DNA of 64,000 nucleotides from an uncultured Actinomycetes bacterium (GTDB lineage: Bacteria; Actinomycetota; UBA4738; HRBIN12). The stretch spans positions 71,222 through 135,221 of the forward strand of contig CAWKKN010000007.1 in assembly GCA_963850315.1 (NCBI GenBank). The letters run 5' to 3'. The translations under genes and the position numbers were made by a program. Within the stretch, counting starts at the first letter, position 1, and each line of letters begins with the position of its first letter. The notes beneath the pieces are model-generated. The model saw nothing but the letters and a program-made list of their open reading frames with translations. It was not told the origin of the DNA and made no database searches. Shown one piece after another: positions 1 to 64,000 of the stretch.

Positions 1-604
1 TGATGATCGCTGCCCAGTCCATCACGAAGTAATGGCTGATCGCCGTGAAGCCGCGAGGAGACGTGACGCGGGAGAGGATCGACCCTTCCGTGAGCGACAT
101 ATCCATCTCGGCGTGGCCCTCCATCGAGCCGACGAGGCCTCGCTCCGCCTGGCGGCGTGCCCCCTCGACGAGCTGAGGGGTGAGGAACGCCCGGAACAGC
201 AGCGCGAGGAACACGATCATCAAGATCCCTCCGCTGAACTCCGCGAGCGTGAACTGCCACCCGATCAGCAGCGCGAGGATGATCCCCAGCTCGATCACGA
301 GGTTGGTCGAGGCGAACTCGAAGGCCATCGCCGCGGTGAAGTCGGCGCCCTTGCGGAAGATCGATCGTGCGAGCGCGACGGCGGCGTACGAGCACGAGGA
401 AGAGGCCGCTCCGAGACCCGTGGCGATCGCGAGCGAACGGGGGGAGTCGTTTGGGAGCAATCGAGTCATCTCCCGTTTGGACACCACTGCCTGCACGCAC
501 CCGGACAGGGCGAACCCGAGGATCAGCGCCCACAAGATCTCCCAGGTCATACCGAACGCGAGCCTGAGCGCGTCACCCACCGCTGCGGAAACACTCGCGA
601 ACAT
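1..604 (-). CDS. DUF318/ArsP-like permease (COG0701-type predicted permease), N-terminal part only; 3' end lies beyond window start
   Basis: Minus-strand frame from ATG (complement 602-604) reads MFASVSAAVGDALRLAFGMTWEILWALILGFALSGCVQAVVSKREM...SSCSYAAVALARSIF. This is a hydrophobic multi-TM sequence with the Cys-containing motif typical of DUF318 permeases. Not in the ORF track because its stop is outside the window. Confidence 0.55.
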   Translation of the reverse strand, partial: MFASVSAAVGDALRLAFGMTWEILWALILGFALSGCVQAVVSKREMTRLLPNDSPRSLAIATGLGAASSSCSYAAVALARSIFRKGADFTAAMAFEFASTNLVIELGIILALLIGWQFTLAEFSGGILMIVFLALLFRAFLTPQLVEGARRQAERGLVGSMEGHAEMDMSLTEGSILSRVTSPRGFTAISHYFVMDWAAII

Positions 605-872
605 GACGGCCCATGATGACCCATGATCGTGGACCTCCGCGGGCCCGAGTGCGCTGATCGTCTTCAGGGCGGCGCACTGCGACATCATGCACGATGCCGG
701 GCGCAGGCGAAGTGTCCCTCCCGCACCAGGTCGGCTGACTCTTGGTGCAACGGCTGTCCTGCGGTACAGAGGAGTTGGAAGCCTGCATGCGGGGTGGAGG
801 ACGATGAAGACCCACGCGATCAGCAGACCCGCTTTGATCCGATGCCGGCCGGTAAGGAAGAGGAGAGCTGTG

Positions 873-2084
873 ATGGGCACCGGGCCCCGCAGGGACACGT
901 ACCTGGGATGCGCGATCCTTCTCGTGCTCGTGGTGCTCGCGAGCAGCTGCAACACGCAGCAGACACCAACCGCGTCGGGCACGAGTACCGGCCCTTCAAC
1001 GACGGGCTCCTCGACGCAGCCGGTCTCGTCCACGCCGTTGCCGAGGCCGGCGAGCTGGCGGCTCTTGCCGGCCGCCCCGATCGCGGGCAACTACCCACAG
1101 CTCGGGGTGTGGGACGGCAACGAACTGCTGATCCCTGCCTCGCCAGACTCTCTGCGCGCCAAGCGCTGCCCCGAGCTGGCCGCCTACACCCCCGCTGGGG
1201 GCACGTGGCGGATGCTTCCACCCGGCCCGGGGTCAGGGGAGTGTTTCGATGGCACCGAGAAGGCGGTGTGGACCGGCAAGGAGATGCTCGTATTGGGGAT
1301 GACCAACATCGCGTTCAGCCCCGCGAGCGGCCGGTGGCGCCGTGTCCCGAGGACGCCGGGAGGAGTGGATGGACCCGGGGTGGCGGTGTGGACCGGCCGT
1401 CAGGTGATCGGCTGGGGCGGCGTGGATTGCTGCGGCATCCCCATGGACGGAGGAGCGGCGTATACGCCGGCTACCAACTCGTGGAGGTCGCTCCCTCCCT
1501 CGCCGCTCTCCGCGCGAGACGCGCCGGGGGCCTGGACCGGCACGGAGCTGATCGTCGCCGGCGGGGACGACGGGGAAGGTGGGCACCACTTCGCCGACGC
1601 TGCCGCCTACAACCCCACCACGCACACCTGGCGCTCGTTGCCTCCCATGCCGGTGCGCAGGGACCAGGCCGTGGCCGTGTGGGACGGACGGGAGCTCCTC
1701 GTGATCGGCGGCGGCGGCGTCAGGGGACCGCTGGCACGCGGGGTGGCCTACGACCCGGCGACCAACCGATGGCGGTGGCTCCCCCCCATGGCGTACCCGC
1801 GGACGGGTTTCGTGGCTGAGTGGACGGGCCGTCAGGTCCTGGTGTGGGGCGGCGAGACGTTCACGGGGGCGACCTGGACGACGGGCACGTGGAAGGCGCC
1901 GCCGCACGGCGAGGCCTACGATCCCGCGACCAACACGTGGTCGGCGCTCCCGATGGCACCTCTGCGCGGCCGGATCGTTCCGCTCGGAGCGTGGACGGGC
2001 ACGAAGATGCTCGTGTGGGGCGGCTTGTCGTTGAACGTCGGCACGTTCTCCGATGGTGCCGCGTTCACACCAGGCACTCCCTAG
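873..2084 (+). CDS. Kelch-repeat (beta-propeller) secreted lipoprotein
   Basis: ATG 873 is preceded by AAGGAAGAGGAGAG. N-terminal signal peptide with a lipobox (LVVLASSC). Repeated W-x-G / AY-x-P-x-T-x-x-WR-x-LPP Kelch-like blades recur about every 50 aa. Confidence 0.7.
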   Translation: MGTGPRRDTYLGCAILLVLVVLASSCNTQQTPTASGTSTGPSTTGSSTQPVSSTPLPRPASWRLLPAAPIAGNYPQLGVWDGNELLIPASPDSLRAKRCPELAAYTPAGGTWRMLPPGPGSGECFDGTEKAVWTGKEMLVLGMTNIAFSPASGRWRRVPRTPGGVDGPGVAVWTGRQVIGWGGVDCCGIPMDGGAAYTPATNSWRSLPPSPLSARDAPGAWTGTELIVAGGDDGEGGHHFADAAAYNPTTHTWRSLPPMPVRRDQAVAVWDGRELLVIGGGGVRGPLARGVAYDPATNRWRWLPPMAYPRTGFVAEWTGRQVLVWGGETFTGATWTTGTWKAPPHGEAYDPATNTWSALPMAPLRGRIVPLGAWTGTKMLVWGGLSLNVGTFSDGAAFTPGTP

Positions 2085-2183
2085 CCGCATCAGCCGAGCG
2101 GACGCCCGGGTTGAGCGAGATCGCCCGGCGTATCCTGCGTTGGTGTCGGGATCGAACCTATCGTCCACTCGTTGACGCGAAGC

Positions 2184-2209
2184 TGTCGATTTCGTCGCTC
2201 CCGTTCGTC
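2184..2209 (+). promoter_or_regulatory. Putative ECF sigma-dependent promoter (TGTCGA-N16-CGTC) driving the YciI-like / ECF sigma operon
   Basis: TGTCGA at 2184-2189, a 16-nt spacer, then CGTC at 2206-2209, about 35 nt upstream of ATG 2243. This resembles the ECF41/ECF56-type autoregulatory motif TGTCACA-N16-CGTC. Confidence 0.35.
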
Positions 2210-2242
2210 TAATCGGCGACCATCTTCGAGGAGGAGGAAGCG

Positions 2243-2599
2243 ATGAAGTACATGCTGTTGATCCATCAAGGCACCACCCCGACGCCACCATCGCAGGAGT
2301 GGGACAGACTTCCGGAAGACGAGAAGGGGGCGGTCTACGCGGCGTACCAGGCGATCAATGAGACCCCCGGCGTCAGCCCCGGACTCCAGCTGCAGCCCGC
2401 CGAGACGGCAACCACCGTGCGGGTGCAAGACGGCAAGACGTTGACCACCGACGGTCCGTTCGTCGAGATCAAGGAGGCTATCGGCGGCTACCTCCTGTAC
2501 GAGGCCGACGATCTCGACGCTGCGATCGAGCTGGCCTCGCGGATCCCGGCGGCCCGCATGGGTGGCGCGATCGAGGTTCGTCCGATCGTGGAGTGGTAG
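2243..2599 (+). CDS. YciI-like (YCII-related / DGPF domain) protein
   Basis: 118 aa with the DGPF motif ([18 protein letters not shown]). Strong RBS GGAGGAGGAAG. Overlaps the start of the downstream sigma gene, the typical YciI-ECF sigma gene pair. Confidence 0.8.
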
Positions 2600-3780
2600 C
2601 GATCCTCGAGCAGACGTTCCGCGATACCTGGGGCTATGTCCTCGCGGCCCTGATCGGCTTCCTCGGCGACTTCGACCTCGCCGAGGAGGCCGCGCAGGAG
2701 GCTTTCGCGATCGCCGCGGAGCGCTGGCCGCGCGACGGAGCCCCCACCAACCCCAGCACCTGGCTGGTGACGACGGCGCGCAACCGAGCCATCGACCGCA
2801 TCCGCCGCGAGCGCACGCTGGTCGCGAAGACCCGCCTGCTCCAGGTGCCTGAGGCAGTGGAGAACAGCGTGGAGGCGACGACGTTTCCGGACGAGCGACT
2901 CGAGCTCATCTTCCTCTGTTGTCATCCTGCGCTCGCCACCGATGCGCAGGTCGCGCTCACCCTGCGGACGCTCGGTGGCCTGAGCACCGGCCAGATCGCC
3001 CGCGCCTTCTTGGTGCCCGAGCCGACGATGGCGCAGCGGCTGGTGCGGGCGAAGCGCAAGATCAAGGCGGCCGGGATCCCGTTCCGGGTGCCGCCCGACC
3101 ACCTGCTGCCCGATCGGCTCGCCTCGGTGCTCGCGGTCGTCTACCTGATCTTCAACGAGGGTTACGGTGGCCGCGGCGAGCTGGCGGCCGAGGCGCTCCG
3201 ACTAGGTCGGGCGCTCGCCGAGCTGATGCCCGACGAGCCCGAGGCTCACGGTCTGCTGGCGATGATGCTGTTGCTCGACGCCCGCCGTGAGGCGCGGTTC
3301 CGGGATGGCGACGTGGTATTGCTCGCCGAGCAGGACCGATCGCTCTTGGACATGGCGCAGATCGCCGACGGGCGAGCGATCCTTCACCGCGCCCTGGCCC
3401 TGCACGGGCGCGGGCCCTACGTCCTGCAGGCGGCGATCGCCTCCCTACATGCCGACGAGCCGCGTGACTGGCCCCAGATCGCCGACCTCTACGCCGAACT
3501 TGCCCGTCTCACCGACTCGCCGGTCGTCGAGCTGAGCCGGGCCGTCGCGGTCGCCGAGGAGCACGGTCCTCAGGCGGGACTCGACATCGTCGATGGCCTC
3601 GCCCTCGAGGACTACCACTACCTGCATTCCACACGGGGCGAGCTGCTGCGCCGCCTCGGTCGAACGGAGGAGGCCCGCGACGCGTTCCGCCGTGCGCTGG
3701 GGCTGGTCCACGACGACGCCGAGAGGCGCTTGCTCGAGCGGCGGCTAGCGGAGCTCGGCGGGGCCACCGGTCCCGCCTAG
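2593..3780 (+). CDS. ECF-family RNA polymerase sigma factor with long C-terminal TPR-like extension (COG4941 / ECF56-like)
   Basis: The N-terminus carries sigma-70 regions 2 and 4 ([18 protein letters not shown]...[28 protein letters not shown]). About 200 extra C-terminal residues follow. GTG start overlaps the YciI-like stop. Confidence 0.85.
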
Positions 3781-3888
3781 CGATGAACGACCCAGAGCAG
3801 GACAGGCTTTGACTCGGTCCGGGCCCTCGGCCCATAGTTACTCGCCGACGCAGGGTCGCCAGGTTCATGGGTCGAGGGGAGGACAACG

Positions 3889-4260
3889 ATGATCGGTGTA
3901 ACGATGGTGGTGGCAACGGTGCCGGTCACCGATCTCGTGCGAGCGAAGGCCTTCTACGGCGAGACGCTGGGCTTGACGTTCCTCTGGGAGAATCCGGTCT
4001 CGGTCCGCTTCCGCTGTGGGGATGGCAGCGAGCTCTCGATCTTCCAGCGCCCGCCGATCGTCACGGAGCACACCCTTGCCCACTTCGAGGTCACCGACAT
4101 CGAGGCCACGGTCGCCGACCTCGAGGCCAAGGGTGTCTCGTTCATCGACTACACGGAAGGGCCGCTCACGACCACGGGCCACATCGCACAACTCGGTCCG
4201 GCGCATGCCGCGTGGTTCCGCGACCCCGATGGGAACACCCTCGGCCTCAGACAGGGGTAG
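3889..4260 (+). CDS. VOC-family (glyoxalase/bleomycin-resistance fold) protein
   Basis: 123 aa. RBS GAGGGGAGGA. Motif DPDGNTLGL and a glyoxalase-like beta-alpha-beta layout. Confidence 0.7.
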   Translation: MIGVTMVVATVPVTDLVRAKAFYGETLGLTFLWENPVSVRFRCGDGSELSIFQRPPIVTEHTLAHFEVTDIEATVADLEAKGVSFIDYTEGPLTTTGHIAQLGPAHAAWFRDPDGNTLGLRQG

Positions 4261-4281
4261 GGCCGACAGCTGTCGCGACCG

Positions 4282-4521
4282 ATGACGGACTGGGTCACGA
4301 TCTCGGCGCTCGCGACCGCGGGGGGAACCCTCGTGCTGGCGGGCTGGCTCCGAGACTGCATCACGGAGCGCACGATCTTCGCGGTAGAGCTCCTCTATAG
4401 CGATCACGAGGGATCGCAGCGCGCGATCGGCCTGTTCGCCCTGGCGCCCGACGGCGACGGCGATCAGTGGATCTGCTCGGTCGTGCGGCACTGGAACCTG
4501 GACCGTCCCAACCCGCGCTGA
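4282..4521 (+). CDS. Hypothetical small protein (N-terminal TM helix)
   Basis: 79-aa ORF starting 22 nt after the VOC gene. No recognisable domain. Coding-like GC3. Confidence 0.35.
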   Translation: MTDWVTISALATAGGTLVLAGWLRDCITERTIFAVELLYSDHEGSQRAIGLFALAPDGDGDQWICSVVRHWNLDRPNPR

Positions 4522-4572
4522 CATCGGGGCCGTACGATCCTTCCTACCTGGATCTACCGAGGGGGTTCACAC

Positions 4573-5379
4573 ATGTCGGATAGCGGAAGCGCGTTCACCG
4601 AGTCGGAGGACCATCCGTGGACCCGCCGGATCCCACCGCACCCCAAGCGAACGGATTCACCGACCTACCGTGCGTCCCGCGACAGTATGAACGAGAAGGC
4701 CAAGGGGATCGACCCGTTCTTCTACGGGGCGCCGGCCTACGAGGACCATCACGGGGGCGGCCTCTGGCTGAAGGACGACCAGGGCTGGTTCTTGGTTCGC
4801 AACGTTGCCGGGGTCGAGTGGAGCGCTCAGTTCTGCGCCGACCCGAAGAAGGTCGATCAGCTCCGCCTCAATGCTCGCAGGCTCTATGCGGCGTTCCCCG
4901 ATGCGGTAGCCGAGCTGGGGATCCGGGACCTGCTGGACACGCCGATCGTCGATGCGACCGGGATCGCGAACTGGACGGACTCGATCTGCAACGCCAGCGT
5001 GCCGCTCCCGGGAGACATGCATACGGGGGTGCTCCCCACCGCCGGTGGCATCCACCACTACCCTGCCCCGGTCGCCGAGATCGCCTTCTTCAAGCAGGAC
5101 GACTTCCAGCTCTGGATCACCGACGAGCAAGCCAACCAGGTCGCCGTCGTACCGGTCGCTCCGAGGGGCTCGGGTGACGGCCGGGTCCAGGTGCTGCACG
5201 TCCGGCCGCCGGATCCTGCGGCAACGCGCCCACCCGCGGACTGGGGGACACCGAGCGGCGCGATCCTCGAGGCTCAGAGCACGCTCGCGGAGAAAGCCTT
5301 CGGCGAGCAGTACGGCAAGATCGCCACCGGCCACATCGCAGAAGGCGATCCGCTCGCCGACGCCCCACTACCGAGCTGA
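4573..5379 (+). CDS. Hypothetical protein, no recognisable domain
   Basis: 268-aa ORF with RBS GAGGGGG. Coding-like codon usage. No family motif recognised by eye. Confidence 0.5.
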   Translation: MSDSGSAFTESEDHPWTRRIPPHPKRTDSPTYRASRDSMNEKAKGIDPFFYGAPAYEDHHGGGLWLKDDQGWFLVRNVAGVEWSAQFCADPKKVDQLRLNARRLYAAFPDAVAELGIRDLLDTPIVDATGIANWTDSICNASVPLPGDMHTGVLPTAGGIHHYPAPVAEIAFFKQDDFQLWITDEQANQVAVVPVAPRGSGDGRVQVLHVRPPDPAATRPPADWGTPSGAILEAQSTLAEKAFGEQYGKIATGHIAEGDPLADAPLPS

Positions 5380-5472
5380 GCGACTGGAGTTGATCGCGAC
5401 CTCGGCCAATTCCGGCCAAGGATCTACGGCCGAGCCTCGCGGTGAAGGATCGGGGCGGGTCGCGACGGGTGC

Positions 5473-5775
5473 TCAGCCGGGCATCTTGGCGGCGATCACA
5501 TCGACGGGCCGGATGTCGGGCGGCTCGGAGAAGAGCTCATCGGCCCGAGCCATCACTGCCTCGGCGACCCGGCCGTTCAGATGTGCCTGGCGACCCGCGT
5601 CGTCCGGGAACGCGTCGAAGATCGCGAACTCCGACGGCCCCAGTCGCACCGCGAACCACGCGGTCGTAGCCGGCTCATCCTGGACGACCGCCAGCCCCCC
5701 GTCCAGGAAGCTCGCAACCTCGTCTTCCTTGCCGGGCTTCGCCTTGAACCCAACCAGCAATCCGACACTCACCAC
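5473..5775 (-). CDS. Antibiotic-biosynthesis-monooxygenase (ABM) domain protein
   Basis: 100 aa. Ferredoxin-like ABM fold pattern (VSVGLLVGFKAKPGKEDEV...AVRLGPSEFAIFDAF). Confidence 0.7.
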   Translation of the reverse strand: MVSVGLLVGFKAKPGKEDEVASFLDGGLAVVQDEPATTAWFAVRLGPSEFAIFDAFPDDAGRQAHLNGRVAEAVMARADELFSEPPDIRPVDVIAAKMPG

Positions 5776-5900
5776 GTGGAGCCTCCTCCCGACGAGGGCG
5801 ATGTCGACATCGCCGCGTCAACCACGGAACAAGAACCTTCCACAGATCACCTTAGTGCGGCTTTCGCCAAGCGGGTTGGGGTAGCGACTAGTGTTGCGGG

Positions 5901-6410
5901 ATGACCAGGCCCGATCTCGAAGACGCGTTCAGACATCACGTGTGGGCGACGATGCGCCTGATCGACGCCTGCATGCCGCTGACCCAGGAGCAGCTCGCAA
6001 GCCCGGTCCCCGGGACGTACGGCTCGGTTCTCGACACCCTCCGGCACCTCGTGGGCTCGGACTCGTGGTACCTGTTCGTGATCGGTGAAGAGCACACGGC
6101 TCGCATCGAGGAAGACATCATGCAGCTGCCGGACCTCCGGGAGGCCATGGAGCGCGACGGATCGGAGTGGTCGGCGATCCTCGCGGAAGGGCGCGACCCG
6201 GATTCCGTCGTCGTCGCGCATCGATCCGAGGGGACGGACGGCCACGCACCCCTGGGGATCCGGCTCGCGCAGGTGTTGCACCACGGCACGGATCATCGGA
6301 GCCAGATCTGCACCGGACTCACCGCGCTCGGGATCGAACCCCCTGACATCGACGTTTGGGCCTTCGGTGAGCTGGACGGCCGCGTCTTCGACACCCCACG
6401 CGGCTCCTAG
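5901..6410 (+). CDS. DinB/YfiT-like (DinB_2) putative metal-dependent enzyme
   Basis: 169 aa. Motifs HHVWATMRLIDAC...TLRHLVGSDSWY...HHGTDHRSQI are typical of DinB_2 four-helix bundle proteins. Confidence 0.75.
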   Translation: MTRPDLEDAFRHHVWATMRLIDACMPLTQEQLASPVPGTYGSVLDTLRHLVGSDSWYLFVIGEEHTARIEEDIMQLPDLREAMERDGSEWSAILAEGRDPDSVVVAHRSEGTDGHAPLGIRLAQVLHHGTDHRSQICTGLTALGIEPPDIDVWAFGELDGRVFDTPRGS

Positions 6411-6436
6411 CGTGCTCTCTCGCGAGCGAGGGGGAT

Positions 6437-6838
6437 TCAGGTCCTGCGGCGCAGGACGGCGAGCGCTACGCCGTAGCTGATCCCGAACACCATGCAGATC
6501 ACCCCGTAGGCGCCGGGATCGCCGCCGTTGCGAGCGATGTTGACCACGGCGGCGGCGACCGTGAACAGCGCGGTGGCCGAACCGGCGGCGGCGGTCGCCC
6601 GCAGATCGAGCGCATGCTGGCGCTCGTCGCTCCCGCCGCGCATGATGGCCGCGACGTCCCCACCTCCACCCGACCACACGAACGCGATCACGGCGAGGAC
6701 GATGTACGCGCCGATCACCGCGGCCGCGACACCCGGATGACCTCCCACCCAGGCTGCTATCGCGATGGCGCCACCGCCCACCAGCAGCACGGCCGCGGAG
6801 AGTCCACGATGCCCGTTCCTGGATGACTGTCGCATCAC
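6437..6838 (-). CDS. Small integral membrane protein (about 4 TM) co-transcribed with XRE regulator
   Basis: 133 aa, Gly/Ala-rich hydrophobic. Its start overlaps the stop of the upstream XRE gene by 4 nt. Confidence 0.5.
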   Translation of the reverse strand: MMRQSSRNGHRGLSAAVLLVGGGAIAIAAWVGGHPGVAAAVIGAYIVLAVIAFVWSGGGGDVAAIMRGGSDERQHALDLRATAAAGSATALFTVAAAVVNIARNGGDPGAYGVICMVFGISYGVALAVLRRRT

Positions 6839-7038
6839 GCGTCCTCCTCGTCCATCTCGAAGATCTCCTGAACGGCCGAACGGAACAGCCGCGCCATCCG
6901 GAACGCCAGCGGGAGCGACGGCAGATAGCGTCCCGCCTCGATCGAGTTGATCGTCTGTCTCGACACCCCAAGCGCCTCGCCAAGATCGGACTGCGTCATG
7001 CCTGCTCGCGTCCGCATCGCCCGTACCCGGTTCCGCAC
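6835..7038 (-). CDS. XRE-family helix-turn-helix transcriptional regulator
   Basis: 67 aa. Classic HTH_XRE motif (GMTQSDLGEALGVSRQTINSIEAGRYLPSLPLAFRMARLF). Confidence 0.8.
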   Translation of the reverse strand: MRNRVRAMRTRAGMTQSDLGEALGVSRQTINSIEAGRYLPSLPLAFRMARLFRSAVQEIFEMDEEDA

Positions 7039-7069
7039 GATGGAAAGGTACCTTTACATCGCCCGGATG

Positions 7070-7573
7070 TCAAGCAGACTTTCCATTCCCTGCCTCCCGC
7101 ACCATCAACCAGGACTCGACACGGGCGCCCCCTCGGACGTCGGTGTCCAGCGCCCGAACGACCTTGCGTAGGCTGGCTCTCTCATACGCACGTTGAGCGC
7201 GCACGTTGTCGACGGCGGTGAGCAGCGCGACGCGCGTCGCGTCGTGCTGCTCGAACAGATATCGGCACAGCAGGTCGACCGCGCGGGAGCCGAAGCCACG
7301 CCCGAGCGCGTCGGGATCTCCGATGAAGATGTCGAGACCCCATGCACCGTCGTCGGGCGAGATCGACATCTCCCGAGCCGCCTCCGCGTAGGCCGACCAC
7401 GGGTAGAACTGCAGGTAACCGATCGGCCGAGCGTCGACCTCGATGAAAGCCGCGACGCTCGCGCTGCCGGGATCCGTGTCCGGTCCGTACTCGGTTCTGA
7501 CACGTTCCTCGGAAGGATCGGGTTCGTCGTCGGCGTCCCAGACGGCACGCACGTGCGGCTCGAGCCGCCACAC
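7070..7573 (-). CDS. Alternative gene model: stand-alone GNAT N-acetyltransferase (AAC(6')-like fold) from GTG 7573
   Basis: Main-frame GTG at 7573 gives [18 protein letters not shown]..., matching the AAC(6')-Ib N-terminal motif WLNRSHIVEWW. 167 aa is a typical GNAT size. This model requires the upstream phosphoesterase to terminate via a frameshift (see findings). Confidence 0.4.
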
Positions 7574-9229
7574 CGAGCATCTGCCGGTAGTCGACGTCGA
7601 GATCGCGCATCCGCCGGATCGACAGTTCACCATCGCGCGCCAGCTGGTCGGGATCGGCCACGCGACGATGCTGCCACATCGAGCGGAACCGGCCGGGAAG
7701 CCCGCCTGGCGCTCAGCCGGGGGGAAGGGCGTGAGCAGCACGGGCGGGCGCGGCTTCTGGTGGAAGTTGAAGTCGATCGAGAGGTTCCCCAAGCGTTTCG
7801 CGCGCTCGCGCACGTCGGGCCTGGGGTCCCAACGCCCGTCGGTCTTCGGGTCGAGCCGCCGACCGCTCAGGAAGTCGTCCTCGATGAACTTGAGATAGGC
7901 GTCCGTCGACAGCACCTGAGGGTCGATGAACCCATGCCGGGCGTAAGGGCTGATGACGAGCCCGGGGACCCGGAAGCCGTAGCCTTCCCCGTCGACCTTC
8001 GGAGGTACGACGTGATCGTAGAAACCTCCCCAGTCGTCCCAGCTCAGGAAGATCGCTGAGCTCCTCCAGTCGGGTCCCGACATGACGGTGTTGATGAGAT
8101 GGGTGACGTAGGCCTGGCCCGCAGTCACCGACGCCGGCGGGTGTTCGCTCTCACGCCAGTTCGGCACGACCCATGACACGGACGGGAGCGTGCCGGCGGC
8201 GGCCGCCCGCAGGAACGCATCGGTGCCGTGCACGTCGCCGACCTGTCGATCCCTGTGCACGTCCTGGAAGGACGGGAGCGGGTTCCAGATGTCGGGGGTG
8301 CTGACGCTCTGAGGCCGCTTGCGACAGACCTCCAGCTGATCAGCGCAATCGGGCTGGGATCCCGGCGCAACGTAGTACCCCCAGCTCACGTGGTGCTTCG
8401 CCAGCAGGTACGTGAGATCGGTCCACTCGAACGGCGCGGGGTTGGCCTTGCGTCCGTGCGGCTTCGGGTTGCGCAGGTCGGTGTGGCAGCTCGCGACGTC
8501 GTTGCGTTTGGGACAGCGCGCCGACCACCCCGACACCATGTAGAGGTGTGCGGGCTCGCTCCACGACGACACGGCCTCGAACATGTGGTCCTGCAGCACG
8601 AAGTCCTTCGCGTAGGTCCAGTAGTTGGGGATCTCCGCGGCCGTGTGATAGCCCATGGCGTCCGTCCGATGCCCCTCGGCGAGCACGCCGGCGCACTGCG
8701 GGTTGGTGAGATGGCGGAGACAACGCCGTCCATGGGCACCCGCCCGGGCAGTGGCGACGAATCCGTTCATCCGTCCGCGATCCAGATCTCGCAGGAACGC
8801 CCCGTGGGTGTGCGGACCGCCGGCCTCCACGACCCCCGTCTGATGGAACGGCGCGACACACGTGTGGTTGTACGGGTCCGGCACGCTGACCGTGGGCACT
8901 CCGTCCTTCATCGGGATGCCGTCCGCTCCCGGAAACGTCCCGAAGTAGGAATCGAAGGAGCGGTTCTCCTGCATGATCACGATGATGTGCTTGATCTTGT
9001 GGATCCCGCGGTTGCTCACGTCCCGCAGCGGAGCGGGGAGCGGGTCGGGCACCGTGGGGTGACACCTTGGCGTGACCGCCGTCGCGGAACGGAACGCTAC
9101 GAGGCCGGCCTCGGCCAGGACGGCGGCCACGAGACACAGCACGAGCGCGCGAAGCGCCCAGCCGGACCGTGTCCCCACATGCCATGAGTCCACGACCCTT
9201 CGTCCGTCACCGTGCCCGCGGGGGTTCAT
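7070..9229 (-). CDS. Phosphoesterase-family protein (phospholipase C / acid phosphatase AcpA-like, signal peptide) read through in-frame into a C-terminal GNAT domain; apparent fusion or lost stop
   Basis: N-terminal signal peptide, then the phosphoesterase signature [22 protein letters not shown] and an AcpA-like C-terminal region ([13 protein letters not shown]). A low-complexity linker follows, then a GNAT domain ([12 protein letters not shown]...[10 protein letters not shown]...[11 protein letters not shown]) to the stop at 7070. There is no in-frame stop between the two domains. Confidence 0.55.
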
Positions 9230-9285
9230 CCTTGATGCTTCGACAGATCCGCCCTCTCAGCCAAGTGCCGTTCCACGAAGCCGTG

Positions 9286-9912
9286 ATGCACGATGTCCGG
9301 ATGCGGGACGAGATGACGCCGGACATCCCACGCCGTTCTCCTAGGTGGGCGGTCGGCTCCATCGCCACCGTGGTGGTCGTTTCCCTGCTCGCCTTGGCGA
9401 TCGTGGCCCTTCACCGGAAGGGGGATTCGGGTCCGTCCACGAACCCCGCAACCGGCCGCGCGACAGCCGTGCAGCTCCGCCCGGTCGGATCGATCGTGAC
9501 GCATGCGTCCCCCCACTACGCGCAGACGCAGGTGACGTGTGGTCCCCGGGACCCCTGCACGGCCGAGGAGTTGCTGCGGGCGCCGCGGATCGTGCTCGCG
9601 GACGCCGCGGGCTTGAAGTACCGGCTGGGTCCCGTCATCGTGACCGGCGACGACGTCGCGTCTGCCCGCGCATCCTCCGCCGGCGGAAGCTGGGGGGTGT
9701 CGATCCGGCTCACGCCGTCCGCCTCGAGGACGTTCGCCTTCGTGACGGCGCGGATGGCCGAGTACCTGCCGCCCAGGCAGATCGCCGAGATCGTCGACGG
9801 CCAGATCGTGTCCGCGCCGAGCGTGGAAGCTCCGGTCGCCGGGGGCGGCCTGCAGATCGTCGGCGACATCACCGAGGCACAGGCGAGGGCGCTCGCCGCC
9901 CGGCTCGGCTAG
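9286..9912 (+). CDS. Membrane-anchored protein with SecD periplasmic P1-like domain
   Basis: One TM helix (WAVGSIATVVVVSLLALAIVAL). The C-terminal region resembles the SecD P1 head (VTGDDVASA...AEYLPPRQIAEIVDGQIVSAPSVEAPVAGGGLQIVGDITEAQARALAARL). Start choice among 9283/9286/9301 is uncertain. Confidence 0.5.
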   Translation: MHDVRMRDEMTPDIPRRSPRWAVGSIATVVVVSLLALAIVALHRKGDSGPSTNPATGRATAVQLRPVGSIVTHASPHYAQTQVTCGPRDPCTAEELLRAPRIVLADAAGLKYRLGPVIVTGDDVASARASSAGGSWGVSIRLTPSASRTFAFVTARMAEYLPPRQIAEIVDGQIVSAPSVEAPVAGGGLQIVGDITEAQARALAARLG

Positions 9913-9938
9913 CGGCGTCTGCCCCGGGGCGCCGCGCG

Positions 9939-11174
9939 ATGGATACTTCCCGCGTGGACGAGGACGCGAGGCCGGCAGCGGTGGCGGCGATCCCGGCGCC
10001 GGATCTGGCCGGCGAGGACAACCGCTATCGGGCGCTCTGCCGGGTGGCCTACAACGTGGTGTGGGAGCCCCACCTCCTGCTGTTGGTGGTCTTCGCGTTG
10101 GTGGGGGAACCGTGGCTCGCCTTGCTCAATGCGTTCAGCGTCATCGTGCTCCTGGGCGCCCGGTCCCTGGATGCCCGCGGGAAGGAACGGGCCGCGTTCT
10201 GGATGGCGATCGGGGAGATCACGGTCCATGCCGTCGTGGCGACGGTGGTGTTGGGGATCGCGGCCGGTTCACAGTTCCAGCTGCTCTTCGTGACGCTGGT
10301 ATCGGTATACGTGCCGTTCCTGCCGCTGTGGGGCCGCATCGTCCTCAGCGTCGCCGCGGGAGCGCTCCTGCTCGCTCTCATCGTGGTGGTAGGGCTCGCG
10401 GGACCGAGGGACCCCGTCCCCGCCCATCTCACCTTGGCGTTCCTCCTGCTGAACGTCGGGATCTTGATCGGGGGGATGGCTGCGGTCCTGGTGCAGCTCA
10501 CCAGCGTGGTGCGCCGGGCGGAGGACGCGCTGGCCGACGCCTACCTGCAGTCCGAGTCGCTGTTGCTCAACGTCCTCCCCGCCTCCATCGCCGAGCGACT
10601 GAAGCGCCGGCCGGGGCTGGTCGCCGACCGGTATCCGGACGCAACGATCCTGTTCGCGGACATCGTCGACTTCACACCGATGAGCGCGCGCTTGACGCCG
10701 GACCGGCTGGTCATGCTCCTGGACGACGTCAATAGAGAGTTCGACGAGCTCATCGAAGCCTTCGGGCTGGAGAAGATCAAGACGATCGGCGACGCGTACA
10801 TGGTGGCGGGCGGCGTGCCGACCGCTCGGGACGATCACGCCGAGGCCGTCGCCGAGCTCGCCCTGGCGATGCAGCTGGCGATCGGGCATTTCCACGACGA
10901 CGAAGGGCGTCCGCTGAGGTTGCGCATCGGGATGGCCTCGGGACCGGTCGTCGCCGGCGTCATCGGGCATCGGAAGTTCTCCTACGACCTGTGGGGAGAC
11001 ACCGTGAACACCGCCGCCCGCATGGAGAGCCACGGCATCCCCGGTGCGATCCACGTGGCGCCCGAGACCTTCGAGCACCTCAAGGGGCACTATCCGTTCA
11101 CGCCGCGCGGGCCGGTGGAGATCAAAGGGAAGGGCCTGATGCAGACCTACCTGCTCGATGGCGGCCCGGGCTAG
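9939..11174 (+). CDS. Class III adenylate/guanylate cyclase with N-terminal 6-TM membrane domain
   Basis: N-terminal hydrophobic helices, then the cyclase core (ILFADIVDFTPMS...KIKTIGDAYMVAGG...GPVVAGVIGHRKFSYDLWGDTVNTAARMES). Confidence 0.85.
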   Translation: MDTSRVDEDARPAAVAAIPAPDLAGEDNRYRALCRVAYNVVWEPHLLLLVVFALVGEPWLALLNAFSVIVLLGARSLDARGKERAAFWMAIGEITVHAVVATVVLGIAAGSQFQLLFVTLVSVYVPFLPLWGRIVLSVAAGALLLALIVVVGLAGPRDPVPAHLTLAFLLLNVGILIGGMAAVLVQLTSVVRRAEDALADAYLQSESLLLNVLPASIAERLKRRPGLVADRYPDATILFADIVDFTPMSARLTPDRLVMLLDDVNREFDELIEAFGLEKIKTIGDAYMVAGGVPTARDDHAEAVAELALAMQLAIGHFHDDEGRPLRLRIGMASGPVVAGVIGHRKFSYDLWGDTVNTAARMESHGIPGAIHVAPETFEHLKGHYPFTPRGPVEIKGKGLMQTYLLDGGPG

Positions 11175-11435
11175 GCCGAACACCCGCCGCTCCGTGCGCT
11201 CACTCAGATCATCGCGAGCATGTCGCGACCGCCCGTGCTGAAGAAACGAACCAGCAGCGCCGCGGCAACGATGAGGAAGGCGATGTTGAGGGCCCCACGT
11301 CATCGCGAAGGCGAGGCGCACCCCGTGGCCGATGGGTTCCAACCGCGACCTCACCCTAGCGAACTGATGGACGGCGGGAACCCAGGCATCGCGTTCTTGC
11401 GTCCAAGCAGCCAACAGAGCCGAAGGAGCAGAACG

Positions 11436-11972
11436 ATGAAGCGAACTCAGCGCGTTCCGGTACGGCTGCTTGCGGTGATCGCCGCCGCGCTGGGGATCCT
11501 CGCTTTCGGGGGTTGGTTGAGCGCGAACGCGGGAGCTCCCGGTGCGGCCGGGTCGACCTCCTCCTTGACGTGGTGCTGCGGCGGCGGGTCGGCTCCCGGG
11601 ATCACGGTGACGGGTCAGGCCACGGTGCACGGACGGGGCACGTCTGCGCGCGACGACGCGATCGCCCGCGCGGTCGCCGACGCCACGGATCAGGCGAACG
11701 CGGCCGCTCACGCCGCCGGCATCACGCTCGGCACGATCGTGGACATGCAGGTCTCCGCGCCACCGTACCCGTACGCGGTCCCCGAACCGGCGCTCCGCGC
11801 CAGCGCGAGGATCCCACCGACCGCTCCCGTGCCGGGATCGGCCTCGGGAGGGTCGTCGGGGTCGGGAACGTCGGCGAGCGCGTGCCCGATGTCGGGACCC
11901 TGCGTGCCCGTGGGCGTGGCGCTGCCCTTCGAGGCCTACGCGAGCGTCACGATCACCTGGTCGATCGCCTGA
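11436..11972 (+). CDS. SIMPL (DUF541) domain secreted protein
   Basis: ATG 11436 preceded by GAAGGAG. Signal peptide MKRTQRVPVRLLAVIAAALGILAFGG. The body reads ITVTGQATVHGRGTSARDDAIARAVADATDQANAAAHAAGITLGTIVDMQ...SVTITWSI, which is SIMPL-like. Confidence 0.65.
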   Translation: MKRTQRVPVRLLAVIAAALGILAFGGWLSANAGAPGAAGSTSSLTWCCGGGSAPGITVTGQATVHGRGTSARDDAIARAVADATDQANAAAHAAGITLGTIVDMQVSAPPYPYAVPEPALRASARIPPTAPVPGSASGGSSGSGTSASACPMSGPCVPVGVALPFEAYASVTITWSIA

Positions 11973-12003
11973 GCTGAGCGAGCATCCGCCATACTCGTCG
12001 GCG

Positions 12004-13347
12004 ATGGCCGCCGATGCGCTCCGCTCGACCGTCGCTGGTCTGATGCCTGAGATCCTCGCGGACCTCCAGACGATGGTGGAGATCCCTTCGATCGCCTTCC
12101 CCGGCTACCCCGAGGAGCCCGTCCGGCGCATGGCTTCCACGGCCGTGGAGTTGCTCCGCGCCGCCGGGTTCACGAACGCCGCCGCCCAGGACGTGCCGGA
12201 GGGCTACCCACCGATCTTCGCGGAGGTGGCCGGACCCCCGGGATCGTCAACCGTCATGCTCTACGCGCACTACGACGTGCAGCCCGCGCCACCGGAACAG
12301 AGATGGGCCTCGGATCCCTGGACCGCCGTGCGCAAGGAGGACGGGCGGATCTACGGCCGCGGCGCGGCCGACGACAAGAGCGGTCTCGCCATCCACATCG
12401 GCACGATGAAGGCGTTCCGCGGGACGCCCCCCTGCACGGTGAAGCTCATCGTCGAAGGCATGGAGGAGACGAGCAGCAACCTCGAGGCCTTCGTGCGGGC
12501 GCATCCCGAGATGTTCGGATGCGACGTCTTCGTCATCGCCGACATGGGCAACCTCGAGGCGGGCGCACCGGTGCTCACGACGACGTTGCGCGGCGAGGTC
12601 GCCTGCACCGTCAGGCTGAGAACGTTGGAGCACCCGCTGCACTCCGGCACGTTCGGGGGTCCCGTGCCGGACGCGCTCATGGCACTCGCCCGCCTGCTCA
12701 CCACGCTCCAGGACGACGCGGGAGATGTCGCGATCGAGGGCGTCACGGTCTTCGAGCGCGACGGCGCCGTGTTCTCCGAGGACGCCCTGCGTGCGGGCGC
12801 GGACCTGCTGCAGGGGGTGGAGCTCGTCGGCAGCGGACCGGTGGGAGCGCGGTTGTGGTCGCGGCCGAGCATCAGCGCGATCGGCATCGACGCCCCCTCG
12901 ATCGCCGGATCGTCGAACGCCCTGCTGCCCGAGGCCGAGGCGAGGGTCTCGATGCGGATCGCCCCCGGCTCGGACCCGGAGCGGGAGCTCGACGCCCTGG
13001 TGCGCCACCTCGAGTCCCACGCACCCTGGGGAGCGCAGGTCGAGGTGACGAGGGTGCGGGCCTCTCCTGCGTTCGTATGCGCGAGGGGCGGCCCCGGCCA
13101 CGCCACCGCTCGACAGGCCCTCGCCGATGCCTACGACCGCGACGCCGGCGAGGCCGGCTCGGGGGGCACGATCCCGCTGCTGCAGACGCTCCAGGCGGTC
13201 GCTCCGGGAGCTGAGTTCGTCCTGTGGGGAGCCGAGGATCTGGCACGCTCGCGCATCCACGCTTCCGACGAGAGCGTCGACCCCGACGAGATCGAGCGGC
13301 TGATCCTGGCGCAATGCCTCCTGCTGGAGTACGTCGCGGGCTCCTGA
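12004..13347 (+). CDS. M20-family peptidase (dipeptidase/ArgE/DapE-like)
   Basis: 447 aa. Motifs YAHYDVQP, GRGAADDKSG, IVEGMEETSS and a C-terminal dimerisation region, typical of M20. Confidence 0.85.
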   Translation: MAADALRSTVAGLMPEILADLQTMVEIPSIAFPGYPEEPVRRMASTAVELLRAAGFTNAAAQDVPEGYPPIFAEVAGPPGSSTVMLYAHYDVQPAPPEQRWASDPWTAVRKEDGRIYGRGAADDKSGLAIHIGTMKAFRGTPPCTVKLIVEGMEETSSNLEAFVRAHPEMFGCDVFVIADMGNLEAGAPVLTTTLRGEVACTVRLRTLEHPLHSGTFGGPVPDALMALARLLTTLQDDAGDVAIEGVTVFERDGAVFSEDALRAGADLLQGVELVGSGPVGARLWSRPSISAIGIDAPSIAGSSNALLPEAEARVSMRIAPGSDPERELDALVRHLESHAPWGAQVEVTRVRASPAFVCARGGPGHATARQALADAYDRDAGEAGSGGTIPLLQTLQAVAPGAEFVLWGAEDLARSRIHASDESVDPDEIERLILAQCLLLEYVAGS

Positions 13348-13517
13348 AAACGTTCGGAACCGGACGCCATCGAAGGGGGGGTTTCGTCCTTGCCTTGACG
13401 AATCCTTCAGCGGAGTGCCACCTTCGGGTCATCGAGGACGAGGTGGCGAGGATCCTCCCCGGCGTCGAGCGCGGGCGGTAGACCGAGTCCTCTCCCCATC
13501 GGCACTACCCTTGATCG

Positions 13518-13706
13518 ATGCGATCGCTGCGCCTGATCATCGGGGTGGTACTCATCATCGTCGGCGGCGTGTGGATCCTGCAGGGCGCCGGCTGGCTCAA
13601 GGGAAGCTTCATGACCGGCCAATCGCGCTGGCTGATCATCGGCATCGTCTGCGCTGTGCTCGGCCTAGGTCTCCTGCTGACGACGCTGCGCCCCACCCGA
13701 CCCTGA
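13518..13706 (+). CDS. Small two-TM membrane protein
   Basis: 62 aa, two hydrophobic helices, followed by an interrupted GC hairpin at 13710-13735 (possible terminator). Confidence 0.4.
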   Translation: MRSLRLIIGVVLIIVGGVWILQGAGWLKGSFMTGQSRWLIIGIVCAVLGLGLLLTTLRPTRP

Positions 13707-13709
13707 TCC

Positions 13710-13735
13710 CCCGCGAAAAGCTTCTCGTTTGCGGG
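13710..13735 (+). terminator. Possible intrinsic terminator hairpin after small membrane protein gene
   Basis: cccgcGaaa-agcttctcg-tttgcggg: an 8-bp interrupted stem directly after the stop at 13704-13706. No U-tract, as is common in high-GC actinobacteria. Confidence 0.2.
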
Positions 13736-13814
13736 TATCAACGTTGCTCAAGTTCGCGCCGATGCTTGCTGTGGGGAAGAGGTGTGACTCATCGCACGTG
13801 AGGACGGACGAGAG

Positions 13815-14252
13815 ATGACACGGGTGCTCGTGATCGACGACGAACCCGACGTGCTGCTGCTCTGCCGGCTGAACCTGGAGCACGCCGGACACGAGGTGCT
13901 GCAGGCGCTGGGCGGGCAGGCGGGCCTGAGGCTGGCGCGCGAGCAGCACCCCGACGCCATCGTGCTGGACCTCATGATGCCCATGATGGACGGCCATGCC
14001 GTGTTGGCGGCGCTCCAGGAGGACGAACGCACGCGCGACGTCCCCGTCGTGGTGCTGACCGCCAAGGTCCGTCTGGAGGATCGCGTCCGCAGCTGGCGGG
14101 ACGGGGCGTCGGACTTCGTCACGAAACCCTTCCGACCGGAGATCCTGCTGGACACCCTGAACCGCGTCACCTCCATGAGCTCGGACGAGCGCGCCGCACG
14201 CCGCGTTCATGTACTTCGGGAGCTCGACTTGGGACGTGAGGTCGAGGTCTAG
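13815..14252 (+). CDS. Single-domain response regulator (REC only, CheY-like)
   Basis: 145 aa. VLVIDDEPDV...DAIVLDLMMPMMDG...VVVLTAK places the phospho-acceptor Asp and Lys at the expected positions. No output domain. Confidence 0.85.
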   Translation: MTRVLVIDDEPDVLLLCRLNLEHAGHEVLQALGGQAGLRLAREQHPDAIVLDLMMPMMDGHAVLAALQEDERTRDVPVVVLTAKVRLEDRVRSWRDGASDFVTKPFRPEILLDTLNRVTSMSSDERAARRVHVLRELDLGREVEV

Positions 14253-14779
14253 CCGCCGGACGTCGTGGCGTAGTCCGCGCCGAGGACCACGACGACCTGC
14301 ACGCTGTTGACCACTGAGCTCGCGAAGTCGGAGCCGAGCAGAGCGACCTTCGCTCCCTTGAAGAACGAGTCGGCGACCTGCTGCGCGTCCGCCTGGTTCT
14401 GTGCGGCCTTGGCGCCCCCCCGGTAGTAGATGGTGGTCTTCGCGATGCCCGGCACGGGCGAGTTGGCCGGCGCCTGGCCCGAGACGTAGCCGCCGGTCGT
14501 GAGCTGCTGGTCGGCCTGGGCCGCGAGTCCGGCGGAGTTCGTGCCGTTGAACACCGCCACCGTCACGTCTTTAGGTGGCTGCGGGCTCGGCAGCCCGGCG
14601 GTGGTTCCCCCGGCGCTGACCGTTGGGCTCGGCGAACGGTGATGATGATGATGCGGGGTGGCGCTGGGCGAAGGGCTTGCGGTGGCGACCCCGCCGCCCG
14701 AGAAGCCGTTCGCGAGGATCGCGATGCCCCCGGCGACGAGCGCGATGATGACGACGATCCGTCCGGTGCCCAGGTTCAC
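14249..14779 (-). CDS. LytR_C (LytR cell-envelope-related C-terminal) domain membrane-anchored protein
   Basis: N-terminal TM (IVVIIALVAGGIAIL), a Pro/Ser linker with HHHHH, and a C-terminal VTVAVFNGTNSAGLAAQ...VVVVLGADY typical of LytR_C. Confidence 0.7.
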   Translation of the reverse strand: MNLGTGRIVVIIALVAGGIAILANGFSGGGVATASPSPSATPHHHHHRSPSPTVSAGGTTAGLPSPQPPKDVTVAVFNGTNSAGLAAQADQQLTTGGYVSGQAPANSPVPGIAKTTIYYRGGAKAAQNQADAQQVADSFFKGAKVALLGSDFASSVVNSVQVVVVLGADYATTSGG

Positions 14780-14819
14780 GGCGCCATCCTAGCGCACGGT
14801 CGTGGGCGAACCCCCGGGC

Positions 14820-15149
14820 CTACAGGCGGACGCCGAGGGTTCCGGCCACGCGGCGACGCCGTCGTGCCTCGCGGACCCGGCGCAGCCGGCGCACGAGCAT
14901 CGGGTCGTAGACGAGGGCCTCGGGTCGTTCCATCAGACGGTTCAGCAGCTGGTGGTAACGCGCCGGCGAGAAGCCGAACCGCTCACGGATCGCTCGCGCC
15001 TTGGGCACGCCCAGGCGCCAGCTCTCCCGTTCGAAGTCCAGGATCTGGCGGTCTCGGTCGGACAGCGGCGCCGCCTCCGCCGACCGCTCGCGCGCCGCTA
15101 GTCCACCCATGAGCCGAGGCTCGCAGACGGAGGTGCCCGGTTCAAGCAC
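14820..15149 (-). CDS. DUF3263 domain protein
   Basis: LSDRDRQILDFERESWRLGVPKARAIRERFGFSPARYHQLLNRLMERPEALVYDPMLVRRLRRVRE matches the actinobacterial DUF3263 family. The true start may be the internal M at 15110. Confidence 0.7.
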   Translation of the reverse strand: MLEPGTSVCEPRLMGGLAARERSAEAAPLSDRDRQILDFERESWRLGVPKARAIRERFGFSPARYHQLLNRLMERPEALVYDPMLVRRLRRVREARRRRRVAGTLGVRL

Positions 15150-15210
15150 CCGCGGTGGCGGTCCGACACCTCAGGTAGGGACCCGTTGGGACCTGTGAGA
15201 GCATCGCCTC

Positions 15211-17415
15211 GTGAGGAGCAAGAATCCCTTGGTGACCGAAGAGGTGGCAGACCAGGATCCACCGATCGATCGGTTCCGCTCGGTCGCCCAGCTCAACATG
15301 CTCCACAGCCTCGCGGCGAAGCTGAACGCGCTCGGCGATGTGGAGGAGATCGGCGCGGCCATCACGGCCGAGCTCCGTACGATCATCGACTACCACAACT
15401 CCCGCGTGTACCTGCTCCAGCCCGACGGCAACACGCTTATGCCCGTGGCGTTCCGCGGGGAGCTCTTCAAGGACTACGAGCAGGAGACGCTGGAGGACCT
15501 CATCACGCCGATGGGCGAAGGGCTCACCGGACGCGTCGCCCAGACCGGACGCTCGCTGATGACTCCCAACGCGCAGGAGCTCGACTTCGCCATCCAGATC
15601 CCCGGCACCGACGACATCGTGGAGTCGATGTTGCTGGTCCCCATGAAGCTCGGCGACCAGGTCACGGGCGTGATCGTGCTGTCGAGCCTGGGCTACGGCA
15701 AGTTCGACGAGGAGGACCAACGACTGCTGGAGGTTCTCGCATCCCATGCCGCCGTGGCCTTCGAGAACGCGAAGCTCTTCCAGTCCGCGCGGGTGGCGGC
15801 CGAGACCTCCCGCGCCCTGCTGCGACTCTCGCAGGCGCTCACGGGCTCGCACACGATCGGCGACATCCTGCAGCAGGCCATCGAGGCGGTGCCGACGCTC
15901 GTGACGTGCTCGACCGTGGGGGCCTACGTGCGAGAGGCGGAGACCGGCCGGTTCAAGCTGGCCCGCATCCAGGAGGTCCTGCCCGGCGCGATGCGCTCGC
16001 GCGCGTCGATCGCCGACATGCCTTCGGAGGTGGCCGAGGAGCTGCGGATGACGGGATCGGAGCCCTACCTGGTTCCGGCCGAGGTGGCCGGCGGGATCCC
16101 CTCGGAGCTGTGGTTCGCGCACGAGCCCGGGGAGGTCCTGATCGCCCCCCTCTCGTGGGAGCCGGACGGCTTCGGAGCCCTCGCCCTCACCACGATGAGG
16201 GCCGGCACCGGCTTCGACGAGGGAGATCTGCGCCTGGCGCGCGGGATCGCGGACATCACGTCGTTGGCGATGGGGAACGCGCGCCGTCTCTCGGAGTTGG
16301 AGCGGTTCCATGAGCTCGTCGAAAGCCTGGACGCCGTGTTCTGGGAGGCCGATGCCCGCACGCTCACGCTCACGTACATCAGTGGCCGGGCGGACCAGCT
16401 GCTCGGCCACGGGGCAACGGGCTGGCCGGCCGAGGGCAAGCAGTGGGGCGATCACATCGCCTCGGACGACCGCCCGCAGGCATTGGCCTCCAGCCGCACC
16501 GCCATGGACGGCGAGGAGGACCACAGCCTGGAGTATCGTGTCGTGACGCCCGACGGCGAGGTGATCTGGATCCGCGACCTGATCCACGTGGTGCGCGGTG
16601 CGCAGGGGCCGCGCCAGCTGCGCGGCCTCATGGTGGACGTCACCGAGCGCAAGCGCGCGGAGCAGGCGCTGCAGCAGAGCGAACGCAAGTACTCGGAGGC
16701 CTTCCGGCGCGAACGGGAGGCATCGCAGCGCCTGCGCGCCCTCGACGAGATGAAGAACACCTTCCTGGAAGCGGTCTCCCACGACCTGCGCACCCCGCTC
16801 ACCTCGATCCTGGGCTCGGCGCTCACGCTGGAACAGGCCCAGCTCGACCTGCCGAAAGAGGACGCCCTCGACCTTCTGGGCCGCATCGCCGCCAACGCCC
16901 GCAAGCTCGAGCGCCTACTGTCGGACTTGCTGGACCTCGACCGGCTGCAGCGCGGGATCGTGTCACCGCAACGCCGGCCCACCGACCTGCAGGACCTGAT
17001 CCGCCGTGGCGTCGCCGAGACCGAGAACCACGGAGGCCACGTCATCGAGGTGGAGGTGGAGCCCGTCATCGTGTCGGTCGATGGCGCCAAGGTCGAACGC
17101 ATCTTCGAAAACCTGCTCTCGAATGCGATCCGCCACACGCCGCCCGACACGAGGATCTGGGTCCGGGGACAGCGAGCGGACGGGGGCGTCGTGCTGGCGG
17201 TGGAGGACGAAGGCCCGGGAGTGCCGCCCGAGCTGCACGAAGCCGTCTTCGAACCGTTCCGTCAGGCGCCGGGCTCGGCCGCGGAGCACTCGCCGGGCGT
17301 CGGCGTGGGGCTCTCGCTGGTCCTTCGCTTCGCCGAGCTCCACGGCGGCCGCGCGTGGCTGGAGGACCGCCCCGGCGGCGGCGCGTCGTTCAAGGTCTTC
17401 CTGCCCGGCGCGTAG
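15211..17415 (+). CDS. Sensor histidine kinase with tandem GAF domains and PAS domain (HisKA + HATPase_c)
   Basis: 734 aa. GAF signatures, a PAS region (TLTYISGRADQLLGH...EYRVVTPDGEVIWIRD), the H-box EMKNTFLEAVSHDLRTPLTSI and an ATPase domain. GTG start at 15211. Confidence 0.85.
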   Translation: MRSKNPLVTEEVADQDPPIDRFRSVAQLNMLHSLAAKLNALGDVEEIGAAITAELRTIIDYHNSRVYLLQPDGNTLMPVAFRGELFKDYEQETLEDLITPMGEGLTGRVAQTGRSLMTPNAQELDFAIQIPGTDDIVESMLLVPMKLGDQVTGVIVLSSLGYGKFDEEDQRLLEVLASHAAVAFENAKLFQSARVAAETSRALLRLSQALTGSHTIGDILQQAIEAVPTLVTCSTVGAYVREAETGRFKLARIQEVLPGAMRSRASIADMPSEVAEELRMTGSEPYLVPAEVAGGIPSELWFAHEPGEVLIAPLSWEPDGFGALALTTMRAGTGFDEGDLRLARGIADITSLAMGNARRLSELERFHELVESLDAVFWEADARTLTLTYISGRADQLLGHGATGWPAEGKQWGDHIASDDRPQALASSRTAMDGEEDHSLEYRVVTPDGEVIWIRDLIHVVRGAQGPRQLRGLMVDVTERKRAEQALQQSERKYSEAFRREREASQRLRALDEMKNTFLEAVSHDLRTPLTSILGSALTLEQAQLDLPKEDALDLLGRIAANARKLERLLSDLLDLDRLQRGIVSPQRRPTDLQDLIRRGVAETENHGGHVIEVEVEPVIVSVDGAKVERIFENLLSNAIRHTPPDTRIWVRGQRADGGVVLAVEDEGPGVPPELHEAVFEPFRQAPGSAAEHSPGVGVGLSLVLRFAELHGGRAWLEDRPGGGASFKVFLPGA

Positions 17416-17478
17416 CCGGGACGTCTTCCTGCCCGGCGCGTAGCCGGGACGTCTTCCTGCCCGGCGCGTAGCCGGGAC
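17395..17478 (+). repeat. Three perfect tandem copies of a 28-bp unit gtcttcctgcccggcgcgtagccgggac, each containing a hairpin (cccggc-gcgta-gccggg)
   Basis: Copy 1 is 17395-17422 and overlaps the kinase stop codon TAG at 17413-17415. Copy 2 is 17423-17450 and copy 3 is 17451-17478. The P450 start GTG follows at 17495. Confidence 0.9.
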
Positions 17479-17494
17479 GCGCTACCGTAGCGAA

Positions 17495-18718
17495 GTGGAG
17501 CGAGCCGCGCCGCCCGACCTCGGGTTCCGCCCCCAGGATCTGAGCTTCATCGCCGATCCGTACCCCGTGTATGAGGAGTTGCGGGCGAAGGCGCCGCTGC
17601 ACCTCGACGAAGCGACGGACCATTGGCTCGTCTCGCGGTACGAGGACGTCAACGCGCTCCTGCGCGACCGTCGCCTCGGGCGCACGTATCGGCATGTCGC
17701 GACGGATGAAGAGATGGGGCATCCTCCGCCCGATCCCGCGCTGCGACCATTCTGGCACCTCATCGAACACGGCATCCTCGACATGGAACCGCCCACCCAC
17801 ACGCGGGTACGGCGCCTCGTCGCCAAGGCCTTCAGCCCCAAGATGGTCGAGTCGATGCGCGCCCCGGTTCAGCGGCTCATGAACGGCCTCATCGACGAGG
17901 TGGAAGGGAGCGCGCCGTTCGACCTCATCTCCTCGCTCGCCGAGCCGCTCCCGGTCGCCGTGATCGCGGAGCTGCTGGGCGTCCCGGCCCCCGACCGCGG
18001 GCTGCTGCGGCCGTGGTCGGCCGACATCTGCCGGATGTACGAGCTCCACCCCGGTCCGCAGGACGAGCGCATCGCGGTCCGGGCATCGATCGAGTTCTCC
18101 GACTACCTGCGGGCCCTCTCGCGTCAACGGCGTTCCCGGCCCACCGGCGACCTCATCAGCGAGCTGGCGCAGGTGGTGGACGACGGCGAGCGCCTCACCG
18201 AGGACGAGTTGATCGGCACGTGCGTGCTCCTGCTCAACGCGGGCCATGAGGCAACGGTGAACGTCACGGGTAACGGATGGAGGGCCTTGCTGCGCAACCC
18301 CGAGCAGCTCCAGCGGCTACGGAGCGATCCGTCGCTCACCCCCCGCGCGGTCGAGGAGCTGATGCGCTGGGACACGCCGCTGCAGATGTTCGAACGCTGG
18401 TCGCTGGAGGGCGTGGAGGTGCACGGCGTGACGGTGCCACGTGGCGCCGAGTTCGGGCTCCTCTTCGGCTCGGCGAACCGCGACCCCGGCGTGTTCGACC
18501 GGCCCGACGCCCTGGATGTGAGCCGCGAGCCTAACCCCCATCTCACGTTCGGGGCCGGGATCCACTTCTGCCTGGGCGCGCCGCTGGCCCGACTCGAGCT
18601 CCAGACGTCGTTCGCCTCCGTCGTGCGCCGGATGCCGCGGCTCGAGCTCGTCGAGCCGCCGCGCTGGAAGCCGAACTACATCATCCGCGGTCTCGAATCG
18701 CTGATGGTGCGTTCCTAG
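17495..18718 (+). CDS. Cytochrome P450
   Basis: 407 aa. Heme-binding loop FGAGIHFCLGAPLARLE, the I-helix AGHEAT and the EXXR motif (ELMRWDTP). Confidence 0.9.
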   Translation: MERAAPPDLGFRPQDLSFIADPYPVYEELRAKAPLHLDEATDHWLVSRYEDVNALLRDRRLGRTYRHVATDEEMGHPPPDPALRPFWHLIEHGILDMEPPTHTRVRRLVAKAFSPKMVESMRAPVQRLMNGLIDEVEGSAPFDLISSLAEPLPVAVIAELLGVPAPDRGLLRPWSADICRMYELHPGPQDERIAVRASIEFSDYLRALSRQRRSRPTGDLISELAQVVDDGERLTEDELIGTCVLLLNAGHEATVNVTGNGWRALLRNPEQLQRLRSDPSLTPRAVEELMRWDTPLQMFERWSLEGVEVHGVTVPRGAEFGLLFGSANRDPGVFDRPDALDVSREPNPHLTFGAGIHFCLGAPLARLELQTSFASVVRRMPRLELVEPPRWKPNYIIRGLESLMVRS

Positions 18719-18724
18719 GTCTCG

Positions 18725-18798
18725 AGCCGGCGGTCGGATTCGAACCGACGACCTAGCGATTACAAATCGCTTGCGCTACCGGACTGCGCCACGCCGGC
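18725..18798 (-). tRNA. tRNA-Thr (anticodon UGU)
   Basis: Reverse complement GCCGGCGTGGCGCAGTCCGGTAGCGCAAGCGATTTGTAATCGCTAGGTCGTCGGTTCGAATCCGACCGCCGGCT. It folds as a cloverleaf with anticodon loop UUUGUAA, a 7-bp acceptor stem and a TPsiC arm GGTTCGAAT. CCA is not encoded. Confidence 0.85.
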
Positions 18799-19659
18799 GT
18801 CGGCGTCGAGTCTACCCGTGCCCTCGGGCGAGGGCGGGGGCGGACGCGACACCAGCACGTAGCCGTAGAGGGCGGCCGCGAGCGACGCCGATGCGTTGAG
18901 CGATCGGACCCGGCCCCGCACGGGCAACGCCACGAGCGCGTCGCAGCGCTCCCGCGTGAGGCGCGCCATACCCTCCCCCTCGCTCCCCACGACGACCGCG
19001 ACGCGACCGGGCGGGCAGGCGTCGTCGTAGATCGTATGCGGAGCCTCGCCGTCGAGGCCCACGACCCAGAACCCCACGTCCTGGAGGCGTTCGATCGCCC
19101 GCGCGATGTTGGCCACGCGAGCGTGGGGCAGGTGCAGCAGCGCACCCGCCGAGGCACGGATCGCGGCGGCGGTGACGTCGGCGGCTCGCTTCGTCCGCGT
19201 CACCAGCATCGCGGCACCCGCCGATTCGGCGGAGCGCGCCGCGGCGCCGAGATTCTGCGGATCCGTGATGCCGTCGAGGATCGCGACGACGGCGTCGTCG
19301 GTGAACGGGAAGTCGGCCAGGTCCCGTTCCGAGAGCTCGGGCGCCGGAGACCCTCCGTGTGCGCCCGATCCGATCCGTGCCACGACGCCCTGATGCTCGG
19401 CGGCCATGGCATCGAGCTTCGCGCGGGGAACGATACGCACGGGCACGTCGGCGCGCTCGGCCGCGTCCAGCACGGAACGCATGCCCTGTGTCGGTTTCGG
19501 TGAGGCGATCACCAGGATCTCGCGCGCGGCGCCGCTGCGGATCGCCTCGGTGACGGCGCGCCGCCCCGTCACGAGCGTGGCATCGGCGCCGGTCGCGCGT
19601 CGTGGGCCGCGGCGCCGATCGCGGTCGGACGTCACATCAGCAGGGCGACGGCGAGACAT
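18760..19659 (-). CDS. rlmB: 23S rRNA (guanosine-2'-O)-methyltransferase RlmB (SpoU/TrmH family)
   Basis: Start ATG 19659 (MSRRRPADV...) with an Arg-rich N-terminal extension as in actinobacteria. SpoU motifs VVGSEGEGM...LNASASLAAALY. The frame has no stop until it has run 39 nt into tRNA-Thr. Confidence 0.8.
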   Translation of the reverse strand: MSRRRPADVTSDRDRRRGPRRATGADATLVTGRRAVTEAIRSGAAREILVIASPKPTQGMRSVLDAAERADVPVRIVPRAKLDAMAAEHQGVVARIGSGAHGGSPAPELSERDLADFPFTDDAVVAILDGITDPQNLGAAARSAESAGAAMLVTRTKRAADVTAAAIRASAGALLHLPHARVANIARAIERLQDVGFWVVGLDGEAPHTIYDDACPPGRVAVVVGSEGEGMARLTRERCDALVALPVRGRVRSLNASASLAAALYGYVLVSRPPPPSPEGTGRLDADAGVAQSGSASDL

Positions 19660-20114
19660 CCGATGCCGTCTCCGCTCAGCCCCAGTCCTTCCGGCCGGGT
19701 CGCCTTCACCGAGACCCGGTCGGTTCCCACACCGAGGACCGCCGCCAGGTGCGCCCGGATCTCGTCTCGGCGGGGGGCCAGCGCGGGACGCTCGCAAACG
19801 ACCGTCATGTCGCAGGACGACACCGAGCACCCCGCGCCACGCACGGCTGCCACGGTACGCGAGAGCAGCTCCGTGCCCGCGAGGCCGGCGGTCGACGGAT
19901 CCGTGTCGGGGAAGTGATCGCCGAGGTCGCCGAGCCCTGCTGCACCCAGGAGTGCGTCGGCGAGCGCGTGGCAGACGGCGTCCCCGTCCGAGTGTCCCGC
20001 CAGCCCGTCCTCGCCTTCGAAGCGGACACCGCCGAGCCACAGCTCCCGTCCCCTCGCCCAGGGGTGCACGTCGAACCCCAGTCCGACACGCGGCGCCCTG
20101 CCCCCCTCAGGCAC
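19632..20114 (-). CDS. ispF: 2-C-methyl-D-erythritol 2,4-cyclodiphosphate synthase
   Basis: GTG 20114 overlaps the ispD stop. Motifs RVGLGFDVHPW...GHSDGDAVCHALADALLGA...LGDLGDHFPD. 160 aa. Confidence 0.85.
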   Translation of the reverse strand: MPEGGRAPRVGLGFDVHPWARGRELWLGGVRFEGEDGLAGHSDGDAVCHALADALLGAAGLGDLGDHFPDTDPSTAGLAGTELLSRTVAAVRGAGCSVSSCDMTVVCERPALAPRRDEIRAHLAAVLGVGTDRVSVKATRPEGLGLSGDGIGCLAVALLM

Positions 20115-20814
20115 CGGGACCGCCGATCCTGGACTCGGCGCGGGCCAGGTCGAGGAACGTCGTGATCTTGAAGTTCTGCGCGTCGCCCGCCACCGCTTGG
20201 ACCGTGCCTCCGGCGAGCTCCAAGAGGGCCGCGTCGTCGGTGACCTCCAGATCCGAGCCCTCGGCACGGTTGTGGGCACGTCGCAGCGCGTCGACCCGGA
20301 AGGCCTGCGGCGTCTGCGCCAGCACCAGCTCCTCGCGGTCGAGGGTCGAGACCACGACGCCATCGTGCACACGCTTCACGGTGTCGGCGACCGGGATCAC
20401 CGGGATCGCCCCGACGGCGCCCGCGACCACGGCCGCGATCACGGCCGTGAACAGGTCCGGCGGGGCGAACGGCCGGGCGGCGTCGTGCACCGCGACGATG
20501 TCGACGTCGTCACCCAGGACCGCGAGCGCCGCGCGGACCGAGGCCTGCCGGGTGGCGCCGCCCGGCACCACCGTGACCGGCTTGCCCAGGAACTCCACGC
20601 ACCCAGCGGCGCGCTCCTCCAAGCCGGGAGGTGCGGTCACGATGAGGGATGACACCGACGGCGAGGCTGCCGCCGCGGCCGCCGCCACGGCAAGCAACGG
20701 TCGGTCCCCGATCGTCACGAACGCCTTGGGACCGTCGGCGCCCAGGCGCCGTCCCGCCCCCGCAGCCAAGACGATCGCCGCCGCCTGCGGCCGCTCCGAT
20801 GATTCGCTCCCCAT
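20107..20814 (-). CDS. ispD: 2-C-methyl-D-erythritol 4-phosphate cytidylyltransferase
   Basis: AAIVLAAGAGRRLG...VAVHDAARPFAPP motifs. The start could be 20814, 20832 or 20841. Confidence 0.8.
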   Translation of the reverse strand: MGSESSERPQAAAIVLAAGAGRRLGADGPKAFVTIGDRPLLAVAAAAAAASPSVSSLIVTAPPGLEERAAGCVEFLGKPVTVVPGGATRQASVRAALAVLGDDVDIVAVHDAARPFAPPDLFTAVIAAVVAGAVGAIPVIPVADTVKRVHDGVVVSTLDREELVLAQTPQAFRVDALRRAHNRAEGSDLEVTDDAALLELAGGTVQAVAGDAQNFKITTFLDLARAESRIGGPGA

Positions 20815-20903
20815 AGGGCAAGCATCGCACATGCCCCTCACGGCTTCGTCGGTCGGGCACGGACGGCGAGACCTGGTCCTGCCGGGCGGCTCGCAACGGC
20901 GTG

Positions 20904-21983
20904 TCAGACGTCGACGCCGGCCTCGGTGGCGAGCGCGGCGAACACCATCCGTCCGGTGGTGGTCTGGATCACGTTCGTGACCCGTACCTCCACGGTGGTG
21001 CCGATCCGGTCGTCGGCGCGCTCCACGACGACCATGGTGCCATCCTCGAGGTAGCCGACGCCCTGGCCGTGCTCGCGCCCCTCTTTCACGAGCCGCACGG
21101 TGATCCCGTCGCCGGCCGTGACGGGGACCCGGAACTTCGACGCGAGGGCATTGATCTGTGCGACGGGGACCCGAAGGGCCTCGGCGACCTTCGCAAGGTT
21201 GTGATCCACCGTGATGAGGGACGCACCTCGCTCGCGAGCCAGGCGCACGAGCGCCGCGTCAACGTCCATCACCCCTAGCTCCTCCACCAGCTGGAACTGG
21301 ATCGTCGGCGCCTTCTGCAGCTCGACCAGGATGTCGAGGCCGCGGCGTCCCCGGCTGCGCCGGCCCGGATCCGACGAGTCGCTGATGGCCTGCAACTCGC
21401 GGAGCACGCCATCGTGCAACAAGATCGTGCCGCTCACGAATCCGGTCGCCACGAGGTCCGCGATCCGTCCGTCGATCAGGGCGCTCGTGTCGACCACGTA
21501 CAGATCGCCTCTGGACGAGGCGGCGGAGGCGCGCGGCTTCATCCCGACCAACGCGAAGATGTCCTCGTGCTTGGCTGCGCCCAGCCGGTACCCGAGCGAT
21601 CCCAAGACCAGATACAGGAACACGATGGCCGGCCACGCGATCGTGGCGGGAACGAAGATGAGCGGGATCATCATCAAGCCGGACACGATCAGCCCGATCA
21701 CGAGGCCCACGACGCCGCCGGCGATCTCCGGCGCCGGTTTGCGCCGAAGCTCTCGCTCCATGCCCGTGACGGCGCGCAGGGTCAGGCGTCCCATCACGCC
21801 CCCGATGACGAACCCGGTCGCGGCGCCCAGGAAGATGAACGACAGCGCCCGGCTCGTGCTCTCGTCCGCGTAGGAGGCCCCGATCTGGAACCCGGCGGTG
21901 CCGAGCAGGGCGATGAAGATCAGGCGAACGCCCTCGACCAAGCGCCCGCGCAGGCTCCCCGCCCGGGGCTCCTTCTCGCTCAT
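20904..21983 (-). CDS. PIN/TRAM-domain membrane protein (YacL-like)
   Basis: N-terminal TM helices, a PIN domain (LYVVDTSALIDGRIADL) and a C-terminal TRAM-like barrel. It sits between carD and ispD, as yacL does in Firmicutes. Confidence 0.75.
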   Translation of the reverse strand: MSEKEPRAGSLRGRLVEGVRLIFIALLGTAGFQIGASYADESTSRALSFIFLGAATGFVIGGVMGRLTLRAVTGMERELRRKPAPEIAGGVVGLVIGLIVSGLMMIPLIFVPATIAWPAIVFLYLVLGSLGYRLGAAKHEDIFALVGMKPRASAASSRGDLYVVDTSALIDGRIADLVATGFVSGTILLHDGVLRELQAISDSSDPGRRSRGRRGLDILVELQKAPTIQFQLVEELGVMDVDAALVRLARERGASLITVDHNLAKVAEALRVPVAQINALASKFRVPVTAGDGITVRLVKEGREHGQGVGYLEDGTMVVVERADDRIGTTVEVRVTNVIQTTTGRMVFAALATEAGVDV

Positions 21984-22157
21984 CTCCCTCGTGGTCCTTC
22001 CGACGATTGGCCGACGATCTCTGGCCGCCGATCCTTGGCCCAGCGATGTCGGGAGCAGTCGAACCCACCCCTATGGATAGGGTCATCGGCGCGCGTGGAA
22101 GGAAGCCTGAGCGAGAAGCTGAGCGGCGGCCGGGCGAGCCCGAGCCCCACGAACGAA

Positions 22158-22670
22158 CTAGTTAGCTTCGGCGACGACCTTGGCGCCGTGGGCACCGTCG
22201 AGGACATCGTCGATCATGACCTCGGCCTGGTCCTCCGACTTGCCGGTGGCGTGGGAGAGCTCCGAGATCAGGATCTGGCGGGCCTTCGTGATCATCCGCT
22301 TCTCCCCAGCCGACAACCCCTTCTCGCGGTCGCGGATGGAAAGGTTCCGCAGGACCTCGGCCACCTGATAGGGATCGCCTGAGTGCAGCTTCTCCATGTT
22401 GTTCTTGAAGCGCCGGCTCCAGTTGGCCGCCATCGAGGATTCCTCCTCGGTGAGGACCTTCAGGACCTTCTTGACCTCGTTCTTGCTGACGACCGAGCGC
22501 AGACCCACCTGCTCGGTGGAATCCGTCGGGATCATGAGCGTCAGATCGCCGTAGGCGACCCTCAGTACGAGGTAGGTCCGCTTCTCCCCGAGGAATTCCT
22601 TCTCACGCAGTTCTTCGATGACTGCCGCGCCATGTTCCGGATGCACCACTGTGTCGCCCTTGCGGAACAC
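22158..22670 (-). CDS. carD: RNA polymerase-binding transcription factor CarD (CarD_CdnL_TRCF family)
   Basis: MFRKGDTVVHPEHGAAVIEEL...: the N-terminal RNAP-interacting domain and a C-terminal helical domain. 170 aa. Confidence 0.9.
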   Translation of the reverse strand: MFRKGDTVVHPEHGAAVIEELREKEFLGEKRTYLVLRVAYGDLTLMIPTDSTEQVGLRSVVSKNEVKKVLKVLTEEESSMAANWSRRFKNNMEKLHSGDPYQVAEVLRNLSIRDREKGLSAGEKRMITKARQILISELSHATGKSEDQAEVMIDDVLDGAHGAKVVAEAN

Positions 22671-22843
22671 GAAACCTCCCCTGGGAAAAGCACGGGAACC
22701 TCGGCTCGACCGTCTGGAGCCGGGACATCTATGACTGGTGACAGGCTAACACGGACCCGCCTTGCGACGCAACCCAAAACCGCAGGTCAGAGGCCTAACG
22801 GAGGGGGAACGTGGTCCGTCTGACCTAGTTCTTGCGGGGTGAG

Positions 22844-24229
22844 TCAGGCGGCACCGCGGCGAGTTCCAGCAGGTGGGAGCGCCCAACCCAGGGCATCGAT
22901 GATGTGGCGGACGGGGATCACGCGAAGACCCTCGGGTCGCTCGGCCGGCCCGAGGGCGGAGGCCGCGGCCGGAGCGTAGACGGCGGTGCAGCCGCCCGCG
23001 CGGGCGGCCGAGAGGCGCTGCACCAGACCGGGAGCCGAACGAACGAGACCGGTGAGCGCCACCTCACCCACGAACGCAGCGCCCGCCGGAGGCGGCCGTC
23101 CGGTCGCGGCCGAAACGAGCGCCGCCGCGACGGCGAGGTCACAGGCGGGATCGTCGAGCCTGATCCCTCCCGAGGAGGCGCCGAAGAGCTCCGATCGTCC
23201 CAGCGGCATCCCGGCGGCGCGATCGAGCACGGCCGCGACCAGCTGGAACCGCCGGGCGTCCAGGCCGGTGGTCTGACGGCGGGCAGGGCCATCGGACGTC
23301 CCTACCAGGGCCTGCACCTCGACGGCGAGGGCCCGACGTCCCGACCGTGGCAGGGCCACCGCCGCGCCCGGCACGCGCTCTCCCGAGATCAGCAGGCCCG
23401 TAGGGTCGATCGGGCGCAGGCCCGCCTCGCCCATCTCGAACCACGCCGTCTCTCCCTCGGGCCCGAACCGGTTCTTGCCGCCGGAGAGCACCCGCAGCCC
23501 CGACCGCGGCTCTCCGTCGAAGCCGAGCACGACGTCGACGGCGTGCTCGAGGCTGCGCGGCCCGGCGAGATCGCCGTCCTTCGTCACGTGGCCCGTCATC
23601 AGCACCGCGATCCCCTGCGCCTTCGCGATCCCGACCAGCGCATCCGTGCAGATCCGCACCTGGGACGCCCCACCCGGCATCTGGGTGCCCCCGGATTCCC
23701 GCAGGGCCTGGATGGAGTCCACCGCGAGCAGGAAGGGTCCCGACCCACCGGCCGTCTCCAGCACCTGCTGGAGATCGCGCCCGGGGGCGAACGTCAGGGC
23801 CTCGCCCGCGATCCCCAGGCGCCGAGCCCGGGACGCAACCTGCGCGTGCGACTCCTCGCCGGATACGAGGAGACAGGACCGCCCGGTCGCCGACACCTTG
23901 GCGACGATCTGAAGCAAGAGCGTGGACTTGCCGATGCCGGGCTCCCCCGCCAGCAGCGTCACCGAGGCCGGAACGAGGCCGCCTCCCAGCACCCGGTCGA
24001 CCTCCTCGAAGCCGGTGGAGACCCGCTGATCGGCCTCGGGGGCAGCGCCGAGGCCGATCAGCGGGACGGGTACCACGGCCGTGTCGCCGAGCCGGCCGCG
24101 GCCTCGCGTCACGCTCGGCGCGAGCTCGTGGACGGTGCCCCAGCCCTCGCAACCGGGGCAACGACCGACCCACTGGGCAACCTGCTGCCCGCAGGCCGAA
24201 CACTCCAGGCGGGTCCTCGCCTTCACCAT
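22844..24229 (-). CDS. radA: DNA repair protein RadA/Sms
   Basis: Zinc finger CSACGQQVAQWVGRCPGCEGW, Walker A GEPGIGKST, a KNRFG motif and a Lon-like C-terminus. Start at MVKARTRLE (24229) preferred over the track start 24259. Confidence 0.85.
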   Translation of the reverse strand: MVKARTRLECSACGQQVAQWVGRCPGCEGWGTVHELAPSVTRGRGRLGDTAVVPVPLIGLGAAPEADQRVSTGFEEVDRVLGGGLVPASVTLLAGEPGIGKSTLLLQIVAKVSATGRSCLLVSGEESHAQVASRARRLGIAGEALTFAPGRDLQQVLETAGGSGPFLLAVDSIQALRESGGTQMPGGASQVRICTDALVGIAKAQGIAVLMTGHVTKDGDLAGPRSLEHAVDVVLGFDGEPRSGLRVLSGGKNRFGPEGETAWFEMGEAGLRPIDPTGLLISGERVPGAAVALPRSGRRALAVEVQALVGTSDGPARRQTTGLDARRFQLVAAVLDRAAGMPLGRSELFGASSGGIRLDDPACDLAVAAALVSAATGRPPPAGAAFVGEVALTGLVRSAPGLVQRLSAARAGGCTAVYAPAAASALGPAERPEGLRVIPVRHIIDALGWALPPAGTRRGAA

Positions 24230-24454
24230 GGGTCGCAAGGTAGCGGTCGGGTAGGACACGGCCCACGTGTATCCTTACGCCGGACGGTGCAAGAGGTGCG
24301 CCGCGAGACGATCGAAGGGAGTGATGAGGATGGCTGCGATCCGGGTCCTTCATATCGCACGTATTCCGCGTCCCTCCCGATCCGCCCAGCGCTAACCGCT
24401 CAGCCGAGCCGTCACGCGCCCCCGGCGCTTCCTTCGAAGGGACGTGGCATCTCC

Positions 24455-25249
24455 ATGTCACGGAACCCTTCAAGGGAGGCACCTGCGTTGCACGACGACA
24501 CGTTCGAGCACTTCATGGACGAAGGGCTCATCGAATCGATCATCCGTCCGATCCAGAGCGGCAAGGAGGCGTCGGTCCACCTGTGCCGCGCCGATCCGAG
24601 TACGAGCGGCGAGGCCCTCGTCGCGCTCAAGATCTATCACCCGCTGAACCGGCGGGACTTCCGCGACGAGGGCCTCTACCGCCACGGCGAGTGGATCAAG
24701 GAGCGCCGCGTCCGCGTAGCTCTCGAGAAGCGCACCACGTACGGCCGCCAGGTCCAGGGGGGGCTGTGGGTAGGTCGCGAATGGGAAGCGCTGCGCGCGC
24801 TCGCCTCGGCGAGCGTCCCGGTGCCCGTCCCACGGCCCATCGAACGCACCGACGAGGCGATCTTGATGACCTACGTCGGCGACCTCCAGAGTGCGGCGCC
24901 GCAGCTGCGCTCCTACCGCCCGCAGGACCCCGAGGAGGCTCGCGAGCTGTTCGATGAGGTGGTCCACGCCGTCGAGCTCATGTTGTTCAACGACATCGTG
25001 CACGCTGACCTTTCGCCCTACAACGTCTTGGTGTGGAATGGCCGTATCACGGTGATCGACCTGCCGCAGGCCGTGGACCCGCGCAAGAACAGCCACGCCG
25101 AAGCGTTCCTGCGCCGTGACCTCGAGCGGATCGTCAGCTACTTCGAACGGTTCGGCGTCTCCGCGTCCGCCGACGCCATCGCCGCCGACCTATGGACCGC
25201 CTGGACGTTCGCGGACCTCGTCCCCGAGGAGCTGCGCGGCCCGACGTGA
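24455..25249 (+). CDS. RIO1-family atypical serine protein kinase
   Basis: ATG 24455. Motifs SGKEASVHL (P-loop-like), LVHADLSPYNVLV and ITVIDLPQAVD (the RIO catalytic and metal-binding loops). It is the in-frame tail of a long spurious ORF antisense to radA. Confidence 0.8.
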   Translation: MSRNPSREAPALHDDTFEHFMDEGLIESIIRPIQSGKEASVHLCRADPSTSGEALVALKIYHPLNRRDFRDEGLYRHGEWIKERRVRVALEKRTTYGRQVQGGLWVGREWEALRALASASVPVPVPRPIERTDEAILMTYVGDLQSAAPQLRSYRPQDPEEARELFDEVVHAVELMLFNDIVHADLSPYNVLVWNGRITVIDLPQAVDPRKNSHAEAFLRRDLERIVSYFERFGVSASADAIAADLWTAWTFADLVPEELRGPT

Positions 25250-25262
25250 GGCGGAGGCGCTC

Positions 25263-25421
25263 GTGCGCGAAGTAGCCATGATCCTCGACACGCGCGAACG
25301 GCTGGCGTTCTGTGAGGCTCACGTGCCGGGCTCGGTGAACGTCGAGCTCGACGGGTCGCTCCCCAGCCGGCCTGAGCGCTCAGTTGTCCGGTCGCGAGGG
25401 CCGCCGCGACCAACGGCCTGA
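25263..25421 (+). pseudogene. Rhodanese-domain N-terminal fragment (probable remnant)
   Basis: EALVREVAMILDTRERLAFCEAHVPGSVNVEL resembles the start of a rhodanese domain (ILDVRE...GHIPGAVNIPL) but stops after about 50 aa with no catalytic Cys loop. It lies immediately upstream of a sulfite-oxidase-family gene. Confidence 0.3.
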
Positions 25422-25424
25422 CGT

Positions 25425-26630
25425 ATGGAAACGTGGAGAACGCGTCACATGTCCCGCCGTCGGTTGACCGTCGCGGCCTCTTCGTGTGTCACGAGGAGAG
25501 GGTGTACCACGCAGCAAGAGGCGAGTGAAGAGCGGCGGCATGCGAGAGCTCGCCGTCCCCGAACGGCCACGACGGTGCCCGGGATCGTGAAGTCGGTGCA
25601 TCCGAGCCGCTTCATCCAGCACGACACGGCGGCGGAGATGCGGTGGGACCGGGTCGACCCCGGCTACCTCACGCCGGTCGATCGGTTCTTCGTGCGCAAT
25701 CAGAGTGTGACCCCGCGTGTCGGCGTCGGCGATTGGCGGCTCCGGATCGAGGGTCCCGGCGTGACACGACCGCTCAGCCTGAGCTACGACGAGATCCTCT
25801 CCCTTCCCAGCGTTACCGTCGTCCGCGCCCTCGAGTGCGCGGGGAACGGGCGAGCGTTCTTCGCCGTCGAGCACGGGCATGCGCTGGAGGGCCACGGATG
25901 GATGCTGGGTGGGGTCGGGGTCGCGGAGTGGACCGGAGTGCCGCTCACCGAGCTGTTGCAGCGAGCGGGCGCCCTCGAGTCCGCGGTGGACGTCATGCCG
26001 ATCGGGGCGGACGAACTCCAAGTTCGCAGGCCCATGCCGATCGCGAAGGCGCTGGAGGAGGACACGCTGCTGGCGGTCGCGATGAACGGCGAGCCGCTCC
26101 AGCCCGATCACGGCTTTCCCGCCCGCGTCCTCGTTCCCGGGTGGGCCGGCATCTCCAGCATCAAATGGGTCGAGGAGATCTGCGTATCGCTGGCGCCGCT
26201 CTCCTCGCCGTGGAGCACCGAGTCCTACGTACTTCGCGGCCCCGCCTACGAGACGCCCGAACACCCTCACGGGAAGGTGATCCATGCGCTGAGCGTGAAG
26301 AGTGCCCTGGAGCTGCCCTGGCCGGCCGATCTGGTGGCGGGGCGTCGCGACCTGCATGGCCGCGCATGGTCGGCACTAGGCCGCGTCGCGCTCGTCGATG
26401 TCAGCCTCGACGGCGGTCGGACCTGGGCCGGCGCGGAGCTCGTGGCACCGAACGAACCTCGGGCGTGGGTTCGGTGGCTCTTCCGCTGGGATGCGGTTCC
26501 GGGCGCGTTCGGCATCCGCGTGCGGGCGACCGATGAGTTCGGCAACACGCAGCCGGATCACGTCTCGTGGAACAACCTGGGCTATGAGTACGACGGCGTG
26601 GTGGCGCACCCCGTGGTGGTCCATCCCTAG
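25425..26630 (+). CDS. Sulfite oxidase-family molybdopterin oxidoreductase
   Basis: Moco-binding core (FFVRNQ...ECAGNGR...GVPLTELL...) and a C-terminal dimerisation domain. Possible Tat-like SRRRLTV near the N-terminus. Start is uncertain (25425 or 25449). Confidence 0.8.
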   Translation: METWRTRHMSRRRLTVAASSCVTRRGCTTQQEASEERRHARARRPRTATTVPGIVKSVHPSRFIQHDTAAEMRWDRVDPGYLTPVDRFFVRNQSVTPRVGVGDWRLRIEGPGVTRPLSLSYDEILSLPSVTVVRALECAGNGRAFFAVEHGHALEGHGWMLGGVGVAEWTGVPLTELLQRAGALESAVDVMPIGADELQVRRPMPIAKALEEDTLLAVAMNGEPLQPDHGFPARVLVPGWAGISSIKWVEEICVSLAPLSSPWSTESYVLRGPAYETPEHPHGKVIHALSVKSALELPWPADLVAGRRDLHGRAWSALGRVALVDVSLDGGRTWAGAELVAPNEPRAWVRWLFRWDAVPGAFGIRVRATDEFGNTQPDHVSWNNLGYEYDGVVAHPVVVHP

Positions 26631-27005
26631 GGCGGAGCCGGGTAGGCGGCCGGGGCTTCTCCCCGGCCCAGACGAAGGGGAGGGATCGCCGGGAGATGAG
26701 TCCTGGCCTTCCTACGGTATGGGCCGGCCGCGGCATCCATGAAGTCGGAGGACCGCTCCTGCGTGTGATCACCGTGGACATGGCGAGCGGTTCGCGCTCA
26801 CGGCCGCCGGGGCTCGTCGACAGCGACATCGACGCCCCGCACTGGATCGGCAACCATCCTGACCGAGAACCGCTACACGGGTTGACGTTCCTCACGTGCG
26901 CGGCCGACGTAGGCTCAACACGGGCGGTCTCGGGTGATACCGAGCGTGCCTAAACGAAACCACCGCGCTGCGCATCCATGGTTCGTGTGGAGCGAGGGAG
27001 CACGG

Positions 27006-27494
27006 ATGGAGATCAGGGAGATCGAAGCGCCCGAGGTCCCCCTCAGCTTCGATGAGTTCTTCCTCGATCAGCACGAGAGCTTGTACCGGGCGATGTACTT
27101 CGTGACGGGGAATCGCCAAGACGCCGAGGAACTGATGCAGGACGCCTTCCTGGGCCTGTGGGAGCGTTGGGACCGGGTGGGCGAGATCGAGGATCCCGTG
27201 GGCTACCTATTCCGGGTAGCCCTCAACGGGTTCCGCATGCGCGCCCGTCGGGCCAAGGTGGCCGCGAGGCATCTGGCGTCCGTGAACCCCACGGCCGATC
27301 CTTTCGACGACCTCGATCTCAAGGAGGATCTGCGTCGGATGCTGCTGCTGCTCACGCCGCGACAGCGGGCCGCGCTGGTGCTGACGGACGTGTACGGATA
27401 CAGCTCGGATCAGGCCGGCCACATGATGGGCATCCGGCCCACGACCGTGCGCGTGCTCGCCTCCCAAGGGCGAACCGCGCTCAAGGCGACGTGA
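27006..27494 (+). CDS. ECF-family RNA polymerase sigma factor
   Basis: ATG 27006 preceded by GAGGGAG. Region 2 (ELMQDAFLGLWERW...YLFRVALN) and region 4 (LTPRQRAALVLTDVYGYSSDQAGHMMGIRPTTVRVLASQGRTALK). Confidence 0.85.
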   Translation: MEIREIEAPEVPLSFDEFFLDQHESLYRAMYFVTGNRQDAEELMQDAFLGLWERWDRVGEIEDPVGYLFRVALNGFRMRARRAKVAARHLASVNPTADPFDDLDLKEDLRRMLLLLTPRQRAALVLTDVYGYSSDQAGHMMGIRPTTVRVLASQGRTALKAT

Positions 27495-27504
27495 GGAGGC
27501 GGGA

Positions 27505-28563
27505 ATGCCCGACGTGAAGGAGGTCTTCGAGCTGGTCACCCAGAAGTCCCGCCCCGACCCCGGCGCCCTGGGGCGCCAGCACACGCGTCAGGACTCGCGC
27601 GATCGACGGAAGCGGATCACGGCGCTCGCCGCGGCTGCTCTCTTGGTCGCTGTGGTAGCCGGCGCCTTCCTGCTGGCGCAGTCGGTGAACGACGGCACGG
27701 GCCCGGCGCACCGATCGACAAGCGTCACGGTGCCGGTTCTGTATCCGGCGAAGCCGTTGATCGTGGGTCTCGACGGCAGGGTGCGGGGCCGACTGCTGAA
27801 CATCCCGCCCGACGCCGACTCGCTCAACCTCTCACCCGACGGCCGCACGGTCGTGTTCGTCGCGAGCCAGCGCGGCTTGCCGCAGGTGGGCACGATCGGA
27901 GCCCGGGGCACGGGCCTCACCTTCCTCACGCATATGAGCGGGGCGACGATCCCTTCCACACCGGTCTGGTCGCCCGACGGCCGCCGGATCGCCTTCGCCG
28001 ACCGCCAGATCTACGTGATGGATGCCGACGGCTCCAACCTCCGGAGGCTCACCAGCGGATCGCGCGTCGACCAGTGGCCGAGCTGGTCGCCGGACGGGTC
28101 CACGATCGCGTACTCGAACAGCGGGAAGACGTTCCTGGACGAGAGCGGATTCTCTCCCACGCAGGAGATCTGGACGGTGCCCGCGAGCGGCGGAACGCCC
28201 ACCCGCCTCACCCACAACATCGCCGCAGACGACATGCCCTTCTTCTCGCCGAACGGCGGCAGGATCGCTTTCTTCAGCGATGGAGGGATCGCGATCATGG
28301 ATCCGAACGGCCGGCACGTCCACCTGCTACGGAACCTGCCCACCCATGTCTTCAACCCGAGGTGGTCCCCCGACGGTTCACGCCTTGCCTTCATCCAGTA
28401 CCGCCCGGGCCCCGGCGCGCTCGACAGGCCGTTGCTCACCGTGCACGTGATCGACCTGAAGACCGGCACGTTGACGACGATCCCCGGGAAGGTCGCGAGC
28501 GACGCCAACGCCGTCCAGTGGGCGTCCGACACCACGCTCATCGAGAACCGCTACGTGGGCTGA
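27505..28563 (+). CDS. Membrane-anchored TolB-like beta-propeller (PD40/WD40-like repeats) protein, putative anti-sigma factor partner
   Basis: Starts 10 nt after the sigma gene. Short cytoplasmic N-terminus, one TM (ITALAAAALLVAVVAGAFLLA), then repeated SPDGRxIAF / WSPDGS PD40 blades. Confidence 0.75.
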   Translation: MPDVKEVFELVTQKSRPDPGALGRQHTRQDSRDRRKRITALAAAALLVAVVAGAFLLAQSVNDGTGPAHRSTSVTVPVLYPAKPLIVGLDGRVRGRLLNIPPDADSLNLSPDGRTVVFVASQRGLPQVGTIGARGTGLTFLTHMSGATIPSTPVWSPDGRRIAFADRQIYVMDADGSNLRRLTSGSRVDQWPSWSPDGSTIAYSNSGKTFLDESGFSPTQEIWTVPASGGTPTRLTHNIAADDMPFFSPNGGRIAFFSDGGIAIMDPNGRHVHLLRNLPTHVFNPRWSPDGSRLAFIQYRPGPGALDRPLLTVHVIDLKTGTLTTIPGKVASDANAVQWASDTTLIENRYVG

Positions 28564-28576
28564 GGACGTTTCAGGA

Positions 28577-31075
28577 CTACTCGGTGGAGCCCGAGCCGGC
28601 GAGCTCGACCGGCGGGACGTCGGGTGGGATCGCCGATGCGCTCTCGAAGACGATCTGGCCGTCGCGCACGTCCACGATGATGGTCTGCCCCGCCCGGAAC
28701 TCCTTCCAAAGGAGCTTCTCCGAGAGCGGGTCCTCAACCAGACGTTGGATGGTGCGGCGCAGCGGCCGCGCACCGAGCGATTGGTCGTAGCCCTCCATCG
28801 CCAGGAGCGTCTTCGCCTCGTCGGTGAGCTCGATCTCGACGTCCTTGGCCTTCAACTGCTCGCGCACGCGTTTCATGAGCAGGTCGACGATCTCCTTCAC
28901 GTCGCCCTGGCTGAGCGAGCGGAACACGATGACCTCGTCGATACGGTTCAAGAACTCGGGACGGAAGGACCTCTTCAACTCCTCCTTGACCCTGTCCCGC
29001 ATCTTCTCGTACGTGACCTCCGCGTCGGCTGCGGCTGCGAAGCCGATCCCCGGACCCTTCTGGATGTCCCGGGTCCCCAGGTTCGAGGTCATGATGATGA
29101 TGGTGTTCTTGAAGTCGACCGTGCGGCCCTGCGAATCCGTGAGGCGGCCGTCCTCCAGGATCTGCAGCAACGTGTTGAACACGTCGGGATGCGCCTTCTC
29201 GATCTCGTCGAACAGGATCACGCTGAAGGGCTTGCGGCGCACGGCCTCCGTGAGCTGCCCACCCTCCTCGTAGCCGACGTAGCCGGGGGGCGAGCCGATC
29301 AGACGGCTCACCGTGTGCTTCTCCATGTACTCGGACATGTCCAGCTGGATCAGCGCGTCCTCATCGCCGAACAGGAACTCCGCGAGCGCCTTCGATAGTT
29401 CCGTCTTGCCCACACCCGAGGGACCGAGGAAGATGAACGAGCCCGCCGGACGCCGGGGATCCTTCAGGCCCGAGCGTGTACGCCGCATCGCGCGTGAGAC
29501 GGCCGAGATGGCCTCGTTCTGGGTGACGATCCGTTTGTGGAGTTCGTCCTCCATGCGCAGCAGCTTCTCGGTCTCCTCCTCGGTGAGCTTGAAGACGGGG
29601 ATGCCGGTCCAAAGCGACAGGACCTCGGCGATCTCCTCCTCGTCCACCTCGGACAGGATGTCCATCTCCCCGGACTTCCATTCCTGCTCGCGGCGGCTGC
29701 GCTCCTCTTGGAGCTGACGCTCCTCGTCGCGCAGGGCGGCGGCCTTCTCGAAGTCCTGTCCGTCGATGGCGGACTCCTTCTTGAGCCGGACCTCGGCGAT
29801 CTTCTCGTCCACCTCGCGGACGTTGGGCGGCGCCGTCATCCGACGGATCCGCATGCGGGACCCGGCCTCGTCGATCAGGTCGATGGCCTTGTCGGGCAGG
29901 TAGCGGTCCGAGATGTAGCGATCCGCGAGGTTCGCGGCCGCGACGAGCGCATCGTCGGTGTAGTTCACGCGGTGGTGCGCCTCGTAGCGGTCGCGCAGAC
30001 CCTTCAAGATCTCGATGGTGTGGGGGACGGACGGCTCCTTCACGTCGATCGGCTGGAAGCGCCGTTCGAGCGCGGCGTCCTTCTCGAGGTGTTTGCGGTA
30101 CTCGTCGCGTGTGGTGGCGCCGATCGTCTGTAGCTCACCGCGCGCAAGCATGGGCTTGAGGATGGAGGCGGCGTCGATGGCGCCTTCGGCCGCGCCGGCG
30201 CCCACCAGCGTGTGGAGCTCGTCGATGAACAGGACGATGTCCCCACGCGTCTTGATCTCCTTGAGGACCTTCTTGAGGCGCTCCTCGAAGTCGCCGCGGT
30301 AGCGCGAGCCGGCGACGAGGGCGCCGAGGTCCAGCGTGTAGATCTGCTTGCCCTTGAGCGTCTCCGGCACCTCGCCCTTGACGATGGCCTGGGACAGGCC
30401 CTCGACAACGGCGGTCTTGCCGACACCCGGCTCCCCGATCAGCACCGGGTTGTTCTTCGTCCGGCGCGACAGGACCTGCATGACGCGCTCGATCTCCTTC
30501 TCGCGGCCGATCACCGGGTCCAGCTTCTGGTCGCGGGCGAGCTGCGTGAGGTTGCGACCGAACTGGTCCAGGACCATCGACCCCTGCGGGCCGCCCTCGC
30601 CCTGAGGTCCGCCGCCGGGCGTGGTCTCCTTGCCGCCGGTGTAGCCCGACAGCAGCTGGATGACGGTCTGACGCACGCGGTTGAGGTCCGCGCCGAGCTT
30701 CTGCAGCACCTGGGCCGCGACGCCCTCGCCCTCGCGGATCAGACCGAGCAGGATGTGCTCGGTGCCGATGTAGTTGTGGCCGAGCTGCAGCGCCTCGCGG
30801 AGCGACAGCTCCAGGACCTTCTTCGCACGGGGGGTGAACGGGATGTGCCCGGTCGGGGCGGCCTGGCCCTGACCGATGATCTCCTCCACCTGGGAGCGCA
30901 CGGCTTCGAGCGAGATGTTGAGCGACTCGAGGGCCTTGGCGGCGACGCCCTCGCCCTCGTGGATCAGCCCGAGCAGGATGTGCTCGGTGCCGATGTAGTT
31001 GTGGTTGAGCATCCTGGCTTCTTCTTGCGCCAGGACCACCACGCGTCTGGCCCGATCCGTGAAGCGTTCGAACAT
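28577..31075 (-). CDS. clpC: ATP-dependent Clp protease ATP-binding subunit ClpC
   Basis: [13 protein letters not shown]... Clp_N repeats, two AAA+ modules ([16 protein letters not shown]) and a UVR motif. Start ATG 31075. Confidence 0.95.
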
Positions 31076-31517
31076 GTCAGCGTCCTTTAGGCCCTCGCCC
31101 CGCATGTCCGGCCCCAGGGATCCGCGGACCCCGTCCTACCCCCGAGGCGCCTGGGGCGCCACACCCGGTACCCGGCCGCAGCGCCCACCGAACGTGAGTA
31201 TACCTGTGGGCCCCGATAAGCCTCGAACCCGTCCCGCATCTTCCGGCCCTTCGCTCCTCGACGCTCCTGTATACGGTTCTTCGGACGCCGCGCGCTCGGG
31301 GATGAGCCTTCCTGCGATGGTTTTCGCGCGTGATCGGCGGGCAAGGGCTCCGAGGGCCGGGGGAGGCCAAAGGTCGGATAGGGGTCCTCCGTTCGGACTA
31401 ATCGAAGTCCCCCGGATGGCAGATTGCGCGCGGCCGACACGCGGCGAGAGAATCTCCCCACCTTCCCCCCGCATCGGCCGTGCCACCAAGCATCACAAGG
31501 AAGGGAGAGCCCCTGAA

Positions 31518-31916
31518 GTGCGGAGCTTCTCGGCACCGTTAGGAGACAAGGACGTGCGCGTGCTCGTGGTCGATGACCACCCCGCCTTCCGCAAGGCGTT
31601 GACCTCGGCCCTGCGCCTCGTCGGTGACATCGAGGTCGCCGGAGAGGCCGGCGGTGGCGTGGCCGCCTGCGAGGGCGCGGAGGAGCTGAAGCCCGACGTC
31701 GTCCTGATGGATCTGTCCATGCCCGACCTTTCGGGGATCGACGCGATGAAGAAGATCCACGAGACCCAGCCCGATCTTCCGGTGGTGATCCTCACGGCCC
31801 ACGCGGACGAGGGCGTGGAGCGCGCCGCCCGCGAAGCCGGCGCCTCCGGATTCCTCGCGAAAGGGACCGGCCTGCAGGATCTGGTCGTGGTGCTACACGA
31901 GGCCGCGGAGGAATAG
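31518..31916 (+). CDS. Single-domain response regulator (REC only)
   Basis: GTG 31518 follows AAGGGAGAG with an 8-nt spacer. VRVLVVDDHPAFRKAL...DVVLMDLSMPDLSG...VVILTAH. No DNA-binding domain. Confidence 0.7.
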   Translation: MRSFSAPLGDKDVRVLVVDDHPAFRKALTSALRLVGDIEVAGEAGGGVAACEGAEELKPDVVLMDLSMPDLSGIDAMKKIHETQPDLPVVILTAHADEGVERAAREAGASGFLAKGTGLQDLVVVLHEAAEE

Positions 31917-31931
31917 CCGGGGAACGTCCTT

Positions 31932-32345
31932 CTAGGAGCGGAGCGCCTCGACGTTGCGAAGACGTCCGCAGAGCTCCACCAACATCGAACGCATCAACTC
32001 GGGATGCTTGTCCAGGAGCTGGTTGAACGTCCACGACGGGATCGCGAGGGTCTTCAGATCCGTGACCGCCTTGATCGTGGCCGAGCGAGGCTTCCCGTCC
32101 AGCAGCGACATCTCGCCGAAGTAGGCGCCGGGGCCGAGTGTGCCCACCGGCGTGCCCCCCACGATCGCCTCGGCCGTGCCCTCCAGGATCAGGTGGAAGC
32201 CGACGCCGGCTTCGTCGGACTCCACGATGCGCTGGCCGGCGGAGTGGGTGACCTCCTTGGAGATCGACAGCACGTCGCGTAGGGCGCGGTTCTTCATATC
32301 GGAGAAGAGCGGCACGGCCCTCAGGGTGTCCAGATCTGCCGGCAT
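31932..32345 (-). CDS. Cyclic nucleotide-binding (cNMP/CAP-effector) domain protein
   Basis: 137 aa. The beta-barrel motif GAYFGEMSLLDGKPRSATIKA fits the cAMP phosphate-binding cassette. No HTH. Confidence 0.8.
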   Translation of the reverse strand: MPADLDTLRAVPLFSDMKNRALRDVLSISKEVTHSAGQRIVESDEAGVGFHLILEGTAEAIVGGTPVGTLGPGAYFGEMSLLDGKPRSATIKAVTDLKTLAIPSWTFNQLLDKHPELMRSMLVELCGRLRNVEALRS

Positions 32346-32382
32346 GATCGCGGCCCAGCATAGCCGCGGCCGTCGACGCGCG

Positions 32383-33918
32383 CTACGCGCGGTCGTCGGC
32401 CTCCGCGCCGGCCTCGGGGCGGTGACTGGGGAACATGATGAGGTCGCGCAGACTCGGGGCGTCGGTTAGCAGCATCAGCAGGCGGTCGACGCCGAGGCCC
32501 AGTCCGCCCGCCGGCGGCATGCCGTGCTCGAGCGCTCGGAGGAAGTCCTCGTCGAGGGGATGGGCTTCCTCGCCCAGCACGTCCTTCATCGCCTGCTGCA
32601 GCTCGAATTTCGCCCGCTGCTCGACGGGGTCCGTCAACTCGGAGAACGCCGTTACCAGCTCCAACCCGCCGGCGACGAGATCGAAATGCTCGGTGAGGTC
32701 CGGATCGTCGCGATGGGGCCGCGCGAGCGGCGATACCTCGCGGGGGAAGTCGCAGACGAAGGTGGGGCGAACGATCGTCTCCTCCACGAGCCGTTCGAAC
32801 AGTTCCTGGACGATCTTGCCCGGGCCCCACGACGGCTCGACGGCGAGATCGTGACGCGCGGCGATGTCGCGCAGGTCCGGACGCCCCAGCGTGATCTCCT
32901 CCCCCGTGGCGGCCGAGACCGACCCCAGGACCGTGATGCGATCGAAGGGGAGCGACAGGTCGATGGGCATCCCCCGATACGCGAGGACGGTTTCGCCCGG
33001 GTCGCGCCCGAACAGGGGCGCCACCGCGCGGGCGCTCGCGGTCACCAGCGCCTCGGAGAGGTCCATCATGGTGTGATAGTCGCCGTAGGCGCGGTAGGCC
33101 TCGAGCATCGTGAACTCGGGGTTGTGATCGCGATCGATGCCCTCGTTGCGGAAGTTCCGGCCGATCTCATAGATACGCTCCACGCCGCCCACCAGCATCC
33201 GCTTGAGGTAGAGCTCCAGGGAGATGCGGAGCTTCATCGGCGTGTCGAGGGCCTGGTGATAGGTCGAGAAGGGGCGCGCGTTCGCGCCGCCCGCGGTGGT
33301 CTGCAACATCGGTCCTTCGAACTCCACATACCCCTGTTCGTCGAGCACGCGGCGGATGGCGCGCAGGACCGCGGCCCGCGCGAGGAAGTAGCGGCGCGGC
33401 GTGTCGTCCACGATGAGATGGAGGTAGCGCCTCCGCTGTTGGAGGTCGGGATCCTTGAGGCCGTGCCACTTCTCGGGGAGGGGCCGCAGCGCCTTCGTGA
33501 GCAGGGTGAGTGTCTCGACCTTCAACGACAACTCGCCCCGCTTGGTGCGGACCACCTGCCCCGTGGCACCGACGATGTCGCCCAGATCGATCTCCTCCAG
33601 CAAGGCGTAGCCCGCCTCGCTCATCGATGCCTGCTCGCAGAACAGCTGCAGGTCGCCCGTGCGGTCTCGGATCACGAGGAACGACAGCTTGCCGTGTCGA
33701 CGCGCGAGCACGACCCGGCCCGCCACCGCCGCCCGCCGGTCCGACTCCTCCCCGTTCGCGAGCCTGCCGTCCGGGAACTCCGCGCGGAGATCGGCCGCCC
33801 ACGAATCCTGGGGGAACGTCAGGGCGAACGGCGGGATGCCCCGGTCCCCCAGGCGTTCGCGGCTCTCGCGCCGCGCGGCGAGCACGTCGTGCTCGCGAGA
33901 CCCCAGGTCCTCAGGCAT
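32383..33918 (-). CDS. lysS: Lysine--tRNA ligase (class II)
   Basis: 511 aa. Class II motifs [20 protein letters not shown] and [16 protein letters not shown]-terminal anticodon-binding OB fold. Confidence 0.9.
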
Positions 33919-34735
33919 CGGCCGGGTTCTTCTCGAAGACCAGGCGCAACCCCTCGAGGGTGAGCCACGGCTCGTGGTGGTCGACCGTGCTGCAGTGGGG
34001 CAGCACGACGGGTGCCAGGCCTCCCGTGGCGATCACGGTCGCCGCGCCCAACTCGCCGCGGATCCGCGTCACGAGGGCGTCCACCTCACCCGCCGTGCCG
34101 AAGACCAGCCCCGACTGGATCGCCTCAACCGTGCTCCTGCCGATCACGCTGGGCGGCGCCGTGAGCTCTACCCGCGTGAGACGCGCCGTGCGCGAGAACA
34201 AGCTTGCCGCGCTCGCCTGCATGCCGGGCGCGATCACCCCACCGACGAACTCACCGGCCGCCGAGACGACGTCGAAGTTGGTCGCGGTGCCGAAGTCGAC
34301 CACGATCGCGGGGCCGCCGAACTTCGTGAACGCGGCAAGCGTGTTCACGACGCGGTCGGCGCCGACCTCGCGGGGGTTGTCGGTGAGGATGGGCACCCCG
34401 GTCCTCGTGCCCGGCCCCACGAGGACCGGCGCAAACGCGAACAGATGCGCGGCCATCTCCCGGAACGCCGCCGTGACGTCGGGCACCACGGAGGCCACCA
34501 CGAGCCCGCTCACCCCCGTGTCGAGCGCCATGCCCCGCTGGGCGAGGAACCCCCCCAGCGCAAGCGCGAGCTCGTCCGACGTGCGTTCGGGCCGGGTGGA
34601 CAGTCGCCAGGTGTGCGCGAGCCGGGCGCCGTCGAACACGCCCAGCACGATCTCGGTGTTGCCGACGTCGGCGGCAAGCAGCACGGCCCGTTCAGGTCCC
34701 CTCGTCTCCGCCGACCATCGTGGCGGATGGACCAT
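33911..34735 (-). CDS. coaX: Type III pantothenate kinase
   Basis: LLAADVGNTEIVLGVF...IVVDFGTATNFDVV...GGLAP motifs. Overlaps the lysS start by 8 nt. Confidence 0.9.
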   Translation of the reverse strand: MVHPPRWSAETRGPERAVLLAADVGNTEIVLGVFDGARLAHTWRLSTRPERTSDELALALGGFLAQRGMALDTGVSGLVVASVVPDVTAAFREMAAHLFAFAPVLVGPGTRTGVPILTDNPREVGADRVVNTLAAFTKFGGPAIVVDFGTATNFDVVSAAGEFVGGVIAPGMQASAASLFSRTARLTRVELTAPPSVIGRSTVEAIQSGLVFGTAGEVDALVTRIRGELGAATVIATGGLAPVVLPHCSTVDHHEPWLTLEGLRLVFEKNPADA

Positions 34736-35642
34736 CGTCGCCCACCCGCTCCCCCGGCGACAACCGGCCGGGGAGCCGGGAAGGGAGCCCGGCAGGGAGT
34801 CGCAGGTTGTCGATGAGGCGGACCCTGCCGAAGCCGGCGGCGACCAGGGCGCGAGCCTCCACGCCGGGGCTCAGCCGATCGACGGGCTCGAACGTGACCT
34901 CGTCGACGACCGCGGTGTAGTCGATGCGCGCCCGCGTCGCCGCACCCACCTCGCGCGCGATCGCGGCCACGAGCCGACGCGCGTCACGCTCGCCTGCGCG
35001 CGCCAGGGTCGCCGCCTCCGAGAGGCCGAGGAACAGGCAGCCGGCCTCCCCTCGGTCCTCGGCAGACAGGTACGCGTTGCGCGATGAGCACGCGAGGCCA
35101 TCGGGCTCGCGGATCGTCGGGCACGCGACGATCCGTGCGGGAAGTCCGAGCTGTTCCACCATCCGGCGGACCAGGAACAGCTGTTGGGCGTCCTTCTCGC
35201 CGAAGAAGGCGTCGCAGGGACCCGTAACGTCGAGCAGCCGGCGCACCACCTTGAGGACGCCGGCGAAGTGGCCGGGACGCGACGCGCCCTCGAAGCGCCC
35301 ACCCACGGGCCCCGGATCGGGCGCCGGCGGCTCGACGCCCGGCGGATACATCTGCTCGAGCCCCGGAGCCCAGACCGCATCGACCCCGAGCCGCTCGCAG
35401 ACGACGAGGTCCCTGTCCTCATCCCTCGGGTAACGCTCGAAGTCCTCCTCCGCCGCGAACTGCAGCGGGTTCACGAAGATCGAGACGACGACGAAGAGGT
35501 CGAGCGAACGCGCGCGATCGATGAGGGACACGTGGCCCTCATGGAGCGCGCCCATCGTCGGGACGAGACCCGCCGTGCGGTCGTGCGAACGGGCCGCGTC
35601 CGTGACCGCGCGCAGGGCCTCGGCCTCGCGGATCAGCTCCAC
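34692..35642 (-). CDS. panC: Pantoate--beta-alanine ligase
   Basis: GTG 35642 overlaps the stop of the upstream DUF2520 gene. VPTMGALHEGHVSLI (HIGH-like) and FGEKDAQQL motifs. Overlaps coaX by 44 nt. Confidence 0.85.
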   Translation of the reverse strand: MELIREAEALRAVTDAARSHDRTAGLVPTMGALHEGHVSLIDRARSLDLFVVVSIFVNPLQFAAEEDFERYPRDEDRDLVVCERLGVDAVWAPGLEQMYPPGVEPPAPDPGPVGGRFEGASRPGHFAGVLKVVRRLLDVTGPCDAFFGEKDAQQLFLVRRMVEQLGLPARIVACPTIREPDGLACSSRNAYLSAEDRGEAGCLFLGLSEAATLARAGERDARRLVAAIAREVGAATRARIDYTAVVDEVTFEPVDRLSPGVEARALVAAGFGRVRLIDNLRLPAGLPSRLPGRLSPGERVGDDGPSATMVGGDEGT

Positions 35643-36496
35643 CGCGCCAGCACCGCCTCGACCCCCGCCCGGCCTTCGGGCGACAGACGTCCGCTCTGCG
35701 TCGCGAGGTCGAGTGCCGTCCTGGCAAGCGCCACGTAGACCGCCACCGCACCGGGAGCGCTCGCTGCGAGCGCCGTGAGGTTCCGATCGACCGTGCCGGC
35801 GTCCCCGCGCACCGCGGGTCCGGTGAGGGCCTTCGCGGGGCCGAGCTCCGCCACGTTGTCGAGCGTGGCTTGCTGGAGCGGGTGCATCGCGCGCGCGGGA
35901 TCCGGGACCCCCGCCGCCGCGAACAGCCCTCTCGAGAGAGCGGAGAGCGCCACGAGGTCGTTGGACGCGAGTACCGCGGCCGCGTGGTAGAGGGGGCGGA
36001 GCTCCTCCGCCAACCGGAACGGCTCGCCCAGGAGGTCGTCGGCGATGCGCTCGGCGACCACGTAGCCCTCTTCGTCGTCGGCGGAGACGGCGATCGCGCT
36101 GCCGGGGATCCGGTCGAGGCCGCGGCCGACGTCCGGGATGGTCTGAAGCGGATGGATGCTCAAGCGCCTCGCGCCCGCATCGCGCGCCGGCTGGAGCACG
36201 TCGAGCGCCAGGGCGCCCGAGCAATGCGCCACGAACTGGCCGGGACCCAGCGCGTTCGCGGACGCGAGCGACAGCACCGTGGGGGCGATGAGATCGTCCG
36301 GGACACCCACCAGGACGAGCTGGGCGTCGCGGGCCGCGTCGGCGGGCTCCGAGAACCGCGCGTCGGGCAGGAACCGCGTTGCGCGGTCGCGCGTGGGACC
36401 GCGCCCCGACACAGCCACGACGCGGTGGCCCGCGCGCACCAGGAGCACTCCGGCGGCGGTGCCGACGCTGCCCGCGCCCACGATCGCGATCTTCAC
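35633..36496 (-). CDS. DUF2520/Rossmann-fold putative oxidoreductase (Rv3603c-like, panC-associated)
   Basis: MKIAIVGAGSVGTAAG is a NAD-binding Rossmann start. Position upstream of panC as in mycobacteria. Confidence 0.7.
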   Translation of the reverse strand: MKIAIVGAGSVGTAAGVLLVRAGHRVVAVSGRGPTRDRATRFLPDARFSEPADAARDAQLVLVGVPDDLIAPTVLSLASANALGPGQFVAHCSGALALDVLQPARDAGARRLSIHPLQTIPDVGRGLDRIPGSAIAVSADDEEGYVVAERIADDLLGEPFRLAEELRPLYHAAAVLASNDLVALSALSRGLFAAAGVPDPARAMHPLQQATLDNVAELGPAKALTGPAVRGDAGTVDRNLTALAASAPGAVAVYVALARTALDLATQSGRLSPEGRAGVEAVLARWS

Positions 36497-36563
36497 GGCG
36501 CGACTTTCATCGCGCGCCCTCCGGCCCGACCCTCATCGCGGCCTGCGGCGCGACCCTCACGGA

Positions 36564-37121
36564 TCAAGCTCCCGGTCCCACGGCGAGCGGCGGCGCGAAC
36601 GGCCGAACTCCATCGGCGGCGCCTGGGCCGAGCGGGATCGCGGTGAGGTGGCGGCCGTCGGGCAGAACCGGATCGGGGTCGAGCTCCAGCAAGGGCAACA
36701 ACACGAACGCCCGCTCCATCATGCGCGGGTGGGGGACCGTGAGATCGTCCTCGTCCACGCTCATCGCATCGATCGTCAGGATGTCGACGTCGACCGTTCG
36801 GGGACCCCACCGGATGTCCCGCACGCGTCCGAGCGCCGCTTCGACGCGGTGACAGGCCGCCAGCAGATCCTGCGGCTCCGAAGAGGTATCAACCGAGATG
36901 ACGGCGTTCAGGTAGTCGGGCTGCTCGGGCCCGCCGACGGGGTCGGTCTCCCACACCCGCGACGACGCGACGACCACGATCCCGGGTTCTGCGTCCAACA
37001 GGTCGACGGCCTGCTGCAAGGTCGCGAGACGATCGCCGAGGTTGGAGCCCAGTGAAAGGAAGGCCTGCACGGATGGTTCAGCCGTCCGCTGAGGGAGACG
37101 TGGCGGCGGCCGCAACGCCAT
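36564..37121 (-). CDS. folK: 2-amino-4-hydroxy-6-hydroxymethyldihydropteridine diphosphokinase (HPPK)
   Basis: AFLSLGSNLGDR...DVDIL...PHPRMMERAFVLLPL are conserved HPPK motifs. Confidence 0.85.
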   Translation of the reverse strand: MALRPPPRLPQRTAEPSVQAFLSLGSNLGDRLATLQQAVDLLDAEPGIVVVASSRVWETDPVGGPEQPDYLNAVISVDTSSEPQDLLAACHRVEAALGRVRDIRWGPRTVDVDILTIDAMSVDEDDLTVPHPRMMERAFVLLPLLELDPDPVLPDGRHLTAIPLGPGAADGVRPFAPPLAVGPGA

Positions 37122-37434
37122 CGATCTCCAGACGGCGCGCGGCGGCCGGCTTGTGCACGAGGGCGGTGACGCGCAGCACGCGCGGCATCTCCATCACCTC
37201 GTCCGCGATCGCCCGGGCCATCGCCTCGATCAGATCGAAGGAGCCGTCCCGCACCACCCCGCGGACGGTCTCGGTGATATCCCGATAGTCGGCGGTGCCT
37301 CCGACCGAGTCGCCGGCCACGTCGACCTCTAGGTCCAGATCCACCACGAACTCCTGCCGCTCGTCCTTCTCCCCCGGCCGCGCGCCGTGGTGGCCGGCGG
37401 CCCGGATCCCAGAGAGGAACAGCCGCGACCTCAT
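37078..37434 (-). CDS. folB: Dihydroneopterin aldolase
   Basis: 118 aa. GHHGARPGEKDERQEFVVDL...DYRDI matches FolB. Overlaps folK. Confidence 0.8.
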   Translation of the reverse strand: MRSRLFLSGIRAAGHHGARPGEKDERQEFVVDLDLEVDVAGDSVGGTADYRDITETVRGVVRDGSFDLIEAMARAIADEVMEMPRVLRVTALVHKPAAARRLEIDGVAAAATSPSADG

Positions 37435-38378
37435 ACGTCGAACCAGTCGTCACGCTCGTCCTCTTCCAGGTCGACCCAAGGCGGTCGCCGTTCGAGCTGG
37501 AGCATGACGACGCCCTCCTTCCCGACTTCCCGACCGGTGTCGTGCCCGTGGGGAGCCCTCAGATACATCGCGCGCAGATACTCGAAGATCATCGGACCCA
37601 GCGTCTCGGCGGCTTCGTCGGGAAGGTAGTGGCCGCAGCCCGGCAGCAGCGCAAGGGTGGACGATCCGATCGCCTGGTTCAGCTCGTCCCCGATCGTCGA
37701 GGGGAAGAAGGGGTCGTCCTCGCCCCACAGGATCAGCACGGGACACGTGATCCGCGCGAACTCGGCCTCGCGTCCCTCCAGACCGACACCGTCCACGGCG
37801 TCGATCAACCGCATGAAGGAACCGGGTTCGGCGAGGTATGGGCGGACGTACGCGTCGATCAGCTCCTCGCTCGCACGTTCGCGATGCTGCATGCCGACGT
37901 CGAACGCGGTGTGCATCACCGCGCGGATCAGCTCCGCCGTGGGCTCGACCTCGCGACCCCGTGCCTGCACCTCCCGAGCTGCCGCCGAGGGCCAGTACGC
38001 GAACGTCGCCGGATCGACCAGGACGATGGTGTCGACTCCGTCGTCGTCGAGCGCGAGCAGCTGAGCGATGCCGCCCCCCACGGCATGGCCGACAACGGCG
38101 TAGCGCTCGATGCCCAGGTGGGCGAGCAGCTCCCGGACGTAGCCGGACTGCGCGCGGATGTGGAGCGGTTCGTCCCGCGGCTTCGCCGAGTCGCCGGCAC
38201 CGACGAGGTCGGGAGCGATGACGCGGAACCTCGTCGACAGCAGGGGGACGAGGTGGCGCCACTCCAACGACCACAGCGGATAGGCGTGCAGGAGGATGAC
38301 GGCGGGACCTTCGCCCACGTCCGTGTACACCATGTCGCCGCCCGAGGTCCGGAAGCGAGATCGCGTTCGCGTGCTCAT
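37431..38378 (-). CDS. Alpha/beta-hydrolase fold protein inserted between folB and folP
   Basis: ILLHAYPLWSLEW is the oxyanion-hole region. The nucleophile elbow is VVGHAVGG. The C-terminal motif CGHYLPDE gives the catalytic His. True start possibly at 38333 (MVYTDVG). Confidence 0.75.
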   Translation of the reverse strand: MSTRTRSRFRTSGGDMVYTDVGEGPAVILLHAYPLWSLEWRHLVPLLSTRFRVIAPDLVGAGDSAKPRDEPLHIRAQSGYVRELLAHLGIERYAVVGHAVGGGIAQLLALDDDGVDTIVLVDPATFAYWPSAAAREVQARGREVEPTAELIRAVMHTAFDVGMQHRERASEELIDAYVRPYLAEPGSFMRLIDAVDGVGLEGREAEFARITCPVLILWGEDDPFFPSTIGDELNQAIGSSTLALLPGCGHYLPDEAAETLGPMIFEYLRAMYLRAPHGHDTGREVGKEGVVMLQLERRPPWVDLEEDERDDWFDV

Positions 38379-39289
38379 GGAGTCGCACCTCGCGTGTGCA
38401 TCGGAGACGCACCAGGGGTACTTACGGACGCGGGTCCCCGGGCGATGGCGTCGATCACACTCACCACGCGCACCATCTCCTTCACGTCATGGACCCGGAC
38501 GACGTCGACGCCCTCTGCGGCGCACCAGGCGACGGCGGCGGCGGTGCCCTCCAGTCGCTCGGCAGGGTCGGCGACGCCCGTGAGCTCACCCAGGAACCGT
38601 TTGCGCGAGACGCCCACCAGCACCGGGACGCGCAGCTCGGCGAACGTGCCGATCGCCCGAAGGAGCTCGAGGTTGTGTGCGAGGTTCTTGCCGAACCCGA
38701 TGCCCGGGTCGACGCAGAGATGGTCGCGGTGGATACCGGCGGCCACCGCAGCACCGATCCGTCCCGCGAGGTAGTCGCCGACCTCCGCCACCACGTCGCG
38801 GTACGAGGGATCCCGCTGCATCGTCTGAGGGTCGCCCTGCATGTGCATGAGGACGAGGCCTGCGCCGGCAGCCTTCACGGCAGCGAGCGTGCCCGGATCC
38901 GAGCCCGCCGTCACGTCGTTCACGATGGAGGCCCCGGCTTCGAGCGCCGCGCGCGCGACCTCGGACTTGCGGGTGTCGACGCTCACCGCGGTCCGGGGCA
39001 CTTCGACGGCGAGCCGTTCGATGACGGGGATCACGCGCTCCAGCTCCACGTCGGCAGGCACGGGATCCGCGCTGGGCCTCGTGGACTCGCCGCCCACGTC
39101 CAGGATGTCCGCGCCCTCTTCGACGAGCTGCAGCGCGTGCTTCACGGCATCCTCGGCGCCGGCGAACGTCCCTCCGTCACTGAACGAGTCGGGCGTGACG
39201 TTCACGATCCCCATGACGAGAGTGCGCTCCCCCAGTGGGAACGCGTGCTCGCCGCACCGCCAGACGGACCCCTCGCGCATGGGACCCAT
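38375..39289 (-). CDS. folP: Dihydropteroate synthase
   Basis: LVMGIVNVTPDSFSDGG...DILDVGGESTRP...GASIVND motifs. Confidence 0.9.
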   Translation of the reverse strand: MGPMREGSVWRCGEHAFPLGERTLVMGIVNVTPDSFSDGGTFAGAEDAVKHALQLVEEGADILDVGGESTRPSADPVPADVELERVIPVIERLAVEVPRTAVSVDTRKSEVARAALEAGASIVNDVTAGSDPGTLAAVKAAGAGLVLMHMQGDPQTMQRDPSYRDVVAEVGDYLAGRIGAAVAAGIHRDHLCVDPGIGFGKNLAHNLELLRAIGTFAELRVPVLVGVSRKRFLGELTGVADPAERLEGTAAAVAWCAAEGVDVVRVHDVKEMVRVVSVIDAIARGPASVSTPGASPMHTRGATP

Positions 39290-39332
39290 CGTAGCCGCGC
39301 GGTGGGAGCGGCCGGGGTCGGCGCGGGGAGGA

Positions 39333-39920
39333 TCAGCGCATGCCGATGTGGTTCATCGCCTCCTGACGCGTGCGGGCGTCGGAGCGGAACAGCCCCCGAA
39401 CTGCCGAGGTCACGGTGACGGAGCCGGGCTTCTTGATCCCGCGCATCGTCATGCAGAGGTGCTCGGCCTCGATCACCACGAAGACGCCGCGGGGCTCGAG
39501 GGCGCGTTCGATCGTGTCGGCGATCTCGGTCGTGAGGCGTTCCTGCACCTGCGGCTTCTTCGCCAGGATGTCGACGACGCGTGCGATCTTCGACAGGCCC
39601 GTGATCTGGCCGGACTTGTTCGGTACATAGGCCACGTGAGCCCTCCCGCTGAACGGGATGAGGTGGTGTTCGCAGTTCGAGTACAAGGGGATGTCGCGCA
39701 CCATGATCATCTCGTCGAAGTCAGCGCCCTCGACGACGGTCACGACCCCGGTGGGATCCACGCCGACGCCCTCGTAGACCTCGCGGTACATGCGCGCGAC
39801 GCGGTGGGGTGTCTCCTTCAAGCCGCCACGTTCGGGATCCTCGCCGATCCCCTCCAGGATCATGCGCACACCCTGCGCGATCTTGTCTTCGTCGAACCCT
39901 TGAGGCGTCACGGGCCGCAT
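39333..39920 (-). CDS. folE: GTP cyclohydrolase I
   Basis: [18 protein letters not shown] and HLCMTMRG motifs. 195 aa. Confidence 0.9.
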
Positions 39921-39945
39921 CCTACCGGGGGACGCCGGGCGATCG

Positions 39946-40509
39946 TCAGGGCATCACCGGTACGGGCGATCGGCAATCGGCCGAGCCCACCGGGGTTCTG
40001 CACGCACCGAACGAGGCCACGGGCGATGGCGCGGCGGGCTTCCCGGCCTCAGACACGGCCAGGAGCGTGAATACGATCACGGCTGCCACGAGTGCCGCCG
40101 CGATCCATCGGACGAGCGTGGCGAAGCTCTTCCACTCGTCGGTCGCCTCCTCCGTGCTCGGCAGGTGCTCGACGGGAGCCGGCCGTGGCGGAGGAGGCGC
40201 GGCGACCCGACGACCCGTCGGCATCGGTCCGACGTTCCCCGAGGGAGCGGGCGCCCGACGCTCGGCGGCGGGACCCGCGATCACGCGGGCGCCCGGCGCC
40301 CGCCGACGGTCGTAGGTGGCGCGGCGCCGCTCGTCCCCGAGCACCTCGTAGGCGGCGCTCACGGTGCGGAAGGCCTCTTCGCCGCCCGGACCGACGTCGG
40401 GATGCAAGTGTCGCGCCAGCTCCCGATAGGCGTGGCGGATGGTCTCGGGAGAGGCGTCGGGCGCGACGCCGAGCACCACGTAGAGGTCCTGGGGACCGGA
40501 CCCGCTCAT
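39946..40509 (-). CDS. J-domain (DnaJ-like) membrane protein
   Basis: N-terminal J-domain ([32 protein letters not shown]) with the HPD tripeptide. Pro/Ala linker and a C-terminal TM helix. Located immediately upstream of folE, where ftsH sits in mycobacteria. Confidence 0.7.
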
Positions 40510-40553
40510 GGGTCGAGTCTAGGCCCACGGAGAAGGCCGGGGTCAAGTCCCGG

Positions 40554-41225
40554 CTACGTGAGGGGGACCCGGGCCAGCGCGTCCAGGGTGTCCGGGAGCT
40601 CGGTCATGTCGCGGAGCTCGCCGGCTCGCGGCAGGCGGCTCGTTTCGTGCTGACGGTTGATCCATACACAGGGCAGGCGGAGCTTCGCGCAGGGTTCGAG
40701 GTCGTGGAACCTCGACGCTGCGACGTGCACGTGACGGGCCCTGTCGGCGCCCGTCCGCTCGAAGAAGGTCTCCCAGTGCCCGAACGCCGGCTTGTACGAG
40801 CCGATCTCGGACGCGACGACCCGCATGTCCACCGGTACGCCGATCGCTTGGAGCGACATGTCCAGGAACTCGGGATCGGTGTTCGACAGGATCCCCAGTC
40901 GCCATCCACGCTCGCGCAGCTCCGCGAGGGCCGCCGGGACCTCCGCGAAGACCGGCCATGAGGGCAGCGAGACGCTCAGAGCGTCGTCCTCGCCGGCGGG
41001 GACGGCGAGATGCTCGGCCTCCGCGACTCGGGCCAGCGCCTCCGACATGACCTGTCCGTAGGCGACCCCTCGCCCCGCCTGCACCTGGGGCTCCACCTCG
41101 TGGTAGCGACGCAGCAGGGCATCTGGATCCGCCTGGGGCCACAGCCGGGCGAGGGTCGCACGGATCCCGCCCATCCAATCGACGAGCGTGCCGTAGCAGT
41201 CGAAGGTGGCCCAGCGATCGCTCAT
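40554..41225 (-). CDS. HAD-superfamily hydrolase (haloacid dehalogenase type II-like)
   Basis: ATG 41225. ATFDCYGTLVDW is HAD motif I with the DxYGT sequence. ILSNTD and the later motifs follow. Confidence 0.75.
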   Translation of the reverse strand: MSDRWATFDCYGTLVDWMGGIRATLARLWPQADPDALLRRYHEVEPQVQAGRGVAYGQVMSEALARVAEAEHLAVPAGEDDALSVSLPSWPVFAEVPAALAELRERGWRLGILSNTDPEFLDMSLQAIGVPVDMRVVASEIGSYKPAFGHWETFFERTGADRARHVHVAASRFHDLEPCAKLRLPCVWINRQHETSRLPRAGELRDMTELPDTLDALARVPLT

Positions 41226-41343
41226 GACCGCGGAGTGTACGCACGCCCAGGACGAGCGGGGCTCGGCCCCGCAAGCCACGGCCCATCAGCCCACGCCGAT
41301 CGGTCCAACCCGTCCAACCCGTCCAACCCGACGAGCCGGCCGG

Positions 41344-41730
41344 TCAGCGGATGCCGGTGTCGACGTGGAGGGTCACCGCGACGAAGGCGCCCGCGGTGAC
41401 GGTCACCGCGCGTCTCTTCGTGGTGATGGGTCCCTCGGCCGTAGCAGGCGTGACGGTGTAGGTGCCGGGCGCAAGAGGCAGCAGGAACATGCCGGTCGAG
41501 TCCGTCCGGGTGCTGCCGACCACGTCGCCCGACGGCGCCGACGCCTGCACAACACCCCTCCACGGTCGATGCGGACAGGGCCTGTCGCCACCCACCGCGG
41601 GACAGCTCGGACCGGCGACGACGTTCCCGCGGATCCCGGACGTCGGTGCGGTGGACTTCTGCGGCGCCGACGCATGCACGCAGGCGACAAGCGTGATCGA
41701 GCAGATGGCCACCGCCAACCAGCGCTTCAT
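41344..41730 (-). CDS. Lipoprotein with carboxypeptidase-regulatory-like (CarboxypepD_reg) domain
   Basis: Signal peptide plus lipobox (LVAC). GIRGNVVAGPSCPAV...GSTRTDSTGMFLLPLAPGTYTV is a transthyretin-like fold. Confidence 0.65.
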   Translation of the reverse strand: MKRWLAVAICSITLVACVHASAPQKSTAPTSGIRGNVVAGPSCPAVGGDRPCPHRPWRGVVQASAPSGDVVGSTRTDSTGMFLLPLAPGTYTVTPATAEGPITTKRRAVTVTAGAFVAVTLHVDTGIR

Positions 41731-41805
41731 GTCCGTCGACCGTAGGAGGCGGCGTGGCCGGGGACAAGCCTCGGCCTGCGATGTTCGCGAGGCCCACGGG
41801 GCCGG

Positions 41806-42357
41806 TCAGTCGGTGCCGTAGGCCTCGGGCTTGAGCGTCGCGACGTGGGGCAGGTTCCGGTAGCGCTCGTCGTAGTCGAGTCCGTAGCCCACGACGAACT
41901 CGTTCGGGATGTCGAAGCCGACGTAGCGCAGGTCCAACGGCACCTTCTGGATGCCCTCTTTGCGCAGCAGCGCCGCCACCTCCAGCGTGCCGGGCTTGCG
42001 GCCAGCGAGGTTCTTGAGCAGGTACTTCAGCGTGAGGCCCGAGTCCACGATGTCCTCCACCAGCAGGACGTCGCGCCCTTCGAGGTCGTGGTCGAGGTCC
42101 TTGAGGATCCGCACCACCCCCGAGGACTTCGTCGCCGCGCCATAGGAGGACACGGCCATGAAGTCGAACTCCAGCGGTAGCCGGATGTAGCGCGCGAGGT
42201 CCGCCATCACGACGAAGGCGCCTTTCAGCACGCCGACCAGCAGGAGGGAGCGTCCCACGTAGTCCTTCGTGATCCGCTCGCCCATCTCCGCGAGCCTGAC
42301 CTGGATGGCGTCGGCCGAGATGAGGATCTTCTCGATGTCGGGTGCGTAGGCCTCCAT
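41806..42357 (-). CDS. hpt: Hypoxanthine phosphoribosyltransferase
   Basis: ATG 42357. PRPP motif LLVEDIVDSGLTL and IPNEFVVGYGLDY. Confidence 0.9.
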   Translation of the reverse strand: MEAYAPDIEKILISADAIQVRLAEMGERITKDYVGRSLLLVGVLKGAFVVMADLARYIRLPLEFDFMAVSSYGAATKSSGVVRILKDLDHDLEGRDVLLVEDIVDSGLTLKYLLKNLAGRKPGTLEVAALLRKEGIQKVPLDLRYVGFDIPNEFVVGYGLDYDERYRNLPHVATLKPEAYGTD

Positions 42358-42358
42358 G

Positions 42359-43438
42359 TCAGGGCCCGAAGTGTAGCGAGCGCACGAGATGGACGTGTCG
42401 GCGTCCACGTCGTGCCTTCACGCCGTCGGAGAGGTCGCGGCGGCGGCCGGGGCGGCCTCCTGCGAGGTCGTAGACGGCGTCGACGTCGGCACGGTCGCAG
42501 ACGGCGCCGACCCCGTAGAGGGCCCGCGTCACCACGCGCCCGCCGATCGCGCGCGGCAGGCTGAGCAGTCCCGCAGCGTCGATGTCGGCGCCGTCCGGCG
42601 TTTCGCTCAGGACGTTTCCGAGCGCCGCCATCGCCTGGCGCTGCAGCTCTTCCGCGTCCTCGCGCAGGCCCTCGGCGGTCCGGGCGATCGGCTCGCGCAG
42701 AGGTCGTCCCATCGCGCGCTCCAGCGCAGGGAAGCCCCGCGTCCGCAGCGCGACGCGCAGGAACCGCGGATCCTCGTTCATCGGGTCCGCACGCGGCCGA
42801 AGGTGCAGCGAGCGGCAGAACGCCTCGACCTCGGATCGGGTCACCTGGAGCAGCGGATCCACGTAGGGACCGGCCACCGGCGCGATGCCCCCCAGGCCGA
42901 CGAGGCCGCTCCCGGTCAGGAGGTTCATCAGCACGGTCTCGGCCTGATCGTCAAGGGTGTGACCGAGCGCGATCCTTCCGGCGCCGATGTCCCGTGCGGC
43001 CTCGGCGAGCGCCGCGAGGCGCTCCCGCCGAGCCCACGCCTCGATCGAGGCGCCACGCACCGGAGCGCTCGCGACCCGCCGCAGATGGAAGGCCAGGTCG
43101 TGACGCTCAGCGAGGCGCCGCACGTACGCGACATCGGCCGCCGAGCCGGTGCGAAGGCCGTGGTCGACGTGGCAGACCTGGAGGCGGATGCGGAACAGGC
43201 CCCGGAGCCGAACGAGGGACTCCAGCAGGCAGACGGAGTCCGGGCCGCCCGAGACCGCCACCAGCACGGTGGTCCCGGACGGGAACATCTCGTGCGCGCG
43301 AGCGGTCGCGGTCGCGCGCTCCAGCACGCGAGCGACCGCGGGCGGGCGCCGCACGGGGCCTACGCCCCGACGCGGGCGAGCCAGCGTTCGGGCTCGGCGA
43401 TCTCTTCGACGGAGGGCAGATGCTCCGGCGAGCTCCAC
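42359..43438 (-). CDS. tilS: tRNA(Ile)-lysidine synthetase
   Basis: PP-loop VAVSGGPDS. Position next to hpt as in actinobacteria. Exact start is uncertain (overlaps the upstream gene end). Confidence 0.7.
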   Translation of the reverse strand: MELAGASALRRRDRRARTLARPRRGVGPVRRPPAVARVLERATATARAHEMFPSGTTVLVAVSGGPDSVCLLESLVRLRGLFRIRLQVCHVDHGLRTGSAADVAYVRRLAERHDLAFHLRRVASAPVRGASIEAWARRERLAALAEAARDIGAGRIALGHTLDDQAETVLMNLLTGSGLVGLGGIAPVAGPYVDPLLQVTRSEVEAFCRSLHLRPRADPMNEDPRFLRVALRTRGFPALERAMGRPLREPIARTAEGLREDAEELQRQAMAALGNVLSETPDGADIDAAGLLSLPRAIGGRVVTRALYGVGAVCDRADVDAVYDLAGGRPGRRRDLSDGVKARRGRRHVHLVRSLHFGP

Positions 43439-44430
43439 ACGAGGTTGAACACGTCCATGTCGCGGCGCGCGACGATCTCACGCACGAACCGCTCACCGCT
43501 GTCGTACTGCTTGAGCTTCTGATCGAACCCGATGGCGCGCTGGAGCGTGCGCTCGGCGGCGTTGGACCGGCGCCGAGCCGCGAGCGCCCGGCGCATCCGT
43601 TCCACGTCGCCAACCTGGTCGCGCGCGACCTCGTTCATCACGAAGGACGCGTGGCCTTCCAACAGCGCCATCATCCCCTGCATCTGGACGAAGATCCGGC
43701 GCTGCTCCGGGTTCAACAACAAGAAGACTCCGCCCATCCCTCGGATGCCCGCGCCGGACCGTGCTTCCTCCGCGGCGTGACGCAACTGCTCCATCAGCTC
43801 CCGCGAATCGAGGGAGATCGAAGAGAGGTAGGCGTCGACGAGGCCCGCGAGGTGTCCCTTGAGCCATGGCGCGGCGCCGAACTGCACGCGATGGGTGACC
43901 TCGTGGATCGAGATCCACAGGCGGAAGTCTCGCGACGGCAGATGATACGCGCGTTCGACGTCGGCGACGTTCGGTCCCACGAAATAGAGGAGGCCTTCGT
44001 CGTCGGGAGGCAGGAACACGTCGTACTGACCGAGGACGCGGCGCGAAACGTACCCGAACAGCGCCCCGGCCTGCGCCCCCATCGCCTTGCGTTTGTACTC
44101 GGCACGGTGCTTCTGCTCGGCCATCAACCGCTCGGCCAGCGGCTCCAGGAGACGCTGCACACCGGCGAGGTTCTGGCGGATCCACTCGCTGCGGGCCATC
44201 ACCCACGCCCGTGAGCGGAACCCCTCGATCTCCAGGCCGCAGAACTGCTTGATCAGGTCCTCCGCGCGCGGCACGAGCTCGGCGAAGTCCTCACGCATGC
44301 GCGCGCGGTCGACGGCGGGGACCCCCGGGCCGGGCCCGGCAACCTTACGGCCGGCACGCAGCGCGGTCTCCCAGTCGGCGAGGCGGGCTGCCGCCGAGCC
44401 CATCGACCAATCGACCTGGGTCGCCATCAT
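43360..44430 (-). CDS. Zinc-dependent metalloprotease (DUF2342, zincin-like; Rv3626c-like)
   Basis: 356 aa. HEVTH zinc-binding motif (ISIHEVTHRVQF). Conserved neighbour of tilS/hpt. Confidence 0.75.
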   Translation of the reverse strand: MMATQVDWSMGSAAARLADWETALRAGRKVAGPGPGVPAVDRARMREDFAELVPRAEDLIKQFCGLEIEGFRSRAWVMARSEWIRQNLAGVQRLLEPLAERLMAEQKHRAEYKRKAMGAQAGALFGYVSRRVLGQYDVFLPPDDEGLLYFVGPNVADVERAYHLPSRDFRLWISIHEVTHRVQFGAAPWLKGHLAGLVDAYLSSISLDSRELMEQLRHAAEEARSGAGIRGMGGVFLLLNPEQRRIFVQMQGMMALLEGHASFVMNEVARDQVGDVERMRRALAARRRSNAAERTLQRAIGFDQKLKQYDSGERFVREIVARRDMDVFNLVWSSPEHLPSVEEIAEPERWLARVGA

Positions 44431-44443
44431 GGCTCGCGCGGGA

Positions 44444-45124
44444 CTAGCCCGCGCCCGCCGCCTTCTTGGCGGCGATCATGCCGGCGCGACGCGCCTTGCC
44501 TTCGGCGATCCTGCGGTCGGTGCCGGCCTCCAGCAGCTCGGCGAGGGTGGCCTCGTAGACGGCCTGATCGAGCGTGACCTCAACGCGCTCCGCCGGTGCG
44601 GCAGAGGGCGGAGGCGGAGCTGAGGCGGGGGCCGCCGGAGCCGGTGGAGGCGCGGCTGCTTCGGTCGCGGCGGGCGGGGCGGCGGCGGAGGGAGCGGGGG
44701 CCGCCGGACCTACGGACGCCGCGGCGGGGGCGGAAACCGCGCCCACGGCGGCAGGAAGGGCCGGTGGCGCCACGACCACCGGCGACGCGAGCGACAGGTC
44801 GACGTTGCGCCTCGGCAGCTCCGCACCGAGCCGCACCCGGTCGGCCCGCACCACCTTCATCGACTCCTCGTCCTGGGCGAACCGCGGGGCGTAGCGCATG
44901 TAGAGGATCACCGTGACGACGACCACAACGACCCCCAAGACGAGCAGGAGGGCCGCGATGCTGACGTGTAGCCCGAACGGCGTGATCGGCCCCGTCGGTC
45001 CGATGTTCTTCGCCGGCGTGGTCGACGGGTCGATCGAGACCTGGGCGGAGGCGGGCCCTGCGAGGAGCGCCACGAACAACGCAGACCCCGCGGCCAGGAT
45101 CAGTGACGGGCGGAGGCGTTTCAT
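44444..45124 (-). CDS. Secreted/membrane-anchored protein with Pro/Ala-rich low-complexity region
   Basis: ATG 45124 gives the signal peptide MKRLRPSLILAAGSALFVALLAGPASA and a later TM segment. A long PA-rich region follows, then a basic C-terminal helix. The track start at 45184 would overlap the tRNA. Confidence 0.5.
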   Translation of the reverse strand: MKRLRPSLILAAGSALFVALLAGPASAQVSIDPSTTPAKNIGPTGPITPFGLHVSIAALLLVLGVVVVVVTVILYMRYAPRFAQDEESMKVVRADRVRLGAELPRRNVDLSLASPVVVAPPALPAAVGAVSAPAAASVGPAAPAPSAAAPPAATEAAAPPPAPAAPASAPPPPSAAPAERVEVTLDQAVYEATLAELLEAGTDRRIAEGKARRAGMIAAKKAAGAG

Positions 45125-45159
45125 CGCGGCGGATTCTAGCAACAGCGGGACCGCGGGCG

Positions 45160-45231
45160 AGCCGGAGGTGGGATTTGAACCCACGACCTACCACTTACGA
45201 GGCGGTTGCTCTGCCCCTGAGCTACTCCGGC
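45160..45231 (-). tRNA. tRNA-Thr (anticodon CGU)
   Basis: Reverse complement GCCGGAGTAGCTCAGGGGCAGAGCAACCGCCTCGTAAGTGGTAGGTCGTGGGTTCAAATCCCACCTCCGGCT. Anticodon loop CUCGUAA. 7-bp acceptor stem. Confidence 0.85.
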
Positions 45232-45268
45232 GGTGGTCAGGGAGTCTATCAACGGTCATCATGCTCCG

Positions 45269-47401
45269 ATGGACCGAGCCGCGAAGCCCGCCACGAGCAA
45301 CACGACCACCGATGCCGAGCCACCCGGTCCGGTCGAGCGCGTCATGGTGGGGACCGACCGCTCCCAGACCGCGGAGCGAGCCGTGGCCTGGGCGGCCTCG
45401 TTCGCGGAACGGTTCCAGGCCGACCTGCACATCGTCCAGGTCGTGATCCCCGAGCAACCCGGCACGACGCAATACGGGGCCGCGGAGGGCACACGCGCCG
45501 CGGGAGCGGCCGACGCCCTCGCCACCTACGCGCGCCAGGTCGCCGGCGACCGCGGCTTCGCGCACGTCGTGATCGACGACGATCCCGCCATGGCCATCGT
45601 GCACGCCGCCGAATCGAAGCAGGCCGATGTCCTCGTGGTGGGCAACGCCGGGATGGCCGGGCGCAAGGAGTTCCTCCTGGGGAACGTGCCGAACCGCATC
45701 AGCCACAACGCGCGCTGCACGGTCATCATCGTCAACACCGCGTTGGACGGGACGGTGACCCACAACGCCGTCCGCCCCACCTCGACGGCCATCCGCGGGA
45801 GCCTGGAGGACCAGGCACCGGTGGAGCCGCACCTCACCGCGCGCGGCGCGCACATCGCGGCGGTGTTCGCCAAGCACGGGATGAAGGAGCTGTTCGGGCG
45901 GCCCGACAAGGACGGCGCCGTGGGTCGCGAGCGCCAGGCGAAGCGGCTCCGCGCGGCGCTCGAGGAGCTCGGACCGACGTTCGCGAAGCTCGGTCAGGTC
46001 CTGTCGACCCGCCCCGACCTCCTGCCACCGGAGTTCATCGACGAGCTCGCGACGCTGCAGGACCACGTCACGCCGTTGTCGGAAGATCAGGTCGTCGAGG
46101 TGATGGAGCAGGAGCTCCGCGTCCCGTGGGAGGACGTGTTCGACTCGATCGAGGCGAGCCCGTTGGCGGCCGGCACGATCGCGGAGGTCCACCGCGCCAC
46201 GCTGTCGGGCGGGACCCGAGTCGTGGTGAAGGTTCAGCGACCCAGCGCGAGGGAGGAGATCGAGCAGGATCTCGCACTCCTGGAGCTGTTCGCGGAGAAG
46301 GTGGGCGACCGGCCCGGCCTGAACCAGGTCATCGACATGGGCGCCGTCTTCGAGCACCTCTCGTCGTCGCTGCATCGGGAGCTGGACTTCCGGCAGGAGG
46401 CCGCGAACATCGAGCGGATGCGCAACGTGATCAAGGGCTACGTGCGTCTGGATGTGCCCAGGGTTCACGCCGACCTGTCGACCTCCCGGTTCCTCGTGAT
46501 GCAAGAGATCCAGGGGATCCCCATCGCTCAGGCGCCGGAAGGCAAGGAGCGCAAGGAGGCGGCGCGTCAGCTGCTGGAGAGCTACTACCAGCAGATCCTC
46601 GTTGACGGGTTCTTCCACGCCGATCCGCATCCGGGGAACCTGATGTGGTGGAACGACACCATCTACTTCCTCGACTTCGGCATGGTGGGCGAGGTCGGGC
46701 CGGAGATGCGCGAGCAGCTGATGCTGATGCTGATGGCGTTCTGGCAGGAGGACGTCGCGTTCCTCACGGACATCACGCTGATGCTGTCCGGTGGGATCGA
46801 TCGAACGGACCTCGATGTCGATGCCTTCCAGGGGGAGGTGGGGCAGCTGATGGCGGAGTACCGCACGGCCAACCTCGCCGACATCCAGCTCGGCCCGATC
46901 CTGCAGCAGATGACCGAGATCTCCCTGCGCCACGGCGTGCCCCTGCCCGCCTCCCTGACGCTCACGGGCAAGGCCCTCGCACAGATGCAGCTCGCGACCG
47001 CCGCGCTCGACCCCGAGCTCGACCCGTTCGACGTGGCGGGCTCGTTCTTGATGCGGAGCCTCTTCAAGGAGATGGGGGGCAAGCTGGACCCGAAGGCCCT
47101 CTTCTACCAATCGCAGAAGTTCAAGGTGCGTGCGATGCGGGTCATCGAGGCGGTGGAGCGGCTCATCGGGGCACGACCCGGGCAGAAGCTGGAGGTGAAC
47201 TTCAAGGCTTCGACGCTGGAGGCGACGATCCGTCGGGCGGGTCGCCGGCTCGCACTCGCCCTCACGGCCGGCGCCGCCCTGCTCGCCACCGGGCTCACGG
47301 CGGTCTCGTCGAACGTGGCGCGGTGGGTACCGCTCGCCTTCGGCACCGTGGGAGCTCTCCTGCTGTTGGCGATGCTGGTGGACATCGTCCGCAAACGCTA
47401 G
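45269..47401 (+). CDS. UspA-domain / ABC1-UbiB-family atypical kinase fusion protein with C-terminal TM helices
   Basis: N-terminal universal stress domain (VMVGTDRSQTAERAV...VLVVGNAGMAG...TVIIV). An ABC1/AarF kinase core follows (ASPLAAGTIAEVHRATL...HADPHPGNLMW...DFGMVG). Two C-terminal TM helices. Start at 45269 or 45344. The track start 45233 overlaps the tRNA. Confidence 0.75.
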   Translation: MDRAAKPATSNTTTDAEPPGPVERVMVGTDRSQTAERAVAWAASFAERFQADLHIVQVVIPEQPGTTQYGAAEGTRAAGAADALATYARQVAGDRGFAHVVIDDDPAMAIVHAAESKQADVLVVGNAGMAGRKEFLLGNVPNRISHNARCTVIIVNTALDGTVTHNAVRPTSTAIRGSLEDQAPVEPHLTARGAHIAAVFAKHGMKELFGRPDKDGAVGRERQAKRLRAALEELGPTFAKLGQVLSTRPDLLPPEFIDELATLQDHVTPLSEDQVVEVMEQELRVPWEDVFDSIEASPLAAGTIAEVHRATLSGGTRVVVKVQRPSAREEIEQDLALLELFAEKVGDRPGLNQVIDMGAVFEHLSSSLHRELDFRQEAANIERMRNVIKGYVRLDVPRVHADLSTSRFLVMQEIQGIPIAQAPEGKERKEAARQLLESYYQQILVDGFFHADPHPGNLMWWNDTIYFLDFGMVGEVGPEMREQLMLMLMAFWQEDVAFLTDITLMLSGGIDRTDLDVDAFQGEVGQLMAEYRTANLADIQLGPILQQMTEISLRHGVPLPASLTLTGKALAQMQLATAALDPELDPFDVAGSFLMRSLFKEMGGKLDPKALFYQSQKFKVRAMRVIEAVERLIGARPGQKLEVNFKASTLEATIRRAGRRLALALTAGAALLATGLTAVSSNVARWVPLAFGTVGALLLLAMLVDIVRKR

Positions 47402-47407
47402 CGGAGG

Positions 47408-47608
47408 CTAGTCCGGATCCAGATCGAGCTCGCCTCCCTTGGACGTGAGCGTCGTGGCCTGCCGGGGTTCAGGCTTGCCTTGCTTGCGGATCGAGCGCAT
47501 GACGATCCGCTCCAGGATCAAGGCCATCACGGTCATCCCGACGCCGACCATGAACCGCTCGAGCTTGCGGAAGACGCTTGCCGGTGGCGGTGTGGAGCGA
47601 GACGGCAT
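47408..47608 (-). CDS. Hypothetical 66-aa protein abutting the stop of the upstream histidine kinase gene
   Basis: The ORF starts at 47608, the nucleotide after the HK1 stop (47609). Amphipathic/hydrophobic segment MVGVGMTVMALILERIVM. No known domain. Confidence 0.35.
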   Translation of the reverse strand: MPSRSTPPPASVFRKLERFMVGVGMTVMALILERIVMRSIRKQGKPEPRQATTLTSKGGELDLDPD

Positions 47609-49693
47609 CTACGGAGCCTCCGCCCGGGCGGGGATGCGGCCGGCGACGGTGGTCCCGACCCCGGGCATCGAGACGATCGAGAGCGTGCCGCCGATGGCCG
47701 CGAGCCGATCCGCCATCCCCTGCAGGCCGGTCCCCGACGTCGGCATCGAGGCGTCGAACCCACAGCCGTCGTCGTGGACCTCGAACGCGAGCATGCCGTC
47801 ATCTTGCCCGATTTGGACGTCGGCGCGCGAGGCCGCCGCGTACTTCGCGACGTTCTGGAGCGCCTCCAGCGCACAGAAGTAGGCGGCCGCCTCGGCTTCC
47901 TGCGGGTAGCGGCCGACGCCCGGACCGGCGACGACGGAGACCGGGAGCGGGAACTTCCGGGCCTGGGCCTCGAGGGCGCTCACGAGCCCCTTGTCGGCCA
48001 GCAGCGGGGGGTAGATCCCGCGCGCGAGATCCCGGAGGTTCTCCAGGGCTTCCTGGGTCTCCGACTCGATCTGGCCGAGCATCTCCGTTGCCTTGCCTGG
48101 GTCGCGCTCGGAGAGCGTCCGCGCGAGCCGGGCCTTCACGGTCAGGGCCACCAGCTGCTGCTGCGCGCCGTCGTGGATGTTGCGCTCGAGGCGCCGGCGT
48201 GCCTCGTCCTGCGCCGCCACGATCCGTCGCTGGGCCGCCGTGAGCTCTTCAAGCCGGCCCTTCAGCTGCTCGGTGAGCCGGACGTTGCGCAGCACCAGAC
48301 CCACCTGACCCGCCAGGTCGGTGACGAGCTTGTCGTCGGCGGGCGTCACGGGATCGACCGAGGGCTTCCGCACGGCCAGCGCGCCCAGGAGCTCGCCGCC
48401 CGACTCCACCGGCCACACGCGGTCGGCTCCCTCGATCGGCGGCACGACCCCGTTCGGCAAGGTCACCGAGGGCTGGGAGCCGAGTTCGGGCGGCCATACG
48501 GCGACGTCACGCAGCTCGCGGTCCACCGCCAGCCAGACATCTCCGCGTTCGGCTCCGATCCCCTCCCCGAGCACGCGCGCCATCCGCGGCAAGAGGTCCT
48601 CGTCCGCGTAGGCGCTTCCGACCCGCTCAGAGAACTGCGACAGGATCTCGTAGGGGGTCGCACGCCGGCCGTACACCAGATGGTTGGCGACGCGGGACAG
48701 CCGCGCGCGCATCGGCTGGAAGGTCACGGCGACGGTCACCGCCGCCACCATCGTGAGGAAGGAGCTCCCGTGACCGATCCAGGCGCCCAGCCCGACCACC
48801 AGCGCGAGGTACACGGCGGTCGCGAACACCGCGAGCGCGACGTAGACAACCGTCTTGCGAACGACGAGGTCGAGATCGTACAGGTGGAAGCGCAGGACCC
48901 CGACCGCGACCGCCACCGGGATCGCCATGAATCCGGCCGCCGTCACGACCGCGTTCGCGACGTCGCCGTGGATCAGCGCGTTGCCGGGGACGACACACAC
49001 GAAGGCCACGACCACACCGAACAGCACCCACTTGATCTGCTGGCGCTCGATCCCGTGCGCGTGACGGAAGCGCACGAAGACGGATGCGACCGAGGCGAGG
49101 ATCATGAGAGGGATCGCGATCCCGAGGGCCCCGGGGATCCGGTGCACGATCCGCGCCACCGCGCTGACGTAGAAGGGGTTCGAGATCGTGAGGTTCGAGT
49201 CGGTGCCCGACAGGACGCGCGCGCTCAAGACGTAGCCGAACAGCGTGAGCACGATCGCGGCGACGAAGGCCCACAGGAGCGGGCGCCAGCGCCTGCTGGG
49301 CAGGTGCCCGTCCGGGAACAGGAGCGGCAGGAGGAAGACCGCGGGGATCGTCCCGAGGATCCAGCCGATCCCGTTGAACAGGCCAAGGAGCTGGACGCCG
49401 AGGCCGTCGGCCCCGCGCCGCACGAGCCACGTCGTGAGCTCCGCCGAGGCGAACGATGCGGCCGCCATGAACGACGCGTAGAGGAGCAGGAAGCCGATCA
49501 CGTTCCCGCGGTCGCGGCTCGCGATCAGGGCGCCGACGAGGCCGAAGGTGGTGAACGCGACCACATAGGGCCACTGTGCCCCCGACGACTCGTGGTTCGC
49601 GTAGACGAGCGCCATCCCGACGATCGCGACCCCGATGAAGCCGGCGAGCACGACCCAGGGCCATCGGGCGTTGGCTCGCTCAACCGACGACAC
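47609..49693 (-). CDS. Sensor histidine kinase (multi-TM sensor, GAF-like, HisKA_3, HATPase_c); paralogue of 52247..54391
   Basis: About 10 N-terminal TM helices with a PDGHLPSRRWRPLLW motif. H-box ERNIHDGAQQQLVAL (HisKA_3, the NarL-partner type) and an ATPase domain. Overlaps the upstream REC-cyclase gene by 14 nt. Confidence 0.85.
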   Translation of the reverse strand: MSSVERANARWPWVVLAGFIGVAIVGMALVYANHESSGAQWPYVVAFTTFGLVGALIASRDRGNVIGFLLLYASFMAAASFASAELTTWLVRRGADGLGVQLLGLFNGIGWILGTIPAVFLLPLLFPDGHLPSRRWRPLLWAFVAAIVLTLFGYVLSARVLSGTDSNLTISNPFYVSAVARIVHRIPGALGIAIPLMILASVASVFVRFRHAHGIERQQIKWVLFGVVVAFVCVVPGNALIHGDVANAVVTAAGFMAIPVAVAVGVLRFHLYDLDLVVRKTVVYVALAVFATAVYLALVVGLGAWIGHGSSFLTMVAAVTVAVTFQPMRARLSRVANHLVYGRRATPYEILSQFSERVGSAYADEDLLPRMARVLGEGIGAERGDVWLAVDRELRDVAVWPPELGSQPSVTLPNGVVPPIEGADRVWPVESGGELLGALAVRKPSVDPVTPADDKLVTDLAGQVGLVLRNVRLTEQLKGRLEELTAAQRRIVAAQDEARRRLERNIHDGAQQQLVALTVKARLARTLSERDPGKATEMLGQIESETQEALENLRDLARGIYPPLLADKGLVSALEAQARKFPLPVSVVAGPGVGRYPQEAEAAAYFCALEALQNVAKYAAASRADVQIGQDDGMLAFEVHDDGCGFDASMPTSGTGLQGMADRLAAIGGTLSIVSMPGVGTTVAGRIPARAEAP

Positions 49694-50957
49694 GGAACAC
49701 CTCCACGGGTTCGGCTCGGCCCTTCACGGTCCGGCTGCCGATCGGCTCGCAAACGATGTCGGGCGCCGCGGCGACGGTGGAAACGGACGCCACGATCTCA
49801 CCGGACTCGGCCTCGGACTGGAGGCGCTGCGCCACGTTCACCGCATCCCCGATCACCGTGTACTCCAGCCGCCCACCTCCGCCGATCGCACCGGCGATCA
49901 CGGTCCCGGTGTTGAGCCCGATCCCCACCCCAAGGGTCGGCACGGCCTCGGTGCCCCAACCCGACTCGTTCAGCTCGGCCTGCCGTGCCTGCATCGCGAT
50001 CGCGCAGCGCAGCGCACGTGGCGCGTGGTCGGGGAGCGGATCGGGCGCGCCGAAGATGGCCATCACCGCGTCGCCCTGGAACTTGTCGATCGTGCCCCCG
50101 TGCGCCGCGATGACCTCCGCCATCGCCTGGAGGTGCCGCCCGACGACGTCGGCGATCTCGCGGGCCTCGAGCCGCTCCGCGATCGCCGAGAAGCCGCGGA
50201 TATCGCTGAACAACACCGTGACCTCCAGCTCCACCTGCTGCGCACCGTGGCCGTCGGCGAGCCGGGCTGCCACCTGCTCCGGAACGAACGAGCGCAGCGC
50301 GTCGGCGGTCGAGGACCGCTCCACGACCGCCGCGTGCAGACGCTTCATCTCATCGACGGCCTGGCTCCCGCCCGACTCGGCATCGACCGCCATCCGTCGG
50401 AACAGCTCGGTGACGCGGCGATCCACGGCCTCTTGGGTCGTGCCGAGCTCGTTCGCCATCTGCTCGTACCCCAGACCCTTGGACATCATGTCGAGGACGA
50501 CCCGGTCGTCTTCGCCCGTGTCGGCTCGACCCGACAGCCGTTCGGCGATCAACGGATCCACCGCGCTACCGCCCGCGTGCACCTCGCGGATCGCGCGCAC
50601 CAACTCGTCTCCCTGCGCGATCCGGTCCTTCAAGAGGTAGGCGAGACCGCTGTGGCCTCCCCCGAGGAGGGCGAGGGCGTAGGCCTCGTCGTCGTGGGCC
50701 GACAGCACGACGACCCCGGTGTCGGGATGAGTCGAACGGATCGAGTGCGCGCAGTCGATCCCCTCGAGCTGGAACGAAGGCGGCATCTTGATGTCGGTGA
50801 CGACGACGTCCGGCACGTGCTCGGCGGCGGTCGCGAGGAGGGTCGGGGCGTCCTCGGCCACGCCCACGACCTCGATGTCGTCGTAGGAGTCCAGCAAGGC
50901 CCGAACGCCCTCTCGCACCAGCACGTTGTCCTCGCCGAGGACCACTGTGATCGTCAT
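49680..50957 (-). CDS. Response regulator receiver - LuxR-like HTH - class III adenylate cyclase fusion protein
   Basis: ATG 50957. REC (TVVLGEDNVLVREG...VVVTDIKMPP). A degenerate LuxR-type HTH (VLDMMSKGLGYEQMANELGTTQEAVDRRVTELFRRM). The cyclase core follows (VTVLFSDIRGFSAIAE...KFQGDAVMAIFGAP...GLNTGTVIAGAIG...VIGDAVNVAQRLQS). Confidence 0.8.
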   Translation of the reverse strand: MTITVVLGEDNVLVREGVRALLDSYDDIEVVGVAEDAPTLLATAAEHVPDVVVTDIKMPPSFQLEGIDCAHSIRSTHPDTGVVVLSAHDDEAYALALLGGGHSGLAYLLKDRIAQGDELVRAIREVHAGGSAVDPLIAERLSGRADTGEDDRVVLDMMSKGLGYEQMANELGTTQEAVDRRVTELFRRMAVDAESGGSQAVDEMKRLHAAVVERSSTADALRSFVPEQVAARLADGHGAQQVELEVTVLFSDIRGFSAIAERLEAREIADVVGRHLQAMAEVIAAHGGTIDKFQGDAVMAIFGAPDPLPDHAPRALRCAIAMQARQAELNESGWGTEAVPTLGVGIGLNTGTVIAGAIGGGGRLEYTVIGDAVNVAQRLQSEAESGEIVASVSTVAAAPDIVCEPIGSRTVKGRAEPVEVFRVVG

Positions 50958-50989
50958 GCCGCGGGACCCTCCACGTGTACCATCCGCCC

Positions 50990-51658
50990 ATGCTGCGGGT
51001 CGTATTCGCCGAGGATAACTACCTCGTCCGCGAAGGGACGACCGCATTGCTGGCGGAGTCCGACGAGATCGAGATCGTCGGAACCGCCGCCACGAAGGAC
51101 GAGCTGCTGGCGGCCGTGGAGGCCGAGTCGCCCGACGCGGTGCTGACCGACATCCGGATGCCGCCCACGGGCACCGACGAGGGCATCGCCGCGGCGAAGC
51201 AGATCCGCGACGCGCACCCGCGGATCGGCGTCGTGGTCCTCTCGCAGTTCGCGGACGAGGCCTACGCGTACGACCTCCTGAAGGACGGCGCCGCCGGCCT
51301 CGGCTACCTCTTGAAGGAACGCGTCGCCGACGTCGAGGAGCTGGTGCGCGCCCTGGAGGAGGTCAGCCGCGGCGGGAGCGTGCTCGACCCGAAGGTGGTC
51401 GAGTCGCTGGTGGCGGCGAAGGACAGGATGGCGCATTCGCCGCTCGCCACGCTCACGGACCGCGAACGCGAGGTGCTGTCGCACATGGCCCAGGGTCAGA
51501 ACAACGCGGCGATCGCGAAGTCGTTGTTCCTCACGGAGCGCGCCGTCGAGAAGCACATCAACTCCCTGTTCCACAAGCTCGACCTCACAGAGGAGCCCGA
51601 CGTCCACCGTCGGGTGATGGCCGTCCTCGCGTTCCTGCACGAGTCCGATCAGGCCTAG
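50990..51658 (+). CDS. NarL/LuxR-family response regulator (REC + HTH_LuxR)
   Basis: MLRVVFAEDNYLVREG...AVLTDIRMPP. C-terminal LTDREREVLSHMAQGQNNAAIAKSLFLTERAVEKHINSLFHKL. Divergent from the REC-cyclase gene, with only about 32 bp between the two starts. Confidence 0.85.
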   Translation: MLRVVFAEDNYLVREGTTALLAESDEIEIVGTAATKDELLAAVEAESPDAVLTDIRMPPTGTDEGIAAAKQIRDAHPRIGVVVLSQFADEAYAYDLLKDGAAGLGYLLKERVADVEELVRALEEVSRGGSVLDPKVVESLVAAKDRMAHSPLATLTDREREVLSHMAQGQNNAAIAKSLFLTERAVEKHINSLFHKLDLTEEPDVHRRVMAVLAFLHESDQA

Positions 51659-51660
51659 GC

Positions 51661-52068
51661 TCACTGGGCCTTCCTCGTGTCGACGACGTAGACGCTGCAC
51701 GGGGAGTGACGCAGGACCAGGTTCGCGACGCTGTCACGTACGTGCCACCACGAACCTTGGGCGCCGCGGTTGCCCACGACGATCGTGTCGACCTGCTCCT
51801 CGGCCGCGACATCGCAGATACGTGCGGCGGGGTCGCCGTCGGCAACACGGGTGTGCGTCGGCACGGCGGGGAATCGCCCTCGCAGGCCCTCGAGATAGGC
51901 CTCGGGGCTCGCCGCCCTCGACGGATCGACGGCGGCACGCAGATCCCCTTCGGACCTGACGAACAGGACGAGCAGTTCCGCCCCGCGCGCACGCGCGAGC
52001 TCGGCGGCGTCGGCGACCGCGAGGTCCGCCGATGCGGTGGTATCGGTTCCGACCAGGATCTTGTTCAT
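51661..52068 (-). CDS. Universal stress protein (UspA family)
   Basis: MNKILVGTDTTASADLAV...DTIVVGNRGAQG...VYVV. 135 aa. Confidence 0.8.
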   Translation of the reverse strand: MNKILVGTDTTASADLAVADAAELARARGAELLVLFVRSEGDLRAAVDPSRAASPEAYLEGLRGRFPAVPTHTRVADGDPAARICDVAAEEQVDTIVVGNRGAQGSWWHVRDSVANLVLRHSPCSVYVVDTRKAQ

Positions 52069-52246
52069 CGTTACCCTCCTTGAGGGGTTGCACCGCCACC
52101 GTAGGTCGGACGCCGCCGCGAATCGAGCCGGCCCTCACCACGATCCCCGGGGGATGCCACCACCACCGCGAAGGAGGGGTTCCGGCCCGCGAACGTGCAG
52201 GTCGGCCCCCTTCCTGCGGGCCCTGTCGCCGGGTGAGAATCCCGCT

Positions 52247-54391
52247 ATGGACGAGACCGTCGAGATCGCGCTCTGGCCGCGGACCCTCTCGTACGTCCTC
52301 GCGGCCTTCATCGCGGCGCTCTGGGTGGTGGGAGCCGTGCTGCTCGCCGCCGACGGCACGGCGATCTACGGCAACCAGTGGTTCCTGTGGGGCCTGTTCA
52401 CTATCACCGGCGTCGCGTACGTGGTGGCGGGGATCGCGATCATCCGGCGCCAGCCGTCGAACCCCGTGGGCTGGCTCATGCTGTTCATCGCTGGAGCGCT
52501 CGCCGTCGGCACGCCCGGGGCCGCGTACGGGATCTACGCGATCCGCGTGTCGTCCGGCGGGTTGCCGGCGCCCGCGGCGGTCCTGGCCCTCGCCGAGCCC
52601 ACCCCGATCCTGTCCCTCCTGGGGATCATCCTGGTGCTGCAGCTGTTCCCCGACGGCCGGCCCGTTTCGCGGCGGTGGCGGCCGCTGCTGTGGCTCACGG
52701 TGGCCGTCGCGATCGAGGGCACGATCGGCCAGATCCTGACGCCGCACAGGATCGTCGACATATGGTCAGACGACCTCAGTCACGCCCACGTCTCGGTCGC
52801 GGACCCGTTCGGCGTCCACGCCCTGCGCGGCGCCGGACATACCGGAGCCACGGTGGGTGGGCTGCTCCTGGCGTCCGTCGCGGTGCTCGCCATCGCATCG
52901 CTCTTCGTCCGCCGCCGGCGCGCCGGCGCCACGCAGCGGGCCCAGCTCCGATGGCTCGCGCTCGTCGTAGGGCTCGCGGCCGCATGGATCGTCGTGATGC
53001 TCCCTCTCGCGATCGTCAGCGGGGGGAACGGGTTTCTCGGCGGCCTGTTCTGGATCGTCATCACACCACTCGTCGCCCTTGGCATCCCGACCGCCGTCGG
53101 GATCGCGATCGTGCGGTATCGCCTGTTCGACATCGACGTCGTGATCTCGAAGACGATCGTGTACGGGACGCTGGCTGCGTTCATCACCCTGGTCTACATC
53201 GGGATTGTCGTGGGGGTCGGGCAGATCGCCGGGTCCGTGGGCGCGCCCGCGCTGTCCGCGGTCGCAGCAGCGATCGTCGCGATCGCGTTCCAGCCCGTGC
53301 GCCGCCGGGTGCAGCGGTTCGCGAACCGGTTGGTCTACGGGGACCGTGCGAGCCCTTACGAGGTGCTCTCGGAGTTCTCCGAGCGTGTCGCCGGCGCCTA
53401 CGCCATCGACGACCTTTCGAAGCGGATCGCCAGGATCCTCGGCGAGAGCACCTCGGCGAGCGCTGCGGCGGTCATGCTGAGGATCGGCTCCGAGCTCCGG
53501 CCCGACGCCTGGTGGCCGGAAGACGAACCGCCACCCGAGCCGATCACCGTTGTGGACGCGGAGGCTCGGGGAACCGACGACCAGCATCTGCTCGCCCTCG
53601 TGCGGCACCAGGGCGAGCCGCTGGGAGCGCTCGTCGTCACGAAGCCCGCGAGCGACCCGATCACTCCGACCGAACGCAAGCTGGCGAACGACCTGGCGGC
53701 TCAGGCGGGACTCGTACTCAGCAACGTCCGCCTCACCGAGGAGCTCCGAGCGAATCTCGAAGACCTGCATGCCTCCCGGCAGCGCTTGGTCGCCGCGCAG
53801 GACGAAGAGCGCCGGCGGCTGGAGCGGAACCTCCACGACGGGGCCCAGCAGGAGCTCGTGGCCCTCGCGGTCAAGCTCCGCCTCGCCCAACAGCTCGCGG
53901 ACCGAGACGGCGCGAAGACGAAGGAGATGCTCGGGCAGCTCCAAGACGACACAGCCTCCGCCCTCGAGAACCTCCGCGACCTCGCCCGCGGGATCTATCC
54001 GCCGCTCCTGGCCGACCAAGGGCTTGCGGCCGCACTCGAGGCGCAGGCGCGCAAGGCGCCGGTGCCGACCGCGGTGCACGCGCGTAACGTCGACCGCTAC
54101 CCGCAAGACGTCGAGGCCGCCACCTACTTCTGCTGCCTCGAGGCGCTGCAGAACGTTGCGAAGTACGCCCACGCCACGCACGTCGACATCGACCTTGGGA
54201 CCGACGACGGCGCATTGACGTTCCGGGTCACCGACGACGGTGAGGGGTTCGACCCGGCGTCGACGGCGCGCGGATCGGGCCTGCAGAACATGACGGACCG
54301 ACTGTCGTCGCTGGACGGCGACCTGCACATCGAGAGCATGCCCGGCCGAGGCACGACGATCGAGGGCCGTTTGCCGATGGGGGCACGCTGA
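52247..54391 (+). CDS. Sensor histidine kinase (multi-TM sensor, GAF-like, HisKA_3, HATPase_c); paralogue of 47609..49693
   Basis: ATG 52247. Same architecture and motifs as HK1 (FPDGRPVSRRWRPLLW; ERNLHDGAQQELVAL; C-terminal GSGLQNMTDRL). Confidence 0.85.
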   Translation: MDETVEIALWPRTLSYVLAAFIAALWVVGAVLLAADGTAIYGNQWFLWGLFTITGVAYVVAGIAIIRRQPSNPVGWLMLFIAGALAVGTPGAAYGIYAIRVSSGGLPAPAAVLALAEPTPILSLLGIILVLQLFPDGRPVSRRWRPLLWLTVAVAIEGTIGQILTPHRIVDIWSDDLSHAHVSVADPFGVHALRGAGHTGATVGGLLLASVAVLAIASLFVRRRRAGATQRAQLRWLALVVGLAAAWIVVMLPLAIVSGGNGFLGGLFWIVITPLVALGIPTAVGIAIVRYRLFDIDVVISKTIVYGTLAAFITLVYIGIVVGVGQIAGSVGAPALSAVAAAIVAIAFQPVRRRVQRFANRLVYGDRASPYEVLSEFSERVAGAYAIDDLSKRIARILGESTSASAAAVMLRIGSELRPDAWWPEDEPPPEPITVVDAEARGTDDQHLLALVRHQGEPLGALVVTKPASDPITPTERKLANDLAAQAGLVLSNVRLTEELRANLEDLHASRQRLVAAQDEERRRLERNLHDGAQQELVALAVKLRLAQQLADRDGAKTKEMLGQLQDDTASALENLRDLARGIYPPLLADQGLAAALEAQARKAPVPTAVHARNVDRYPQDVEAATYFCCLEALQNVAKYAHATHVDIDLGTDDGALTFRVTDDGEGFDPASTARGSGLQNMTDRLSSLDGDLHIESMPGRGTTIEGRLPMGAR

Positions 54392-54545
54392 CGCCGAGAC
54401 GCCCCGGCGTCCAGGGCCGAAGGTCCCTGGTGGGTGCTCCGCGTCTGGTGCTAGCGTCGCTTGCCATCAAGCAGGAGGATCCGCAACGCTGAGGAACCGA
54501 AGGCACGCCCGAGCGGCTCGCCTCACCGCAACCGGGATCCTTGCC

Positions 54546-57245
54546 GTGAGCTTGATCGCGGCATCCCTACCCCCCGGGATCTCCTCGGCGACCTCGGCGT
54601 CGAGCCAAGCCTCCCGCACACCCACCCCGACGCCGTCGACCCTGGCGGCGCGGGCAGCACTCGCGGCGGCGATCGGCTCCGGCGCGATCCTGGAGACCGA
54701 GCGACCGCTCGGCGCGCTTCGCTGGGTCGCGAACCTCGACGGCACGCTCACCGGCCCGAGCGCATCGTCGCCACCGGACATCGCGCTGGGGTACGTCGTG
54801 GCGCACCTCGAAGCCTTCGGCCTGACGGCGCACGACGTCGCGCTCCTGAGCTTCCGCGACGACTACGTCGACATCCTAGGGACGCACCACCTCTCCTGGG
54901 TGGAGCGGGTGAATGGCGTCGCGTTCTTCGGCGCCGGGCTGAAGGCGGCGGTGGCCGCGGATGGCTCCCTCATCTCGCTGGCCGGGCCCGTCTATCACAT
55001 CGTCCGGCTCACCGGTCCCGCCTCCATCCATCTGTCTGCCGACCAAGCGGTCGCCGCGGCGCGAACCGCGCTCGAGGCTCCAGCGCGACGCGGACCCTCG
55101 ACCGCGATGCCGCCAGACCGGGCCACGCTCGTCCGCTTCGCGGCGCCCGGGACAGCGGGATTCGCGTGGGACACCACGACCGCCATCTCACCGGAGCGGA
55201 TCGTCCGCTCCGTGGTGGACGCCGCGACAGGGCGCGTGCTCTGGCGAGAGAACCTCGTGCGCAACGATGTGAGCGGCTCGGGACTCGCCTGGCCCGAGGC
55301 GCCGGGTCCGTTCCCCAACGGGGGCGGCGTCCAGGCGCCCGTGACGTTTCCAGTGGCGGGGCCCTCCGCGCTCTCCGGAAACAACGCCCACGTCTACACG
55401 GCGGTCAGCGGCTCCGATGAGATCGTCCCCGCCGACGAGATCCCCGCCACCGATGCGTCCGCGCTCTCGTGGGGTGCGAGCGCCACGTTCGATATCACGA
55501 CGGTCGGGCAGAACTGCAGTGCCACCTATCCATGCACATGGAACTACGCCGTCCCCTACAGCTGGCAGACGAACCGCCGGCAGGAGGCCGTCCAGGCCTA
55601 CTACCTGCTGAACGTCTACCACGATCACCTTGCGGCGCCGCCGATCGGCTTCACCGAGGCGGCGGGGAACTTCCAGGTTACCAACGGCACCGGCCTCGGA
55701 CACGGCGGCGACCCGGTGGAAACGACGACCCTCGTGGGCGCGAACCTCGGTCACGACGGGCGGCCCAGGATCCTCAACAACGCCTCGATGTACGCACCGC
55801 CCGACGGCATGCCCGGCCGCATGGCGCTCTACCTGTTCCGCCGCGACCGCGCCCACCCCGCGAGCCCGACGGCTGACGCGGCGGACGATGCCACCGTCGT
55901 GTTCCACGAGTACACGCACGGGATGTCGAGCCGCCTCGTGACGATGCCCGACGGAAGCGAGGCCCTCTACGGAGGGCAGTCGGGGGCCATGAGCGAGGGC
56001 TGGAGCGATTGGTACGCGCTCGACGACCTGGTCGCGCAGGGCTACCAACCGGATACACCGGCTGTCGACCTTCCCGTGGGCACGTGGATCAGCGGCGGCC
56101 TCGGGGTGCGCCCGCAGTTCGCCGACTGCCTCCCGGCAAGCCGCGTCCGCGGATGCGCGGCGGCGGGCACGGCGGGGCCAGGTGGTTTCACCTACGGCGA
56201 CTACGGACGGATCGCCGGGGCGCCGGAGGCCCACGCCGACGGCGAGATCTGGCTGCAGACCCTCTGGCAGCTGCGCGCCGCGCTGGGCTCCGCCGTGACG
56301 GAGGCGATCGTCACGCGCGCGATGGAGCTCTCGCCTCAGGCACCCACGTTCCTCGAGGAACGTGACGCCATCCTCATCGCCGACACCACCGTGTACGGCG
56401 GCGCGCATCGCGACGCGATCTGGCACGTGTTCGCTCGCAGGGGGATGGGCTTCTTCGCTTCGTCCCGCGACACGTTCGACGAGCACCCGGTCGAGAGCTT
56501 CGCGCTGCCCGCGACATGCCCCGGCGCCGGCTGCGGGAGCGTGTTCGGGCAGGTCGTCGACCCCACGTCCGATAAGCCCGTCGTCGGCGCCCTGGTGCAT
56601 CTCGCGGCGGACGAGCTTGGTGTGCCCGTCGATCTGAGCGCCACCAGCGATGCCAAGGGCCGTTTCCGGATCTCCGATGTGCCCGACGGTTCCTACCGCA
56701 ACGTGACGGTTTCGAGGAACGGGTATCGGACCGTGTGGTTCGGACCGGTGAACGTGGACGGGGACACCCACCTGCAGTTGGCGATCCGCAGAGACTGGGT
56801 CACGGTCTCGGGGGGCGCCAAGATCCAGAGCGTCACCGGACCCGACCGCACGACCGCACTCGGGGAATGTGGGCCGCAGGGCGTCATCGACGGCTCCCTG
56901 TCCACGAGCTGGCTCACCTCGATCGCGCGTCCAGCCGTGCTCACGATCCAGCTGCCTGCCTCGGTGAACATCATCGACTTCAAGGTGGATCCGGCTGCTC
57001 GCTGCGCCGGCACCAACTCCGATACCCGCTCCTTCCGGATCCTGACGCGAACGCAACGAGGCCGCTGGACGGTCGCCTTTTCGACGACAACGGGGCTACC
57101 GAGGGGGGGACTCACCACCCTGCGACCGACGACCGGCTGGCGCGACGTGCGATCCGTTCGGCTCGTGCTGCTGTCGGCCGCGCGATCGACCCGCCAGGTG
57201 GAGTTCAGGGAGCTGATCGTGCACGGCGTCGTGCCGGAGCCGTGA
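54546..57245 (+). CDS. Secreted M36 (fungalysin)-like zinc metallopeptidase with C-terminal CarboxypepD_reg and F5/8-type-C (discoidin) domains
   Basis: HEYTHG zinc-binding motif in a fungalysin context. A CarboxypepD_reg-like segment (GQVVDPTSDKPVVGALVHL...GRFRISDVPDGSY) and a discoidin-like tail. The GTG 54546 start gives a weak signal peptide. A better signal sequence exists in frame upstream but without a standard start codon. Confidence 0.7.
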   Translation: MSLIAASLPPGISSATSASSQASRTPTPTPSTLAARAALAAAIGSGAILETERPLGALRWVANLDGTLTGPSASSPPDIALGYVVAHLEAFGLTAHDVALLSFRDDYVDILGTHHLSWVERVNGVAFFGAGLKAAVAADGSLISLAGPVYHIVRLTGPASIHLSADQAVAAARTALEAPARRGPSTAMPPDRATLVRFAAPGTAGFAWDTTTAISPERIVRSVVDAATGRVLWRENLVRNDVSGSGLAWPEAPGPFPNGGGVQAPVTFPVAGPSALSGNNAHVYTAVSGSDEIVPADEIPATDASALSWGASATFDITTVGQNCSATYPCTWNYAVPYSWQTNRRQEAVQAYYLLNVYHDHLAAPPIGFTEAAGNFQVTNGTGLGHGGDPVETTTLVGANLGHDGRPRILNNASMYAPPDGMPGRMALYLFRRDRAHPASPTADAADDATVVFHEYTHGMSSRLVTMPDGSEALYGGQSGAMSEGWSDWYALDDLVAQGYQPDTPAVDLPVGTWISGGLGVRPQFADCLPASRVRGCAAAGTAGPGGFTYGDYGRIAGAPEAHADGEIWLQTLWQLRAALGSAVTEAIVTRAMELSPQAPTFLEERDAILIADTTVYGGAHRDAIWHVFARRGMGFFASSRDTFDEHPVESFALPATCPGAGCGSVFGQVVDPTSDKPVVGALVHLAADELGVPVDLSATSDAKGRFRISDVPDGSYRNVTVSRNGYRTVWFGPVNVDGDTHLQLAIRRDWVTVSGGAKIQSVTGPDRTTALGECGPQGVIDGSLSTSWLTSIARPAVLTIQLPASVNIIDFKVDPAARCAGTNSDTRSFRILTRTQRGRWTVAFSTTTGLPRGGLTTLRPTTGWRDVRSVRLVLLSAARSTRQVEFRELIVHGVVPEP

Positions 57246-57254
57246 CCCTGAACG

Positions 57255-57638
57255 TCAGCGATCCCCAACGGCCGGGCGGGCGGCCTCCCACGCGGACTCC
57301 AACCGGTCGGGCCCGAACGAGGCCTTAGGGATGTAGGCGGCGGCGCCACACTCGACGGCCCGCGGTGCGTACTCCTCCTCCTCGTAGGTCGACAGGAGGA
57401 GCACGACGGCAGTGTTCTCGACCCGGGCGAGGATCTGGCGCGTGGCGTCCAGCCCGTTGATGCCGGGCAGATTGACGTCCATCAGCACCAGGTCCGGATG
57501 CAGGTCGGCCGCCATGCGCACGGAGTCCTCACCCGTCTCGGCCTCGCCCACGACCTCGAACCCCTCCGTGGCCTCCACGACCATGCGCGCGGCCATCCGG
57601 AAGGGCTCCTGATCGTCGACGATCAACACGCGAACCAT
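57255..57638 (-). CDS. Single-domain response regulator (REC only)
   Basis: MVRVLIVDDQEPFRMAAR...LVLMDVNLPGING...VVLLLSTY. 127 aa. No output domain. Confidence 0.8.
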   Translation of the reverse strand: MVRVLIVDDQEPFRMAARMVVEATEGFEVVGEAETGEDSVRMAADLHPDLVLMDVNLPGINGLDATRQILARVENTAVVLLLSTYEEEEYAPRAVECGAAAYIPKASFGPDRLESAWEAARPAVGDR

Positions 57639-57721
57639 CCTGCTTCAAGGGTCGCAGAGGGCGCCGCCGCTGCCAGTGATGCCAGCACCACTTTCGGGGA
57701 GCTGCCAGGACGAGGCCCGGT

Positions 57722-58837
57722 CTACCGCTGGGGCGCGTCGGCGAGGCGGAGGAACGCGCGTTCCAGGACCAGTCGCGTGTTCAGGTTGAGATCTTCGGCC
57801 AGCTCGGCACGTGCCTCCTCGACGCCGGCGAGGCCTCGAGCGGCATGGGCCACCGAAAGGCGGTCGTCGGGCGGGAGATCCGGGTTCATCAAGACGTCGG
57901 GGCCTCCGCCCACCGCGGAGGCGATCGCGTCCCGCAGCAGGCTCGAGGTCGCCAGCAGCACCCAATCGACGTAATCGCGCTCGGCACGCCGTTCCTTGCG
58001 CTGGAAGCGGATCTCGATGCGCTTGATGGCGCCACGATAGGCGTCCTCGGGCCGGCCACGATCGTCCAGGAAGGGCGCGAGCTCCTCATCCAGCTCTGCG
58101 ACGAGGCCCTTCTTGTAGCCTGCGGCGGCCTTGAGCACGACGTCGGCCGCCTCGAGCGATCCCGCCGCCCCCTGGGTGGCGTGGAGGAGGGCACCGCGGG
58201 CGGCGTCGCGGAACGCCAGCCCGTCCTCGCTCACCGCGAGGCGACGCGCACGTCCGAGGTTCCCCCCGGCGAGACGCGCGGCGAGGTGGGCGCGCATCTC
58301 CGGGACACCTTCGCCCACGAGCACGTCCACCACGAAGGCCTCCGACAGCGCGGTGAACGTCACCACGTGACAGCGCGACCAGATCGTGTCGGGAAGCTCG
58401 TGTGCGCGGGCGGACATGAGGAGGAACACGGCATCGGCCGGCGGCTCCTCCAGGACCTTCAGCAGCGTGTCGGCCGCCGCGGGCGAGAGCCGGTCCGCCT
58501 CCCTGATGACGAAGACCTTGCGTCCGGGCTCGGGGGCGGTGCGTGACGCCGGCGTGCAGACCTCCTCGCGGATCGTGTCGACGTGGATGTCGCGGCCCTC
58601 CGGCTCCACGAGGAACACGTTGGGGTGATGCCCCGCCGACGCGAGGCGGCAGGACCGGCACGCGCCGCATCCGCCGTCGGGGCACAGGAGCGCTGCGGTG
58701 AACGCGGTGGCGGCGATCGACTTGCCGGACCCTTCGGGCCCGGCGAACACGTAGGCGTGGTGCGGACGCTCGGCGGCGCTGCGAAGGAACGCCATGGCGT
58801 CCTCTTGCCCCGGAACCCGATCCAGCACCACGCTCAT
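57722..58837 (-). CDS. holB: DNA polymerase III subunit delta'
   Basis: HAYVFAGPEGSGKS (Walker A), a C-x2-C-x2-C zinc module and a KVFVIREADRL box. Conserved topA-tmk-holB synteny. Confidence 0.85.
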   Translation of the reverse strand: MSVVLDRVPGQEDAMAFLRSAAERPHHAYVFAGPEGSGKSIAATAFTAALLCPDGGCGACRSCRLASAGHHPNVFLVEPEGRDIHVDTIREEVCTPASRTAPEPGRKVFVIREADRLSPAAADTLLKVLEEPPADAVFLLMSARAHELPDTIWSRCHVVTFTALSEAFVVDVLVGEGVPEMRAHLAARLAGGNLGRARRLAVSEDGLAFRDAARGALLHATQGAAGSLEAADVVLKAAAGYKKGLVAELDEELAPFLDDRGRPEDAYRGAIKRIEIRFQRKERRAERDYVDWVLLATSSLLRDAIASAVGGGPDVLMNPDLPPDDRLSVAHAARGLAGVEEARAELAEDLNLNTRLVLERAFLRLADAPQR

Positions 58838-58846
58838 GCGGGGATG

Positions 58847-60859
58847 CTACCGTCCGTCACCGTCACTGTCGGGGTGGGCGACGACGCGGTCGATCGCCGC
58901 CTTGACGCCGTCGAATACCTCTGCGGGCCCCGCCTCCGCCTGGACCACCACGAAGCGCTCCGGATGCTCCTCGGCGATCTTCAGGTAAGCGTCGGCGACC
59001 TTCGCATGGAAGTCCTGGCCCTCCAGCTCCATGCGATCGGGCGCTTCGGTGGACCGCAGCAACCCGCGTTCGGGCTCAACGTGCAACAGGATCACGAGGT
59101 CGGGGAACAGCCCCTGGGTCGCCCACACGTTCAGCGTGAGCACGTCCTGTTCGCCGAGACCTCGCGCCCAGCCCTGATATGCGAGCGACGAATCGACATA
59201 GCGGTCGCAGATCACGACCTTGCCCTCCGCCAGGGCCGGGCGGATCACGGACGTCACCGTCTGCGCTCGGGAGGCGGCGAACAGCAGCGCCTCGCTCCGC
59301 GCATCCACCTTCCCGGTGTTGGGGTCGAGCAGCACCTGCCGGATCTTCTCGCCCAGCTCGGTCCCGCCGGGCTCGCGCGTCACGAGGACGTCGTGTCCGG
59401 CGGCCCGCAGATACTCCTCGGCCATCCGGATCTGCGTGCCCTTGCCCGCGCCCTCCACGCCCTCGAACGCGATGAAGATCCCGCTCGTGGGGGGGCGCTT
59501 CAGCTTCGGCACGAGCATGAGGGGTCGCGGACTCGACAGCCGATGCCGCTGCAACAGTCGTCGGGTGTTGAGCCCACCTGCCAGTGCAAGCAGGCCGGCC
59601 GTCCACATCGCGAGCCGCGTGCCCGAGAAGTCGAAGTGCTGCCCCCCGATGTGGAACCCGTAGTTGCCATAGACGGTGGACAGGATAGGGAACAGCGTGA
59701 GGGACAGGAAGAGCCCCAATCGGGAGAGCACCGTCAGCGACGCGAACGTCCGTCCGCGGTACTCGTCCTCGACGTTCTCCTGCAGGAGCGTGTATCCGCT
59801 CACCCACGCCAGCCCGCAGAAGGCGCCCAGCCAGACCGCCACCACCGAGGCCAACGAAAGGTTGGGCATCGCCGCCAACACGAAGAGCGCGCCCGCAGCC
59901 GCGACCATCGCCCAGACGAACGTCACGCTACGGTCGACGAACTTCGTGACCTGGTTGGTCCCAGCCATGCCGATGGCCATGCCCACCCCGAACGCCACCA
60001 CCACGACCCCCCAGCCAGCCGGCCCGGCCCCGAGCGTGAACGTGACGAAGCTGGAGCCCAGCGCCAGGACGGCGCCTACCGCGGCGAACGCCATCACGAT
60101 GCCGGCGGTCATCGCCGCGGCGATCGAGTCCTCGCGCAGGAACCGGACGCCGTCCACCATGTCGTGCCACACGCGGGAAAGGTCGAACCCGCCGAGCGCC
60201 CGCCCCGATGGCGGCGGGATCGGGACGCCGCTCACCATGAACGCCGAGAACGCGAACGTGCCCGCGTCCAGCAGGAGGGGCAACGTCTGCGGATGCGTCC
60301 CGAGCCCCACCGCCTTGCTGAACTCGGCGAGCACGGCGAAGATGATGCCCCCCAGAGGGAGCGTCGCGTAGGTGCTCACCAGGCCGATCGAGTTCGCGTT
60401 CGCGAGCTGGCGCCGGGGAACGATGTTGGGAAGCGATGCGTCGCGCGCAGGGATCCACAGGAGCGACAGGCACTCGATCGCGAACGACAGCAGGAAGATC
60501 GCCCACAGCTCGTGCAGGAACGCCATCGACGCGTACATCGCGCCCCGGCCGATGTCGGCGATGATCATGATCTGCTTGCGATTGACCCGATCGACGATCG
60601 TGCCCGCAACCGGCCCGAACAGGATCGCCGGCAACGTGCGAGCGATCATCACCCCGCTGACCGCGAGGCCCGCGGTCCCGATGGAGCCGGACAGGGTCGT
60701 GACGAGCGAGGTCACGGCGACGAACCCGACCCAGTCCCCCAGCGACGACACGGACATCGCCGCCAGCAGGCGGGAGAAGGCCGGAAGGGTCAGGAGATCC
60801 CTGAGGGTGGCCGACTTCGTGCCGCGCAGTGCCGCGACCTCGTCGGCGAAGGTCGACAC
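58847..60859 (-). CDS. tmk: MFS-type 12-TM membrane domain fused to thymidylate kinase
   Basis: The N-terminal 450 aa are MFS-like (12 TM helices). The C-terminal 210 aa are Tmk (IFIAFEGVEGAGKGTQ P-loop, DRY motif DRYVDSS, LID region). It is one continuous ORF. Large membrane-fused Tmk proteins occur in other actinobacteria. Confidence 0.75.
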   Translation of the reverse strand: MSTFADEVAALRGTKSATLRDLLTLPAFSRLLAAMSVSSLGDWVGFVAVTSLVTTLSGSIGTAGLAVSGVMIARTLPAILFGPVAGTIVDRVNRKQIMIIADIGRGAMYASMAFLHELWAIFLLSFAIECLSLLWIPARDASLPNIVPRRQLANANSIGLVSTYATLPLGGIIFAVLAEFSKAVGLGTHPQTLPLLLDAGTFAFSAFMVSGVPIPPPSGRALGGFDLSRVWHDMVDGVRFLREDSIAAAMTAGIVMAFAAVGAVLALGSSFVTFTLGAGPAGWGVVVVAFGVGMAIGMAGTNQVTKFVDRSVTFVWAMVAAAGALFVLAAMPNLSLASVVAVWLGAFCGLAWVSGYTLLQENVEDEYRGRTFASLTVLSRLGLFLSLTLFPILSTVYGNYGFHIGGQHFDFSGTRLAMWTAGLLALAGGLNTRRLLQRHRLSSPRPLMLVPKLKRPPTSGIFIAFEGVEGAGKGTQIRMAEEYLRAAGHDVLVTREPGGTELGEKIRQVLLDPNTGKVDARSEALLFAASRAQTVTSVIRPALAEGKVVICDRYVDSSLAYQGWARGLGEQDVLTLNVWATQGLFPDLVILLHVEPERGLLRSTEAPDRMELEGQDFHAKVADAYLKIAEEHPERFVVVQAEAGPAEVFDGVKAAIDRVVAHPDSDGDGR

Positions 60860-60865
60860 GAGCGG

Positions 60866-63301
60866 CTAGCCCTCCGCCTTCGCCTTCGTCTTCTTCTTCG
60901 CGGCCGGCTTCTTCTTCGCGGCCGGCTTCTTGGCGGCAGCACGCGCGACGCGAGCGGCGGCCTTCGCCTCCCGGGACGCCGTCTCGGCGGCGACATCGCC
61001 CGACTTCGTGACTTCGAACTCCAGATCCAGCTCCGCACCACAACCCCAGCAGCGCAAGGACTTCGGACGTCGCAACAGGAGCGAGCCGCACTCGGGGCAG
61101 GGCCGTTCGGACTCGGGAGGATTCCCGACGGCACAGTCGCATTCCGGGTACCGGCTGCAGCTGTAGAAGAGCGAGCCGAAGCGGCTGCGCTTCTCGATCA
61201 GCTCTCCCTCGCCGCACTGCGGGCACGTGACGCCGGTGCTCTTCGCGGGATCCTTCTTGATATAGCGGCACTCCGGGTAGCCGCTACAGCCCACGAACGG
61301 ACCGAACCGGCCCACCCGTCGTTGGAGCTGCTTGCCGCACTCGGGGCACGTCTCGTCGAGCATCTCGGGCTCGGCCCGCTCGGAGCCGTCCATGTTACGG
61401 ATGTAGCGGCACTCGGGATAGTTCGTGCAGCCGATGAACTTGCCGTAGCGGCCGAGCTTGACCTCGAGTCGGCCCGCCTCACGCCCTTCCGTGGGGCAGA
61501 GCGGGCAGTCCTCGTCCAGCTCCTCGCTGAACCGCTCGAACGAATGCTCGGCCTTCTCGAGCGCTCGCTCGAACGGCCCGTTGAACTCCTCGAGCATCTG
61601 CAGCTTGCGCAGGTCGCCCTCGGCGATGTCGTCGAGCTCCTTCTCCATGTAAGCGGTGAAGTTCGCGTCGACGACGTCGGGGAAGTGCTCCACGAGCTTG
61701 TCGGTGACGATCTCCCCGACATCGGTGGGCCGGAAGCGCTTCTCCTGCAGCGTCACGTACTCGCGCCGCTGGATCGTGTCGATGATCGACGCGTACGTCG
61801 AGGGTCGTCCGATCCCGAGCTCCTCGAGCGTCTTCACCAGCGATGCCTCGGAGAAGCGCGGTGGCGGCTGCGTGAAGTGCTGCTCGGGCAGGACCTGGAG
61901 CATCCGTAATGGCTGCTCCGCGCTCAGCTCGGGCAGCGTCGCCTCGGCGTCCTCGTCGGGCCCCTCGTCGCGGCCCTCCTTGTAGATCCGGATGAACCCG
62001 TCGAACACCATCGTCTGCCCGGTGGCGCGCAAGCCGTAGAGCGCATCAGCCGCCCGCGCCGAGATGTCCACTCCGACCTGGTTGAACCGCGCGTCGGCCA
62101 TCTGGGTGGCGACCGTGCGCTGCCAGATCAAGGTGTAGAGCCGGAGCTGATCGCGGTCCAGGGCGGCGGCGACCCGCTGCGGGGTGCGCATGGCGCTGGT
62201 GGGGCGGATCGCCTCGTGCGCCTCTTGTGCGTTGCGGGAGCGTGTCTTGTAGCGGCGGGGCTCCTCCAGCGTGTACGCCGCGCCGTACTCCGACGACACG
62301 AGCTCCGCGATCTCGCGGACGGCGGTCTCGGCGATCGTCAGCGAGTCCGTCCGCATGTACGTGATGAGGCCGACGGTGCCTTCACCCGCCAGGTCGACGC
62401 CCTCATAGAGGCGCTGGGCGAGCGTCATGGTCTTGCGGGCGCTGAACCCGAGCTTGCGCGCGGCCTCCTGCTGCATCGTGGAGGTGGTGAACGGAGGCGC
62501 CGGTGAGCGCTTGCGCTCCTTGCGTTCCACCTTGACGACGCGGTAGTCGGCGGCCTGCAGGCGCTCCACGTGCGCGGCGGCGTCGGCCTCCGCGGCGAGC
62601 AGGACGCCCCTCTTGTCGGGCGAGGCGGCGAGGCGGCCCTGGGGGATCTCCACGAGGCGCGCGAGGAAGGACTGCTCGGCGTCCCGCTCCGGTTCTTGGG
62701 GCGTGAGACGGACGTCGACGCTCCAGTACTCCACCGGCACGAACGCTCGGATCGCCCGCTCCCGCTCGACGATGAGACGCACGGCCACCGACTGAACGCG
62801 GCCCGCCGACAGGCCCGGACGCACCCGGCGCCACAGGATCGGAGAGATCCCGTAGCCCACCAGGCGGTCGAGGATCCGCCTCGCCTCCTGCGCGTCGAAG
62901 AGCTTGAGGTCGATAGCCCGTGGCCGGCCGAATGCATCCAGGATGGCGTCGCGCGTGATCTCGGTGAACGTCACGCGCTTCGCCACCGAAGGGTCCACGC
63001 CCAGGAGCGTCGCCACGTGGTACGCGATCGCCTCGCCCTCGCGGTCGTAGTCGGTCGCGAGGATGAGGTCGTCCACGCTCTTGAGCGCCTTCTTCAGCTC
63101 CGCGACGTGGCGCTTGGAGTCCTCGGGCACCACGTAGTCGGGGGCGAAGCCGTGCTCCACATCCACACCGAGCCCGCCGTGGCCCTTGCCGAGATCCCGG
63201 ATGTGCCCATAGGACGCCCGGACGGCGTAGTCGCCGCCCAGGTACTTCTCGATCGTCTTCGCCTTCGCCGGCGATTCGACCACGACCAGGGTTTTCGTCA
63301 T
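60866..63301 (-). CDS. topA: DNA topoisomerase I
   Basis: TOPRIM (LVVVESPAKAKTIEKYLG). Active-site region with the catalytic Tyr (GLITYMRTDS). C-terminal zinc ribbons and a Lys-rich tail (KKPAAKKKPAAKKKTKAK). Confidence 0.95.
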   Translation of the reverse strand: MTKTLVVVESPAKAKTIEKYLGGDYAVRASYGHIRDLGKGHGGLGVDVEHGFAPDYVVPEDSKRHVAELKKALKSVDDLILATDYDREGEAIAYHVATLLGVDPSVAKRVTFTEITRDAILDAFGRPRAIDLKLFDAQEARRILDRLVGYGISPILWRRVRPGLSAGRVQSVAVRLIVERERAIRAFVPVEYWSVDVRLTPQEPERDAEQSFLARLVEIPQGRLAASPDKRGVLLAAEADAAAHVERLQAADYRVVKVERKERKRSPAPPFTTSTMQQEAARKLGFSARKTMTLAQRLYEGVDLAGEGTVGLITYMRTDSLTIAETAVREIAELVSSEYGAAYTLEEPRRYKTRSRNAQEAHEAIRPTSAMRTPQRVAAALDRDQLRLYTLIWQRTVATQMADARFNQVGVDISARAADALYGLRATGQTMVFDGFIRIYKEGRDEGPDEDAEATLPELSAEQPLRMLQVLPEQHFTQPPPRFSEASLVKTLEELGIGRPSTYASIIDTIQRREYVTLQEKRFRPTDVGEIVTDKLVEHFPDVVDANFTAYMEKELDDIAEGDLRKLQMLEEFNGPFERALEKAEHSFERFSEELDEDCPLCPTEGREAGRLEVKLGRYGKFIGCTNYPECRYIRNMDGSERAEPEMLDETCPECGKQLQRRVGRFGPFVGCSGYPECRYIKKDPAKSTGVTCPQCGEGELIEKRSRFGSLFYSCSRYPECDCAVGNPPESERPCPECGSLLLRRPKSLRCWGCGAELDLEFEVTKSGDVAAETASREAKAAARVARAAAKKPAAKKKPAAKKKTKAKAEG

Positions 63302-63476
63302 CTCGGGAACCTCTCGGAGTCGGGCATACCGCGACGGTTCCGGGCCTCCTGGGCGGGGACCGTACCACCGACCGGCACCACATCAGCGCAGCGTCAACCT
63401 CCACACGGGCGACACAGAGGCCCAACAACGCGGTGATACCGTCTGCGTATTCCCGGCCATTTCTCGAGGCAACGGA

Positions 63477-64000
63477 TTGATCGCAGCCATCAGCGACACC
63501 ATCACGAATGCGCTTTCTCATTACGGCTACGCGGCCGTCTTCTTCCTGATGCTCCTGGAATCGGCCTGCGTGCCCATCCCGAGCGAGGTCACGATGCTGT
63601 TCGCCGGAGCTCTCACCAGCACGGCGTTCGCAGGCACCGGCAACGAGCTGACGCTCGAGGGTGTCATCCTGGCCGGGGTGGCCGGGAACCTGGTGGGCTC
63701 ATGGCTGGCCTACGGTGTGGGTTTCGCCGGGGGACGGCCGTTCGTCGACCGCTACGGCCGCTACCTGCTGATCCGCCCACATGAGGTCGATCGCGCCCAC
63801 GCATGGTTCGAGCGCCGCGGTGAGGTCACGGTGTTCGTCGCTCGCCTCCTCCCGGTCGTCCGCACGTTCATCAGCCTTCCCGCAGGCGTCGCGAGGATGC
63901 CGTTCTGGCGCTTCACGTTCTACACGGTGCTCGGGTGCGTCCCCTTCGTGACGGCGCTCGCCTACCTCGGTCACGTGGCGGGGAGCAATTGGGAGAAGGT
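63477..64000 (+). CDS. DedA/SNARE-associated (TVP38) family membrane protein, partial (runs off window end)
   Basis: YGYAAVFFLMLLESACVPIPSEVTMLFAGAL...VFVARLLPVVRTFISLPAGVARMPFWRFTFYTVLG is the DedA signature. TTG 63477 is a candidate start but is uncertain. Confidence 0.7.
   Translation, partial: MIAAISDTITNALSHYGYAAVFFLMLLESACVPIPSEVTMLFAGALTSTAFAGTGNELTLEGVILAGVAGNLVGSWLAYGVGFAGGRPFVDRYGRYLLIRPHEVDRAHAWFERRGEVTVFVARLLPVVRTFISLPAGVARMPFWRFTFYTVLGCVPFVTALAYLGHVAGSNWEK

Follow-up and report, generated by a model that had tools for sequence, protein, structure and literature searches.

A phosphoesterase–acetyltransferase fusion in an uncultured Actinomycetes assembly probably results from two single-base errors in the consensus

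Main finding

In the window (the whole stretch of 64,000 nucleotides that was analysed), one uninterrupted open reading frame joins a phosphoesterase to a GNAT acetyltransferase. Judged from sequence comparisons, this fused ORF is probably the artefact of two single-base consensus errors, and a genuine gene fusion is very improbable. The organism itself would carry two ordinary genes, an exported PF04185 phosphoesterase of 493-504 aa and, 33 nt downstream, a 202-aa cytoplasmic, distantly AAC(6')-like acetyltransferase. The direct comparison is with a near-identical sister, the 1.04-Mb ENA metagenome contig ERZ25039488 contig_20612, in which the two genes are separate and intact.

The fused reading frame and its parts

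The ORF occupies positions 7070-9229 on the minus strand, starts with ATG at 9229, and is stop-free throughout its 719 aa; a G6 run lies at 7719-7724, just as the original prediction described, and is the sole G/C run of at least six within 7000-9300. The phosphoesterase start in the public gene calls (P0001 and P0122) is GTG 9193. Pfam places PF04185 (Phosphoesterase) at residues 79-453 (2.2e-68), and the GNAT matches, PF13523 (1e-16), PF00583, and PF13302, at residues 553-690 in the phosphoesterase frame. A GNAT in that frame had been predicted and is present, but the domain is not the full one that was claimed: the match begins late, at profile position 11 (PF13523) or 21 (PF13302). Three-frame translation found the 35-residue start of a GNAT (ATG 7679 to 7575) in another frame, resembling the first strand and helix that the fused GNAT is missing. 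Joined to the following segment (VWRLEPHV...), these residues give a 202-aa composite whose Pfam matches reach back to profile positions 2-3 with higher scores, and this composite predicted a second frameshift near 7574. At the other end of the junction, one C added to the C6 run leads to ...TPFPPG and then to TGA 7713-7715. The parts are as follows.

7718-9193, minus strand: phosphoesterase gene proper (PF04185, Pfam 231.5 bits); homologues end ...FPxG and stop
7720-7718, minus strand: last homologous phosphoesterase codon, CCG (Pro)
7719-7724, minus strand: first indel (-1), a C6 run on the coding strand that is C7 in the sister (pairwise alignment)
7574-7717, minus strand: mis-framed "linker" of 48 codons, ending ...TTGRCS (three-frame translation)
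7575-7679, minus strand: actual start of the GNAT gene (codons 1-35), identical to sister GNAT residues 1-35
7571-7574, minus strand: second indel (+1), one G too many at 7574, with an adjacent A>G at 7571 (alignments)
7070-7573, minus strand: GNAT codons 36-202 and stop TGA 7070-7072, 100% aa identity to the sister (PF13523, PF00583, PF13302)

The linker has no family match in Pfam. It arises when the lost stop, the spacer of 33 nt, and the first 35 GNAT codons are read off frame, so that it overlaps a segment that is conserved as protein in another frame, which argues against a genuine fusion.

Two indels separate the window from its sister

The window and contig_20612 are 98.6-99.9% identical. 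The best database match to the 719-aa ORF is the 493-aa P0001, which covers 69% of the query at 100% identity and ends ...TPFPPG. On the contig this PF04185 phosphoesterase is followed 33 nt on by a separate 202-aa GNAT, whose ATG corresponds to window position 7679 and which is exactly the composite predicted from the window frames. The phosphoesterase shows 0 mismatches to the sister gene over 1482 nt, and the whole of 7070-9229 differs from the sister only at two indels (C7>C6 and the extra G at 7574) and two substitutions, the A>G at 7571 and a synonymous C>T at about 7448. In tblastn, GNAT residues 1-35 align at 7679-7575 (frame -3) and residues 36-202 at 7573-7073 (frame -1), both with 100% identity.

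Both indels are directly visible in the alignments. The first reads tcacgccctt[C/-]ccccccggct (sister vs window), and the change from C7 to C6 at 7719-7724 takes the natural stop, TGA 7713-7715, out of the phosphoesterase frame. At the second, the sister has CTC GTA TGG and the window CTC G GTG TGG, and the extra G at 7574 brings GNAT residues 36-202 into the phosphoesterase frame. The fusion is the product of these two single-base indels, opposite in sign and 150 nt apart. The end ...TPFPPG* expected of an added C is the one found in the sister, which has C7. The C6 run, proposed as the junction, is indeed one breakpoint, but a single indel does not explain the fusion since the extra G at 7574 is needed as well; the prediction had listed a homopolymer sequencing error beside a genuine fusion and a frameshifted junction, and it had missed this second indel. 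The suggested GNAT start at GTG 7573, giving 167 aa, proved wrong: at this position the sister reads GTA (Val36), its protein starts at ATG 7679 and has 202 aa, and the N-terminus upstream is conserved and aligns to solved AAC(6') structures.

We also considered errors in the sister contig rather than in the window. These were rejected, because the outgroups side with the sister and errors do not make intact, full-length conserved ORFs.

The two-gene arrangement in relatives

The nearest five phosphoesterases (69-100% identity) end in FPxG in four cases and in FPAKT in one. The relative at 83% identity (a JGI contig with gene calls) has a separate, intact 196-aa GNAT 22 nt downstream. In the relative at 82% (L002, ERZ25039488 contig_85574) the phosphoesterase stop is kept and the GNAT is separate, with an N-terminus that matches the off-frame segment of the window. 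The comparison of orthologous loci that had been proposed therefore gave separate genes in the sister and in both of these relatives, and this uniform two-gene state at 99.9%, 83%, and 82% identity argues against a functional fusion.

More distant homologues agree. None of the best 120 of 8000 scored phosphoesterase homologues has a GNAT domain; they carry PF04185 only, and each covers at most 69% of the 719-aa query. Conversely, none of 37 GNAT homologue loci has a phosphoesterase within 4 kb. The GNAT match begins within the first 20 residues at about 30 of the 37 loci, and codons 1-35 are conserved in L002 and 30-odd homologue loci. In scans of genome and metagenome contigs the nearest GNAT homologue is about 63-64% identical, and a second assembly with the fused allele, or one from the same species, was not found there. 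The fused architecture is thus not repeated in independent relatives. The C-tract is not conserved, either: L002 reads TTTCCGACGGGCTGA at the site of the C6/C7 run. The two-gene arrangement, observed directly in the sister and these relatives, is the ancestral one, and the window state is derived.

Two of the GNAT homologues have frameshifts of their own. The orthologue at L002:5517-6106 carries a 1-nt deletion (GACGACGG-GCATGG) at codon 111 and is called only as a 76-aa fragment, and a 61%-identical homologue at L017:4001-4553 (MFD02159.bin.1.80) shifts frame at about residue 141, not at a homopolymer. The GNAT is not syntenically conserved outside the lineage of the window.

The locus had been described as part of an accessory-looking island, which the wider sequence does not support: GC content is ordinary (0.66-0.69), the neighbourhood is syntenic in L002, and the locus sits beside the housekeeping genes radA, carD, ispD, clpC, lysS, and fol genes.

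Other broken genes and differences across the window

We extended the comparison with contig_20612 to window positions 4.8-41.9 kb (37 kb, about 45 genes). Frame-breaking 1-nt indels were observed directly in many genes.

22995: radA-like gene, one indel, 100% aa identity on both sides
20131: ispD, one indel
19351 and 19040: SpoU methyltransferase, two indels
18520: P450, one indel
17167: HisKA kinase, one indel
16068, 16026/16024, and 15909: GAF protein, three or four indels
about 40255: DnaJ-domain gene, one indel

The amino acid identity flanking the breaks is 87-100% where matched, and all these genes are intact in the sister contig. Conserved genes of the window thus carry isolated frame-breaking indels that are absent from a near-identical genome, as a consensus artefact would leave them, and the ORFs of the window (radA, ispD, and others) are unreliable and frameshift-prone. 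The indels are clumped (the GAF gene has four within 160 nt, the SpoU gene two), so that two indels within 150 nt at the fusion locus are in character. Beyond the 15.9-20.1 kb cluster, however, only some four coding indels are spread over about 33 kb, and with errors distributed uniformly we put the chance of such a pair at only about 5%.

Among the single-base indels in 4821-25111 (compared with L041, either strand), 7 of 24 fall at TC[G] sites, the extra G at 7574 included, where 1.7 were expected (P about 0.001, for a motif picked post hoc). This excess hints at a context- or methylation-dependent base-calling error.

Several larger differences were seen in the same comparison. A 1.36-kb segment with a sulfite-oxidase-like (Oxidored_molyb) gene at 25366-26728 is inverted relative to contig_20612, and about 490 nt, most of a rhodanese-like gene (L042 6572-7060), are missing at the junction near 25371; all breakpoints share the palindrome GCCGGC, and the rearrangement may be a true structural variant or an assembly error. 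At 22029-22044, in the intergenic region downstream of a carD-like gene, the window has a 16-nt insertion (GCTGGGCCAAGGATCG) that looks like an inexact tandem copy of the bases after it. Similarity to contig_20612 falls sharply at 1729-3570, with about 40-57 mismatches per kb and many indels, in a stretch that spans a sigma-70 region-4 gene and a YCII gene and looks like the boundary of a divergent or recombined segment. At 39336-39635 (L043:17780-18082), the sister GTP cyclohydrolase I is called at only 100 aa, with about 500 nt left empty after it; truncation or a frameshift may affect this gene in both assemblies.

Origin of the two indels

That the two indels are errors rather than real mutations is the most likely reading. 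A C would have been dropped from the C7 homopolymer three codons ahead of the phosphoesterase stop, and a spurious G would have entered codon 36 of the downstream GNAT gene. As the errors are opposite in sign and the off-frame stretch between them is stop-free by chance in DNA of about 67% G+C, a gene caller would read the phosphoesterase, 48 junk codons, and GNAT codons 36-202 as one protein of 707/719 aa. Sporadic loss and gain of bases in the assembly is the simpler reading, since a simultaneous fresh pseudogenisation of radA, ispD, SpoU, and the others is implausible.

Several of the retrieved GNAT-homologue loci (nearest about 63% identical) come from Microflora Danica MAGs, which are Nanopore-only assemblies made with Flye and one Medaka round, and whose authors looked for Nanopore-associated errors (PMC12313526). 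By analogy, we infer that the window assembly is probably Nanopore-only and of the same origin.

Some features speak against error. The extra G at 7574 is not of the long-homopolymer type and has a substitution three bases off; together the two may represent a true complex mutation. Around the fusion locus, 11 kb of sequence are otherwise clean and of low divergence, with three other indels that are all intergenic, as for real differences filtered by selection. All four differences within 7070-9229 fall close together, in 280 nt at the GNAT 5' region. These observations favour the reading in which both indels are real, the GNAT having been inactivated by the +1 at codon 36 and the stop removed by slippage in the C7 run. 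This would be gene decay: translation would run on past the lost stop into a junk linker and a crippled GNAT tail, which is no functional fusion. The frameshifts at other positions in the L002 and L017 homologues could be real recurrent decay of a dispensable gene, and the lack of synteny outside the lineage would fit such dispensability. L002 and L017 are long-read-style assemblies as well, however, and their frameshifts may be the same artefact. Decay is also an implausible account of radA, ispD, SpoU, and the other broken genes with 87-100% aa identity around the breaks, and 215 extra residues on an exported enzyme would probably be deleterious. We regard decay as rather unlikely, yet it is the alternative that survives best. 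A variant of it, with two real indels and a strain that makes the exported phosphoesterase joined through the 48-residue linker to the truncated GNAT, as a fusion at its very birth, is very improbable.

Slightly less probable still is a role of the C-tract in phase variation or programmed frameshifting, by which the phosphoesterase C-terminus would be switched or the two genes coupled. A C6/C7 difference between near-identical genomes, in a homopolymer exactly at the gene end, would suit such a role. However, the 82% relative lacks the tract (TTTCCGACGGGC), and the C-termini of homologues are variable (FPPG, FPTG, FPSG, and FPAKT). A run of 6-7 nt is short for efficient slippage, C6 in the sister background leads into a long junk frame and not into the GNAT, and the fusion needs an unrelated second indel too. 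The tract is therefore not kept in relatives, nor are both of its states sensible, as a phase switch would require.

The least credible reading, which we consider extremely improbable, is a genuine functional secreted phosphoesterase-GNAT fusion with a new domain architecture, for although the 719-aa frame is uninterrupted, both domains score above the Pfam cut-offs, and the product has been deposited, its linker is the conserved GNAT N-terminus read out of frame, and the homologue and relative comparisons above are all against it. The fusion makes no functional sense, its GNAT part being without strand 1 and helix 1. By inspection of the sequence, an acetyl-CoA-dependent domain would also hang on a protein whose N-terminus is a hydrophobic segment of the export type, and acetyl-CoA is absent outside the cell.

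Implications of the artefact

Under the preferred reading of two consensus errors, the biology itself is of little weight and the main value of the case is caution. The chimeric 707-aa product (P0122), encoded on a contig of 406,982 nt, is already in public NCBI/ENA-derived protein collections, where it could be misread as a "secreted phospholipase-aminoglycoside acetyltransferase" architecture or as a resistance-gene match. Two compensating indel errors can yield a two-domain ORF that looks clean and passes quality checks made on one ORF at a time, and the ORFs of the window assembly need read-level verification. A true fusion would add one small case of gene decay or of genes fused through a double frameshift.

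Comparison with known systems

The phosphoesterase domain is complete, as predicted: it scores 231.5 bits against a PF04185 cut-off of 23, covers profile positions 1-353 of 356, and contains the 16-residue signature. By inspection, its N-terminus is a hydrophobic export-type segment. The narrower families do not claim it, with 163.4 bits against a cut-off of 580.25 for the phosphocholine-specific phospholipase C (TIGR03396) and 133.3 against 362.75 for the Burkholderia-type acid phosphatase (TIGR03397). Its closest solved relatives are the Francisella acid phosphatase AcpA (2d1g, similar in sequence at 3.9e-26) and several solved phospholipases C; the PF04185 family takes in AcpA and bacterial phospholipases C of the PlcH/PlcN type. 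Compared with the PlcH type, which has 700 aa and C-terminal domains, the window phosphoesterase has about 490 aa and is without these domains.

The restored 202-aa GNAT scores 66.9 bits with PF13523 (Acetyltransf_8) over profile positions 2-140 of 145, a complete domain that only the restored two-gene reading provides and the fused ORF does not. AAC(6')-Im (6bff), AAC(6')-Ie (4qc6), and AAC(6')-Ib (1v0c/2pr8) are its best PDB relatives, aligned over essentially the whole 202 aa with E values of 1e-11 to 1e-17; residue 8 of the 6bff chain aligns to GNAT residue 20, inside the off-frame segment (strand 1 and helix 1). The predicted resemblance to aminoglycoside 6'-N-acetyltransferases is thus real but distant and does not extend to membership of a curated AAC(6') family. 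In the NCBIfam AMR models (NF012165, TIGR04431, NF033074, and others, each with its curated equivalog or exception cut-off), the cut-offs are 250-450 bits and the window GNAT reaches 28-64 bits; its best score is to AAC(6')-Ian (63.6 vs 400 bits), followed by 55.9 vs 280 and 50.1 vs 260, so that no cut-off is approached. By these scores, the GNAT is a distant AAC(6') homologue found in soil Actinomycetes and Dormibacterota MAGs and no recognised resistance gene.

As for the indels, the window is like uncorrected Nanopore assemblies in its clumped single-base indels, which are mostly deletions, with one homopolymeric, and which break or merge conserved ORFs. The two opposite errors of the window would mimic a two-domain fusion rather than a truncated gene.

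Follow-up and report, generated by a model that had tools for sequence, protein, structure and literature searches.

Three perfect tandem copies of a 28-bp segment over the stop codon of an actinobacterial histidine kinase gene, probably a neutral lineage-specific duplication

A 28-bp segment at the 3' end of a histidine kinase gene of an uncultured Actinomycetes bacterium from soil is present in three perfect head-to-tail copies immediately upstream of a cytochrome P450 gene. The array is very likely a lineage-specific and probably neutral short tandem duplication (a locus of the minisatellite or VNTR type) with no dedicated function. Positions are those of the window, which is the whole 64-kb stretch of DNA that was analysed, and the features of the locus are:

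15229..17415, + strand: coding sequence of a GAF-PAS-HisKA-HATPase_c histidine kinase; the public gene call (P0123) begins at TTG 15229, and the longest ORF runs from GTG 15211
17395..17478, + strand: 28-nt direct repeat in three perfect copies, numbered 1 (17395-17422), 2 (17423-17450) and 3 (17451-17478), with an identical array in strain L090 at 5901-5984
17404..17420, + strand: hairpin 1, CCCGGC-GCGTA-GCCGGG, straddling the kinase stop codon TAG 17413-17415
17432..17448, + strand: hairpin 2 (duplicate), with TAG 17441-17443 in a second reading frame
17460..17476, + strand: hairpin 3 (duplicate), with TAG 17469-17471 in a third reading frame
17480..17488, + strand: extended -10-like box CGC-TACCGT, with the TANNNT hexamer at 17483-17488, 6 nt before the P450 GTG and outside the repeat
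17495..18718, + strand: cytochrome P450 coding sequence, 407 aa, with a GTG start and no Shine-Dalgarno sequence upstream

The unit, GTCTTCCTGCCCGGCGCGTAGCCGGGAC, occurs three times at 17395-17478 with 0 mismatches, and TRF reported the array with a period of 28, 3.0 copies, 100% matches and a score of 170, the top score in the 64-kb window. The original prediction of three perfect copies was therefore confirmed both by reading of the sequence and by TRF. The base G17479 prolongs the 28-nt periodicity by one position, which leaves the phase of the repeat ambiguous by 1 nt, and the G17395/G17479 pair is the sole microhomology (1 nt) at the repeat boundary. At up to 3 mismatches the 28-mer was found at three sites in the window, all of them in the array (expected number 0, from 100 dinucleotide shuffles), and the pattern CCCGGC-N5-GCCGGG was found at 17404-17420, 17432-17448 and 17460-17476 only (expected number 0.09). 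The palindrome that had been predicted for every copy is indeed present at all three sites as a 6-bp stem with a 5-nt loop.

The unit opens with the last six codons of the kinase (VFLPGA; 18 coding nt) and TAG, 21 nt in all, and ends with 7 nt of downstream sequence. Copy 1 had been said to encode the kinase C-terminus FLPGA and the stop, and the ORF does end in ...SFKVFLPGA* with TAG at 17413-17415. The accompanying statement that this stop sits in the loop of the first hairpin is nearly exact, as it holds for T and A, which are loop bases, and fails for G, with which the 3' arm begins. The HATPase_c domain of the kinase is already complete at the first stop, and the kinase protein is unaltered by the array because the stop codon falls in copy 1. 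The TAGs of the three copies lie in three different frames because 28 = 1 mod 3. Past the kinase stop the frames read APGRLPARRVAGTSSCPARSRDALP*, and a small ORF or a read-through extension was rejected on this reading and on the lack of a start codon in the unit (by inspection). When the longest ORFs of the kinase and the P450 were looked up by exact sequence, 0 matches were returned, and a look-up of the public kinase call (P0123) gave 0 contigs.

Comparison with related loci shows that the unit is native local sequence that was duplicated, and not an inserted or foreign element, because matches to it are confined to the orthologous kinase end, with one per locus. A kinase scan of GTDB genomes, one per species, gave 80 orthologous loci, and the species of the window was not in the collection scanned (best kinase match 75% aa identity). 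The hosts of these loci are MAGs of uncultured Actinomycetes or Actinomycetota, except for one binned as Planctomycetaceae and two labelled 'bacterium'. The kinase 3' end was readable in 79 of the 80 loci, in each of which it occurs once and encodes ...VFLPGG*, ...VFLPGA* or a variant of these; with L081-L084, L091 and L092 added, the total of single-copy kinase ends is about 85 orthologues. A single copy is also the state in the closest other relatives found, which have a kinase in the same 90% cluster (four members, namely the window and three others) or a P450 that is 84-89% identical. The kinase of L083 ends in ...TTCAAGGTCTTCCTGCCCGGCGCGTAG ahead of a different 48-nt spacer, and L083 contains the same 21 nt as the window, GTCTTCCTGCCCGGCGCGTAG, once. 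One copy each was found in L082 (80% identity) and in L081, L084, L091 and L092, and all near matches to the unit (up to 6 mismatches) in 1.04 Mb of related loci were at the orthologous kinase end, one per locus. A local single-copy source for the unit is thus found in the about 85 orthologous ends and in the identical 21 nt of L083. A long palindromic element occupies the spacer in L081, L084, L091 and L092; it was considered as a dispersed family and was found at the orthologous site only in the related DNA examined.

A search with the P450 protein led to P0134 (99% identity), which is encoded on ENA ERZ25039488 contig_20612 (L090; a 1.04-Mb contig). The window genes are on another contig of 406,982 bp, separate from L090. 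Alignment of L090 to window positions 11499-24539 gave 98.84% identity over 13,060 columns, with 114 mismatches and 38 gap positions, which identifies L090 as another strain of this species. It contains the same three perfect copies (the same 84 nt), and the SNPs closest to them lie at 17319 and 17572. A comparison of copy number in related strains had been proposed at the outset, and it returned three copies in the same-species strain, as in the window, and one in the other relatives. This distribution places the triplication before the divergence of the two strains and after that of their lineage from the closest other relatives found. At 0.88% substitutions, an 84-nt stretch would be expected to differ at only about 0.74 positions, and therefore the perfect identity says little: it is unremarkable and is evidence neither of constraint, a reading that was rejected on this expectation, nor of extreme recency. 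It had been taken to imply recent duplication, of which the duplication of local sequence stands and the recency is only relative, as the array predates a strain split at which 0.9% of sites differ (about 0.7 substitutions expected). A 14-nt tandem repeat at 22007-22042 shows a 17-nt difference between the two strains and serves as a positive control for repeat instability. Variation of copy number among strains, by which VNTR loci are recognized, was not seen for the 28-nt array, with three copies in both strains, a weak comparison at n = 2.

The P450 start had been placed 16 nt past the last copy, and this agrees with the GTG at 17495, which is also the start in the public gene call of this genome (P0252). 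The 16 nt that lie 3' of the array read GCGC-TACCGT-AGCGAA and are followed by the GTG. Across 31 P450-orthologue loci, taken in whether or not the kinase precedes, a TANNNT hexamer was located 6-7 nt before an in-frame start in 30 by script, and the 31st (L012) was alike by eye. In most loci the hexamer reads TACCGT or TACGGT, usually with CGN before it and with no Shine-Dalgarno sequence, and SRN-TANNNT-N6-7-start is the only conserved feature of the P450 upstream regions. Mycobacterial promoters and leaderless transcripts have TANNNT centred 7-12 bp before the transcription start, often SRN- or CGN-extended, and no -35 consensus (PMC3898074). The P450 upstream region appears to fit the description of a leaderless actinobacterial promoter (TANNNT about 6-7 nt before a start codon that is also the transcription start, no Shine-Dalgarno sequence), and the P450 mRNA is predicted to arise at a promoter of its own and to be leaderless, with G17495 as +1. 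A metagenome scan with the P450 N-terminus found relatives at 72-75% identity only, which are informative for the promoter motif alone. A tRNA-Thr gene lies on the minus strand, 6 nt beyond the P450 stop.

The P450 ORF, its start codon, the -10 box and all positions from -44 to +1 are the same as in the inferred single-copy ancestor, because copy 3 abuts the 16 nt that a single copy would. In the single-copy state the P450 promoter begins only 11 nt past the kinase stop. The net effect of the triplication is 56 extra nt in a spacer of unconstrained length (17 to about 335 nt among relatives), the distances from kinase stop to P450 start being:

L082: 17 nt
L083: 48 nt
Window: 79 nt, or 23 nt if reduced to one copy
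L084: about 135 nt
L092: about 335 nt

Folded singly, the unit forms a 6-bp GC stem closed by a 5-nt loop, with an energy of -13.6 kcal/mol for RNA and -8.1 kcal/mol for DNA. The fold of the whole array was not significantly better than that of shuffled sequences (z = -0.69 and -1.82), and its MFE and centroid structures disagree, so that discrete hairpins are not the dominant state. A consensus scan found 0 terminator-like sites and 0 sigma-70-like sites at the array; the sigma-70 model (TTGACA/TATAAT) is ill-suited to Actinomycetota, and the TANNNT criterion was used instead. An intrinsic terminator was defined as a GC-rich hairpin followed directly by a U-rich tract of 7-9 nt (PMC3993855), and of these two parts the array has the hairpin only, as the tail is ACGUCUUCC after hairpins 1 and 2 and ACGCGCUAC after copy 3, with no U-tract. 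Rfam gave nothing at the gathering score on the array and a single chance-level match (E = 3.2) at permissive thresholds. Inspection of both strands found no new TANNNT hexamer and no ATG, GTG or TTG start in the unit or at the junction, and a promoter newly made by the junction was rejected, since TANNNT is absent from the unit and across the GAC-GTC boundary on either strand.

The original prediction offered two functions for the array, stacked terminator or attenuator hairpins and a REP-like element, and neither is sustained. An insulator or terminator stack, in which the hairpins and the stops in three frames halt or slow the RNA polymerase and ribosomes that run out of the kinase gene and so shield the P450 promoter from read-through and occlusion, and for which the triplication was selected, is unlikely. 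The stability of each hairpin (-13.6 kcal/mol) speaks for it, as do the inferred promoter directly downstream, the TAGs at 17413, 17441 and 17469 in three frames and the same copy number in two strains. A computational study argues that hairpin clusters with gaps of <15 nt near stop codons (within about 80 nt) mark termination sites (PMC8355165), and the array has this geometry, with 11-nt gaps and all three hairpins no more than 61 nt from the stop, although the criterion is a geometric one only. Against these points, the array has neither a U-tract nor a terminator-like site, and purified mycobacterial RNA polymerase does not terminate in vitro at hairpins without a U-tract, even with NusA and NusG (PMC3993855). 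The array also folds no more stably than shuffled sequence and has conflicting MFE and centroid structures, the stops in three frames follow automatically from the length of the unit, and other relatives with the same gene pair all lack an array or any equivalent, some with spacers of 17-48 nt. Attenuation of the P450 gene is implausible because its transcript appears to lack a leader and to be driven by a -10 box that lies 3' of the array. The more specific proposal of a selected, species-specific insulator that uncouples transcription and translation of the kinase from firing of the P450 promoter is quite improbable; if it were true, short tandem duplication of a gene's own 3' end would be one way in which a new terminator or spacer can evolve rapidly. 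The regular spacing of palindromic cores upstream of the inferred promoter could also be read as three operator sites, in which the 17-bp palindrome near -27, -55 and -83 of the P450 start binds a dimeric regulator. This is very unlikely, as most relatives have no such palindrome here (an imperfect version is present in L083 only), half of it is coding sequence, it recurs every 28 bp, which is not a whole number of helical turns, and no regulator gene is specifically linked.

Insertion of a dispersed palindromic element of the REP, BIME or MITE kind after the kinase gene would account for a GC-rich palindrome right after a stop codon, in several copies and with a 28-nt length in the REP size range. 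It is barely credible, however, as 21 of the 28 nt are conserved C-terminal codons of the kinase and its stop, present in single copy in all orthologues, and the copies are strictly head-to-tail. The search for further copies that had been proposed as a check found neither the 28-mer nor the hairpin core elsewhere in the 64-kb window, the 1.04 Mb of related loci gave no match to the 28-mer outside the orthologous kinase ends, and a scan of metagenome contigs with the 25-mer TTCCTGCCCGGCGCGTAGCCGGGAC gave 0 matches. The many dispersed copies that characterize REP and BIME elements were thus not found across the window and the related loci, and the unit is not extragenic, its first 21 nt being kinase codons and stop. 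An assembly or polishing artefact is highly improbable. The source and the relatives are metagenome assemblies, L084 and L090 contain many ORF-breaking 1-nt indels, and both strain assemblies apparently come from one project and pipeline. However, the 84 nt are identical in a second strain that differs by 114 SNPs over 13 kb, and the assembly errors visible are single-base indels and not 28-nt duplications. An artefact is largely ruled out, and the array taken to be real, because the independently assembled L090 contig shows the same three copies.

For the preferred reading, a neutral tandem duplication, the mutational mechanism can be outlined in two steps. In the ancestor of the species, a tandem copy of the 28-bp segment at the kinase 3' end would have been made first, and a third copy added later. 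The first step may have been illegitimate slippage or a template switch at 1 nt of microhomology, possibly favoured by stalling of the polymerase at the GC hairpin over the stop codon, and the second, from two copies to three, would need one ordinary slipped-strand or unequal-exchange event. The array would be selectively neutral or nearly so and fixed by drift, and its copy number appears to have stayed at three from the divergence of the two sampled strains onward. These genomes normally, if infrequently, have small tandem duplications at gene boundaries, with comparable arrays at a few per Mb. TRF on 1.09 Mb (the window and the related loci) gave about ten arrays of period 12 or more in which identity was 95% or higher, and two or three of these are comparable to the 28-nt array. 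A 23-nt unit in 2.9 copies at L015 12575-12638 likewise spans a stop codon, that of a 524-aa ORF, and a 38-nt unit with a Shine-Dalgarno sequence is present in 3.6 copies in L016, 2.1 in L024 and about 2 in L018. Two observations count against neutrality. The array has three copies in both strains while the 14-nt repeat at 22007-22042 varies, which could hint at selection, and n = 2 cannot separate this from a low slippage rate. The hairpin-cluster geometry (PMC8355165) leaves room for a weak effect on kinase read-through.

With a short tandem duplication or minisatellite defined as a unit of about 10-100 bp that is present head-to-tail at least twice, the array belongs to that class. VNTR loci of this type arise and change by slippage or unequal exchange, and they usually have no phenotype and can affect neighbouring genes; ETR loci are used in the typing of Mycobacterium tuberculosis. 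The array is like the exact tandem repeats and VNTR loci of Actinobacteria in its perfect head-to-tail repeats, its restriction to one locus, its local origin and its position at a gene end and spacer (for the context of actinobacterial tandem-repeat loci, see PMC5403423). It differs from VNTR and ETR loci in its uncultured host, in its unit of 28 bp, compared with about 50-80 bp, and in having three copies in both strains where copy-number polymorphism is found in those loci. The array shares with MIRUs the arrangement of tandem repeats between co-directional actinobacterial genes and the overlap with the upstream stop codon. MIRUs form one sequence family at dozens of loci, with units of about 46-100 bp and short ORFs coupled to the flanking genes. 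In contrast, the unit described here is confined to a single locus, is not a multiple of 3 in length and contains no ATG, GTG or TTG (by inspection), and neither a family at multiple intergenic loci nor ORFs in phase were found in the window and the 1.04 Mb of related loci. REP and BIME elements are likewise GC-rich imperfect palindromes of 20-40 nt, placed just after stop codons and sometimes clustered, but they are extragenic, have tens to hundreds of dispersed copies and form clusters that usually alternate, whereas the array is mostly coding, at one locus and in direct orientation. Intrinsic, tandem and 'hairpin cluster' terminators also have GC-rich stem-loops in series no more than 80 nt past a stop codon; the array differs from them in the absence of a U-tract, in a first hairpin that contains the stop codon and in its lack of conservation at orthologous loci. 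A CRISPR array was considered in view of the 28-nt unit, the internal palindrome and the perfect repetition, and was rejected because the copies abut without spacers; the unit is moreover the end of the kinase gene.

The array is a new instance of a well-known type of feature and has little importance on its own. It may be regarded as a dated example of a tandem repeat born from the 3' end of a gene, with both neighbouring genes unharmed, the dating being from one copy in the closest other relatives found to three in two strains of one species. For annotators it is a warning against taking every perfect palindromic repeat of 28 nt for a REP element, a CRISPR or a terminator. The by-product of the analysis is judged more useful, namely the CGC-TACCGT-N6-start promoter, which is strongly conserved across 31 loci of uncultured Actinomycetota. 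The conserved motif fixes the start codon of the P450 gene and shows that the -10 region is the only constrained part of the spacer.

The start of the P450 gene, a GTG at 17495 on the forward strand, is preceded by a promoter-like core, which was defined by comparison across the related actinobacterial loci L001-L092.

17480-17497 of the window, promoter-like core of the P450 gene

The core, (A)CGC-TACCGT-AG-N4-ATG/GTG, is strikingly conserved before the P450 orthologue at 31 loci whose proteins share 60-100% identity, and no Shine-Dalgarno sequence was found at the P450 starts bearing it at these 31 loci. The conserved core and the missing Shine-Dalgarno sequence, both read from sequence, imply a putatively leaderless P450 mRNA. 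A short palindrome takes in the core in many loci, including the window, where it reads CGCTACCGTAGCG, and the core could by virtue of this placement also be a candidate operator.

The spacer between the histidine kinase and P450 genes contains a long imperfect palindrome in four close relatives of the window.

L084, 6186-6320, spacer palindrome
L091, 33-153, spacer palindrome
L092, 2076-2410, spacer palindrome
L081, 3922-4056, spacer palindrome

The L084 palindrome is 135 nt in length with a folding energy of -72.5 kcal/mol (z = -4.7), and the L092 spacer carries an additional nested palindromic insertion of approximately 200 nt with inverted repeats of 13-20 nt. Across the DNA searched, the palindrome was found only at the orthologous site and at no other location. 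Possible explanations for it are a large terminator, a structured RNA and what is left of a MITE-like insertion. Other relatives (L002, L003, L004, L005, L014, L015, L016, L018, L021, L022, L024, L026, L029 and L071) have a conserved double hairpin, CCGGGCGGCGGGGGGTAC(G/A)GCCGCCGCCCGG ... GCTCCCAGGGGGG..GGGAGC, located approximately 10-130 nt 3' of the kinase stop codon, which was looked for in the window and is absent there. Read on the opposite strand, both of its loops are C-rich (ACCCCCC and CCCCCCT), a likeness to the actinobacterial 6C RNA; an Rfam search of the double hairpin gave nothing at the gathering score and one chance-level match (E=0.37).

Downstream of the P450 gene, a tRNA gene shares sequence with the final ~13 codons of the longest methyltransferase ORF, and either the overlap is real or this ORF really ends elsewhere.

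18724-18798, minus strand, tRNA-Thr(TGT), located 6 nt past the P450 stop codon
18760-20040, minus strand, longest ORF of the SpoU-type methyltransferase

The related long contigs contain many single-base indels which fragment the kinase and P450 genes, affecting the whole locus in L090 (a second strain of the same species), 4001-7543 in L084 and 3960-4056 in L081, the last of which also ends in poly-G/poly-C junk. Both ORFs are intact in the window, which is therefore preferable to these contigs as a reference for this species.

Further short tandem arrays occur in the window and, with high identity and at gene boundaries, in related genomes.

22007-22042 of the window, 14-nt repeat TTGGCCGACGATCC, 2.4 copies, 80% match
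L015, 12575-12638, 23-nt unit, 2.9 copies, across a TGA stop codon
L016, 9075-9211, array of a 38-nt unit
L024, 9078-9158, array of the 38-nt unit
L018, 6430-6464, array of the 38-nt unit

The two strains differ at the 14-nt repeat, where the window is 17 nt longer than L090. The 38-nt unit bears an AAGGAG ribosome-binding site, lies immediately upstream of a minus-strand start codon, and differs in copy number among the three species.

Follow-up and report, generated by a model that had tools for sequence, protein, structure and literature searches.

The locus at positions 47408-54391 of the window, the whole 64-kb stretch of DNA analysed here, probably encodes a two-component module like usp-devR-devS with a duplicated response regulator and a second, cAMP-producing output. 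Two paralogous membrane kinases, each predicted to have about 9-10 transmembrane segments, a GAF-like region and a HisKA_3 domain, would autophosphorylate on what we infer to be a membrane or intracellular cue, and would transfer the phosphate to two sister regulators. One of these, a NarL/DevR-type regulator that is probably expressed from a leaderless mRNA, would most likely act through tandem GGGTGC-N2-GCACCC boxes to activate both usp-type genes found here. In the other, the NarL-type body appears to have been retained in full, but with a decayed helix-turn-helix (HTH) and with a class IIIb adenylate cyclase appended C-terminally. When D55 of this protein is phosphorylated, it would be expected to dimerise or shift its register, so that the shared cyclase active sites form or adjust, and the same stimulus would thereby also be written into the cAMP pool.

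All six genes named in a sequence-only reading of this DNA were found at the same coordinates, and GC3 values of 0.83-0.95 across them matched the coding signature of a 70% G+C genome. The fusion gene (receiver, HTH-like region and cyclase), HK1 and orf66 form an operon on the minus strand, in that order. The fusion gene (49680-50957; 425 aa, with Response_reg and Guanylate_cyc domains) starts with the ATG at 50957 within an ORF (49680-51047) that is itself open to 51047. A Shine-Dalgarno-like GGAGGG lies upstream of this ATG (50967..50972, minus strand), where orthologues carry GGAGG/GAAGG-type runs. The GTG of HK1 (47609-49693, minus strand) falls inside the last codons of the fusion gene, giving a 14-nt overlap, and is preceded by GGAGG 7 nt upstream, in agreement with the translational coupling suggested earlier. 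The HK1 TAG immediately precedes the ATG of orf66 (47408-47608, minus strand). The gene for the NarL-type regulator (50990-51658, plus strand) is divergent from the fusion gene, and the 32 bp that we read between the ATGs at 50957 and 50990 matched the earlier estimate. It converges with the usp gene (51661-52068, minus strand), the stop codons being 2 nt apart. The usp gene, which has the strong Shine-Dalgarno sequence AAGGAGG, is thus wedged between the regulator and HK2 genes as had been described, and its start lies 178 bp from that of the divergent HK2 gene (52247-54391, plus strand).

Convergent with orf66 is a gene for a fusion of Usp and ABC1, a UbiB-type atypical kinase (45269..47401, plus strand; Pfam Usp E 4.9e-25, ABC1 E 1.3e-62). 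Its ORF is open from 45233 and its start codon is uncertain; in this window, the region upstream of it is occupied by a tRNA gene. A scan of 47200-54700 for consensus promoters and terminators gave no match, and an Rfam scan of the 64-kb window returned two tRNAs and nothing else. A genomic island at the tRNA-Thr was ruled out by the uniform composition and by the synteny of the cluster in 80 species.

The order usp, NarL-type regulator, fusion was kept in all 80 related loci fetched, and usp adjoined the NarL-type gene in nearly all of them. The 80 genomes were all of uncultured Actinomycetota, and the number of kinase paralogues in the flanks varied among them. Database searches gave more than 7,000 relatives of the fusion at E ≤ 1e-10, partial matches included, and the best 120 of these, all of full-length size, had identities of 71% or more. 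Relatives are encoded in at least 210 species-level genome stretches. Clustering at 50% identity left about four groups of the full-length architecture, which was seen only in uncultured Actinomycetota; the proteins P0126-P0128 are distant full-length relatives. The fusion family is also abundant in soil metagenomes. The earlier statement that REC-cyclase fusions are rare in actinobacteria did not hold for this lineage, in which they are common (80 of 80 genomes, and the at least 210 stretches).

The fusion protein has the domain order that had been described from its translation, a receiver, a degenerate LuxR-type HTH and a class III cyclase, as Pfam matches and alignment showed. The receiver domain (aa 1-127; 50577..50957, minus strand) matched Response_reg (PF00072; E 8e-16, 58.6 bits) and is intact, with the acidic pocket E9 and D10, the phospho-acceptor D55, S86, the aromatic switch residue Y107 and K110 all invariant in 34 orthologues. 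The catalytic domain (aa 245-416; 49710..50225, minus strand) matched Guanylate_cyc (PF00211; E 4e-24) with 85.6 bits, against a cut-off of 21.9. The metal-binding Asp pair D252/D296, the transition-state residues N374 and R378, and T367 were invariant in the 34 orthologues, and K292 was conserved in at least 90% of them. The spacing of the catalytic residues (44, +4) and the Lys-Thr pair K292/T367 fit an ATP-type class IIIb cyclase; CyaC has the same spacing. Structural searches gave Cya2 (2w01), CyaB (3r5g) and CyaC (1wc0) as the best solved relatives, with E values from 1e-35 to 1e-23 and an rmsd of about 1.9 Å. Since all catalytic residues are present and conserved in the 34 orthologues, the fusion is not a pseudo-cyclase, the outcome that the sequence-only reading would have drawn from a missing Asp pair or missing transition-state residues. 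A domain that is catalytically dead, or that forms cGMP in place of cAMP, is therefore very improbable. The closest solved core, Cya2 (2w01), is indeed a guanylate cyclase; however, the fusion has a conserved residue at each of the six catalytic positions, and K292 aligned with a Lys in a 6fht chain labelled adenylate cyclase, where 2w01 has a Glu. The fusion is thus predicted to convert ATP to cAMP.

Between receiver and cyclase lies a vestigial NarL/LuxR-type HTH (aa 148-196; 50370..50516, minus strand), which aligned with the HTH of the neighboring regulator and with that of DevR. The first 200 residues of the fusion were 45% identical to the NarL-type neighbor, through the HTH and the following helix, and the NCBIfam MctR and NarL profiles were covered by the fusion up to about position 190-200. 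The N-terminal body of the fusion and the NarL-type regulator are, by this sequence comparison, paralogues. GerE (PF00196) gave no Pfam match in the fusion at E ≤ 0.01, and reached only 14.6 bits in an orthologue, against a cut-off of 23.5. At the DNA-contact positions K179, K182 and N183 of DevR, the fusion carries E176, D179 and R180, of which the acidic E176 and D179 are invariant in the 34 orthologues. Despite the identity to its neighbor, the sub-threshold GerE score and the acidic contact residues indicate that the fusion stems from the NarL/FixJ family and no longer satisfies its definition.

The decayed HTH nevertheless looks constrained. In the putative recognition helix, T173, T174, E176, V178, D179, V182, T183 and F186 are invariant in the 34 orthologues, a sign of strong purifying selection, and an AF2 model of the monomer predicted three helices in the HTH remnant with a pLDDT of about 87-91, followed by a linker to the cyclase with a pLDDT below 50. 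A bifunctional protein, whose diverged HTH still binds DNA or pairs with its NarL-type sister and so couples cAMP synthesis to promoter occupancy, would account for this conservation, and paralogous regulators could heterodimerise. We consider such a protein improbable, however, given the missing GerE match, the Glu and Asp residues at the base-contact positions of DevR and a 9-residue deletion in the linker between receiver and HTH. An intramolecular regulatory contact would explain the conserved surface equally well.

The neighboring regulator is a conventional member of the NarL/FixJ family, as had been proposed, with both Response_reg (59.3 bits) and GerE (52.2 bits) above threshold. It was 75-91% identical across the related loci. 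Its best solved relatives were VraR and DevR, equally close at E of about 1e-23. It is thus no closer to DevR than to VraR, and the likeness to DevR is therefore one of architecture and not of orthology. The sequence-only reading had missed both the paralogy of the two regulators and the usp-devR-devS-like layout.

The kinases are built alike. HK1 (HisKA_3 E 8e-14) consists of about 9-10 membrane helices with short loops, a GAF-like region, HisKA_3 and HATPase_c; HK2 is a multi-TM GAF/HisKA_3 kinase, also with about 9-10 membrane helices, HATPase_c and a weak GAF match. HisKA_3 (PF07730) scored 52.4 and 49.2 bits and HATPase_c 34.6 and 43.2 bits in HK1 and HK2, respectively, which places both in the family. 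The phospho-accepting His507 of HK1, in an HDxxxQ motif, and His530 of HK2 both lie in the sequence ...RN[IL]HDGAQQ..., in which the His is followed by the DxxxQ phosphatase motif. Relatives of the N-terminal membrane region of HK1 were HisKA_3 kinases of Actinomycetota MAGs, a few of them with PF16927, and matches to the NCBIfam NarX, NarQ, NarL and NarP models all fell below their cut-offs. HK1 and HK2 were 45% identical over their full length, so that they are paralogues, as had been suggested, although the description of HK2 as a near-duplicate goes too far. The suggestion had been tied to relatedness in the DHp region, and it was here that the kinases of opposite sides of the locus were best conserved: DHp helices 1 and 2, which dock the regulators, were 74% and 80% identical, compared with 54% for the ATPase domain and 40% for the hairpin loop.

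The branched system that had been suggested, with a transcriptional and a cAMP output, is plausible, and its kinase-receiver pairing is one that we infer. Only two side-specific positions occur in the kinases, 19-20 residues before the His, and the DHp helices have no side-specific residues C-terminal to it. The number of kinases per side of the locus ranges from 0 to 3, with up to about five paralogues in related genomes, while the pair of regulators is constant. No kinase stands between the fusion gene and orf66 in 9 of 60 related loci (a distance of less than 900 nt between the two, compared with the locus table), and about 10 of 61 have none within 6 kb on the other side. In receiver helix alpha1, 10 of 14 positions are identical between the two regulators. 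These features, together with the high DHp identity across the two sides, favor a shared kinase pool over two insulated two-component systems, in which HK1 would serve only the fusion and HK2 only the NarL-type regulator. This arrangement without branching is, in our view, the less likely one. The translational coupling of HK1 to the fusion gene speaks for it, and so do the fixed differences V12/Y, V18/T and R19/A in receiver helix alpha1. Clustering of the catalytic core at 65% identity also set the fusion-side kinases apart from those of the other side, a result that two insulated pairs would fit equally well.

Phosphorylation normally promotes dimerisation in NarL-family regulators, and a homodimeric class III cyclase needs dimerisation. 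This counts against the alternative that phosphorylation turns the cyclase off or merely tunes it, the unphosphorylated fusion being the source of cAMP. Such an inverted switch seems unlikely to us. The sign of the regulation is not fixed by sequence, and in the Dictyostelium ACR, one receiver slightly stimulates the cyclase and the other inhibits it (PMC3009899). However, in the closest characterised case, the class IIIb cyclase CyaC, receiver phosphorylation activates the enzyme (PMC3009899). Activation of the fusion by phosphorylation at D55 would follow the same pattern.

The third gene of the operon, orf66 (66 codons), encodes a conserved small protein with a single hydrophobic segment (residues 19-37) and no Pfam or NCBIfam match. 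Of 80 related loci, 60 carry it downstream, with 34-57% identity and the consensus RR.ERW.VG..MAV.AFVLEK.VMRSVRK ... TT.TSKGG.EVDL; this conserved motif and a GC3 of 0.85 ruled out a chance ORF. In most related loci, a Usp-domain match follows orf66 on the same relative strand, and the Usp-ABC1 gene is a conserved neighbor of the cluster. The Usp of the locus itself (135 aa; PF00582 E 4.4e-24) scored 86.1 bits against a cut-off of 24 and is thus a universal stress protein. Its structural matches at E ≤ 0.001 contained no Rv1636 structures, which we take to be those of the cAMP-binding Usp of that name, and a specific relationship to Rv1636 was without support.

A -10 hexamer of the TANNNT type, TACCAT (50978..50983, plus strand), lies 6 nt before the ATG of the NarL-type gene, and TANNNT occupied this position in 56 of 56 anchored orthologous regions (TACCAT 41, TACGAT 13, TAGCAT 2). 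The TAG in two loci rules out a coding role for the block. An N-terminal extension of the regulator from the GTG at 50975 was also ruled out: two orthologues have a stop codon, TAG, in frame within the conserved GTGTACCAT block, and the GTG itself was not preserved. The invariant TANNNT so close to the start codon makes the mRNA of the NarL-type gene appear leaderless, and the spacing agrees with that of mycobacterial promoters (PMC6448022). For the fusion operon, a candidate -10 hexamer, TATCCT (51012..51017, minus strand), may lie within codons 8-10 of the NarL-type gene. At Asp9 of that gene, 41 of 56 orthologues use GAT, which accounts for 14% of their remaining Asp codons; at the corresponding position in the fusion gene, GAT occurred in 2 of 80 (Fisher p 1e-19). 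The 32-bp spacer did not prove to be the shared control region that had been proposed. Its sole conserved element is the -10 hexamer of the leaderless mRNA, and the conserved palindrome, a putative operator, precedes the usp genes instead.

Alignment of 69 usp upstream regions revealed a putative -10 element, TACGGT (52098..52103, minus strand), in a conserved CCTACNGT block. A proximal block (52124..52142, minus strand; consensus CGTGGTGGCGGCCGGGTCG, from which the window copy has 3 differences) is centered at about -45 from the inferred transcription start. The predicted distal operator box (52152..52165, minus strand) has the consensus GGGTGC-N2-GCACCC, and the window copy, TGGTGGTGGCATCC, has 3 mismatches. 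This palindrome was present 90-110 nt upstream of usp in 43 of 69 loci with at most 1 mismatch, and about 95 nt upstream in 58 of 69 with at most 2. The two usp boxes are 22 nt apart, with centers near -45 and -67, and a GTGSTGGC core was repeated 22 nt after the distal box in 12 of 16 two-copy regions. In other loci, the Usp-ABC1 gene also has a GGGTGC-N2-GCACCC box, 80-120 nt upstream; the palindrome showed no enrichment around the starts of the two divergent regulators. A sigma-54 reading of CTGGCAC in the usp box was ruled out by the lack of a -12 element at the right spacing; actinobacteria are not known to have sigma-54. A CRP-type site was likewise ruled out, as the GTG and CAC are separated by 4 nt and not 8 nt.

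These observations invite a broader and tentative picture, which we consider rather unlikely in its entirety. The locus may be the core of a stress or dormancy circuit in a large uncultured soil lineage, in which a variable set of membrane kinases would supply a common phosphate pool, shared out between a DevR-like factor that drives the usp genes and a cAMP synthase derived from its sister regulator. Back-to-back overlapping promoters, the leaderless start of the NarL-type gene and the candidate -10 of the cyclase operon within NarL codons 8-10, would then be mutually exclusive, so that the cell picks its output.

The fusion has kept its place next to the NarL-type transcription factor in all related genomes examined, and this natural matched pair allows one to ask how one phosphorylation signal divides between gene expression and cAMP, and how an HTH is re-used as a transducer. 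The locus also ties cAMP signaling directly to a usp/DevR-like stress module, a connection that has reportedly been made in mycobacteria only by an indirect path, via Cmr, a cAMP-responsive factor. Given the abundance of the family in soil metagenomes, this conserved, unstudied signaling circuit of uncultured Actinomycetota could be tested with recombinant proteins alone.

Among known systems, Rv3134c(usp)-devR-devS with dosT of M. tuberculosis also has a usp gene beside a NarL-family regulator and two paralogous GAF-containing HisKA_3 kinases, like HK1 and HK2. The DevR operator and the box of our locus are both 6-2-6 palindromes with outer GGG/CCC; usp genes are targets of the former (PMC3177182) and would be targets here too. 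In the Rv3134c(usp)-devRS operon, tandem in-phase Dev boxes lie at -42.5 and -63.5 (PMC3177182), close to the -45 and -67 of our boxes. The putative boxes here, like the Dev boxes, are about two helical turns apart with the proximal one near -35, and this tandem geometry upstream of usp-type genes matched across orthologues, the window's own box being degenerate. The differences are nonetheless clear. HK1 and HK2 span the membrane many times and have one weak GAF, whereas DevS and DosT are soluble haem GAF-GAF sensors; the box reads GGGTGC instead of GGGACT; and the regulator gene is monocistronic, apparently leaderless and accompanied by a second, cyclase-bearing regulator. In lacking DevR orthology and haem-GAF kinases, the system departs from the DevR/DosR type. 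NarX/NarQ-NarL/NarP of E. coli likewise pairs two paralogous HisKA_3 kinases with two NarL-family regulators and has the potential for cross-phosphorylation. However, NarL and NarP are both transcription factors, while our locus has one enzymatic output, unrelated sensor domains and a variable number of kinases.

For the fusion itself, the cyanobacterial CyaC of Spirulina and Anabaena has the same class IIIb core, Lys-Thr pair and N-terminal receiver control, but is a large hybrid with its own kinase and GAF domains, which for the fusion are supplied by separate kinase proteins. Ordinary REC-cyclase regulators (P0222, P0228) are 337-381 aa long and have a short helical linker with no HTH-like insert, in contrast to the complete NarL-type body and HTH remnant of the fusion. 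The mycobacterial cyclase-LuxR proteins Rv0386, Rv1358 and Rv2488c, in which an ATPase/TPR region presumably lies between cyclase and HTH, also combine the two domain types. They join a class III cyclase and a LuxR-type HTH in one polypeptide as the fusion does, but in the reverse order, with an N-terminal cyclase, an intact HTH and no receiver, and a census found them only in Mycobacterium (PMC3466318). REC-GGDEF proteins of the PleD/WspR type are also response regulators with a nucleotide cyclase output, although they make c-di-GMP by a different reaction and have no HTH remnant. Their cyclase is said to work only as a dimer and to be switched by phosphorylation-driven dimerisation. The principle is thus an old one, with receiver-controlled class III cyclases and cross-wired NarL-type systems both on record. 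The novelty, as far as the sequences tell, lies in the route: duplication of a complete NarL-type regulator, loss of the residues that read DNA and acquisition of a cyclase.

The signalling cluster sits within DNA of 70% G+C that shows no break in composition. All six genes named in the sequence-only reading were present as reading frames, with GC3 values of 0.83-0.95, in line with the third-position bias of genuine coding sequences here. Pfam and NCBIfam assigned HisKA_3 and HATPase_c domains to both histidine kinases, HK1 (47609-49693, minus strand) and HK2 (52247-54391, plus strand), the latter with a GAF match barely above threshold. In each kinase, about 9-10 hydrophobic helices with short connecting loops were predicted, and PF16927 was present in a few of the database proteins related to this membrane region. 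The same searches revealed a receiver and a GerE-type helix-turn-helix (HTH) in the NarL-type regulator (50990-51658, plus strand), a universal stress protein encoded by usp (51661-52068, minus strand), and a receiver (aa 6-110) and a class III cyclase (aa 245-416) in the fusion protein (49680-50957, minus strand). The listed fusion frame extends to 51047; the receiver domain starts at ATG 50957, with GGAGGG 9-15 nt upstream. The junctions were also as first described, with 32 bp between the divergent regulator starts, HK1 overlapping the fusion gene and the 66-codon orf66 (47408-47608, minus strand) abutting HK1. HK1 starts at a GTG, preceded by GGAGG, inside the 3' end of the fusion gene (14-nt overlap), and the orf66 ATG lies immediately 3' of the HK1 TAG. 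The usp gene is convergent with the NarL-type gene, their stops 2 nt apart, and divergent from HK2 across 178 bp.

The module was conserved across a lineage of uncultured soil actinobacteria. The order of usp, NarL-type regulator and divergent fusion gene was kept in all 80 related loci. Identity to the window proteins was 75-91% for the NarL-type regulator, 72-83% for the fusion and about 50-80% for Usp, but just 35-62% for the kinases. These ranged in number from zero to three both downstream of the fusion gene and on the far side of usp. Downstream, orf66 was found in 60 of the 80 loci with a conserved motif, followed by the Usp-ABC1 kinase gene (45269-47401 in the window) on the opposite strand. 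Nine of these 60 loci had no kinase between the fusion gene and orf66, defined as a distance of less than 900 nt. Because gene order is constant while kinase number and identity vary, the regulator pair and usp form the invariant core and the kinases are the variable part. Some related loci encode a multi-TM protein of about 260 aa without a kinase domain between the fusion gene and orf66 (L002, 7310-8114, plus strand; also L010, L018, L020 and L023), which replaces the kinase or adds to it.

The first 200 residues of the fusion aligned with the NarL-type neighbor at 45% identity (E 7e-48). The alignment spanned the HTH, and at family level it extended over the following helix. As the identity runs through both elements, the fusion is best read as a duplicated full-length NarL-type regulator with a C-terminal cyclase, not as a receiver-linker-cyclase protein. 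Ordinary receiver-cyclase regulators from the same search differed in being shorter (337-381 aa) and lacking the HTH-like insert. The HTH itself is vestigial. Pfam gave no GerE match in the fusion at E<=0.01, and one orthologue scored 14.6 bits where the cut-off is 23.5. The REC-HTH linker is short by nine residues, and E176, D179 and R180 align with DevR K179, K182 and N183, which we take to be the base-contact residues in the DevR-DNA structure. AlphaFold nevertheless predicted three helices here (pLDDT about 87-91). Many residues of the former recognition helix were invariant among 34 orthologues, so the remnant probably still has some role; the simplest guess is an intramolecular or dimer contact.

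The cyclase domain is complete in its catalytic residues. D252 and D296 (metal), T367 (substrate), and N374 and R378 (transition state) were invariant in the 34 orthologues, and K292 (substrate) was conserved in at least 90% of them. A pseudo-cyclase lacking the metal-binding Asp or transition-state residues, a possibility raised in the sequence-only reading, does not agree with this conservation. The best solved relatives were Cya2 (2w01), Pseudomonas aeruginosa CyaB (3r5g) and Spirulina CyaC (1wc0), with E values from 1e-35 to 1e-23 and an rmsd of about 1.9 Å. Together with the Lys-Thr pair, they place the domain in predicted subclass IIIb. K292 aligned with a Lys in the 6fht chain, which is labelled adenylate cyclase, and with a Glu in the guanylate cyclase Cya2; the Lys at this substrate position points to ATP as the predicted substrate. 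In the receiver, the residues of the phospho-acceptor set (E9, D10, D55, S86, Y107 and K110) were likewise invariant in the 34 orthologues.

We then considered which kinase serves which regulator. The DHp docking helices were the best-conserved part of the kinases, with 74% and 80% identity across the two sides of the locus, compared with 54% for the ATPase domain and 40% for the hairpin loop. Only two kinase positions differed systematically between the sides, both 19-20 residues before the phospho-His, and the fusion and the NarL-type regulator share 10 of the 14 residues of receiver helix alpha1. These similarities favor a shared phosphate pool, which the kinases and both regulators would draw on. 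Strict insulation, in which each kinase serves its own regulator, is favored by three other features: the fusion-side kinases cluster together at 65% identity, the regulators have fixed differences at three alpha1 positions, and HK1 is translationally coupled to the fusion gene. On balance, we consider branching roughly twice as likely as strict insulation.

The spacer between the regulator genes measured 32-56 bp across orthologues and held one conserved element, a TANNNT hexamer exactly 6 nt 5' of the NarL-type start (TACCAT in 41, TACGAT in 13 and TAGCAT in 2; n=56). No Shine-Dalgarno sequence preceded this start in the 56 spacer regions. In mycobacteria, where roughly one mRNA in four is leaderless, the -10 element lies at this same distance from the transcription start (PMC6448022). 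Taken together, these features indicate that the NarL-type mRNA is most likely leaderless and starts at 50990. The fusion gene has a Shine-Dalgarno sequence, so its promoter would be located within the coding region of the NarL-type gene. The candidate -10 element is TATCCT (51012-51017, minus strand), which would put the start of transcription near 51005 and in which the key A corresponds to the third position of NarL codon 9. This Asp codon is GAT in 41 of 56 orthologues. For comparison, GAT is used for 14% of the remaining Asp residues of these genes and was seen in 2 of 80 fusion genes at the corresponding codon (p 1e-19). We regard this buried fusion-operon promoter, overlapping the leaderless one, as no more than a lead, since the leaderless gene shows a somewhat raised frequency of A/T-rich third positions over its first 20 codons in general. 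The spacer had also been proposed as a shared control region; with TANNNT as its sole conserved element and no conserved operator-like repeat among the orthologous spacers, that proposal lost its basis.

A conserved palindrome was found instead upstream of usp. With <=1 mismatch allowed, GGGTGC-N2-GCACCC (6-2-6) lay 90-110 nt before usp in 43 of 69 loci; allowing <=2 raised this to 58. It was also present 80-120 nt upstream of the Usp-ABC1 gene in related loci. Near-perfect copies numbered 73 in 926 kb, almost all upstream of these two genes. A second, less conserved block lies 3' of the palindrome, and the core repeated after 22 nt in 12 of 16 two-copy regions; in the usp upstream regions a TACNGT hexamer and a strong Shine-Dalgarno sequence follow. 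The tandem-box consensus is GGGTGCTGGCACCC, with box centers at about -67 and -45 relative to the inferred transcription start. The window copy (52124-52165) is degenerate, its usp box (52152-52165) having three mismatches. Before the window Usp-ABC1 gene, a tRNA-Thr(CGT) (45159-45231, minus strand) abuts the start region and fills the position of the box seen in related genomes.

More than 7,000 relatives of the fusion were found at E<=1e-10, partial matches included. The best 120 were 71-100% identical to it and nearly all 421-435 aa long; those with names came from metagenome-assembled genomes of "Actinomycetota bacterium" and bore no annotation beyond adenylate cyclase or response regulator. 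Among one-genome-per-species contigs, 210 stretches encoded a relative, and the best 80 all came from uncultured Actinomycetota or Actinomycetes, one labelled Solirubrobacterales. When all proteins were scored in a 1.8-billion-member library clustered at 50% identity, only about four representatives (P0121, P0126, P0127 and P0128) gave full-length coverage, none with an intact GerE domain. This implies that HTH decay is old enough to be common to all members of a family that is phylogenetically narrow and abundant in soil data. The view that REC-cyclase fusions are rare in actinobacteria holds for cultured genera, but not for the window lineage. P0127, a distant metagenomic relative (561 aa, 44% identical), carries an extra receiver C-terminal of the cyclase. 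P0279 (456 aa, from a 1.04-Mb ENA contig) has the cyclase Pfam domain and is 99% identical to the HK1 N-terminal membrane region, probably because of a frameshift or misassembly at the 14-nt overlap.

Elsewhere, the window has an actinobacterial core gene order (radA, clpC, lysS, coaX, folP, folE, hpt ... holB, tmk, topA). A second class III cyclase (9345-11174, plus strand; 609 aa) matched Guanylate_cyc at aa 427-605 (E 1.6e-59), with no Pfam match in its N-terminal region; the organism would therefore have several predicted cAMP sources. An unrelated soluble GAF-PAS-HisKA-HATPase kinase (15199-17415, plus strand), followed by a cytochrome P450 gene, shares a signalling-rich neighborhood with an ECF-type sigma factor bearing DUF6596 (2362-3780). 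Between holB and topA, a single 670-aa frame (58847-60859, minus strand) joins an MFS transporter (aa 32-386) to a thymidylate kinase (aa 465-648), and could be a true fusion or two genes read as one.

The sequence-only reading had proposed a branched system with transcriptional and cAMP outputs; its cyclase read-out and, as the likelier reading, its branching are retained here, without the rarity in this lineage or the shared control region. A cue would be sensed by the kinases, through their membrane or GAF part, and they would pass phosphate to both regulators, presumably without fixed partners. The NarL-type factor, as the putative DNA-binding protein, would bind the tandem boxes and drive usp-type genes. 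The fusion would dimerise or re-register, its two cyclase domains forming or adjusting shared active sites, and its output would change, with cAMP as the presumed product and the sign of the effect suggested by analogy with CyaC. The HTH-cyclase linker, the proposed signal transmitter, was of low confidence in the AlphaFold model. No experimental study of the usp/NarL-type/fusion module was found in the literature searched, and the module is directly approachable with recombinant proteins.

Mycobacterium tuberculosis DevR promoters contain a palindrome with G4G5G6 in each half, and a well-conserved box has a weaker in-phase neighbor, for example at -63.5 and -42.5; usp genes are among the targets, and one heads the devRS operon (PMC3177182). 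The usp boxes of the related loci are similar, with a GGG-bearing palindrome and a weaker, in-phase second box in front of usp-type genes. However, the window NarL-type regulator is equally close to VraR and DevR, so the resemblance is one of design and not of orthology. For the other branch, receiver phosphorylation activates the class IIIb cyclase CyaC (PMC3009899). The evidence partly supports a view of the locus as a DevR-like usp/regulator/kinase module in which a duplicated regulator may have been turned into a phosphorylation-controlled, predicted class IIIb adenylate cyclase. Receiver-regulated cyclases and cross-wired NarL-type systems are both already known, and the window module is a variant of both.
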